50,862 nucleotides of DNA, filler included, from Catajapyx aquilonaris (GCA_000934665.2; 2 parts of 2 records of this genome joined end to end with filler, not necessarily neighbours in it), one strand, 5' to 3'. Shown: positions 1 to 50,862, counted from the whole stretch's first letter. A program made the numbers and translations. The notes: a model not told the origin generated them from the sequence alone.

Positions 1-6
1 TTTTAC

Positions 7-370
7 CTGCTTCTTCTGTCCGGCCATCTTCGGATATGACTGGTCCGCAACCTGCTGAACCCAAAGGAAAGGAATGGAGAGTAAGAATGAAGAAAAATGG
101 ACGAAAAATTGAGACTTAAAAAGAAACACACTGACCAAACTCCAATCGACTTAGGATTAGTGCCCGGAATGAACACTTGTCTGCGCGGCGCTGGCTGCGC
201 TTCCTGTCCATGCACCGGGTTTCTGCAAAAAATATTTTAAGAATGAAACTGCGGGGAATAAATTAGTACAATTTAATAAAACTCGCTATTAATATAATAT
301 TGATTTAAATAGCGGAAATATTGCAGAAAATGCTGCCAACTTCTCAGATCTGGATCAAATATGGCGACCT
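7..370 (-). other. Probable 5' end (small exons) of an unidentified gene transcribed divergently from YTHDF
   Basis: The minus strand has a YY1-like GTCGCCATATTT near 358-369 and acceptor-like ttttttgcag (~224). It also has donor G|gtcagt (~134), a pyrimidine tract ending ttcag (~57) and donor CAG|gtaaaa (6). Reading frame and product cannot be fixed. Confidence 0.35.
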
Positions 371-703
371 ACAGTCATTACACCATAGATGCTATAGACA
401 TCGCCACCTTAAAAATTGGGGGTTAATATTTAAATAAATATGTATATAAATGTGTGATTGTAATTAATTAATAAGCAGTCATGCACATGTTGTTTTCATT
501 TAAATAATTTGATATTAATGCCGGACGGTGCCTGGACTGTGCCGGATCTTAATCAATAATGGCGGTTCGTGCCCGATTTTACGAATTATATATTAAAATA
601 TTTAAAAACATATTTATATTAACATACATTATTGATATTTTTAACGACATAACAATACCGGCTCAAATTTAAAGCTAATTTGCATTTATCGTTATTCCAG
701 CCG

Positions 704-1062
704 ATGTATCGATACATTCCGCCCCCCGCCCCCCCCATTCCGCTGTGGTTGAAATCCTGCCCCGGGGCCGCCCCAGGTTCCCTGCTTATGTTCTATGATA
801 ATTACACTATGAACCGCTTGTTAATTATTTGCTAATTACATGATTACATCTCCCAAATTGGCTCCCATTATTAATTGTGTAAATATCGATACTTGGGAGC
901 AGCTCCTTCCCGGCCTGCGCATGCGCACTACCCTTCCTCCCCTCTCAACCCCCCTTCCCCCCCCACTCGAAAATATCAAGAAAAAAAAAATATATTCTTT
1001 TTTTCCAAAAAGAAAAAAAAAGTGTGATCCCGGATCGTCGGGAGTAGTTGTCGGCCATTGTT
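704..1062. promoter_or_regulatory. Housekeeping-type, probably bidirectional promoter of YTHDF
   Basis: Two DRE sites TATCGATA (707-714, inside the 14-bp palindrome ATGTATCGATACAT at 704-717; and 884-891). Perfect NRF1/Ewg palindrome TGCGCATGCGCA at 916-927. YY1/Pho-like GGCCATTGTT near 1053-1062. C-rich tracts. Confidence 0.6.
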
Positions 1063-1421
1063 TAATAGTTTCCCCCCCTCATCCAGCTTGTGTTCCTTTT
1101 TATTTCCTTGTCGAGGCCCCGAGAAAGACCCCAGTGGAGTGGAGGGGGGTTGCCGCCGCCTGGCCTTCGCGGGATAAGACTAGTAGTTTAGTAGAGAAGG
1201 GGGCGAAAAAGGAACGCAAGGAGTGTGTGCCTGTGGTGTTCTATTTTTCGCCCAGGGGCCCCGGGGACCTGCCCGTCTGAACACACCGGGTGTGGCCCGT
1301 AGTGCGTGTGTGTGTGTGTGGGGCAAGGGGGATAAAAGGAAGTTGGGGGAAGAAAAAAAAAAAGGAAGTTGTGTCGTGTGTGGAGAGGGTGGACTTGGGT
1401 CTGGGGTGTTTTTTACAGTTC

Positions 1422-4400
1422 ATGTCAGCAGGTGTGTCCGATCATCAGGTTGGTTTCAGAGCATAATTAGTAATTCTTGAGGGGGGCGGCTTGCAAATCA
1501 TAACTTGTAACAAATTACTGTGTGGCCGCTTACTTACATAGCGATTATTCCGGCAATTATTTTCATCTGTCCCGATATATCCGGTATTTATCAGAGAATG
1601 TTGCTTTCCGCACATTTACCCAGGTTTAACAGGTTACTTGGGCGGCACCAAACTTGTAATGTAACAGGGTTAAGCGCAATTATAGGTTGAAAAATGCGAT
1701 GGAACTTTGTACTATCTGTCACAAAAAGTTTTGGCCCGAAATGAAAGAGGCAGAAAGTACATGTTGGTAATTACAGAACTTAATGGAACATGACCGCAAC
1801 CAGGAGGGTACATTTGTGGCGTAAATGGTTACGCACAATTGAGGGGCTGAGCGGACAAATGGACTAAGCGAGATGAACGGTAGAACAAAAATGTAATGTA
1901 GCATGTCCGATATCCGTTAAACAAGATTCGGAGACGATTGTGTGCATTTGGTTTGAATGCAAAATTGTTTTCCGTCTTTTTTGAGCGCATATTGGCAGAA
2001 ACTTCATGGATGCTACCGTGTACAGTTGGCATCGTACCGTACTTAACGACGTACTGTACATCGCAGCGTTTGTAGTGCCCATTACATGAGTTGCACTGCG
2101 ATGCCACCCAGAAGTTACCTCCTTGTACAGTGCTGGACAAATTAGCCATCGCTGAATGTTTTTTTCTTGTCGGCGACGGCGCTGCGTTACCTGGCAACCC
2201 CGTCCGGCGGGCCAATTCAAACACCAGCACATGGAGAGCGCTTCCATTGTTGCCACTGTTTACAAATCGAACGAGTGACGCGGACGACCCAGCGACGAGT
2301 CTCTTCTGCCTGCGCACTCACCCACTCGATTTGTAAACAGTGGCAACAATGGAAGCGCTCTCCATGGGCTGATGTTTGAATTGGCCCGCCGGACAGGGTT
2401 GCCAGGTAACGCCGCCGTCGTCGCCGCCGGAAAAAAACATTCAGCGACGGCTATTATGTCCAGCACTCTACGGCCAGTACTGAGAATTTACCGTATTTGA
2501 CAGCATATAAGACCATCCATTTCAGCAGATCAGATTCAGAAAAAAAATTTAATCTTGGTTTTAATGTCTGTAAGACGCAGAAGTAATTTTTTGGGGGAAA
2601 AAGTGTGTTTTATATGCCGTCAAATATGATAAATATTTTATTAAGCCGTTAAGCAACGTTGGATTCGAATCGTACGTTACAAGTGAAGTACGTAGCACTG
2701 TGCGTAATGGTGTTTCACTGATGCCATGCATATAGTGCAACACAGCACTGGATAGAGCCCGTAATGTAATTATTGTTTAGTCCCAGTTGCACGGGAGAAT
2801 TACAGTTATTCAGCGCGTTATCTGGACAGCTACGTGATGTTTTTCCGTGTATGCCATGAATTTTTTCCCATAACTTCTGCACGTGCTTTGTCTAGTGAGT
2901 CGCACAGACTGGTGTGGACATGGCTACTGTGCTGATAAATAATTTATCAGCATAGTAGCCCGCAGCAGTGTAAATTTCATATCATTTAATTATTAAACGG
3001 CATGAAATTTACCCTGCAAGTGCACTGCCTTTTAAATTATTTTTAATATTTCATGATTACAATTCAGTTTACATTTATGGCTAAATACATTATAACAAAT
3101 GGTTTTTCGCTCTCTGTTTTTACTTTCCTTTCCCATAGTCTGCCCCATATGGTACTTCATAAAAGGCCGCAATGGGAACATGTTGTGTCGGTAGCATTAT
3201 GCACTCTGTTGTAGGTCAGTGATTTGCCGTGCGGTAATGAATGTATTGAACACGCATGTGTATGTTAGCAGGTGCGTTGCCAATATTATGTAAGAAATTT
3301 CAAAGCGACGAGGCAATGCAACCGTGAAATAATGGGTTGGAAATTGTTACAATATATATACAGTTGCGTATGATTCTAATTATTTTATGGTGGTTAGACC
3401 CACATTCTCCGCAACCATTTTAATTTGTACTGGATACGGATTGTCGATTGTGTCGAGAGAGTTATCTACTCTGCAGGATATTTTGACGCCTCACAATTTT
3501 TTGGCAGTCGCACTCACTATTCATTCATACATTTCTGTACCACGTTGAGTATGAGGGAGGATATAACAATGCAGCATTGTTTTCAGCACTTCATGGAATG
3601 CTAATTGTGCCAAAGACTACATATTTTCAGATGAGCTGCGGTTATGCGAGTAATGCAGGTCGCGTGAACTTTTTTTTTTTTTACATTTGCAAATAGACTG
3701 TAAAAGCAATCGAATTTATTGAGTGGCAGTGCGAGTAGGAAGGGTACTTCAGGATTATCTACAACTAGCTTGAAAGATGTAATGAGCAGCGATTATCATG
3801 CATGATATTTAGGGTTGGAAAAGCAACAAATCCAAAGTGCATGTGGGCAACAAATCAGGCGTTGAACTTGGCTCGGCAGTGTGATAGTAGCGTCCGAGCT
3901 TCCTCTGCATCTATATGTACGGATCCCGAGTTTTTCATTCAAGGAACCGTATCATGGCCATTCAAGTCAACAGCAAATTGCCTTGTTTACATTTGTAATT
4001 TTGTAGTACTATGGTTCCTGCATGTTAAATAATTTACGGCTTGGCAAATTGCTTCCCACAAATCAATACCTATATTTTTGGAGTACAACGATTCGTTGTT
4101 ACTCCCCCCGACCTTCACAGGTATTCAACACCTGAATCAATAGGCATCAAATATTCCTCTCATACCTTTGCTAATGTGCATGTTTACTCCTTCAAGCTTT
4201 CACAAGCGGGAAGAAGTGCGAGACTCTTCTAATCTGAAATCCATATTTCTCCTAATTTTTTTTTTTTTTGTGAGAAAGACATGTTGTCATAAGGTTTTGG
4301 ACTATCTTGATATAAGCGAGAGAAACTAATGAATGCTTTCAACTTGGAATACGTGGACAGTAAGGAGTGGGCCAAGCGTTTAGGGGTGTGTCTTACGCAT

Positions 4401-7400
4401 AGGACTAGAAAATTTTTGTATTGATATGCGGTTTGTGAAACGGTGTGTCGCTGTGACTAATCCACTACATTTTTATTTTCATGTGGCATCAAAAAGCGGA
4501 TGAAAGGTCAAGGTAATCAAGGTAAGCCTGGATTTATTTTGGAAATTATTTTATTGTTGCTTGCTGCGGATGGATTTACAATTTCCTATTTTTTTTATTA
4601 TTGCTGCAGTGTCCAATGGCCCAAAGGACCATGTGAGTGAGCACGAGGATTTCGACTCTTGGAGGAACCAGCACCATCAGGTTTGCGATTTAATTTGGCA
4701 TTCCTTTGGAGTAATTCAACCTATTGCTAAAAAATTGGAGACACAAAAAATATATATATATTTTTTGTTGCCAGTTTACACCATATTAATGTTGCATCTA
4801 AGGTAATTTATTTTGAAAAATAAAACTATAAACGTTGCAAATTGCGACTTTAACTCAGTGCAAGTCTTCCTGTTTACCGAGTTGATTTTCTGCAGTTTAG
4901 ACATTCTTCCTTGTCGCCTATAAATAACCCACCAGGAAAGAAATGCCCAATAAGCAAGCTTCACATGTCACAATCTTTGCATTTTTGTTTCATTGTACCA
5001 GTCTGCGCCTTGGAAACGCTTCTCACTCGGCCAACATGTTGATAGTTAAAATGTTGAAGAAATGCATCTCAAAGATTATAAACGGAATGGTATTGTAGTG
5101 GAAATTCTCAATGCACATAGGTAACTGGCCGCCTCTGGTGAATCTAAAAATGTAATAGGTAATCTTCTCATGGTCCTTAATCCTAATCTGAAGCTAAAGT
5201 AAACCTTGCGATAAGAATAACAGTACTTCATAACACAACCATCTGTCAACAGAGACTTAATTATGTCCGTCCTTTTTCAGGGCTACAACCCGCCAATGTC
5301 GACGTCTATGGCGTCTGACCCTTATCTATCAAGCTACTATGGCACATCCTTCCCGTACCAGGCCTTCGGGGTGGGAGATGGGACCTGGTCAAATGGCGAT
5401 CCCATGACCTTTCTTGGAGGCTATGGAGGCCAGATGGGACACCATGATTCGTACAATCTTGACGGGATGTTCGGAGGGGGAGGAGGTGCCGCCGCTGCAG
5501 CAGCTGCAGCTGCCGCTTCAGGTGAGGCCTATTCCTATTTTCTCGGGAGTAATTTTGTGAGCTAAAAGGGGGAAAATCACTCATCAAGTCCAGCTCTTTG
5601 CAAGTCCGTTGTATGCTCAACTACCGTTTGATACGTCAAAGAGTAATATGTGATTGCCGTTTGTTTATCCAGGTGGGTTTGGAGGGTTCAACCACCAACC
5701 AGCTGCAGCAGCGGCGGCAGCGGCAGCCGCTGCCGGTTTTAATTATGGCTTCCATGGCAATGGCGGCGACTACTCAACATGGGGGAGTTCCTCAATGGTC
5801 CGAAAGCCGTATGATGACTACTACGCCAGAGATGGAGCTGGAGGAGGCGGCGGAGGCGGCGGCGGTGGCGGCAGTGGGGGCGCAGGGGGTGGAGTGGGAG
5901 GAGGGATGTACGGAGTGGAGGAAGTGGCTAGAGGAGGCGGGGCAGGAACTGGGGTCGGGGGTGCTCTGAAGGCAGTGGAGCAGGGGATGCAAGGGTTAGG
6001 TCTGGGTGAGAAGGATAAGGATAAAGAAAAGGTTGAAGCCGTGGGAGTGTCAGCACCGAAAAAGATGACTTGGGCGTCTATTGCGAGTCAACCGGCGAAA
6101 CCGCAACCGGTGCTGAAGAAGAAGACTGGCGGTGGGATACCACCACCACCGATGCTTCCGGGAAAGCACAATTTGGACATTGGCACTTGGGAAGGGAAGA
6201 ATGGCGGAGGAGGTGTGGGTGTGAGTGGGGTCGGAGGTGTTGGGGTGGGGATGGGTGGGGTCGGGGGAGTGGTTGGAGCCAAGGCCGTGGCTCCTCCTGC
6301 CCTGGCAGGTCCGCCTCGCCCGGCATGGGGTGCTCCCAGAGGAAGGGCAGCTGCCGCGGCCGTGGCAGCAGCAGCGGCTGCAGGACATCATCCGCAGCAC
6401 CATCCACAGCATCACCCGGGTCATCTTCAACAGCAGCAGCAGCAGCAGCAACAACAGGTCATTGGAGGACTGGCACAAGTGCAGGGGCCACCACAGCCTC
6501 ATCACTATGCACAGCAGCATGCTCCCAGCAAGTACGTATCTCAATGCAGGAGTGGCTCCTAACTCCGAAGAAAGCATAAAGAATATTGCTGATTTTGTTT
6601 GGTCATTTGATCACGGAGCGGAAGTTCTGCGAGAACAAACCAGTAGCGTTAATCAGTTTTGTGCTTTCCATTACATGTTTTTTGGGATAAAGTGATGATG
6701 AAATTGTGTAGAATATGTCCCAAAGCGTTTCAATTGAAGAACTGGAATACTCAATCAGAAAATATTTTCTACATTGCATGTGTCCCAAGCTGGGATAAAT
6801 TTGTTGTATGGTCTCTTACATTGCTAATTGTGCTTATGCCACTGTAGAAATATTTTTTTTAAATTTGCTGAAAATATTACTGGGAGGTGCCCGATGCCAG
6901 AAGTGTACGTATGTGCACTAGTACGGCCCAAAAAAAGCGCAGTATTTACATTGATAAGCTCCAACAAGTACGCTTAAAAAAACCAGTAATGTCTCATCTC
7001 CAACTCGAATATTTTCAAACTTCGGGCATCTTCGTCTGTGATAATGTGTCTCGCATTATGACTTATGTATTTTCTCTTTCTCCCCCATCTCTCACCTGCT
7101 TTAAAAGTGCGGCCATGACAGTGTCCCTTCCTCCCCCGCCCCCACCTTCCCACCCAGTCTTGGACGACCTCCGCATCCGCAACAACTACAATCCGTGCGA
7201 CTTTGAGCTGACCGCAAAGGGGGCTCGCTTCTTTGTGATCAAGTCATACTCGGAGGACGACATCCACCGTAGCATCAAATACGAGATCTGGTGCAGCACG
7301 GAGCATGGGAACAAGCGATTGGATGCCGCTTTTCGTGAGCGTGAAGCAAAGGGAGGGGGTCCGGTCTTCTTGTTCTTCTCTGTGAATGGTTCGGGCCACT

Positions 7401-8188
7401 TCTGCGGGATGGCCCAGATGACTAGCGCAGTAGATCATGAGTCATGCTCCTCAGTGTGGTCACAGGACAAGTGGAAGGGCCAGTTCAAGGTGCGGTGGGT
7501 TTATGTGAAGGATGTGCCCAATGCGCAGCTACGCCACATCCGGCTGGAGAACAACGAGAATAAGCCAGTGACCAACAGCAGGGACACCCAGGAGGTACCA
7601 TACGAGAAGGGAAAGCAAGTCCTGCGTATCATGCACCAGTTTAGGCACTCCACATCTATCTTTGACGACTTTGTGCACTACGAAAAACGTCAGGAGGAAG
7701 AGGACCAGCGGAAAGCCAGCCAAATCGCTGCTGTTGGGGGAGGAGTGGCCATCGGGGGAGGCGGCGGAGGATCTGCCCCACCGCCGCAGTCCATGGGAGG
7801 AGGTGGCGGCGGTGGCGGTGGACCACCACCAATGCCCTCCATCAAGGTCAGTATTGCTGGTGTACGCAGAATCACCGCGTAATTATTATCGCCTTTCACT
7901 TTCAGCAAGTTAGGCTCCAAAATCGTAACCTCCGAATTGCAAAAGTGTTGTCAGCGAGGCAGCTACTGCATTGCTGGCGTATTTGCTTACATCACCAAAT
8001 TGAAAAATAATTTTTGAATCCCAATTTGGCAAATCACTGAGCCCTTCAATTAGTGTAACAATTGGCACTTTTTTTTTGTGAAAATAATTGCGATAGTATT
8101 GTATTTATCTACTGTACTAATGGTACGCTTTACTTGGCAGGATCGTGAAGGTGGTCGTGGCAGAGGCGGAAGGGGAAGCCGCAACTGA
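1422..8188 (+). CDS. YTHDF: YTH domain-containing family protein (YTHDF, cytoplasmic m6A reader), 7 coding exons, ~669 aa
   Basis: Exons 1422-1448 (MSAGVSDHQ), 4497-4521 (RMKGQGNQ), 4610-4680, 5281-5521, 5673-6531, 7108-7846, 8141-8188 ([15 protein letters not shown]). All introns are GT-AG with matching phases; the total is 2010 nt. YTH domain [32 protein letters not shown]...WSQDKWKG...[11 protein letters not shown] retains the aromatic-cage tryptophans. YTHDF N-terminal motifs [21 protein letters not shown] and LDIGTW are present. Confidence 0.96.
2128..2468. mobile_element. Tc1/mariner-type foldback MITE in YTHDF intron 1
   Basis: Begins CAGTGCTGGAC and ends GTCCAGCACTC, flanked by TA on both sides. 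Near-perfect inverted arms of about 140 bp; no coding capacity. Confidence 0.85.
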
Positions 8189-10240
8189 ACTTCAACGGAG
8201 ACGACACACTTTAGGCGTGCTCTAGTGTTTCCCCCCTCCCGTTTTTCTTTCCCCCGCCTGTCGCCCCCAAAACTTCCTGACTTACGGCTACCCTTTTCTC
8301 CCATCTCCCCTTTACAGATGTAACACACATATTCGACATTCTTTTGGGTGTAACCAGTTTTTTGCCTTCAAATCCACTCCTCTGTGGCCCTCCCCTTCCC
8401 CCGACGAGTTTTTTGGTAGCTCTAACGTTTGTCGCTTTTGGCTTTGTAATACGTGAATTTTTCCTTCCTGGCTGTCCCCTTTACTAACGAGCACATGGAG
8501 ATGGACTGTTTTTTTTTTTCACTCCTTTTTTTTTTCCGCCCTCCCGTTTTGGTACATTTCCAGCAGTATAGATATTGAAAAGGGGGGGGGAACTGTTGAT
8601 AACTGGGATATGCTTAATTAGTAAATGGTGAAAATCGTATATATATAGTATATACTGCAAAAAAAAAGGGGTTACTGATGCAGATTTACAAGACTTTGGT
8701 TGGGTGTGGACTGCTTCCCATGATGTTTATCCTAACTCTTCTTCTTCATGTTACTATTATTACAATGAATGCTGATTATTACTTCTAGTATTCGAGTGTT
8801 TAAGCAAACAAAAAAAAAACAAAAAAATAATAATACGTAATTAAAAAGGGAATCCCACACGTCTGGATCAAGAGACTGGGTTGGTGATAACGAATTGGTG
8901 AATCGGTAATTTTTTTTAATTATTTTTTTTGGGGTGGAAAAACAGTGCAGTGAACTCTTTTTTTTTAGAACTATATATTTTTTTTTTCATGGACACCGTT
9001 TAAGGGAAATTGCTCTAGATGACTGGTTGATTTGATGAAAACCATGTGGATGTGAGGACTAATTTTTTTTTTAACAACCATGTGATGTGAACAGTCACCG
9101 TTTAAAAATATTAAAAAAAAAAAAAGTGCATGGAAGAGCAAAGAATAGTGGACTCCAGTGAAAGAAAGTGAACCTTAATTTTCTTTACCTCCCCCCGCAA
9201 CAAACTCTGGACGGTTTTATCAAAGCGAGTGCGTGACATTTTTTTTTTTCTCCCCCCTAGTGAACATTGCAAACTTTATTCCTGCCCCCCATCTCCCTCT
9301 CCTCGATAACAATTTGACAAAAACTTTGAAAACAAAGAAATGGACAACTTAATCCCCCTCGCCCATCCCCCTCCTGCATTTTTTCATATTTGTGAGCGAG
9401 AGATAGAGAGAGAGAGAAAAAAAAAAAAACATTTAAAAAGGACGAACTTATTTGATATCCGCCCCCCTTGCCTGCCTCCTCTTTAATATTTACTTTACAA
9501 ACTTTTTGATCCTCGTCACCTACTTGGACTCACCAAATGGACATGCATGTTTAAAAACACAGGAGGGACCTCAAAGTGATTTTTTTTTTTGTCTTTCTCA
9601 TTTTTTTTTTTTTGGTGACAATTCACAGGTGAGAGAATACATCCGAAACATCACAACAACAGCGTAAAAAGAAACGTGAAATGAAAAGAAAGAGGGACTA
9701 GTTGCAAGAGGAATGTGGCCTCTCGAGGTGGGCAAGTCCCCCTCCCCAAAATGTACACATATGAAGAAGACGAAGAAAAAAAAAAAGTACATGTTGTTGA
9801 ACTTACCCCCACTTTAACCCAATTACCAATATTTGTAACACGGTTACAAAATAAGGCCCGTCAAATGGACAATGGTGTCGTATAAGCGGAGGCCGCTCGT
9901 GCCAAGGGAATTATGATGCTGGATACGTTAAAGTCATATGAAGATTCGTGACGCGTTCAAATGGCACAGCAAATGTTCTTCACCTTAATACTTGTGTAAT
10001 AATGTGATAGTGCCAATCGCCGCACATAATTTTCCTTGGCACTAGTGGGGAATTAAATCTTTTTAACTTACGACACTTTCGAATGCGTTCATATGGATGG
10101 CCCCAATGTGTTTTTGTGGATACCTTAATGATGATGATGATGATGAAGGAGACGTACTTGTAAGGTGAATGTGGGAGGGGGGATGTGAACCTCGAGGGCT
10201 GATCCAACTTGTGGGACTCTGTTGATAGATGAATAAAAGG
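8189..10240 (+). other. Long AT-rich 3' UTR of YTHDF (end uncertain)
   Basis: Follows the stop codon. No credible ORF or transposon; many U/A tracts. Candidate AATAAA at about 10232. Confidence 0.5.
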
Positions 10241-10566
10241 CCATTGTAGCATGATTGCAGTGATCACTTGGTTGTTTACCTTACAATTTTTTTGGGGGGA
10301 GGGTTTGACTCATATGCTTCATTCGGCAGGTTATCCCGCAGGTGTAGTCCAGAAAACCTTTCTTTTCGGAGTGAGTGCGAAAGCTTAATATTATAGAAAC
10401 AAAAAGTTGTGTTTTTATCGCTATTTATTTTTCATATTCATCGACTTACGACTAGCCAATTCTGCAGAAGGAAGCCAGGAGTGTGCTCGAAGATGCGCAC
10501 CAGGCAAATTCCACGAGGAAACGTAAATACACTACATAATATTTGAAGCAGACTAGGCGATTAATA

Positions 10567-12399
10567 TTATTTGACAATTTCCAGAGCGTATGTGACTGCG
10601 GAGACTGCCATTCCAAAGCACCAGACGTCAAACACAACTCGGAGGTCCTCAAAGGTGTTCATAGCTTCCTTATTCTTCTGAGCGATTAGACCCAGGCCTT
10701 CACTTCTAGCTTTGGCCTGCAGTCCAGGAAGATGATGATGGTAGTTATACGCAGATTCCCACTGGGTCGGCAGTCCGGCTTCAAAGCTGCGGACCAGTGC
10801 GTCCTCTAGAGTCTCCGAGTACACTTCTCCTTTTCCGAAAGCTGGAGCGAGGTACGTGTGCAGGAAACTACTTGGAGACAGACGTATCTGGTTCTCGCCA
10901 GTTGAGGAGACGAAGCTGGGCATTAAGTAATTGGCTCGAAAATTGACAATTATGCAAGCGAAGTCGTCTTCCAATGTTTTCGCCAAGCACTGATGAGAAT
11001 TACTGACATGTGACATCTTGCTTTTCAACTTGACATAATCCGAGACTTCAATTTCGCTCAACACTGGTGTTAGAAAAGCCTGATCAAATTCGGATGTGCC
11101 CCAATTGAAGTCGGATCTGACCAGTGAGCTTAAGCTGTCAGGCATGACCTCTTGACAGGGATGGGTGAAGAACGAGGTCAGTTTGGTCTTGTATCCGCAT
11201 GTGACGATTAGAGCGAAGAGCCAGAGGGACAGAGTGAGGATTCTGTACGAGCGATGAGAAGGCCCTTCCATCGGTTGGTCCACCATCATTCTGGACACCA
11301 GTTCAAACGAGTAGGACAACCTGCCTTTCTTTTCTGGAGGAAGAGACAAGTACAGTGTCAACACAAATGCGAGTAGCGTGAACAATATGACGCACCAGGT
11401 GTTTGTCGTGAATGGATACACTAGAGCCTTCCATGTCCTGATTGCACGAGGCTGACGAGTAGCGTATGTGATGTAGATGAAAGAGAAAGGCGTACCAAAG
11501 TCGATTACTCTCAAGTGCTCGGGGAGTGCCATAAAAATGGGATAGAAGTTAGCCTCCCCTTGGGTCACAATGTCGGTCACATTTGACCAGATAGCTCCGT
11601 ACTGTTCACGATACAGAGTCTTTATGGTGGTGTTCAGCACGTCTTCCCATAGCAACATGATATGTTCCAAGTAGTGAGCTGCCATGTAACCATTTCGCTC
11701 CACCATCTTTCTAGATTCTGGCAGATCCACATTTACGAAAACATACCCAGTGATTGCAAATTTGTTCAGGTTACGAGTAGTGTCCGGATACAGCGATTGG
11801 TTGGGAACGACGCCTCTTGCTAGCAAGGTGTGTCGACCATTGTTGCAGAAGAAGCAGAGAGCGTGCAGAGCAACTGTGTCGTCATACCTGGAGTGTGCAG
11901 CAGCCAGATTGAACCTGATCTGATTGATCGGCGGCTGCATCAGGACCGCTTCACCATCAGTGTCAGGCAACCAGAAGAAGAACTTGTCCAGCTTGTTCCT
12001 TAAATGGACAGTGGAGGCCAGATGTACCAACAGCTGGTTGGCTTTGGATGCTGCGGAAGGTAGAAGGATGTTGAAGGTGCAGCCTCCCTGGGCTGCCCAT
12101 ATTCTGGACCAGTTTCCATACGGCATTGTAGTGAAGGAAATCAGATTTTGTTGGACTGATGATTCCATCCTTGTTATGATCAGAGGTTGATAATCCTGCC
12201 TGAGAATCCTGCGGATATGGATAGGCATTGTTGGTCCATCGGAAGCCAGAACTATGGAGCAACCAGGTCCTTCTTTCTGGATAATATGTGCCAATAATTC
12301 AGTGACGAGCGAGTCATCTTCCATGAAATCACGTCTTGTAACGAGGTTTGCAGCTAATTTGAGGATGGCCAACAAAATTATGGCCTCGAACGTCTTCAT
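10567..12399 (-). CDS. Divergent ionotropic receptor (variant iGluR), intronless, ~610 aa
   Basis: Signal peptide MKTFEAIILLAIL and N-terminal CFFC motif. S1 end IDFGTPF, pre-M1/M1 ALVYPFTTNTW, M3 region LWLFALIVTCGYKTKLTSFFTHP, S2 with CL...FACI and EAGL, and a C-terminal TM segment. Confidence 0.9.
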   Translation of the reverse strand: MKTFEAIILLAILKLAANLVTRRDFMEDDSLVTELLAHIIQKEGPGCSIVLASDGPTMPIHIRRILRQDYQPLIITRMESSVQQNLISFTTMPYGNWSRIWAAQGGCTFNILLPSAASKANQLLVHLASTVHLRNKLDKFFFWLPDTDGEAVLMQPPINQIRFNLAAAHSRYDDTVALHALCFFCNNGRHTLLARGVVPNQSLYPDTTRNLNKFAITGYVFVNVDLPESRKMVERNGYMAAHYLEHIMLLWEDVLNTTIKTLYREQYGAIWSNVTDIVTQGEANFYPIFMALPEHLRVIDFGTPFSFIYITYATRQPRAIRTWKALVYPFTTNTWCVILFTLLAFVLTLYLSLPPEKKGRLSYSFELVSRMMVDQPMEGPSHRSYRILTLSLWLFALIVTCGYKTKLTSFFTHPCQEVMPDSLSSLVRSDFNWGTSEFDQAFLTPVLSEIEVSDYVKLKSKMSHVSNSHQCLAKTLEDDFACIIVNFRANYLMPSFVSSTGENQIRLSPSSFLHTYLAPAFGKGEVYSETLEDALVRSFEAGLPTQWESAYNYHHHLPGLQAKARSEGLGLIAQKNKEAMNTFEDLRVVFDVWCFGMAVSAVTYALEIVK

Positions 12400-12743
12400 T
12401 ATTTGCGGTCGCTGTAATACTTGAAGAGGACAGGAAATGAAATGGCATATTCTGGACACCACCCGAAATCAATTTCATATTGCTTCGAGTGGAAAAGGAC
12501 ATTAATCATTTGTGTGGCTTTTAAAAGAGAGAGAAACGCAATATTTGCATAATCGCAAATGGAAAGCTCCGCCTAAGGGATTGGCACGGCATTGTTGTCG
12601 CAGTTACAAATGATAAACAGCAATTCTGCCAATATGATCATGTCAGTTTAAACAGTGACAGATTGTCTCGCCATAATGTCAACATGCGAATTGACAAATG
12701 CTGTTAATAAGTAAAATCAGGTTCATCAAATTCCTGAAGTGGA

Positions 12744-14734
12744 TTAATGCGGACAGCTGCGAGTTCTCAAGACTTCGGATGCAAAGACCACGCTGGAGAT
12801 CAAACTTCCTTCGACCAGAATGTAAAATGCTCCTTGCAGAATCTCTAGAGAGAACTTGATCTTTCCTTCCTTTTGTTCAGTGTGCGACGAGGGATCGTCG
12901 AAGGAGAATATTTGCATGGTTCTAGCGTGGTCCCAGGCCTTCAGGTGATGGGACAGCCTCTGTCCTTTCACGCTGATTCCTATGGAGTTGTACACACCAA
13001 CGTACCGGTCGAAGCTGTCCGAGTACACGCTGTCTCTTGGAAACACCATCGAGAATGAGAAGTGGAGGATGCTGTCAGAGGACAACATCACCTTCCAGCC
13101 GCCCTTGCCGTCCTGTAGATAAAAGTGCATATATTGTAATAGTGATGCCCATTTTACATTTTGGAAACCCATACCTGGAATGCCATGTCTGCTTCTTTCC
13201 TGAGCCGATACTCGGTTGACAGACAGATTTTGTTTCCTTCGAGTGTGGCTCTGATGCAATCCTGGACACTGTCCAGTCCTCTTCCGTGAACAAACATGTC
13301 GGACAGTATCTTGACCAACTCTTTTCCACCACCCAGCTTCCGGTACAGCTCGTACAACGACTGCTCATACATCACATCGTACCCAGACCCGGGTACGTCC
13401 CTGATCTTTGTCGGTACCGATTCCATCGGAAGCATCAGCAGCAGAGAGAACAGCTTGGTCTTATATCCGACTCCGATGATAAAGGCGAACAACACCCAGG
13501 ATATCAGGACCAGACGATATGACGAGTACTCGGGCGGTACCGGGTACTGTTCCACCAGGGCCATACTGGTGCGACCCAACTGCTTCAGAAGCGACCTCCG
13601 TTTAGACCTTCAACATAGTATGAACATATGTTTGTAACGAACAGTGCCGACTGTGCGTCTAACAATACCTGTTTGTTTCAGGATAGTGCTTCTCGATGAA
13701 TGCTGAGACTGCGCTGACCATCACCACGGAGAGGAAGATGAGGAGCCAGATGAGCGGAGTGAATGGTCGGACGAACACCAGAAGACTATGGTGTGTCCTG
13801 GGATTCCGGACAATGAACCTGAGGCGTCCGATGTCATGGAAGCCAATGAAGTCGACCGCTTGGTAGTACTCCCATGAGTGCATGAAGTACAATGCGAAGG
13901 ACATCTCGCCTGTTAGTAACTTTTCAAATGCGGTCACTCGCTCCTCCTGGTTGTTCAGGTCCACGGCCATCATCTTCCAGGTGAAGTTGAGGACCTGGTG
14001 CAGGAAGCAGATGTGGTACGCTATGAACACCCTCCAGTCGCTGCAGTTTGCTGGTGTGACTGCTATCTCGTTCAGACCCTCCAAAACCTTCCCTTGCAGG
14101 TCAAGGGTCATGTCTTGAAACGCGTTGGTATGGCTCTCAAGTTGCTGGAGAACTGGATTTCCAGAGTTGCAGTAGAAGCAAACTGTGTGACCCTCAAGTG
14201 ACCCACGTTGGTCGAATCGAACAGCCACTTTGTACTTCACCTTTAAGAGAAAGTACAGGGTGCTCATACAATTAGCAAAGTACAGTGTCACAGTAGTACC
14301 TTCGTGAAAAACTCGTCCAGCAAAAACCTGCTTTCGCTGAGGTCATCCCTGACCCAGAACACAAACAGGTCACGAGTCTTTCTTGTCCAGATGACCTGGC
14401 TGTAGTCCACTAGCTGGTCAAGCGAGGAGTTGAACTTTGCGATTGTGAAGGTCACCAAAAGCAAGGCGCACTTAGGTCTCTTCAGCTCTCTTCCGACTGG
14501 TGACACTGGTGGGTCGCCATTGTCCGCTAGCACTGGTCTTCCCAACTGTTGCTGTGCGGTCATCAGATTGGTCAGAGGTGACGGGAAGTGACCTGAGATG
14601 TCATGACCCACCACCAAAGGGCATTGGACTGGAATGTTTCTGAGACATTGCGACACATACTCGGCCACATGTTCGTACTGCACCTCCAATTGTGCTAATG
14701 ATGTCAGCATTAAAGGAAACCACCAGTTTGCCAT
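12744..14734 (-). CDS. Divergent ionotropic receptor with three short introns, ~602 aa
   Basis: Exons 14734-14300, 14240-13669, 13607-13175, 13112-12744. Introns 14299-14241 (59 nt), 13668-13608 (61 nt) and 13174-13113 (62 nt) are all GT-AG. Splicing gives one open 1809-nt frame colinear with the neighbouring intronless IRs (FFTK|VKYKVAV, PETNR|SKRR, MAFQ|DGKGGW). Confidence 0.88.
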
Positions 14735-15396
14735 TATTACAATCCTCTGTGCTCAATGTCGTGTAATTAATGGTTTGGATGAAAGAAGAAAAAAAAATTT
14801 AAAGCTACGAGTAAAATCTGATAGAAATGTTACTGTTAACTCTCGGAGAAGACAAAAAGCACATCCGATACTTTCGAAAACTAATTCACCAATTGTACTG
14901 TACTGTACATGACAGAATAAAAAATTAGCACAGTATTTTCAATATCATAAAGTCGAATCTCGAATGTGTATACGTTGGCAAAGGTCAAGTTCACCTATAA
15001 ATATTGACATTATGTTCGATCATACAATAGACAAAGTGCTTTTTGAAACAATTTACCCATTGGATTTTAAGTGGGGTAAACACTTTATCGATCCTTTATT
15101 TTTTAAATTAATTATTTACTACAGCCAGGAGAGCGACCTTTAACTTGTCACACAAACACATTTTCATTCTACAATAAATCTGTCAGATAAATCCAATAGT
15201 GCCTTTGTGACAGCATTTTAATCAGGAGATAAATGACTCATGGTACTACTTGTACTCTAACAAGCCGCATATGGTACAGCATGATATCTCTGAAAGTACA
15301 GCGGGGTATGGGAAGGTGCTTAGAAAACATTAAATTCAAACCTTGCAATACGTGAAAGATAATAATCATTCCATTCCAACAGCAACAAGAGGAAAC

Positions 15397-17235
15397 CTAT
15401 CGACCGACATTGGCCCGACGTCTGAAGAACACTTCGAGTCCAAGCACAACAATTGACATGAGATTTCCTTCAGCCAAAATGTAAAAAGCCCCTTGCAATA
15501 TCCCAAGAGAAAGTTTGACCCTTCCTTCTTCGTTCCCATGATGAGACACTGAGAATATCCCCATGATCCTGGCGTGATCCAAGGCCTTCAGATGGTGAGC
15601 CAGCCTCTGCTCCCTGATCTTAATCCCTATGGAATTGTAGATCCCGATGGCCTTGTCGAATCCAGCAGTGTACAAGCTGTCTCTCGGAAACACCATGGAC
15701 AAGGAGTAAAATGCGACGCTGTCTTCTGAGAGCATTGTCTCCCAGCCTCCGTCTCCGTCCTGGAAGTTCTTCTCAGCCTCTCGTCTAAGTCTGATCTGAG
15801 TCGAGACACACACGTTGTCACCTTCTAGTGTCTTCACAGTGCAATTGTGCAGACTCTGTACACCTTTTCCAACCCCAAATATTTCATGCAGCTCCTTAAT
15901 TCCGTGGTTTCCGCCTATCAAGTTCTTGTACAAATCGTAGATGGATTTCTCGTAGAACGTGCGAAACGGCGAACGTTTGAGATCTGCTGCGTTTCGGGGT
16001 ATGTCCTCCTCAGGAAAGAACATCAGCAGTGAGAACAGTTTCGTCTTGTATCCGACACCAAGGATCAATGCAAAAAATATCCAAAATATGAATAGTATGC
16101 GGTACGGCATGTGGTCATCAGACAACATCGGGTATTGCTCCAGAAGCACCATGCTTATTCGACCTAAATGACTTACATACGGCCGTTTATTGTTCTTATT
16201 GAGACCACCATGTATGAGAAGCGAAACGACACTCACCAAAATCAACGATAAAAATATCATGGACCAAAGAAGAGGCGTGAACGACTGTATGAACACGAAC
16301 AGGTTGACTGTCATCCTCTTCGGTTTTCTTGTCATAAACTTGAGCCGACCGACATCATGATACGTTATGAAGTCTACCTTATTGAAATACTTTTCAGAGT
16401 GCATAAAGTACATGATGAAATCTTGTTCACCGCTCATGAAGCTCAAGTAGGCATCTAGTATCTGACTCTTGTTGCGGAGGTCAATCGGGGTTATTCTGAA
16501 AGTGAAGTTGAGAGCTGTTGTCAAGAAGCAGATGTGATGTTCTGTAAGTGTTCTCCAATCGTTGCATCTAGAAGGATCAACTGGAGATTCGCTAAGACCA
16601 TCGAGGATCTTTCCATGAAAGTTGGCAGCCATGTCAGTAAACACTACTTTGCTGGTTACAGGCTGAAGTAATGGGTTGCCAGCATTGCAGTAGAAACAGA
16701 CTGTGTGCAACATCAATCTGGAGTATGGGTTGTTGAAACTGATGGCCACTTTGTGCTTTAACTTATCAGCATGTGCTTCAAACAGATATTGGCTGGTCAA
16801 ATCGTCTCTGATCCACAGAACAAACATGTCGCGTGTCGTTCTGGTGGAAATGACGTCGCTGTGGTCTACAAACTTGGCCATTGAATTGTTGAACGTACTG
16901 GAGCAGAATGTGATGAAATGTATCGCACATGATGGTCTGTCGCGATGATGCTCACTCATAGACACGTGCATGGTCGGATCCATGGTGCAGTTCCATAGGA
17001 CATTTGGCCATGTCTTCTCTACCAGAATTGGTCTTCCCAACAGCTGCTGGTCAGCCATCATCTTTTGCAAAGGGATTGGAAATGATTTGGCTGTGTTGTG
17101 ACCCACAACCAAAGGGCAATGGACAGGCACCTCCTCACGCAAAAGGTCAACCAGAAACTGGGTCACTTTATGCACTTCCATGTCTGATATGGCCAAATAA
17201 GGCAAAACCAAAAACAGAGTCAAACACACCAACAT
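15397..17235 (-). CDS. Divergent ionotropic receptor, intronless, ~612 aa
   Basis: Single ORF; first ATG gives signal peptide MLVCLTLFLVL. Motifs CPLVVGH, VCFYCNAGNP, SFTPLLW, GVGYKTKLFSLLM, CVST and C-terminal TM LQGAFYIL. Confidence 0.92.
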   Translation of the reverse strand: MLVCLTLFLVLPYLAISDMEVHKVTQFLVDLLREEVPVHCPLVVGHNTAKSFPIPLQKMMADQQLLGRPILVEKTWPNVLWNCTMDPTMHVSMSEHHRDRPSCAIHFITFCSSTFNNSMAKFVDHSDVISTRTTRDMFVLWIRDDLTSQYLFEAHADKLKHKVAISFNNPYSRLMLHTVCFYCNAGNPLLQPVTSKVVFTDMAANFHGKILDGLSESPVDPSRCNDWRTLTEHHICFLTTALNFTFRITPIDLRNKSQILDAYLSFMSGEQDFIMYFMHSEKYFNKVDFITYHDVGRLKFMTRKPKRMTVNLFVFIQSFTPLLWSMIFLSLILVSVVSLLIHGGLNKNNKRPYVSHLGRISMVLLEQYPMLSDDHMPYRILFIFWIFFALILGVGYKTKLFSLLMFFPEEDIPRNAADLKRSPFRTFYEKSIYDLYKNLIGGNHGIKELHEIFGVGKGVQSLHNCTVKTLEGDNVCVSTQIRLRREAEKNFQDGDGGWETMLSEDSVAFYSLSMVFPRDSLYTAGFDKAIGIYNSIGIKIREQRLAHHLKALDHARIMGIFSVSHHGNEEGRVKLSLGILQGAFYILAEGNLMSIVVLGLEVFFRRRANVGR

Positions 17236-17619
17236 GACTGCACCATAAAGTAACACCGTATGTAACAACTGAGCTAATCCATGATATGTAATCTATCTCC
17301 GTTGTGTGTGTACGGACTGCAGATCAATTAATGGAAAAGTTAGGACTCGTAACGATTTTGCATTAATCACCACGGAACAAAACACCCATCGGATTAACAA
17401 TTTTTTGTTTTAAAGTGCTACAGCCTACGGTCACTGTGCACAAGAAAATGTCACTCAAACAGTACAAACGCATTTATTGAGCTAAATATCAATAATTCGA
17501 AAGGTTCCCTCAAAAGGGACTGTCCACATTATTTGCTGAAGAGTATGTGCCTTGTAGGGTGTTGTCCTTATTCCACTTATTGTACAACTGCAAATGACAT
17601 TAGGTGACAAGCTGTAGCA

Positions 17620-19518
17620 ATGATGGCAGCTTTGTTGAAATTCGCTATTCTCATGTCTTCCTTATTACGAGATAAGACGGACGTTGAATTACAGGAAGTG
17701 ACAAGTTTTTTGTCCGACTTGATGACCAGGCAATTGCCCATACATTGTCCTCTGGTGGTGGGACACGACGTGTCTGATGGCCATTTGCCGTCTGATTTGC
17801 ACAACTTGATGTCCGACCAGCAACACTCTGGTAGACCTGTATTGGTCACTCGGACATCAAGTGGGACATGGAATTGTAGTCAACATGTCCCTGCCCTTCT
17901 TGACACCTTCTCTGTTGACAAGTACAACAAAACACTCCAGTGTGCCTTGCACTTTCTGACATTCTGTACTGGAACCGCTAATTCTTCACTGCGGACATTT
18001 TTGCAAGAAAATAATGTTGTGGCAGCCAGGAAAACGACGGACTTGTTCGTGTTGTGGCTCAGAGATGACTTAATGGACAGTGGTCATCTCCTGTATGGAC
18101 TAGCCTCACTGATCAAGCACAAAGTGTCGGTTCGTTTCGATGACCAACGGAATATGTTGTTGGACACAGTCTGCTTGTATTGCGACCACGGAAACCCCAT
18201 ACTTCAACACTCCTCTGCCGGAAATAATCACACAATCGCAAAAGTGTTTCAACAAGAGAGTGCGAATAATAATTTGCACGGAAAGTTTCTGGAAGGGCTG
18301 GGTCCATATCCAGCCAACTCCTCCGATTGCAATTACTGGAAACGCAATCCGATTCATCACACTTGCTTCTTGAAAGATGCGCTTAACTTCACGTGGACAA
18401 CAGAACCTGTTGATCTGAGCAACGAGACTGTAATGGCCCATGTCTACTCGCGATTTAATCAGAAAAATATATCGTTTGTCTCAACCGCAATCTTGTCTGC
18501 CCATATTTATCCGTACATGGACAGTGTTCCATGCCATGATGTTGAAAGGCTCAAGTTCATTGTTAGAAAACCGAAGAAGCAGCCGAATCTACTCGTGCTC
18601 ATTCGTCCTTTCTCGTCTCTCATGTGGTGCTTGCTTCTGGTGTCTGTCGTGTCAGTGGGAGCCGCTTGTTTCCTTATTGAGAAGCTACGACGCCGATACA
18701 ACTTGCCTGATGATGGGACACACGTTGATGAGTTGCACCATTTGGCACGTGTGGGTATGGTGTTGCTAGAACAGTATCCCAACTTGCCAAGTTACTCATC
18801 ATCCCGTTTGCTGTTCATGTCCTGGATCATATTCTCATTCATAGCTGCTGGAGTTGGATACAAGACAAAGCTGTTTTCTCTGCTGATGAACTTTCCGGAG
18901 GAGTCTGTACCGAGTACTGTGGAGGAACTTGGTGCATCTGGATTTCACATCTTTCACGACAGGGACGTCTACAGTGTGTTCGGAAGAGTGTCCGGTGGTG
19001 ATGGGTTGGATGCGATGACCGAGGTGTCAGGTCGAGGCACGGTGGTTGACAGCGTCCGGAAGTGCGTGGGTGCGACGCTGGACGGAAACAACGCGTGCGT
19101 CTCCACTGAGTACAGACTGAGCCAGGCGTCGGAGGATATGTTCCAGCAGGGGATGACTCTTCTCTCGGAGGACAGCTTCCTCTTCTTCGCCTTGTCCATG
19201 ATCCTCCCAAGGGACACCCTCTGTTCCTCCAACTTCGGAAGGTCGATCGGAACCTACAACTCGATGGGGATCAGTGTCAAAGGAGCCAGGCTGTCCCATC
19301 ACCTCATGGCCTGGGAACACAGGAGCAAAGGGATGTACTACTCCGCTGATGAGAGCCATGCCAATGAAGGAAGAGTCCAGCTGTCACTAGGCATGTTGAA
19401 AACAGAATTTTTCTTGCTAATTGACTTTTGTGCTCTATCTGCTATTGTTTTTGTTGCTGAATTGTTGACTTCATTCAGACAAACACGCTCATCTCGGCCA
19501 ATTTGTAGCTATAGATGA
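17620..19518 (+). CDS. Divergent ionotropic receptor, intronless, 632 aa
   Basis: Single ORF paralogous to the two preceding IRs (CPLVVGHD, VCLYCDHGNP, RPFSSLMW, GVGYKTKLFSLLM, CVSTEYRL, RLSHHL). Head-to-head with the 15397-17235 gene; AATAAA repeats at about 19631. Confidence 0.92.
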   Translation: MMAALLKFAILMSSLLRDKTDVELQEVTSFLSDLMTRQLPIHCPLVVGHDVSDGHLPSDLHNLMSDQQHSGRPVLVTRTSSGTWNCSQHVPALLDTFSVDKYNKTLQCALHFLTFCTGTANSSLRTFLQENNVVAARKTTDLFVLWLRDDLMDSGHLLYGLASLIKHKVSVRFDDQRNMLLDTVCLYCDHGNPILQHSSAGNNHTIAKVFQQESANNNLHGKFLEGLGPYPANSSDCNYWKRNPIHHTCFLKDALNFTWTTEPVDLSNETVMAHVYSRFNQKNISFVSTAILSAHIYPYMDSVPCHDVERLKFIVRKPKKQPNLLVLIRPFSSLMWCLLLVSVVSVGAACFLIEKLRRRYNLPDDGTHVDELHHLARVGMVLLEQYPNLPSYSSSRLLFMSWIIFSFIAAGVGYKTKLFSLLMNFPEESVPSTVEELGASGFHIFHDRDVYSVFGRVSGGDGLDAMTEVSGRGTVVDSVRKCVGATLDGNNACVSTEYRLSQASEDMFQQGMTLLSEDSFLFFALSMILPRDTLCSSNFGRSIGTYNSMGISVKGARLSHHLMAWEHRSKGMYYSADESHANEGRVQLSLGMLKTEFFLLIDFCALSAIVFVAELLTSFRQTRSSRPICSYR

Positions 19519-19746
19519 ATTGCTTTCCTGAAAACGAGTTGTCCCAAGCATAACCTGCTGTTAGCAAAAAAAAAAAATCCATTTTATTATAAATGCATTC
19601 CTGTATATAAAATGCAAATGTCAACTAAAGAATAAATAAATAAATAATTGTCTGTCAGTGCTGGGCTGTTCATTTCTCGTCCGTTCAAGAGACACCCTGT
19701 TCCTCGTTGAAGTCTGTACAAAGAGTAATCCGCTTCATCCGTGGTG

Positions 19747-22700
19747 TCATTTCTTCTTCTTCCTCTTCTCCTTCTTCTTATTCGTCTTATCCGGCAGAAA
19801 ACTGACAGGCACCACACCAACCGGCGTCTTCTCGTCTTTCTGAAACGCGCGCACGTAATTATGTCTCACATGTGAAATGACATTATAATGATCTGCCCTC
19901 CAATGAGTCGTACCATGTAGGCTGGAGCCAGGTGGTGAATGGCGACCGCCGCACCGGCGTACTTCACCCTGAGGAAGGCCTCGTCCCTATGGGCCTGGTG
20001 GTTCTGTCGGAGGGTCCTGTAGCGCGACTGCCATGCCCTTGCAGCTTGGACCGAATGATCATTTACCCACATCTCCTGCAAGGATATGACACCAGTGGAA
20101 TCATCCGAGCAAAACAATTACAAGTACATCTGAAAGACAGTTCTGCCATCAGATGTAAGAAGACCGTAACTCAAAAACTAGTAAGGGTGAAAGTCGGATG
20201 CATGCCCTGCACTAATCCCCCCCGATTCAGAGGAGATTAGTGCAGGGCGTGCATGCGACTTTCACCCTTACTAGTTTTTGAGTTACGGTCTTCTTACATC
20301 TGACGGCAGCAGTTCTTTCTCTCTCGTGTCCCCCATTGTGATTGATGGTATCCTCCATTTTTACCATTTCTCGCGGCGACACTCCTGACAACTCGGCCAG
20401 CTTGACGTAATCGATGATTCGTTCAGTCTCGTCTGGCTCGGTGTACGGCTGGAAGACATCTTGGATGTCCGGGATGATATCTTCCCTAATGTCGTACCGC
20501 CCCTCCGATAAGGCAAATGAGTCGCCCTGGCACAGCTGCTTCTGCAGCTTCCTGCACAGCACGCAGACACAGAGAAAACAATGGTGACAAAAGTAGTGAT
20601 TATGATATGACCGCGTCAGGGAGCATATACTACATAAGAGGCGCAAACATTCGATTTCCGCGTCTCTCTGTTTGGGGCATTGCCAAGGTTGGCGGCCATT
20701 TTGAATTGGGGGCAACGCCAACGGGGTAGGGTACAGGCAAAAATAGGGTCCGCCATCTTTGATGGTTTTGGCGGACATGGCAACTGCACGGCAAGAAACA
20801 CGCGCGAATCAAAGATGGCGGACCATATTTTTGCCTGTACCCTATATTTACACCTCGTTGGCGTTGCCCCCACTTCAAAATGCCCGCCAGCCTTGGCAAC
20901 GCCCCCAAACAGAGAGACGCGGAAATCGGCGCCTCTTATGTAGTATATGCTCCTTGACCGCGTCTCGACCGCGTTTGCAACTCTATTAAGTGATGAGACA
21001 ATAAAGGTACTGACCAAACCTGAGGGTCCTCCAACCCGGTCGCCCGGTCCGCCAACCGGCCGGCAGAAGGCACCTTCTGGGCCATCCATGCCACCTTCTC
21101 CATATTCTCTCTAGCAGCTCGATCCCTTACCTCTTCTATGGCCAGCGGGAAAGTGGACCTTCTGGCCAGCAGGGCTGAATCGGCCTCGGGATCGGGGGAC
21201 CTGAGTTTGGCTATGAGCTCGGCTATGGAAATGGCCCCAGCGGAGCCAGAGAGATCGTCCACCGACCGTTGATCCCCGGTGATGTTGGTCTTGCGGGACC
21301 ATACACTTGTAACCTCTCCGGCGTCTGCCCCGGAGTCTGCCCCGGGGCGAGACCGGAGAGCGACTGCTGACCGTGCCCCGCCGGGGCCAATCGCGACCCG
21401 ATCGTCCTCGGCAACTTCTCCTGAGACTTCCCCAGTGACAGCGACCTTTGACCTGGCCCGGATCTTGCTGGGGTCCTTCTTCAGCGCCTTCGGGATCCCT
21501 TCGTGTCGCGACTTGGACAGGGTGTCCGTCCTTGGAAAAGACCATTCATCTGTGACGTCCTCATCATCCGCCTCCTCCGTATCCCACGAAACCATCGACG
21601 AAACCCGCCTTCCTTCTCTTCTTCCCCTCTTCTTCTTCTCATCCTCGACACTGTCCAAGTCGCTGCTGCGTCTTAACAGAGAACAAAGCTGCCGTCAGAT
21701 ATGAGAAGACCGTAACTCAATGTCCACTTCCCCTTGCGGCGAGAATAAAAGCAGTGGTACCAAAAGCACCCAACAGGTGGAGTTGGGATGCCGTTCCTTT
21801 TCCCCCCCCTTCCCCCAACGCCACCTCTTGGATGCTTTCGGTAACACTTGCTTTCTTTTCTCGCCGCAAGGGAAGTGGATATTGAGTTACGGTCCTCTCA
21901 CATCTGACGGCAGAAAGAGTGTATATACATTGCATGAGCGGTCCAGAGAGAAGGCCAACAACTTCTTACCTTCTGTACCCCTTCTTCTGCATCTGCTGGG
22001 ACTGCATTTCTAATTCTCTTTCCATTTCGATCTTCTGCATGCGCTTCATGTTTTCGTTGGCTATCCCCTATATAATATTATACAGGGTGTAACAAGACCC
22101 TATATGCTGAAATTTCGACAGATTTGATCTTACCAGGAGGCATCTGGCGTCCTCGGCATCCCGTCTGGCCTCGAACAATAGCTGCTGGTACCTGCTGGAC
22201 TCTTCCCTCATCTGCTGGAGCTCTGTCTTGCATCCCTCCCATTGCATCTGGAGGTAGTAGTTTTCTGTCCTGGAATCACACAGGGCCACCTCCGTCTCAT
22301 GGTCTACTATCGGCACCTCCTTCACCACCGGGTTCTCCAACAAGTCGTTCAATTGGTCCTTCAGATCCTGGATTTGGGTCAATTTCGTGTACTGGATATC
22401 CACCAGCTCCTTGTACAGTTTCTCCATCGCCTTCACACCCTCCGTAATCGCCCTCAGTGCCCTCATTTCAATCCTGAAGTGGTCTCCCTGAAATGATTCG
22501 GCATGTGGAGTTGATAGGAAAATAATTGATTAGAAGAAAAAAAAGAGTCGAATGAAATATACCTCAATCTGTCTTCGGCGCACTTTCATGATCTCTCTGA
22601 GTGTGATTTCAAACTTTTTGCTCTGCTCTGATCCCATCGCTCTCATGTGCATTGCCATTGCATCTTGGACGAGAATCGTCACACCTTCGATCAAGTCATT

Positions 22701-24277
22701 TCGCTGGAAAGACCATTTCGTGAAAACCAAAAGGCAAAGGAGTTTAATAATTGGTAAGTCAATCAAATTCAACAGGATGAACGTACGATCCCTTAAAAAC
22801 AATACATAACCAGGCAGGGAGCATATAATACACATAAGAGGCGCAAACATTCGATTTCCGCGTCTCTCTGTTTGGGGAGTTGCCATGGCTGGCGGCCATT
22901 TTGAAGTGTGGCGAACGCCAATAGGGTACAGGCAACATAGGGTCCGCCATCTTTGATTCACGCGTGTTCTTGCCATATGTAGTTGCCATGGCCGCTAAAA
23001 CCATCAAAGATGCCGGACCATATTTTTGCCTGTACCCTATTTATACCTCGTTGGCGTTCCCCACACTTCAAAATGGCCGCCAGCCTTGGCAACGGCCCCA
23101 AACAGAGAGACGCGAACATCAAAGGCGCCGACAGAAGTTTGCGCCTCTTATGTAGTATATGCTCCCTGACATAACTAGTAATAGAGTGCCTCAGTGCCAT
23201 CTCTCAGTGCCTCTCTAGTTTGTTTGAAATCCCCAACAGGCACATGCATTTTAATTTAAAAAAAAATCACCTCCTTGGCCCTTTCTGACGCCAATTTGTT
23301 GGCTCCCAAAGTTCGCATAAATGCCTCGCGCATCTCCCTTTTGCAGGACAGTCTCAGTTCAGTCAGTCGATCCCTGTACTCTTTCTGGATGTCATGGTTC
23401 GTGTCATGAAGCTTCCTGTAACTGCAAATGGGCAAAGAGAAAAACAACATGTGTCCCAAGTCTGTATGTGAAATAATAAAATAATTATTGCAAAAAAAAA
23501 AACTCTCTCTCTCTCTGGATCATCGGTTTTGCTCGTATTGCAATTAACTTACGTGGCTATGGCGGAATCATGCACGTATTGCAGGATTTGCCCAGTTCGA
23601 GCAGTCATGATGGTGTGAAATTCCAACCTGATAGAAAGTAGCTCCTGAAAGATCAAAACAAAATTAAGAAGATTAAGCCAAAAATAATTGTTCTGTTTCT
23701 CAAATCGTGCAAATGCAATAAATGAAAAAGCCAAACGAGAGCCATCAAACCTTCTCTATCTGGCGGACAACGACTGAGGTAGCCTTGATGTCAGGTAGGG
23801 ACGCTTCATCTGTCTGGGTATATGCATCATCACAAATGTAGCCCACCCTCAACTGTTTGAAGAGGTCGAGTCTGTCGAAGTCAAATGGATATACGCGGGT
23901 CAGAGGTGTCCGGAACTTTATTATTTTTTTAAAAAATAAAATACAATTCATATTATATACTTTGGAGGATCGCTTTCAGGTCCCTTTCCTTCCATTACGT
24001 TACCATATCCGTCCAAGGTCTTCTGGAGGATGTCGATCCTCTTGACCCAAGCCACATACTTTGGCGGGTTGTACTCCACGTACCTGAAAATTGAGCATGT
24101 TGCAACATAATTATTCCGGGAAAGATAAGCACTTCTTGGGCACCAAAATCTCCAGAAAGTATGTCCTTCTTTTCATTCCTTTTTTATTCAATTAATTTGT
24201 TTAAAAAATCTTTACCTTCCCGGTGCCTGGTGCGGGAAAGAGCCCTGGGTCGCCTCCGTCGGCCATCTTGTCGACAT
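19747..24277 (-). CDS. C10orf67: C10orf67-like coiled-coil protein (DUF4709/DUF4724-like), 12 coding exons, ~746 aa
   Basis: Exons 24277-24216, 24083-23961, 23871-23751 (the exon 2/3 boundary has an alternative), 23644-23553, 23421-23271, 22703-22563, 22487-22134, 22067-21970, 21671-21015, 20551-20365, 20075-19914, 19839-19747. Introns are GT-AG and phases close. LRVGYICDDAYTQTDEASLPDIK...LSIRLEF resembles my recollection of the DUF4709 core (LKIGFFSTDHATQTD...LQVDF). WQSRYRTLRQNHQAHRDEAFLR resembles the conserved C-terminal block. The gene structure is better supported than the name. Confidence 0.72.
20143..20309. mobile_element. Hairpin MITE, family B copy 1 (intron 10 of C10orf67-like gene)
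   Basis: TIR CTGCC(A/G)TCAGATGTAAGAAGACCGTAACTCAA; almost fully palindromic; flanked by direct repeat CAGTT. Confidence 0.85.
20617..20956. mobile_element. P-superfamily-like MITE, family C copy 1 (intron 9)
   Basis: TIR CAGGGAGCATATACTACATAAGAGGCGC (CANRG terminus), long inverted arms, 7-bp TSD ACCGCGT at 20610-20616 and 20957-20963. Confidence 0.85.
21689..21913. mobile_element. Hairpin MITE, family B copy 2 (intron 8)
   Basis: Same ~32-bp TIR as 20143-20309 but a different palindromic interior; flanked by direct repeat AAAG. Confidence 0.85.
22811..23168. mobile_element. P-superfamily-like MITE, family C copy 2 (intron 5), opposite orientation to copy 1
   Basis: Same TIR and arms as 20617-20956; the central spacer is its reverse complement. 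7-bp TSD ACATAAC at 22804-22810 and 23169-23175. Confidence 0.85.
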
Positions 24278-25029
24278 ATTGATGAGGTTGGTAGTGTAAA
24301 GACAGCGCTATGTCTATAGTCTTCCTCAAGTTTCGAATGCCAGCACTTGACAGTGTATAGCTGTTGCTACGGACTAGGTGTTGTGTTGACGACAACAACA
24401 GATATCAACAGACTGTTGCATTATTTTGAAGCGCGTCGAACCCAAAGAGCAAAAGGCACGCAAAAGGTGTCACTTTTTCAAACAGGTTTCAAACGTCGCC
24501 ATTTTGAATTAGGGGTTGACAGACGAATAAAGTTTGTAACCATTTGTGTATTTTTCACATTTAATAGTACAGTTAGTTTATGTAATTATAACTGCAGTCC
24601 ATTAGGGTCATACCAAGTCGAAGTATGACACCCTTTTGCGCATTCCATGTAATTGTTGCCAGACGATCACGCATTTCAACATGGCCGTCGTCTCCTCGTG
24701 GTGAGCATCTCGTCTCTTCCTCTTGGCTTTTTATTGTCCAGTTCCAGGACCAAGTGAAGCCCATACGGTGTCCGAGCCCTGTTGGAAGAAGAGCAGAGGC
24801 ACAGGAAGGTGAGATGAAAGGGACAGGAAGAGTATGGTGGGGGGGCTGAAATGGTGCTTGACAAGCATATTTTATTATATGGGGGGTAATAAGTCCAGGA
24901 GAGTTCAACAATTTTTTTTCCAGAACGCCACCCCACATTTTTTGATTTTGTGATTTTTTTTTGAAAATTGGTACACGAGATTCCACCGACTACTCCAGTG
25001 TAATGCGCGACAAGCAGATTACCCGAAGT

Positions 25030-25215
25030 GAGGTGTGGGGTCTGGCTAAAGAAGCAGGTAGATCTAGAGGAGAGTGAGAGGCTGGCGAAGGCCTTCAAGG
25101 AGGATGGGAAGTCTTTTTGGAAGACTGTTAGGAGGTTAAGAACTGGCCATGGGGTTAGCGTAGTGGGTGTGAAGGGTAAGAAGGGGGACATGCTCTGGGA
25201 TGGAGGAAAGGCGAA
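25030..25215 (+). mobile_element. Degenerate LINE (RTE-like) ORF2 fragment
   Basis: Translation ERLAKAFKEDGKSFWKTVRRLR...VKGKKGDML resembles the FWxxVRRLR linker between endonuclease and RT in RTE-clade LINEs. Confidence 0.5.
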
Positions 25216-25513
25216 AGGCCTGGCTGTGGCGTTGCATGGGGGCCCCTAGGTGTGAACCGTCGCGGCCGCGGCCAGCTGCGGCTAAGCTTGGCCCGTCTGC
25301 ACGGCCCCATTATATGACAAGGCGGCCAAGTTGGTGGCTCGGCCATCTCAGAATGTATTGTTGTAACCCCATTATATTATACGCATATCAAATGAGCGGG
25401 CGTGAGATGAGGACCATATTGGAGTCAACCGTTTTAATCTAGAGCGTAAAATGGAAATACTAAAAAATTCCCAATCATGAAATGTCCGTTTTCCCATCAT
25501 TTGGTCATTTTGT

Positions 25514-25613
25514 NNNNNNNNNNNNNNNNNNNNNNNNNNNNNNNNNNNNNNNNNNNNTTAATTAATTAANNNNNNNNNNNNNNNNNNNNNNNNNNNNNNN
25601 NNNNNNNNNNNNN
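25514..25613. other. Assembly gap spacer (44 N + TTAATTAATTAA + 44 N)
   Basis: Exactly 100 nt, with a central linker that has stop codons in all six frames; an artificial contig join. Confidence 0.92.
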
Positions 25614-25689
25614 CTTGTACTCATACAAGCATCCCTATTGTGAGTGATACTCTTACATTGTTAAAAAATTATAATCCGTTGTGTGTCCG

Positions 25690-26330
25690 AACCATCCCCG
25701 CTCTCCCCTAGTCACCAGGCAGATAGGCCCTCATGTTCGTAGAGAGATGGAATTTTCTAACATGAGTCCAGAGATAAGAAGACTTTAGGCAAGCTTTTAT
25801 CTCATCGACTCGTGTGCCTCGTGGAACAACAGGCAATGTCTGTCTGAAGTCCCCAGCCAAAACCAAAGTTACTCCACCCATAATCTTTTTGCATTCCCGG
25901 ATATCCTACAGTGTCCTGTCCAGAGCTTCAAAAACTGCTTTGTGGGACATGGTGCACTCATCCCAAACAATTAACCTGCCCTGACTCAAAAGTTGTGCCA
26001 CCCCGGTACCCTTGCTGATGTTGCACGTTGCATTTTTCTGTGTAGCTAAATTTAAAGGAAGTTTGAAAGCTGCATGGGCAGTCCTCCCACCTGGCAAAAG
26101 AGTAGATGCTTTGCCAGAAGAGGCAACCGCAAGTGCAATTTGTTGATCCTGAAGAACGTTCGCCAACAACAGATTAGTCACAAATGTTTTACCAGTTCCT
26201 CCTGGTGCATCAAGGAAAAAAACTCCCACCTTTCTGATGACCCTGGACATTGTCTACAATTGTCGAATAAGCAGATCTCCGATCTGGTAGCAACTTTGGT
26301 TCAGCAACCTCTTGAACGTTGTTGCCGTGG
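25690..26330 (-). mobile_element. Helitron RepHel relic (PIF1-family helicase fragment)
   Basis: FLDAPGGTGKT (Walker A), VASSG, GGRTAH and IVWDECTM (Walker B). After an in-frame TAG at 25906-25908 it continues MGGVTLVLAGDFRQTLPVVPRG...LSTNMR. Truncated and flanked by gaps. Confidence 0.88.
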
Positions 26331-26974
26331 CGACGTTTTTTTTTTTTTTTGTACATAATATTAATGAAATGTNNNNNNNNNNNNNNGGGAAGGGGGTGGG
26401 GGGTAGTTGTGGGGAAGAGGGTAGGGTGGGGGGTTGGGGCATGGAACAGGAGGGGGCGGGCGGATGGAGGAGTGGATGTGAAGGGGGAGACGAACGGGGG
26501 CTTTTTTGGCGGACGAAGAATGTATGAAAAGGCCTGGAGGTGGCGGCATGAGGAGAGGGTGATGTGACCAAAGTGGATGTGACCACTTGGGCCTTGAGAG
26601 AAGGAAGGACCATTTCCATGGCAACTTGTTTATACCAATATGCGGATTATTAGAACAGGGGGCCAAACTCCCTGAGTCCTTTCCGCCTCCTGTGGCCAAG
26701 GATGACCTCGGAGGTCAATTCCAATGTGCTTAAAACCTTCCCAGTAAAAAACTACCCGTAATGATACCCCTGGGGCATATGTCGAGGCCTCTGTATGGAT
26801 CTGATGAGGTCACAAGGGGACAGACATACGGTAGGTCTTGAAATATATATTAAGATATAATAGCAGAACTCTTTGGTGGCCTTTCGTTGACACTGTTTAC
26901 TCGAATTGTTGAGGTCATTTCTATGGAAACTTGAAAAGTGGGAGGTTACAGAAGTATATTCTATGATGTCCTAG

Positions 26975-27530
26975 TTTTTCACTTAGGCGTACTCTGAATA
27001 TACGGACAAGATATTTTACACAAAATAACAGCTATACTTAGACGCTCATGGAAAACACTATTAATGTGTTTAGAACAATTTACGTCGTCTAGAAGTCCCT
27101 AAATTACTTTCCAACAAGATAGCTGTAAAACTCGAAATTTGAGTACTGCCAGCCAACTAGGCTGATTTAATTATGAAGTATGTTAAAATATACGGAATAA
27201 CAACCTTGAGAACAGTGGCACACGAATCTGCTGAAATTGTTGTCCTTTGTGAGAAATAAATTAATTCTTTTCTGCTGCTTTCCTGTTACTTGGAAAACAC
27301 CGAAATAAATTTAATTCTCGTGAAGTACGACGATTTCAGCAGATTCATCTGCCACTGTTCTTGAGGTTGTTATTCCTTATATTTTAACATACTTCATAAT
27401 AAAATCAGCCAAGTAGTTGGCTGGCAGTACTCGAATTTCGAGTTTTACAGCGATCTTTTTGGAAATTAATTTAGGGACTTCTAGATGAGGAAAATTGTTA
27501 CAAACACATTAATAGTATTTTCCCATCTAG
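26975..27530. mobile_element. Truncated foldback element (family D)
   Basis: About 220-bp inverted arms (GAAAACACTATTAATGTGTTT...AAACACATTAATAGTATTTTC), homologous to 31395-32914 and 39018-40502. Confidence 0.75.
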
Positions 27531-28009
27531 AGAAAAGTCGTAATCTGTGATGTCAACAGCACCACCAAGCAGACATAAGAGGAAGCTGCCAGTCGCCGAA
27601 ATGTGTGCGAGTGTGAGGGTTGCTTAGAACACATGTAAAAAAGTTGGGAGGGATATGGAATAGAACACAGGGCTTACTCAACTGCAGCAGAATGAGTGAG
27701 AGTGACGAAATGGTAGATCTGCACCCAGGGTCAAATAAGTAATACAGAAAGAACATACCAGTATAGTATGTCGCTGGGGGGTTGGGGGGTGGCTGGGGAG
27801 GGGGGTTTGGCCTCAGGGCCAAGATGGGGTTGTAGGGGACTCTGTCACTTCATAAAGAAACGAAACAGGGGAAAAAAATTACCATTTCACTGCAGTAACT
27901 CAAGTTGGCTAATTTACGAAGAAGAAAAAAAAAAGAACATCCATTTGGGATTTTTTTTTTCTCTGGTCTGTGGCAATTCCGGTTTGTTATTGGTTTGTCC
28001 CAATTCATG

Positions 28010-28240
28010 CCAGTCCGTACCTATTCCGTACTTATTTCGTAGCCATTTGGTACCTATTCGGTACCACAGCGATTCCATATACGTAATACCGTAGCCATTT
28101 GGTACCTATTCCTCAGCTATTTCCCAGCTATTCCATAGCCATTCCGGACCTGTTCTGTGGGAACAGGATTACTATGGCAGAGAGGTACCCATCATACCCA
28201 TACCACAGCCATTCTGTAACTATTCCATACCAATTTCCTA
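28010..28240. repeat. Degenerate minisatellite (CTATTCC / GTAGCCATT motifs)
   Basis: Repeated ctattcc, gtagccatttggtacctattc and cattcc units. Confidence 0.55.
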
Positions 28241-28453
28241 CCAAGTAAGGGAATATATTTGCGGAGAAGACAGATAGAGTACAGGTAGTCCCCTGTTTAC
28301 GAACGACCCGACTTACAGCGATCCATACTTACGAACGGGCTCCCAATAAGGAAGGATCATTTATAACATTATTTCACTTTCAATCACTTTTGTGTACCTT
28401 GACCAACACCAAGTTCAACATAAATACTGTAGGCCTATAACTAATAAATAATA

Positions 28454-28755
28454 GGAGGGAGACGGAGTGGCGCCGCGGTAACGCGTGCGCACACGGAAGT
28501 TAAGGTCCCGGGTTCAATCCCCACCCGGGGTTCCCACCTTCTTTCGTGCAGAGTTGGGCCATCTGTGGCTTCGCTTCGGGTGGCAATTTCCGATAGACTA
28601 AGCCACGGGGGAGTTCACAAAATGACCAATTAACGACAGCGCACATGCACTTTGCACATCCCCTCCTAACTACCTTGGAGTATACTAATAAGATTATTCT
28701 TAACTCGCTCCAAAAAAAAAACAAATACCAATGGTGCTAATCCACCACCCCCTAT
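28454..28755 (+). mobile_element. tRNA-derived SINE, family A
   Basis: Head GGAGGGAGACGGAGTGGCGCCGCGG (A box) and GGTTCAATCCC (B box); shared body GGGGAGTTCACAAAATGACC...CACTTTGCACATCCCCTCCT. Confidence 0.8.
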
Positions 28756-29075
28756 AGACCCAACATGTCATCACGGGGTAAATTTAAAAAAAAATAAAAT
28801 AAATAAAAATAAATAATAGGCCAGCTACATTCTTCTTTGCATGTAAATACACATGATGTAAGCTGTTCGTTGGGATTCTTTACGAGGAATGTGCATGTGC
28901 TCTGTTCCTCAGGAATCCGAGTTATGACGTACAAATCTGACTTATGGGACATTTTTAGGAACATAACCTCGTTCGTAGACTGGGACTTCCTGTATTGGCA
29001 TTCCACCCATGCAAAGAACGGGTCCCCTGCTAGTTGTTATTTACAATACAAATCTTCAATCTGGTCTCATCCTAG

Positions 29076-31799
29076 GCAGGTGAGGACAAGGAGCCCTTAC
29101 CTCTAACATCTGGGCCAAGAAAAGACGATTTTCCAGACGACTGCTTTCTTATGGTCACCCAGCTGCGTTGGGAAGATGACGTTATATGGAATGGAGATGA
29201 CGTAAAGCACAAGGTCATGCAGAAGCTGAACTCCAAGAATAGTGCAGCTGGTTGGGTACCTTCCAGTTTCAATCGCACGGCACAGAACTTCAGCCAACCA
29301 GGAACAAGTGCTAGCACTAAAGCCATGCCACCCATAGTTGCGCCTGGAATGAAGCAGGGTCAAGGATCAGGAACCAACTCAAAGGCCAAGCAGCAACAAG
29401 TGCCCAAGAAAGAGGAAGCCTTAGATGATACATGGTATTCTATATTCCCTGTTGAGAATGAGGAGCTGGTGTACGGTTGTTGGGAGAATGAGGTCATATG
29501 GGACTCAGAATCCATGATCAACATTCCGGAGCCCAAAATACTCACTCTGGATCCCAATGATGACAATATTGTTCTTGAGATACCTAATGACATTGACCCA
29601 GCCACGATGCGAACATCTGAAGCTCCTGCAAAGGTTAGTTGAGTCTTGATTAAAAGTTGAAAGTATTACAGTAGATATGTGTCTTGTGGTTGTAAACCAC
29701 TTGATATTGGAAATCAGCTATAGAACTTTGTTACATTTATAACTCGAGACCTTGGGGGGTGAAGAACGATCTAGGTCCACTTTTTGTCAAAAATGAGTTA
29801 CCACTTACCTATCCTATAACATAGTTTTGCTAGTGTAGAATATGATGGTTTGGTCATGGTTGTGGAGTAATGATCATAGTCTACTATGGAATGCTCCAAA
29901 TTTGGGATGTACAATACAATATCAATAGAAAGTTATTGGTCTTCAAAGTTTGAAATTGCAATATCTCAGTTTCACCTGAAGTGGACCTTTATTGTTATTC
30001 CCCCGAGGTCTTCAACTATAAGGACATTTTGTCCAGAGCGGTAAAGGGTCACTTCCAGGATGGGTTTTTCCTGAGTACACCATTTTTTATGTAATTGTAT
30101 TGTATTGTTTAAAATAATGTAAGATGAAATAGTGAAACTCAGTTTTGTCTTGTCTATTCCAGTATTGCAAATATCTGCATTTTAAATGCACCGTTGTTCA
30201 ATTTTTTGATGTGAATACGTCTTTAAAATCAGGCCCGTAGAGAGGGGGGGGCATGCAGGCAAACTTGAGCGTTACAGTCTATTATAACCGAGTATACTAT
30301 ATCCGAGCCTATTATAACCGAGTATACTATATCCGAGTCTACTATATCCGAAGTTGCTAAATTCAGGAGGCATGGAGGCAAACTCGAGCATTACAGAAAA
30401 GCGTTACAGGCTATTTCTTTTATTTTTTATTATTTATTTTTTATTATTTTTTTGCATTTCCCCATTGGGATTTACCATATCCTTTAGGGGGGTGGATTAC
30501 CACCATCAGAAATTGGAGCCATATAGGAAGATCTTAATTAATTACTCCAGGGTAGGTAGGAGGGGATGTGCAAAGTGCAAGTGCAATGTCTCTAACGGTC
30601 ATTTTGTGAACTCCCTCGGGTGGCTTAGTCTATCGGATATTGCCACCCGAAATGAAGCCAGAGTTGGCCCAACTCTGCACAGATAAAGGTGGGAACCCCG
30701 GGTGGGGATCGAACCCGGGACCTTAATATCCGTGGGCGCGAGCGTTACCGCTGCACCACTTCACCTCTCGTTACAGTCTATTATAACAGTCTATTATAAC
30801 AGTCTTATTATAGCAGAGTCTACTATATCCAAAGTGGCTAAATTCGGATCCGCATAGGGGGCATGGAGGCAAACTCAGCGTTACAGAAAAGTGTTACAGG
30901 CTATTATAACCGAGTCTACTATACGGTATCCGAAGTGGCGTGTGAGTGTTATAGTCAGGACCCTGCCAGGGGGTCCTGCCATGGGGCCCATGGCAGGGGG
31001 CATGCAGGGAAATTCTTAGGAGGGTCACCATGAGTGTCCAGACTTTAGTGTCACCATGCATGTGTCCAGACTTTACGGTCACCACATGAATGTGTCCAGA
31101 CTTTAGGATTACCATGCATGTGTCCAGACTTCAATACTGATAATAAGCAATCAATTCACTCCCCCCAATACTGATCCAATTTTAAAGACGTATTCACGTC
31201 AAAACTTGCTGTTGTGTTCCCGACACAACCTAATGTTTGTTTGTTTTTTCTCTTTTTAAAATCACAGGAGTTGCTAGAGATGCTAGGTAATTGTATATTA
31301 ATTAATTTCAATTTAATTCCTAGAAAAATTAAAGCAGTAGTAGATGACTCTGGATTGTTAGAGTTGCATATTGCACACTAAAACAGATCATCAACCCCTT
31401 CGCTACCAGATAGGCCCGAACCATGTAGATTTCGGCTTACTTACGCCTACTCCCAAGATACGGACAAGATATTTTACCAATAATAACAGCCATACTTACC
31501 AGATCTGGGAAAACACTACGAATGTGTCTGGAACAATTTTACTCATCTAGAAGTCCCTAAATTAATTTCCAAAAAGGGCTATAAAAACTCGAAATTCGAG
31601 TACTGCTGCCCAACTGTTAGGCTGATTTAATTGTGAAATGCATGAAAACATGCGGAATAACAACCTTGACAACCATGCCAGACTACTGAAATCGTCGTAC
31701 TTTGCGAGAAGTAAATTAATAATTATTTGCGGCTTTTTGACACTTCAGAAAACTCCCAAATTTGAGTTTTCCGAAGTGCAACAAGCTGCAAATAAGTAT

Positions 31800-31870
<71 letters not shown>

Positions 31871-33866
31871 TTTAAATTCCAATCAATGTTGTACATTTTT
31901 ATGGAACGACCCTCCACTCATAATACAATAGCACAGTGGTTCAACTTCTTAATAACTAAACAAATGAAATTATACAAATCAAACAGTTTGTCCGCTGGCA
32001 TCTGGTGGAATAACATATGCATCTCATTTATTGGCACCCTTGGTAAGCCCTTTAACGAGCTCTTTCTAAATTCAGCAAATAAGTATTAATTTCTTATGAT
32101 AATATTAACATTAAAGAAATTAATACTTATTTGTGGCCTTTGACACTTCGGAACACTCCCACATTGGAATTTTCTGAAGTGCCAGAGAGCCGCAAATAAG
32201 TATTAATTTATTTCTCGGAAAGAACGATGATATCAGCAAATTCATCTGGCATGGTTCTCCAGGTTGTTATTCCGCATATTTTCACGCATTTCAAAATTAA
32301 ATCAGCCTAACAGTTAATCCTGGGTAGTGCTTACCCTATTAGGGTCTGGCACGGACCTTTATTTAAATCGATCCGGTACATGTTACCTATTTCGTGTAAT
32401 GCCCGGGCCCACGGGCAGGGTGACTAGGAGGGGATGTGCAAAGTGCAGTGCAATGTCGTGGGTGAGGTCATTTTGTGAATTCCCCCGGGTGGTTAGTCTA
32501 AGGAGTCCCACCCGAGGCGAAGCCAGACATGGCCCAAACTCTGCACGAGATGAAGGGGGTGTCCCCGGACTGGGATCGAACCCGGGACCTTAACACCCTT
32601 GGGCGCATGCATTACCGCAGCGCCACTCTGCCTCCCTATCAGCCTAACAGTTGGTCAGCAGTACTCTAATTTAGAGTTTTTACAGCCCTTTTTTTGGAAA
32701 TTAATTTAGGGCCTTCTAGACGAGTAAAATTGTTCCAGACACATTCATAGTGTTTTCCCAGATCTGGTAAGTGTAGCTGTTATTATTGGTAAAATATCTT
32801 TCCGTACCTTCGGAGTAGGCGTAATCCGAAATCTACATGGTTCCGGCCCATCTGGTAGCAAAGTTGGCAAAGTTAGCAAAGTTAGCAAAGTTAGCAAATC
32901 TGGTAGCAAAGGGGTTAATGAAATGACTGATTTTTCAAAGCTGGGTAATACAATGAGATGGTGTGATTTTGGCGACATTAACATCATTCCTTCCAGTTTT
33001 AATGAACAATTGGCATCTTGAATAATCAGTCATTATCTGCCATTGATTGATGGATTAGAATTAAAATCATCTACATTAATGTTCCTAGGTCCTCCTTTCA
33101 TGATTGTAAATGGTCAAAATTGGGAGTTTGAAATGCAGATACAGTAAAACTTCAATAAGTCGAATCTCCATGGGACCGGGAAAAAACTTCGAGTTATAGA
33201 AGATTCGAGTTAGAGGAGTTTGGAATTTTTTAAGCACATAACTCTACAAGGAAGTCTACCTTTTTATATCCAGTGACGAAAGGTGTTCAAAAGCTTATAA
33301 ATAACTGTCACTCTCACACTACAATGTTCCTCATTATTTTGTTGTAAAAAAAAAAACTCTGTTATGGACATTTGCCTACTATTAGATTGACTCTCACTCT
33401 TAATAAAGGATTCAATTGTCACAATTGAGTCCAAGACTTCTTTTGGTAGACAGAGATCAGGAAAGAGCCTTTTTGTACATGTGGCCTACTCTCGATCCTC
33501 GGCTGGGAAAGGAGAAAATCTTCAGTACTCGCCAACATGAACTTCGACTTAGGGAGTGAAAATGCATCAATATCCCATCATAAGGGCCTGCACTTCGAGT
33601 TATGTAGAAATTCGAGTTACAGAAATTCGAGTTAAGGAAGTTTATTTCTATTATTTAAGTAGGGCGACACGGTGGCGTAGTCAGTAGCACCACAGCCTTC
33701 CACCTCTGAGGTTCTGAGTTCGATCCCCGGGTCAGACAGATGTATTATTTTCGTTGTTTCTTATGTGGAGAGTTTCGATGGGTTCGCGGGGGTTTTCTCG
33801 GGGTCCTCCAGTTTCCTCCCACTATCAGAATCTATCACATGATAGTTAATGAATAAAGACGGTCAA

Positions 33867-33907
<41 letters not shown>

Positions 33908-36900
33908 GGTAGTCGAAGGAAAAGCTGAACCTGGAAGATATCCTTTCATGATTACAAAGGCAAGTGTATAACCATGAAGGTCGTAGCTACACTGGTCATA
34001 GTGATTCTTTACTAGGGCAGTTTTGATTTTGCTTCCCCTTCTGCAGTGGCTGCCTATTTCTTAATACAGTCAACTCCTGATGTAACAGACATGAATGGAC
34101 CTCAAAAATCTGTCTGCTATAACTGAAGTCTGTTATAGCCTAATACGCAGGCCATATACGGAAGTATGGCGGGACCATCAGCCTTTCGAGTCTGCTACAA
34201 CGGAAGCTGTTATATTCGGAGTCAACTGTATATAATTTTTAAAAAAATATTACAGCTTGAAAACATTTTATAATAATAATAATAATAATGGATACCCTGT
34301 GATAGGCCCCTTGGGCCTCTTAGGGGATCATCTTTTGAATAACCGATTTTAATCATTTGCCTGTAATGTGATGGATTTTGATAGTGGGAGGAAACGAGAG
34401 AACCCCGAGAAAACCCACGCGAACACGGAGAGAACCCATCGAAACTCTATCCACATAAGTATCCTCCGTCCGACCCGGGGATCGAACTCTGGACCTTAGA
34501 GGTGGAAGGCTGCGGCGCTAACCGCTCGGCCACCGTGTCGCCCTACATGTTATAATAATGTAACATATTATCAATGTGTCAATGGTTCAAGTTACCTGAG
34601 TAGATGAGAATGTGTATTTATGAAAATGTTTTAACTTCAGTACTGTACATCTACCACTAGGTGAAGATCCGACATCCTCATGTAAAGAAGGCTAAGATCC
34701 TACTGGAAAAAGTTGGACTTATCAATGTGGTGGAGGAGCCAGATAAGGATCCATTCAATGTGTCCAATGATGAATATTATCTGCCCAAGTCTGAGTCGTC
34801 ACTCAGGATTAGTGCTGAAGGGAATCTGATCCAGCACTCCACTCCTGTTGTGGAGCTTCGGTCTCCCTTTGTGCCCACACATATGGGTCCTATGAAGCTT
34901 CGCAATTTCCATCGCCCACCGATGAAGAAATTCTCACATGGTCCTATGGCGAATAATGGAGAACATCAAGTCATTCCCCTTCTGGAGCACATAAGGAAAA
35001 AGGCTGAGGTGAGCTTCTAAAAACAGCAAAATTTATAATAAAACTGAGGATTTTATTTTTATTTTCATCCATCCATTGCAACTTTTTGGTGGCATAAACT
35101 GCCTCTCCATGTGGCATATTAAGCATTGGGGCAGAAATAAATTTGTAGGCAAGTGATTGTAGCATGATGTTACAATGCTTTAGTATTTAGTCCATTACCT
35201 TCCACCTTGGAGATATTGGATGGATTGCAAAGGTAGGGACCGGGCTGCCGTTTAAACAATGTCTCTGGTTGTTATGATGGCGTTTGGATGAGCCAGAGTT
35301 TAAAACTGATACAGATGTGCCTCAAAGGTGGTTTTACCTGTGGATAAAAATAACAGCCACAACAATCATGACTGTGACCTTGTTCTTGATCAATTTGGGC
35401 TTCTTTGGCACCAAACACTATCACCAATATCTGCACCAGGGACCCTGTTAGAGTTCTGAGCTATACATGACCAGGTATAACACAATACTGTTGCATAATT
35501 TTGAAGGCAATACAACTTCGAGAAATCAGGCACATATTTCAGTAGTGCACAGTGCAAGGGAGCCTGTGGCTAGAAGGTAGACTCTGGAAGATGTGGACGC
35601 CGCAACCGATCCATCCGCATCTGTGACTGTGACTATGGCTGTGTAGATTAATGTTCCTATAAACCACATGAACCTAACCTACCTGGTCATATACTACATA
35701 GACCCTGAAAACATCCTGTGAAGGACCAAAAACAATAATCAGGCAGAATTTCTATGTATCTTGAACTTTAATGGACTGCTAGAAAAACCCTTAATACACT
35801 CGAATTTTTCTATGGCGCAGGCGTAGAAAACCGCTCGCTTCGCTCACGTTTTTCTAAGCCTGCGGTGGACACCGCATTTTAAATCGCTTCCGAATTATAG
35901 CCAGTGATGATGCCCATCCCCATCATATGTGTATCATATGTGTATTCCCCACCCCCCCCACCCGTTCCTCCATCCGTGATTCTGTACTAATATCCGTGAT
36001 TCCGTACTACCTTGCGAACTGTCTGAAATCCCACCTTTGCGTTGGCTGGGAAATATGCATATGCCAACCCCAACATGTCCATACCTTTGGAATTTTAAAA
36101 AACCAAAATTATCGTATGAATGGAAATTCACAACTTCTACTCCTGCTATACTCGCATGCACTCGCACATGTATCTACGTATTTATATGCACACTTTCTGA
36201 CCACATTTTTCTAACTGCTCATAACTCCCCTGTATTATACATGTTCATGGAACTCAGCAGTGTTTGTATTAGAATGAGATAATCAAACACTGGTTTCATT
36301 CTCCCCGACACTTTCTTTTGATGTTCTCGACCTATCCTCGGGTTCAGTGTTGAATATCGCGCCCAATCCTGCTTACCCACTCTCCCTGCTGGGGTGCCAG
36401 GAAGGACCTTGTTTAAAAAAACTGAAATTATTTTACTTTGTTTATTAAAGGACCATGGAGTTGGCACCACTGATAAACAACACCCCGACCGTATCATGTT
36501 CGGTGTGTTTACGGCGTTCCATTCTCCCCTCCCCTCCCCTGTTGTGAGGTCACCATCACGACGTGGGTGCAGGAAGATGGAAGGGTAGAGGGGTGTTCAT
36601 GGGAGATGAGATGTGTCCTCATTGACATCCAGCAAGCGACTGTGGCGTTCTTCCACCCGTTGCGCATGCTCGGAACGGGGGCCAATCGGAGGCGTCATGG
36701 TAACAATATGTCCAGGAAACAATAAACGGGGGCCAATGGGGAGGTGGCAGTAACAATGTGCTGCGGACCAATCAGAAGTCATATTCATACACGATGACTA
36801 CGGTTTTAATATTATAGATTCTCCCAGCCAGTGCCCTACTACCAGGCCTATCAATTCCTGCCCCCATGAAAAAAAATTATTTAACAGTATAATTTTATTT

Positions 36901-37814
36901 CATTCATTGTATTTATGACCTGAGTTATTTTGGTAATCTTGTGGGTGCAAAATACTCATCACATTTTTATCGTACCTTCCCTGGGGACTGCAGCAACGTG
37001 AGCAAGAGCGAATGGCTTCAGGAGGTGGGGATGTGTTCTTCATGCGCACAGCAGATGACTTAACTGGTCGTGATGGTGATTTGATATTGGTTGAATACTG
37101 CGAAGAGCACCCTCCATTGGTGATGCAAGTGGGCATGTGCTCAAAGATGACAAACTACTACAAACACAAGGCTGGGAATGTCCTAGGTCCCCCTGAGTAC
37201 CGCTATGGTGAGACTGCATATGCCCATACATCCCCATTCCTGGGGGCTCTACATCCAGGCCAGTCCATACAGGCGATTGAAAACAACATGTTCAGGTCAC
37301 CCATCTATGAGCACAACGTGCCTGAGTCAGACTTCCTCCTCATCCGCACCAGGTATTTGATAAAAATTTAAAGAAATGCCTTGATTATATCAGTATTTTA
37401 AAAATGTGGTGACCATTCATCTCTCATGTCCTATTTGCATTTTGCCTTCATCTCGTAGATCTTTGAAATTTTTTGCCTTTACCTAATAAGCACGTGTTTG
37501 GGTTTTTCTTGGTGATTTATTTTCATCATTGTGTGTGTGTGTGCCCAACAGGACCAACTACTTTGTCCGGGAAGTCGATGGCCTCTTCTCTGGTGGTCAG
37601 CAGTGCCCCCTGTATGAGGTCCCTCGCCCAAACTCCAAGCGTGCCAACAACTTTGTGCGTGACTTTATTGAAGTTTTCATTTACCGCTTGTTCTGGAAGA
37701 GCAGGGACACACCTTGCCGAATCAAGATGGATGATATCAAGCATGCCTTCCCTTCTCATTCTGAAAGCAGCATTAGGAAGAAGCTAAATCTTTGTGCAGA
37801 TTTTAAAAGGACAG
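29076..37814 (+). CDS. TAF1: TAF1-like (TFIID subunit 1), four internal exons only; diverged copy
   Basis: Exons 29076-29633 ([17 protein letters not shown]...[15 protein letters not shown]), 34661-35008 ([11 protein letters not shown]...IQHSTP...KLRNFHRP), 36994-37352 ([10 protein letters not shown]...EYCEEHPPL...[12 protein letters not shown]), 37552-37814 ([13 protein letters not shown]...HSESSIRK...CADFKRTG). Introns are GT-AG with consistent phases and no stops. Covers the start of DUF3591; 5' and 3' exons are not seen in the window. Confidence 0.88.
30245..30935. repeat. Complex tandem repeat (CGAGTCTATTATAAC / CGAGTATACTATATC 15-mers in longer repeated units), interrupted by a SINE
   Basis: Recurring GCATG(G/C)AGGCAAACT...GTTACAG and 15-nt units at 30245-30415 and 30770-30935. 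Confidence 0.7.
30414..30769 (-). mobile_element. tRNA-derived SINE, family A
   Basis: Reverse complement of the family A head (GGGATCGAACCCGGGACCTTAA...TTACCGC) and body (GGGGATGTGCAAAGTGCA). Confidence 0.8.
31025..31135. repeat. ~26-bp tandem repeat, 4 copies
   Basis: CACCATGCATGTGTCCAGACTTT-type unit repeated four times. Confidence 0.75.
31801..31870. repeat. (AAGT)n microsatellite
   Basis: Uninterrupted AAGT run. Confidence 0.95.
32316..32637 (-). mobile_element. tRNA-derived SINE, family A, with 15-bp TSD
   Basis: Family A head and body; TSD ATCAGCCTAACAGTT at 32301-32315 and 32638-32652. Confidence 0.88.
33142..33648. mobile_element. pogo/Tigger-like non-autonomous element
   Basis: Starts TA|CAGTAAAACTTC; repeated TTCGAGTTA subterminal motifs at both ends; decayed right TIR GAAGTTTATT. 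Confidence 0.6.
33661..33905 (+). mobile_element. tRNA-derived SINE, family E (V-domain-like)
   Basis: Head GGGCGACACGGTGGCG...GAGTTCGATCCC; central GGGTTTTCTCGGGGTCCTCCAGTTTCCTCCCAC; A/(TA)n tail. Confidence 0.78.
34067..34228. mobile_element. Tc1/mariner/pogo-type MITE
   Basis: TA|CAGTCAACTCC ... GGAGTCAACTG|TA imperfect TIRs. Confidence 0.65.
34270..34544 (-). mobile_element. tRNA-derived SINE, family E (V-domain-like), inverted relative to the 33661 copy
   Basis: The reverse strand reads GGGCGACACGGTGGCCGAGCGGTTAGCG...GAGTTCGATCCC...GTTCTCTCCGTGTTCGCGTGGGTTTTCTCGGGG...GTTTCCTCCCAC, with a (TAT)n tail and approximate TSD ACAT(T/G)TTATAATAAT. Confidence 0.82.
35780..36820 (+). mobile_element. 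Possible non-autonomous Helitron/Helentron-type element
   Basis: 5' hairpin CGCAGGCGTAGAAAA..CGCTTCGCT..TTTTCTAAGCCTGCG and 3' end TTTTAATATTATAGATT, similar to rolling-circle non-autonomous elements; boundaries approximate. Confidence 0.35.
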
Positions 37815-37873
37815 GTCAGATAGCACTTTATTTTAACTGTTTTTTTTTACACAGGTACCAGACCTATATTTTG

Positions 37874-38999
37874 ATAAGAGCAAAAACATTCCCTTCAGTG
37901 ATAAAAAGGGTAGTAAGACCTCCGTGGCGGAATGAAAGTACTGAAACAAGGCAGGCGCACGCAAGACCTTCACCAATTGATTTAAGCTGTACCACAGGTC
38001 TTACTCAAGCAATTACCAATTTACTACTCATGAATACTCCTTTCTGAAAACAAATTTGTGGAATTTTTGTCGTACTACTAGTTACTTCTAACTTAGCAGT
38101 ACCAATGTACTGCAATGGTACTGCTAAGTTAGCAGTAACTATAGACCTATAGTTAATAGTAATAGTAGTACGACGACCGAGGCAGTTTGGAGTAGGGGAT
38201 AAGGTGTCCGACTGCTAATCGGGAGGTCCTGGTATCAAATCCTGGGGCCGGCAACTCTGACCGTGGTTTTCTGTGGTTTCCCACGGTCCTTCCAGGAAAA
38301 TTTCAGAGTTGTTTCCGTAATTAACAGGCCACAGCCGCTTCCTTCCGTCCCTATCCCATCCCAAAAAGTGCAGTAAAATGAAAGCAAAGAGTTCCAGGCA
38401 AAAGAAAACTTCCCCCCTAAAGAGCCGAAAAAGGCTGATAACAGGGTATGAATTATGAATTATTATTAGTATTATTATTATTAATAGTAGTATGACGAAA
38501 ATTCCACCCATTAATTTCCATGAGCCACTCCATATTAGTGTTTTATTAAATTAGGAACTTCAATATTAAGCACACTGAAATTCTATACGATTGGTGCGAA
38601 TTATTGCCATGAAACATTCATGCAGAATCGTCACCTCTTTTGGATGCTGATTTTAACTCTTAATGTTTAATTTTTCACATATGAAACGTTAATTGATGAA
38701 TTTTAGAGGGTCTTTTTCGATTGGACCAAGTCTGTTATGATGGGTTTAGATTTTTCCCCCCATTTTTTTATTTTCAAAATAAAATCCTACCTACTGCTCT
38801 GACTGCTGTGAGTAGTTTGCAGCAGTAATTTTTTACGAGCTGTTCCGTACAGTACTTGAGAATTGCTTGAGTAAGACCTATGGTACAGCTTAAATCAATT
38901 GGTGAAGGTCTTACGTGCGTCTGCCTTGTTTCAGTACTTTCATTCTGATGGAGGTCTTACTACCCTTTTTATCACTGAAGGGAATGTTTTTGCTCTTAT
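37874..38999. mobile_element. Non-autonomous DNA transposon with ~140-bp TIRs, containing a SINE
   Basis: ATAAGAGCAAAAACATTCCCTTCAGTGATAAAAAGGGTAGTAAGACCTCC...CTCAAGCAATT (37874-38013) is mirrored at 38861-38999. Confidence 0.82.
38177..38482 (+). mobile_element. tRNA-derived SINE, family F
   Basis: tRNA-like head with degenerate B box GGTATCAAATCC; central GGTTTTCTGTGGTTTCCC...CCAGG...GGCCACAGCCGCTTCCTTCC block typical of arthropod SINEs; (TAT)n tail; TSD AATAGTAGTA(C/T)GACGA. Confidence 0.75.
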
Positions 39000-39017
39000 T
39001 TAAGCTCATTTTTTAAA

Positions 39018-39663
39018 CCCCTTCGCATTACCAGATATACCACCATCGCCTAGGTTGTCGCTTACACGTACTCTGAAGACAAGGACAAGATATTTTACAA
39101 ATAATAACAGCTACAGTGATACATGTATCATATCGTACTAACACATTTATGCTCTACACTACAGTCTGCACTATGAATGTATTGGAGTAGCTTTCGTAGC
39201 TTAGAAGTCCCTAAAATGATTTTCACTGAGGTAGTCGTAAAAAACGAAATCGTTCGAGGGCTACCAGCCAACGGTTAGTCTGATTTAATTATGAAATAGC
39301 AGGGGAGACGTAGTGGCGCCGCGGTAACGTGCGCGCCCACGGATGTTAAGGTCCCGGGTTCGATCCCAGCCCGGTGACACCCCCTTCATCTCGTGCAAAG
39401 TTCAGGGTCACCTCTGGCTTCGTCTCGGGTGGTATTTCCTACAGACTAAACCACCCGGGGGAGTTCACTAAAAATGGCCACAGCGTCAGATTCACTGCAC
39501 TTTGCACATCCCCTCCTGTCATCCTGCCCGTGGGCCCGGGCGCTTCAAAAATAGGATTCCCAAAAATTGTACACCATCTAAAATAGAGGTCTGGCAGAAG
39601 GCCCCTTTGGGGCTAGCCGAATACCCAATCAATTATTATTATAATAATTATAATTATAATTAT

Positions 39664-39745
<82 letters not shown>

Positions 39746-40502
39746 GAAATAGCCTATATGCTAAAATATACGGAATATATACATTGAGAACTGTACCAGA
39801 CGAATTTGCTGAAATCGTGGTACTTTGCAAGAATTAAATCAATACTTATCTGCGGCTTGCCTCCGACACATCTGAAAACTTCCAAACTTATTTAATTTTC
39901 GTGAAGTGCGACGATTTCAGGTTAGGTTGGTTTATTAGGAAGAAACCAAAGCCACTGTGGCTATCTGGCTATAGAAGACGCAAAGGTGGGACAGATGCAG
40001 AGAGAAACGAAGAGGAAAAAGAAGAGAAGAAAGACTGGTATGTATCTCTCTTAATCTGTCTCCTATCCCAAAGACCTGCCCGGCTTGGGGGGCCCTACCA
40101 GTAGACGAAGCTACCGCCGGCATAGGTCATGGGAGAAACGCAAACCCCATCACCATGATAAGGTGGAGATACCATCGGGGGGGCGACGATTTCAGCAAAT
40201 TCGTGTGGCGTGTTTCTCAAGGTAGATATTCTGCATCGGTCCCGGGTCTAATACCTACGGAAAAAATACCGGACGGGATAAAATACCGACGGGAAAAAAG
40301 TGGAAAGGTATATGTTCTGTGTATACTTTTGGTAATAAAGCTGTCGGAAATTTATTCTGTCTGTATTATGTCTTTCGGTATTACGTACCAGACCCATTCT
40401 GCATATACTGTAGCATAATTTCATAATTAAATCAGCGTAAGAGTTGGCGGGTAATACCTGGTGATGACAATGGCAATGGCGATATAGCAGGTAGCGAAGG
40501 GG
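39018..40502. mobile_element. piggyBac-like foldback element (family D) with nested insertions
   Basis: Termini CCCCTTCGC...GCGAAGGGG|TTAA; arms homologous to 31395-32914. Confidence 0.75.
39301..39737 (+). mobile_element. tRNA-derived SINE, family A, with 16-bp TSD and long (AAT)n/(TAT)n tail
   Basis: A box GTGGCGCCGCGG, B box GGTTCGATCCC; TSD TTAATTATGAAATAGC at 39285-39300 and 39738-39753. Confidence 0.9.
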
Positions 40503-40511
40503 TTAATAGTA

Positions 40512-40940
40512 CAGTTGCATCCAGATAAAATAAACTTCAAGAGACCGCGGAAAGAGTATGTTATAACCGAGGTCTGTTATAGCCAAATCGTCAGGCAATG
40601 AAAACAGAGATTTCTGCTTTCAATATGGCTGCAATATGCACTACTAGACTACATACCGATTAATGAAAAATGTCAAAAATGTAATATTAGCTCACCCGAA
40701 AATTATGAAGGACCAAAATATCATTTTTTTTTCTGCCGTCTCCTTTGTGCAAATTTTGTACCTGGAAAACTATATTTTCCCACCGAGGGCCAAGAAATGC
40801 TGTTATACCCGAGGTGAGGTGAAAATGAGTCCTTTAATCAGGAGTAAAATACACAGGGCCCTATGGAAGCATGCCGGGACCGGCCTTTATAACCAAAAGT
40901 TCGTAGTTATAGCCGAGGCTGTTATATGCAGATTCAACTG
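40512..40940. mobile_element. pogo/Tigger-like MITE
   Basis: TA|CAGTTGCATC ... GATTCAACTG|TA with GTTATAACCGAGG subterminal repeats. Confidence 0.65.
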
Positions 40941-41832
40941 TAATAAGTACAATCCATTCACCCCAGAGCAGCGGGGTAACATTTCGCTAACAATATGGCG
41001 AGGTGTAAATAAGAATTGACATTGCTAGGTGATGGAATCATGAGCAAATGAAGTATTTGACGGAAAAAAATTGGTGAAAAAAATCATAATGTAAATCCTA
41101 CAACAGGTGGAACTTTCAGGTTTTGAACATAGATCCGCACCATCCTACTGCGCATTCTGCCATTTGAAGAAGAAACCGAATTCCAAATAGTTATGGAGCA
41201 AAAAAATAAAAACCTATTTTTTAGTGGTTTTTAATTTTTTGCGGCGTTTTGAAGAGGGATTGAGTTTAGCTGCAAATTGTAGGAATGCACTTCATGACGG
41301 TGGGGATCTGTGTTCAAAATTTGGAAGCTCTACCTACAGCAGAACTTGAGTTAGGACGAATAAAAAAACCGTAACAAGAACAAGAGGATGTTGAAAATTG
41401 TTGCACGGTCTTACTTAGGGGCTCTCGACCCTAAAATATTCAATAACACTTCATTTTATTGGTTTGAAAATATTGCAAGTTGTTGAAAAAATTGACATGA
41501 TTGACTTCACCCTTTCAATCCTATCCAAAGGAAATCGCACATGTTTGAAAGTATTGTTTTAAAAATATATATGTTAGGCTCAAACCCCGAGAACGGTCAT
41601 TGAGCGAAAAAACGAGCATTTTGCGAAATGTTCTTTTCAAAATGGGCAGATTGCAAAATGCTCATTTTAAAAAGACTGTAATGCTTTTCTGGACTACACA
41701 AAAATGTCAGGATGCTAAATTAGTGTCGTGGCCTTGGTCGTAGCTGGTTCAAAAAAGGCCATAACGCGCTGTGGCAGTTTCTTGTTACCCACTACGCCAT
41801 GTAGATGCTGGAAATAAATCAGCCTAGTGTTA

Positions 41833-42180
41833 TTATTATTTTTTTAATATAATTGTGGGGGTAGTGCTTCACCTTTCGGCGTTCGGCACGGACCTTTATT
41901 ATTTGATCCTACATAGTGTACAAGTTGGAGCCATTGAGAAGCGCCCGGGCCCACGGGCAGGATGACAGGAGGGGATGTGCAAGTGCAGTGCATCTGACGT
42001 GGTGGCCATTTTTAGTGAACTCCCCCGGGTGGTTTAGTCTGTGGAAATACCACCCGAGACAAAGCCAGAGGTGACCCTGAACTCTGCACGAGATGAAGGG
42101 GGTGTCCCCGGGTTGGGATCGAACCCGGGACCTTAACATCCGTGGGCGCATACGTTACCGCAGCACCACTCCGTCTCCCC
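41833..42180 (-). mobile_element. tRNA-derived SINE, family A, with 18-bp TSD
   Basis: TSD TAAATCAGCCTAGTGTTA at 41815-41832 and 42181-42198. Confidence 0.9.
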
Positions 42181-42266
42181 TAAATCAGCCTAGTGTTAAC
42201 ACTAAGGTGATTTCTGAACCAGCCACGACACTAATTTCGTGTCTGACATTTTTGTATAGTCCAGAA

Positions 42267-42586
42267 CACAGACTAGTATCTCAGGACTGGTCACTCCCCC
42301 TCTTATCGCGTTGGGAGGGAAGCGGGGAGGTAATGCTCTACGGAACCACAGGTGGAGCACTGATCAGAGCCCAGACCGAAGAGAAGCACATCGTGTCGAT
42401 GCCATCAATGATTAGTTTGAAAGTTCGAAGAGGACGCGCTCAGTGGTTTAAATAAGATGCGATGTGCTCGCTTCGTTCTGGGCTCTGATCAGCTCGCCGC
42501 CTGTGGTTCCAAAGTGCATTACCTCCCCGGTTCCCTCCCAACGCGATAAGGGGGGAAGTGACCAGTCCTTACATATCTAGTCCGTG
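42267..42586. mobile_element. Foldback MITE with 8-bp TSD (P- or hAT-like)
   Basis: Termini CACAGACTAG...CTAGTCCGTG, inverted arms of about 125 bp, TSD GTCCAGAA at 42259-42266 and 42587-42594. Confidence 0.85.
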
Positions 42587-42874
42587 GTCCAGAAAAGTGT
42601 TCTGGCCTTTTCTTAAAGATCATTTCGGGGTCTGCCGATTTTAAAATCAACATTTCGCGAAGTGGATGGTTTGAAAAGGAGCATTCCGTGATCTACCTGT
42701 TTTGAAAATAGTCCAGTGCAAATAGCATTTTACCTGGACATTTAGAGTGACTAAACGGAACTTGGGGTATATGTTCAATTGAGCCCCCTGAACAATATCT
42801 GAAAGATCCCAAGTGATCCCGCATCCTGCAATCCTGTAATCCTGCAAAAACTGTAACATACCTGCAGTTTTCCT

Positions 42875-43211
42875 AATGGGAGGCGGAGTGCTGCTGCGGT
42901 AACATATGCGCCCACGGGTGTTAAGGTCCCCGGTTCGAACACAACCCGGGGACACCCCCTTCATCTTGTATCTTAACTTCATCTCGGGTGGAATCTCCTT
43001 AGACTAATTTACCCGGGGGAGCTCACAAAATGACCACATTTCAGACAAGGCACTGCACTTGCACATCCCCTCCTGCATCCCAACCTGCCCTTGGGCCCGG
43101 GTGTAGAAAAAAAAGGATTCCAAATTGTAACACCTCAAAAAAATAAATAAAGGTCTGGCTGAAAACCCCTAAGGGGTACGCCTATCACCCATTATTATTT
43201 AAAAAATATAT
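42875..43211 (+). mobile_element. tRNA-derived SINE, family A, with 16-bp TSD
   Basis: B box GGTTCGAAC and family A body; TSD TACCTGCAGTTTTCCT at 42859-42874 and 43212-43227. Confidence 0.86.
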
Positions 43212-43244
43212 TACCTGCAGTTTTCCTTGAACCCGCATAGAAAG

Positions 43245-43944
43245 TGTGGCGGTGGCCCACCCAGGAAGAAGAGAAACGGAAGTAAAACGTAAAAGGGAGA
43301 TCGGACCGGGAACAACAGCCAAGGGCAAGTCAACAAGGAGCCATAGCCTAGAGTAATGGAATGAATCCTGTTGGCTTGCCTAGTGACCTATAACCCGGAA
43401 GTAGAAGGGAAAGCCATACGGTTTGGACCCACAAGGACCCCCAAACCCAGAAAAATAGAAGAGAAACTAAATGTATCAGGCTCGATATAAGGAGCGAGAA
43501 TCGGCCAGTTCGGGTCGAGAGAGTCGGAACGAAGAGTCGGAAGTTGAGCGTGCAAAGTCGAGCGTGCAACGTCGGAGGAACGGTCCGGACAAGTCCAGAG
43601 GCACGGGAGGAGAGTCCCGAAGATATTCCTGCAACCCGAGAGACGCCGGCGCCTGTACCAGCATCGTGAGTATGGGAATGTCAGTACTGTGTACGCGTCA
43701 CCAGTGAAGGCCTGGTCCCATGTCCGGCCATAAGCAGGGGTGGTCATCCTATGTACAGTGTCTGTAATGCTCATAACAATGATGTCATGTGTCGTTCAAT
43801 AAATGTGTCTTGAGGAACTCGCCTTGATTAAGAGTGTCCCAACCCACTCCATACTGGAGAACCCGGTGGGCATCCGAACCTATCCCGAACCCATCCTTAA
43901 TCCTTAATCCCAATCATAAATCCCCTAACTGACCAGACGTCACA
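43245..43944 (+). repeat. 5' LTR (~700 bp)
   Basis: TGTGGCG...CGTCACA inverted termini, AATAAA at 43798-43803, immediately followed by a PBS. The left boundary is inferred because there is no second LTR to compare. Confidence 0.72.
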
Positions 43945-43945
43945 A

Positions 43946-43965
43946 TGGCGCAGCCCTGTAGGATT
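43946..43965 (+). promoter_or_regulatory. Primer-binding site, tRNA-Ser-like
   Basis: TGGCGCAGCCCTGTAGGATT lies one base after the LTR-terminal CA and is close to the complement of an insect tRNA-Ser 3' end (TGGCGCAGYCGGTAGGATT, from memory). Confidence 0.75.
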
Positions 43966-44120
43966 TATAATCAAGGCGAGAATGTTCGGACACAATATTG
44001 AACAGGTGACAATTGGCCCGGATAGGATTAGGCAGGAAAGGAAAGTAGGTGCAGAGGATTAGTGGGAGGTGCATTTTGGAAGGACATTGTGTTACGCTGT
44101 TTTCTTGAATTTTTGCAAAC

Positions 44121-45179
44121 ATGCCGGGGGACGACGAGATAATCCCACCCCAAATCAAAGCACTTAATCTAGGGTTTGTGAGCGCACTCCCTAACTACTC
44201 GGGCCCACCCAAAGGTGGCGATATAACAGAGTTCCTCAGCAAAGTGAAATTAGCAGCAAAATTCTCAGGATGGGACGATGAGCATACTGTAGACATCATA
44301 AAGTTTAAGCTGACCGGAGCCGCGCAGCAATTCATAACTTCAGATGTGACTCTCAATGCAACCAAGAGCGTTGCGGAACTAGAAAAAGGGCTGACAAACA
44401 GATTCGGAAATATTGAAAATATGGCAATATTGATACAAAGATTGGCTGAAATGCGCCAAGAGGAGGGAGAAGGAGTTAAAGCGTTCGGAACTAGGATCCG
44501 CGACCTAGGTAGCAGATTGCTAATTGCGGCGCAGATGCAATGCAAGGCAGGGGAACAGGAAACCGGGGCACAGGAGTCGGTAATGTTGAAAGCACAGTTG
44601 CTTGCGCAATTTATCCGGGGTCTTAGGTCATCCGAAATAAAAAGCCCATTAAACTGGAATGAAATTGCTACCCTTGATGAAGCGATAGAAAAGGCAGCAT
44701 TACAGGAGGCAAATGAGGTCATATTTGGGGGAAAACTAAGGGGGATCAGAAGCGTAGAGAACGCCCCCGAGGAGGCGACAGGCGGTGGAGAAAGGATAGA
44801 GAAGATAGAGAAGCTACTGTGGCAGATAGTGGGTATGATAGGTGCTCCAAATCAGGCTGCAACAGCAGTAGCTGCGCCACCTGCCATGCAAGGCCAGGCA
44901 AATCCCCAATTGCAGCAGCAAGGTGGCCATAACGCCTATTTTGGTCAAGGCAACAATAGGCCGAGTAATGGTCAGCACAATGGAGCCGGGCAATTTGCCA
45001 ACATCTCCTGTAGGAATTGTGGACGAGCTGGGCACAGCGCTAGACTTTGTAAGCAACCATGGAGATGCTTCATTTGTAACAGTCCCCAGCATCTGGCAAG
45101 AAATTGTGAAAAAAACAATCAGCAGCCACATCCCACGCAGTCGGGAAACGGGCAGAACCCGCAGGCCTTTCGTGGGTAG
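44121..45179 (+). CDS. gag: Gag (capsid plus two CCHC zinc knuckles), 352 aa
   Basis: LPNYSG...EFLSKV...KLTGAA, RQEEGEGVKAFGTRI and QFIRGL capsid motifs; CRNCGRAGHSARLC and CFICNSPQHLARNC. Confidence 0.92.
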   Translation: MPGDDEIIPPQIKALNLGFVSALPNYSGPPKGGDITEFLSKVKLAAKFSGWDDEHTVDIIKFKLTGAAQQFITSDVTLNATKSVAELEKGLTNRFGNIENMAILIQRLAEMRQEEGEGVKAFGTRIRDLGSRLLIAAQMQCKAGEQETGAQESVMLKAQLLAQFIRGLRSSEIKSPLNWNEIATLDEAIEKAALQEANEVIFGGKLRGIRSVENAPEEATGGGERIEKIEKLLWQIVGMIGAPNQAATAVAAPPAMQGQANPQLQQQGGHNAYFGQGNNRPSNGQHNGAGQFANISCRNCGRAGHSARLCKQPWRCFICNSPQHLARNCEKNNQQPHPTQSGNGQNPQAFRG

Positions 45180-48100
45180 GCAACCGGGTGGTACAGTTGA
45201 GCAACCCACACAATCTTAGGAGTCAATCATCCCCCTACATTCGCGTGAGCATTCAAGGGCAAGTAGGAACTTTTCTTGTAGATACAGGGGCTCGTGCTTG
45301 CCTAATAAAGTCCAAGTTGGTACACCTGAGAGATGGGACTATTGATGAGAGGGTACAAAGTAAATTGGTAGGAATAACGGGCGACCCGTTAGAAATTCAA
45401 GGGAAGGGCCAGTTTACTCTGCACATTGGGCCTGTGAAGATATCTCATATGTTCTGGGTGTGCGACCAGGGGCTGAATGCGCATGCGGATGGAGTAATCG
45501 GGCAAGATTTACTCGGGCGCCTAAGGGCTGACATATTGCTGAGTAGAGATGTCTTGAGGGTAGATAACACAGATATACCGTTGAAATATGAGGACGAACC
45601 TCCGCCCAACAACACCGTGGGTACAATTACACTACGATGGACAGACGTTAGGGCCATACCAGCAAGATCGGAAATGCTTGCACAAGGAACGCTGAACCAG
45701 TATGTACCAACGGGCACCGAACTATTAATAGAGGCTGTGGGAACGGAACTAATGGGCCTAGCCGTGGCCAGTACACTAGTCCAAGTAAAAGAAGGAGGCA
45801 GGGTTTCCATCAGAGCTATGAATACGGGGAGCGTGGAGCTCAGAGTGCCAAAAGGTACAACTGTAGGACGGGCCAGCACAGCCACAGTAGTTAAAAATGT
45901 AGCAACAACGGAACAAAATGCAGGGGCAGATTGGAAAGAGCTTAAGACCGGACCACTAGAAAGGGACGAGAAGGATTTACTTTTCAACCTGCTGAACCAC
46001 TATCAGGACGTGTTCCAACATGAGGGGAGTAATTTGGGGCATACCAAGGTCGTTCAGCACAAGATCGACACTGGGAACGCCCGCCCTGTGTGTCAGAAAC
46101 CATATAGAGTCCCGGAAGGACAGAAGATGGCTCTGAAAGAATGCGTCCAGGAAATGGTCCAGCAGGGGATCGTGGAGCCGACAATATCTCCGTGGTCAGC
46201 GCCAGTAGTGTTAGTGGCGAAGAAGGGAGGTGGGATCAGATTTTGCGTGGATTATCGCGGACTTAATGAGGTCACCAAACGCGACATTTACCCATTGCCC
46301 AATATCACCGAGACACTAGACCACCTGGGGGGCGCTAAGTTCTTCTCCTCGCTTGACCTGTATTCGGGTTATTGGCAGGTCCAGTTATGCCCGGAGGACA
46401 AGGAGAAGACTGCCTTCACTTTACCTTCTCAGAGGTTCCAGTTTACTAGAATGCCATTCGGATTAGTGAACGCGCCCTCTACATTCCAGAAATTAATGGA
46501 TACGATATTGGCAGGGTTGAAAGATGAAATTTGCTTGGTATACTTAGACGATATTATCGTGTTTTCAAGGACGTTCCAGGAACACTTAGATAGGCTCGCG
46601 GGAGTATTTCAAAGGTTGAGAGAAGCAGGATTGCGCCTGAAGACTTCGAAGTGTAATTTTTTCCAGGAAAAAGTTGACTTAGGCCACGTGGTGTCAAAGG
46701 AAGGCGTCCAACCCAACCCGGAAAAAGTCCGTGCCATTCAGCAGTACCCTATGCCACGTAATAAGAAGGAGATTAGGCAATTTTTGGGCCTAGCGGGATT
46801 TTATAGGCGGTACATTAAGAACTTCTCGGGCATTGCAAAACCCTTGACGTCACTCACAAAAGATAAGATCACGTTTCAGTGGACGGAAAAGGAACAAGAG
46901 GCGTTTGACCTACTCAGGAATGCACTGATTAGCTACCCAGTGTTACGTTGTCCGGATTATTCATTGCCATTTATAGTATCCACTGATGCCTCTAAAATTT
47001 CGCTAGGAGGGACATTATCGCAACAGTTTGGAAATGAGGAACACCCTATAGCGTACATTAGCAGGCAGCTCAACAATGCTGAGGTCAATTACACGACCAC
47101 TGAACAAGAATGCCTTGCAGCGGTATGGGCAATGAAAACATTCCGTTGTTATTTGTATGGTAGGCGGTTCACTCTTATCACTGACCACGCCCCCTTAAAA
47201 TGGCTGATGAACTTGAAGGATCCCTCCTCCAGATTGGCACGATGGTCGGTAGCTTTGCAGGATTTTGATTACACGGTCATTCATAAGCCAGGGATTACGC
47301 ATAACAACGTAGACAGTTTGTCTCGCATCAGGATAGACCACGTGAATAAGGAACCGGAGGTGGTGTGGGATAGAGACAGGATTAGAAAAGAGCAGGGAGA
47401 GGACAACCATTGTAAGAAACTGGCTGAGAATTTGAGGAATGCGCAGGGCCCGGAGGGTCAGGAGTACTATTTAAGTGAAGGCCTGCTCTACAAACGCCAG
47501 GGGCGACACGAGGTTTTGGTAGTACCCAAAACGATGATCGGAAAGATAATTGGGCAAATGCACTGTCCTGTTTTCTCCGCGCACTTAGGATTTAACAAGA
47601 CGTTGGCAAAAGTTAGGCAAGGGTTCACCTGGCCGGGCATGACCCGAGATATTAAGGAATTCATAAAAAGATGCCATTCTTGTCAAAAGTTCAAGCAGCC
47701 TAAGGCAGTGGGAGATTCCCCCTTGCAAAAATACCCAGAAGTAACGGCGCCATTCGAGAGATTAGGAATGGATTTCATGGGTCCATTTCCGGCAACAATC
47801 AACGGCAACAAACACATCCTGGTATTAACTGACTATTGGAGCAAATACCCCGAGGCATTTGCCCTGCCAGACCAAAAGGCGGCGACGGTCGCCAAGGTGG
47901 TTGTAAATGAGGTCATATCTAGGCATGGAGTTTGTTCTCAATTAATTACCGACAGGGGCACCAATTTCACATCAGCACTGATGAAGGAGATATGTAGCTT
48001 GTTAGGCGTTAATGCGATACAGACCACCCCTTATCATGCAGCCGCAAATGGTCAGGTGGAAAGATTTAATCAGACATTAATTGGCATGTTAAAACATTAC

Positions 48101-48900
48101 GTCGACACTGACCAACGGACATGGGACGAGAGCCTGCCACTTGTTTTGATGGCGTACAGGAGCGCAGTACAGGAATCTACCCGGGAGACGCCATTTTTTT
48201 AACACATGGGAGAGATATGCAACTGCCCTTTGATGACATCCTTCAACCCCGTCGCATTCACTATGGTGTAGGCGACAACCCCAAGGCGGAGCTGCTCCTC
48301 CGCCTGCAATTAGCTTTCGAGGTGGTGAAGGAAAATTTGCAGAAAGCTTTTGATAAGCAAAAGCGGAACCATGACGCTAAGTCTAAATCCAAAAAGATTA
48401 GCGTCGGGGACCTTGTACTTTTGTACACACCCCGCCCCAGGAAAGGGAAAAGCCCTAAGCTGCAGAGTATGTGGGATGGCCCATACAGAGTCTTAAAGCA
48501 GAGTAGTCCTGTCACATATGAGATTAAAAAGTGCAGCGGAGGTAAAAGCCAGGTGGTGCACCTTGACCGCATCAGGTCCTATTACCCGAGGGAGCCATTC
48601 CCATTCAGAAACAGTGAGCAGCCGCCGGCCGAAAAGGAGGCCAACTCTGACAACCCACCTGCCTCTGACCCCGAGCCTGACCCTGACACAGTGGTTGATG
48701 ATATTTGGGTCTGGGTCGAGAACGGTCAAGCAGAACCCCAACCTAATCCCCGCCCCAGCACCCCAACACCCCAACACCCCCCTCCCCCTACCAGCTCCGA
48801 AGTCGGGGCAGTGTCAATGACCTCCCATGGGTGGCAGGAACCCACTCCAGAAGAAATTAAAAATTTTGAGGCTATAGTTAATAAGGTAGTGGTAAGCTAA
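45143..48900 (+). CDS. pol: Pol (protease, RT, RNase H, integrase), entered by -1 frameshift; one additional frameshift near 48200
   Basis: FLVDTGA protease; RFCVDYRGLN and VYLDDIIVFS RT; TDAS, TTTEQEC and TDHAPL RNase H; HHCC (H..H..CHSC), MDF, TDRG and GQVERFN integrase. The GPY-type C-terminal domain WDGPYRV continues in ORF 48121-48900. Confidence 0.93.
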
Positions 48901-48963
48901 TGTAAATAATCTAGAATAATTTCAGCACACACACAAATCAGCTTCAGCGGGAGAGAGTCCATT

Positions 48964-50222
48964 ATGGAGGAACTACGCTTGTTAGTACTGGTGGCGACGG
49001 TGCTACTGATGGCACCAGGAGGTACCTTCCAAGATGAACAGCAGGTGGTGATGCGAGAAGGCATGGCATTCATACCCCAGGGGACATTCCTTTTGTCTGG
49101 GAGTCGTTGGGTCCTCGTAACAGATATTAATTTTGAGCCATATAAAGCAACATTAAATGTACTAAAGGCAGATTTTAACACGTTTGACAGATTTTTGAAA
49201 AAGGAAGAGTCACGAGAAAAAACTCAACAACCAGTAACAAGGGATTTAAAGCACTGATCAGTTATCTGGAGTTAAAAGAAAAGGACCATTTGCTCAACGA
49301 AACCTATAGATTGCAGGGTATGCTGTCAGGACTCACAGATTCATTTACAATAAGTAGTGGACGAAGTAAAAGAGGGGTCATTAATGGAGCTGGTAGTGTA
49401 CTCAAATGGATGTTTGGTACGTTGGACGACTCAGACTTGACAGCCATTAACCAGAAAATAGAAGAGTTGGATAGAAGTAAAGGAGAGACGTTGCATTTAC
49501 TTGAAAACCAGACGAGCCTCTTAGGCCAAGTAAATGACCATACTATAAGGAATACCAGGCTTAATGACAGACTTGCAAACATTACAAAATACTTGACTGT
49601 ATCATTGGCAGCACTAGCCCAAGATGTTGGTGAGACAACTAATGACTTTGGCGACAGAATAACGTACTTAGCAAGAATTGACTATTACTTAAGAGAAGTT
49701 GAATCAGCCTTGGCCCAGTGTCGCTCGGACATTACACAACTCATCCATGCAATTGATTTAGCAGCGATGGGTAAATTGAGTCCTTATGTAATCAGCCCAC
49801 CTGAATTCCTAAAAGCACTTGCAGAAATTAAAAATAAACTACCCCGTCAATTAAACTTTGTAATTCCTAACACAAGAGAATTTTTATACGAATATTATAA
49901 ATGGGCTAGAGTACATGCAGCAGCAACACGAAGGGGACTCAGATTGTTTATTGAGTTACCATTAAAATCAAATTTACAAACGTATCAATTATACAAGGTA
50001 TTGGCGTGGCCTTCCTTGTTGCATAAAAATGAACATGCTATTGTAATCCACCCCGAAGCACCTTTCCTGGCAATTTCACATGACCAGCAGACCTACATGG
50101 AGCTGAGGGAGAGCGATATGGCTAAATGCACCGACGGACCTATGAAGATTTGCTCCCCTGACACACCCATTTTTCCCCACCCCACACCATCCTGCCTCTA
50201 TAGCCCAGTCATTTTAGATTAA
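48964..50222 (+). pseudogene. env: env-like fusion glycoprotein (baculovirus F / errantivirus env family), frameshifted near 49250 and truncated
   Basis: Signal peptide MEELRLLVLVATVLLM; furin site plus fusion peptide RSKR|GVINGAGSVLKWMFGTLDDSD; heptads; GKLSPYVISP and IELPL motifs. No TM anchor before the sequence changes character. Confidence 0.85.
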
Positions 50223-50862
50223 ATTTTGGTCGAACCTTAAAAAAATTAGTGTAAAGCTGGAAATTGGTACAGAGGTACTCTTTGACCCCCTGAACAAGAC
50301 ACTAAAAGTCCTGAGAAATCCGAAGACCGGAACATGGTTTTTAACAAGCATAAAGGTCCTAAGTGACAAAAACATCGACATTTCACTCCAGAGTGAGCAG
50401 TTTGGCTCGAAATCACCCCAGAATGCTCGTAAGTAACTTGTTTTAAACGTGAGGGTGTGGGTGTAATCACAGATCCAAACTTTGACCGGAAGAATTTAAA
50501 AAACAGTAAGAAAAGGTCATTTTATTAAATATTACAAATACAGGTTATATGATTACACAGGCCAACAAAATTGAATATTTATCTTGGGTTCCTTGAAGGT
50601 TAGACCCATTTTAGCGTATATCTGTGGCGCTGATTCCAAAACTGGCATCCGTTGTGCCCCATCAGCGCTGGGTTTTGAGATTATTATAACGTTTTAAAGT
50701 TTGGACCGGTTTACTTTCCGAATCAAGTGAGCCGAAATCTTTTTACATCTTCTCAGATCTTGGTAAAAATAATCACAGATGTACAGATATATGCCATATC
50801 TGCATATCAAATTTCACCCACATTGCGCAATACCATTTGGAGGGAAAATATTGAGAAACTTT
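50215..50862. mobile_element. Unclassified repeat-like sequence replacing the 3' end of the gypsy element
   Basis: Abrupt loss of env coding, no PPT or LTR, AT-rich with motifs like GCGCTGATTCCAAAACTGGCATCCG that I associate with non-autonomous DNA elements. Confidence 0.4.

Follow-up and report, generated by a model that had tools for sequence, protein, structure and literature searches.

The window, by which we mean the whole 50.9-kb stretch of DNA that was analysed, contains only four loci that are found by tblastn with the proteins of the cluster, and these putative IR genes are referred to here as A, B, C and D. In three of the four the coding region lies in a single exon and runs as one open reading frame (ORF) from ATG to stop: A (positions 10570-12399, minus strand, 610 codons), C (15400-17235, minus strand, 612 codons) and D (17620-19515, plus strand, 632 codons). 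D stands head-to-head with C, with 384 nt between the two ATGs. The exception is B, whose coding span occupies exactly positions 12744-14734 on the minus strand, with the ATG at 14734 and the TAA at 12746-12744. Its closest relatives at the locus are C (48.5% identity) and D (41.3% identity), and A is a distant paralogue (23.5% identity). When the four exons of B are joined they amount to 1809 nt, that is 602 codons and a stop, and the joined sequence contains no internal stop codon.

All exons and introns of B are given here in their order along the minus strand. Exon 1 (14734-14300) comprises 145 codons, covers the N-terminal region including a likely signal peptide, aligns with the N-terminal part of C and D, and ends in ACG AAG|GT. 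Intron 1 (14299-14241) is 59 nt long and in phase 0, runs from GTACTA to TTAAAG with a GC content of 0.39, and would bring in a stop after 3 codons if it were retained. Exon 2 (14240-13669; 572 nt) encodes, as judged from the family alignment, the ligand-binding lobe S1 and the first membrane segment, and is 46% identical to C in tblastn. The second intron (13668-13608; 61 nt; GTATTG...TTGAAG; GC 0.39) is in phase 2, where it splits an Arg codon as AG|G, and its retention would also lead to a stop after 3 codons. Exon 3 (13607-13175; 433 nt) encodes the pore region, which includes the invariant motif GYKTKL, and the beginning of S2. It is separated by intron 3 (13174-13113; 62 nt; phase 0; GTATGG...CTACAG; GC 0.32; stop after 6 codons if retained) from exon 4 (13112-12744), whose 122 codons and TAA account for the remainder of S2 and the last membrane segment, at 59% identity to C (tblastn). 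None of the three intron lengths is divisible by three. In GC content the introns (0.32-0.39) match the intergenic stretches that separate the receptor genes (0.33-0.39) and not the exons, whose value is 0.51.

Profile comparisons place these genes in the ionotropic glutamate receptor superfamily. Against the Pfam model PF00060 (Lig_chan), A scored above the cut-off (31.8 vs 30.8 bits), C reached a sub-threshold 23 bits, exon 3 of B alone gave 15.5 bits (E 0.015), and D had no match at E 0.01. A profile made from A, C and D matched the structures of NMDA, AMPA, kainate and delta receptor chains over profile positions 257-481 (E 1e-10), as well as 3074 library proteins. Five of its ten top matches carried a name, and all five were “ionotropic glutamate receptor ... 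domain-containing” proteins of the springtail Orchesella dallaii (E 1e-68). Together, the Lig_chan and profile matches suggest that A-D are very divergent IR-type (iGluR-superfamily) receptors, with B assigned to the superfamily because of its 41-48% identity to C and D. The lengths of 602-632 residues fit the layout of about 600 residues (S1-M1-pore-M3-S2-M4) without a large amino-terminal domain, the membrane segments having been placed by eye on the alignment. The degree of divergence is considerable: among the 156 relatives compared, the closest outside protein to B, C or D was about 20-25% identical, and the best were springtail proteins. A word-indexed protein search for close relatives, with C or with an alignment that included the B pieces, returned none at E≤0.001, and among metagenome contigs no related DNA locus was found with either the full-length profile or the conserved pore-region alignment.

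The original prediction held that four ORF pieces, joined by GT-AG introns of 59, 61 and 62 nt, restore a single frame in B that is colinear with its paralogues, and that the two close paralogues, as well as the more distant fourth IR, have no introns there. Alignment of the four genes from end to end confirmed this, as the 602 codons of B are open and align with C, D and A, and each of these is a single ORF. C is uninterrupted at all three sites. In its alignment with B, junctions 1 and 3 are gapless, and junction 2 falls after the first membrane segment within a linker that varies in length across all four genes. At site 3, C even shows the same exon context, CAG|GAC, without interruption. 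Since the exons of B alone already fill the length of the paralogues, the three gaps are pure insertions relative to these genes and not converted coding sequence. Intronisation of former coding sequence was rejected on this ground at all three sites. In D, a gap of 4 residues (12 nt) lies two residues past site 3, and indels are frequent across the whole alignment. D also has a run of 12 A (A12) 51 nt 3′ of its stop, and no poly(A)-tail relics were found after A and C. The tandem arrangement, together with the lack of such relics after A and C, suggests that the neighbours of B are DNA-level duplicates and not retrocopies.

As had been predicted, every one of the three introns interrupts an AG|G site, and AGG occurs 35 times in the 1809 nt of B coding sequence (1.9% of positions). 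The acceptor is AAG in two of the three introns, and two of the three donors lack a G at position +5. Both features, an AAG acceptor and a donor without +5 G, would be weak by the general metazoan consensus. In its strict form, the branch-point motif CTRAY was found only in intron 1 (CTAAT, 31 nt before the 3′ end) and is absent from introns 2 and 3; branch points of animals are degenerate. As controls we used two introns of the TAF1 gene in the same window (29634-34660 and 37353-37551), which were located by spliced alignment to insect TAF1; between 35005 and 36937 no consistent GT..AG join was obtained for a third. With the sequence GTATTT, a TAF1 control donor is no better than the donors of B.

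These controls bear directly on the short repeats that span the splice sites of B. The repeats are exactly as originally described, with AAG|GT at either boundary of intron 1 (5 nt), AG|GT for intron 2 (4 nt) and CAG|G for intron 3 (4 nt). However, they do not go beyond the splice consensus, since both TAF1 introns have 4-nt repeats of the same kind (AG|GT...AG|GT or CAG|G...CAG|G). Junction repeats of 4-5 nt should thus be read as consensus and not as a signature of repair, for which the published repeats measure at least 8 bp (PMC2809761). On this point the original prediction needs correction: repeats of 4-5 nt that span the splice sites do not count as evidence for gain through repair.

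Regarding the interior of the introns, the direct repeat noted in intron 1 is real. The 9-nt sequence CTGTACTTT occurs there twice, and this is nominally unusual, a repeat of such length being reached by 5 of 1000 shuffles (P = 0.005 before correction for six tests). The small palindromes noted in intron 2 are within chance expectation: its longest inverted repeat measures 6 nt (P = 0.30), and its fold z is −0.97. Overall, no significant inverted repeats (including terminal ones) or hairpins were found in the three introns, with fold z values against shuffles of +0.27, −0.97 and +0.86 for introns 1-3, and hairpin elements were rejected on these tests. The introns show no obvious similarity to each other (intron-vs-intron p 0.19-0.84), in agreement with the original description. 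A search for copies on either strand of the window gave best local scores of 21-26, whereas shuffled introns averaged 24.7-25.4 and reached at most 30-31. Because these matches are at shuffle level, neither a copy, nor a source, nor a duplicate of the adjoining exons is present within the 50 kb. The suggestion that the introns might be tiny introner-like elements did not hold for the window, where they form no family. We also rejected a tandem duplication of an AGGT-containing exon segment, as the best intron matches lie elsewhere at shuffle level and the GC content of 0.32-0.39 differs from the exon value of 0.51.

All three gaps in B begin with GT, end with AG and leave a conserved frame when they are removed. 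We assessed this against a chance model in which 20000 random pieces of 59-62 nt, drawn from the non-coding DNA of the window, were inserted into A, C or D. Exact excision as a GT..AG unit was possible for only 92 of these 20000 inserts (0.46%); when both cuts were allowed to lie within ±6 nt of the true ends, 2807 (14%) could be taken out so that the reading frame was regained. With the single rates cubed, three such inserts in one gene would arise by chance with a probability between 1e-7 (exact) and 3e-3 (lenient). Judged from these sequence features, the three gaps are very likely to be real U2-type GT-AG introns. A search of sequencing runs matched the stretch to four DNA contig sets of one sample, possibly the source of the window itself, and to no run recorded as RNA. 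Contigs of four runs, aligned to 10400-19600, spanned none of the junctions: three runs placed a single 357-nt contig each, over two pieces of 18-26 nt, and one placed nothing. Moreover, B shows no sign of relaxed constraint. Of the 74 columns at which C, D and A do not vary, it keeps 61 (82%), and the same leave-one-out test gave 61 of 73 (84%) for C and 61 of 90 (68%) for D. At the first, second and third codon positions, B and C are identical in 0.61/0.74/0.39 of cases, and the NG86 estimate of dN/dS is 0.12. That automated annotation would take B for a pseudogene, as originally suggested, is conjecture. GT-AG introns of 60 nt are handled by ordinary eukaryotic gene finders, and the appropriate annotation of B is an intact receptor gene with four exons, not fragments or a pseudogene.

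The history of the introns was approached with a tree of A-D and 43 outside relatives of 560-720 residues, which were taken from 60 of the profile relatives, the other 17 having been dropped for length. B, C and D form one clade with an SH-aLRT of 100, and A is placed far outside on a long branch. The branch of B is also long, and support for the branching order within B/C/D is below 80. When intron presence is mapped on this phylogeny for the four IRs of the window, it is confined to B, with C, D and A devoid of introns, as the original prediction would have it. Synonymous divergence among B, C and D is saturated, with dS values of 2.5-3.6 by NG86 and of 1.6-1.9 by LWL85, by which the B-C pair was not computable. 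It follows that the duplicates are old, that the gains are not datable, and that the term “recent” cannot be claimed. Dating by silent sites was rejected for the same reason. The ancestral intronless state is drawn from the four genes and from the literature, since the protein libraries contained no close orthologue and no outside DNA was matched.

The reading that we favor, and that we consider rather probable on the sequence evidence, is that B is an intact and probably functional, very divergent IR gene, and that its three minimal U2-type introns are private to it within the cluster and would have been gained at AG|G(T) sites on the B lineage, starting from a cluster ancestor without introns. 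It is most improbable that B instead is a dead gene, in which three unremoved insertions merely resemble introns. Such a view could draw on the lack of a canonical poly(A) signal (AATAAA or ATTAAA) within the 275 nt 3′ of the stop, and on the richness of chemoreceptor families in pseudogenes, which make up 37% of the IRs in Campodea (PMC6938034). It would, however, have to accommodate three exact GT..AG units at the chance probabilities given above, four open exons with no further frameshift or stop across 1809 nt, and a conservation at family-invariant columns that is like that of C. A more serious competitor, although still an unlikely one, is that the three introns were already present in the ancestor of B/C/D, or of the whole cluster, and that all of them disappeared from C, from D and, where needed, from A, in each case for instance by recombination with spliced cDNA. 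Loss mediated by cDNA can erase several introns at once, and if the conversion of a whole gene counts as one event, then 2-3 losses, or 1-2 should C and D be sisters, are set against three gains, so that the difference in number is small. The 12-nt deletion beside site 3 in D could be read as the scar of an imprecise intron deletion, and the A12 run past the stop of D also counts on this side. Roy and Penny are said to have concluded in 2006 that claimed gains among paralogues often proved to be losses, which would favor retention as well. Yet A, C and D lack all three introns, and lack them precisely; the genes are tandem duplicates at the DNA level, and poly(A) relics are absent from A and C. 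Furthermore, the two weak AAG acceptors, weak by the general consensus, would be unexpected in old and optimised introns. Divergent IR clades have been reported to be ancestrally intronless (PMC6938034, PMC6175461), and the introns gained by Campodea IRs were described as “never lost” within lineages (PMC6938034). Gain on the B lineage is plausibly the more parsimonious solution, with three insertions on one branch compared with precise loss in C, in D, and also in A if the introns are older still. Roughly, we regard gain as two to three times as likely as retention. The original argument that gain is simpler than loss is upheld insofar as the introns are private to B within the B/C/D clade and have parallels in the literature. 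It is weakened insofar as the poorly supported order of B, C and D leaves room for a history in which the B/C/D stem already had the introns and a common ancestor of C and D lost them in one event.

If the introns were gained, they could in principle be copies, either of mobile introner-like units or of the short introns of other genes, that arrived through reverse splicing and recombination with cDNA, possibly in one event. The position of all three at AG|G, a motif that begins at so few positions of the B coding sequence, is in keeping with such an origin, as are their near-identical minimal lengths and intron-like composition. So is the fact that all three are found in one of three sister genes, which has a probability of 1/9 if gains are independent and equally likely per gene. 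But copies ought to resemble each other or something else, and here mutual similarity is absent, the other 50 kb of the window (a very small sample of the genome) hold nothing above shuffles, and terminal inverted repeats and hairpins are missing. In addition, there is no in vivo observation to date of introns that reverse-splice into new sites (PMC3443670). We therefore give copied introns a slim chance. The value of 1/9 nevertheless hints weakly at a single event or at a propensity of this particular gene. There is a similarly small likelihood that all three introns entered at once (e.g. by recombination with a B cDNA that carried introns reverse-spliced at AG|G), or that an active process in this genome seeds minimal introns into single-exon chemoreceptor genes. 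If either were true, the locus would offer a rare natural handle on the birth of spliceosomal introns in animals.

With independent gain on the B lineage as the preferred reading, the following course of events may be proposed. The ancestor of the cluster would have been intronless, as is usual for divergent IR clades of hexapods. After the old duplications that produced B, C and D, the lineage of B would have acquired three introns at AG|G(T) proto-splice sites, each derived from inserted, unrelated AT-rich DNA that can no longer be traced to a source here. Stray DNA may have been captured during end-joining repair, and selection for spliceability would then have acted on the inserts, with nonsense-mediated decay as a backstop. 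We infer that capture during end joining would be the best-fitting mechanism, as the introns of B share the profile of novel introns in Drosophila, namely untraced origin, a length not divisible by three, a stop codon if retained and apparently sub-consensus splice sites; this mechanism carries no positive signature at the locus.

Private intron gain has already been published for the IR family in two other hexapods, and the B locus adds a case. In the dipluran Campodea augens, where most IRs are intronless, Manni et al. (2019, PMC6938034) report six introns in five or more lineages that were “gained independently” and “never lost” within lineages. Robertson et al. (2018, PMC6175461) describe idiosyncratic intron gains in the mostly intronless expansion of divergent IRs in the cockroach Blattella germanica. 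The likeness to B extends to the receptor superfamily, to the tandem, single-exon and fast-evolving background (PMC6938034, PMC6175461), and to introns that are confined to individual lineages, have phases 0 and 2 and vary in position. In one lineage of Campodea an intron in phase 0 precedes one in phase 2, as in B (PMC6938034). In both of those species, however, the passages on introns speak of one or two per lineage (“single, and rarely two”) that are common to many genes, whereas here three introns are found in a single gene with two sister genes that have none, and in another taxon. Three introns in one gene are at the upper end of what these passages describe. The proteins encoded by A-D are also set apart by being only about 20-25% identical to any library protein compared. 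Beyond these two papers, titles and the opening lines of abstracts did not mention intron gain in IRs, and PMC13388675 gave nothing on IR introns.

Outside the receptor family, novel introns in Drosophila and Daphnia have been ascribed to the capture of DNA in end-joining repair (Farlow et al. 2010, PMC2809761; Farlow et al. 2011, PMC3020277; Li et al. 2009, as cited in both). As in B, these are described as short inserts of untraced origin and non-3n length, with a premature stop on retention, sub-consensus splice sites and AGGT-type sequence at both junctions. Weak splice sites are reported for the novel Drosophila introns (PMC2809761). The diagnostic direct repeats are of at least 8 bp in those studies, and were present in 7 of 307 novel Drosophila introns (PMC2809761), whereas those of B, at 4-5 nt, are at consensus level. 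Moreover, the Drosophila and Daphnia cases were dated by close species or populations, in contrast to B, whose nearest paralogue is saturated at silent sites. Introners and introner-like elements are known as multicopy intron generators in algae, fungi and other organisms (PMC3443670). They resemble the present case in that insertions bring or create splice sites and in that several new introns are found in intron-poor genes (PMC3443670), and they differ from it in that the introns of B resemble neither one another nor other sequence in the window, and have neither terminal repeats nor a fold.

Few clear examples of intron gain are known from animals, and the mechanism is still under dispute. 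A single-exon family with occasional private introns provides a clean comparison of the states before and after. In this context the B locus is a well-defined case, with three probable gains that stand beside three uninterrupted paralogues, and it adds to the pattern described from a dipluran and a cockroach.

Lastly, full-length library proteins encoded by a single ORF were considered as proof of intronless relatives, and this line of evidence was dropped, because full-length TAF1 was encountered on Logan contigs of 6-10 kb. The presence of complete TAF1 proteins on contigs of that size suggests that many such contigs are transcripts. Within the window itself, a TAF1 exon is 70-81% identical to that of many insects and 63% identical to that of a springtail. 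With the best IR matches being springtail proteins, the host is taken to be an arthropod, probably a hexapod, and not an insect in particular. A YTH gene is located in the window as well.

The first intron of B, the ionotropic-receptor-like gene on the minus strand at 12744-14734, spans 59 nt (14299-14241) and contains two copies of the 9-nt direct repeat CTGTACTTT, located 27 nt apart (14250-14285). Shuffling gave P = 0.005 for this repeat, a value that precedes correction for six tests. By eye, the stretch AAGTACA at the start of the adjoining exon 2 (14240-13669) is partly complementary to the repeat.

Only 344 nt separate B from the ATG of its single-ORF paralogue A (10570-12399, minus strand), and neither AATAAA nor ATTAAA was found in the 275 nt 3' of the B stop codon (12469-12743). 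The single-ORF paralogues C (15400-17235, minus strand) and D (17620-19515, plus strand) are arranged head-to-head with their start codons 384 nt apart, and this arrangement suggests that the intervening region (17236-17619) is a common bidirectional promoter region. Beyond the stop codon of D (19516-19640), an A12 run is found at 51 nt, and three AATAAA motifs that overlap one another lie further on, at 116-124 nt.

On one side of the receptor genes, a domain match revealed a YTH-domain gene of the m6A-reader type (5654-7879, plus strand). The YT521-B-like domain was matched in the ORF at 6872-7879 (E 7e-54), and a Pfam search of the 302-codon ORF just upstream of it gave 0 matches. On the other side, minus-strand ORFs of 153-252 codons each, which overlap or abut one another, form a 2.8-kb run over 20230-22994, in which the ORFs at 22071-22529 and 22533-22994 share one frame and are interrupted by a single stop. 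None of the ORFs in the run had a Pfam match at E 0.001, and the run may represent a decayed gene or element. A PIF1-like helicase fragment (25909-26253, minus strand; E 3e-33), adjoining assembly gaps (N runs at 25514-25613 and 26373-26386), may be a portion of a Helitron-type element.

The TAF1 (TFIID subunit 1) gene, whose introns served as within-window controls for junction repeats at splice sites, was delineated by homology as four plus-strand exons between 29085 and 37816 (29085-29633, 34661-~35005, ~36937-37352 and 37552-37816). Two introns could be pinned down, with lengths of 5027 nt and 199 nt, and no consistent GT..AG join was found for the junction from 35005 to 36937. The homology ends at 37816, a few kb short of a Ty3/gypsy-type retrovirus-like element (44109-50219, plus strand) recognised from its ORF content and domain matches. 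Its ORFs encode, in order, gag with a zinc knuckle, pol (protease, reverse transcriptase, RNase H and integrase), an integrase C-terminal piece in a different frame, and an env-like product matching the Baculovirus F protein. This layout is the same as that of the insect errantiviruses.
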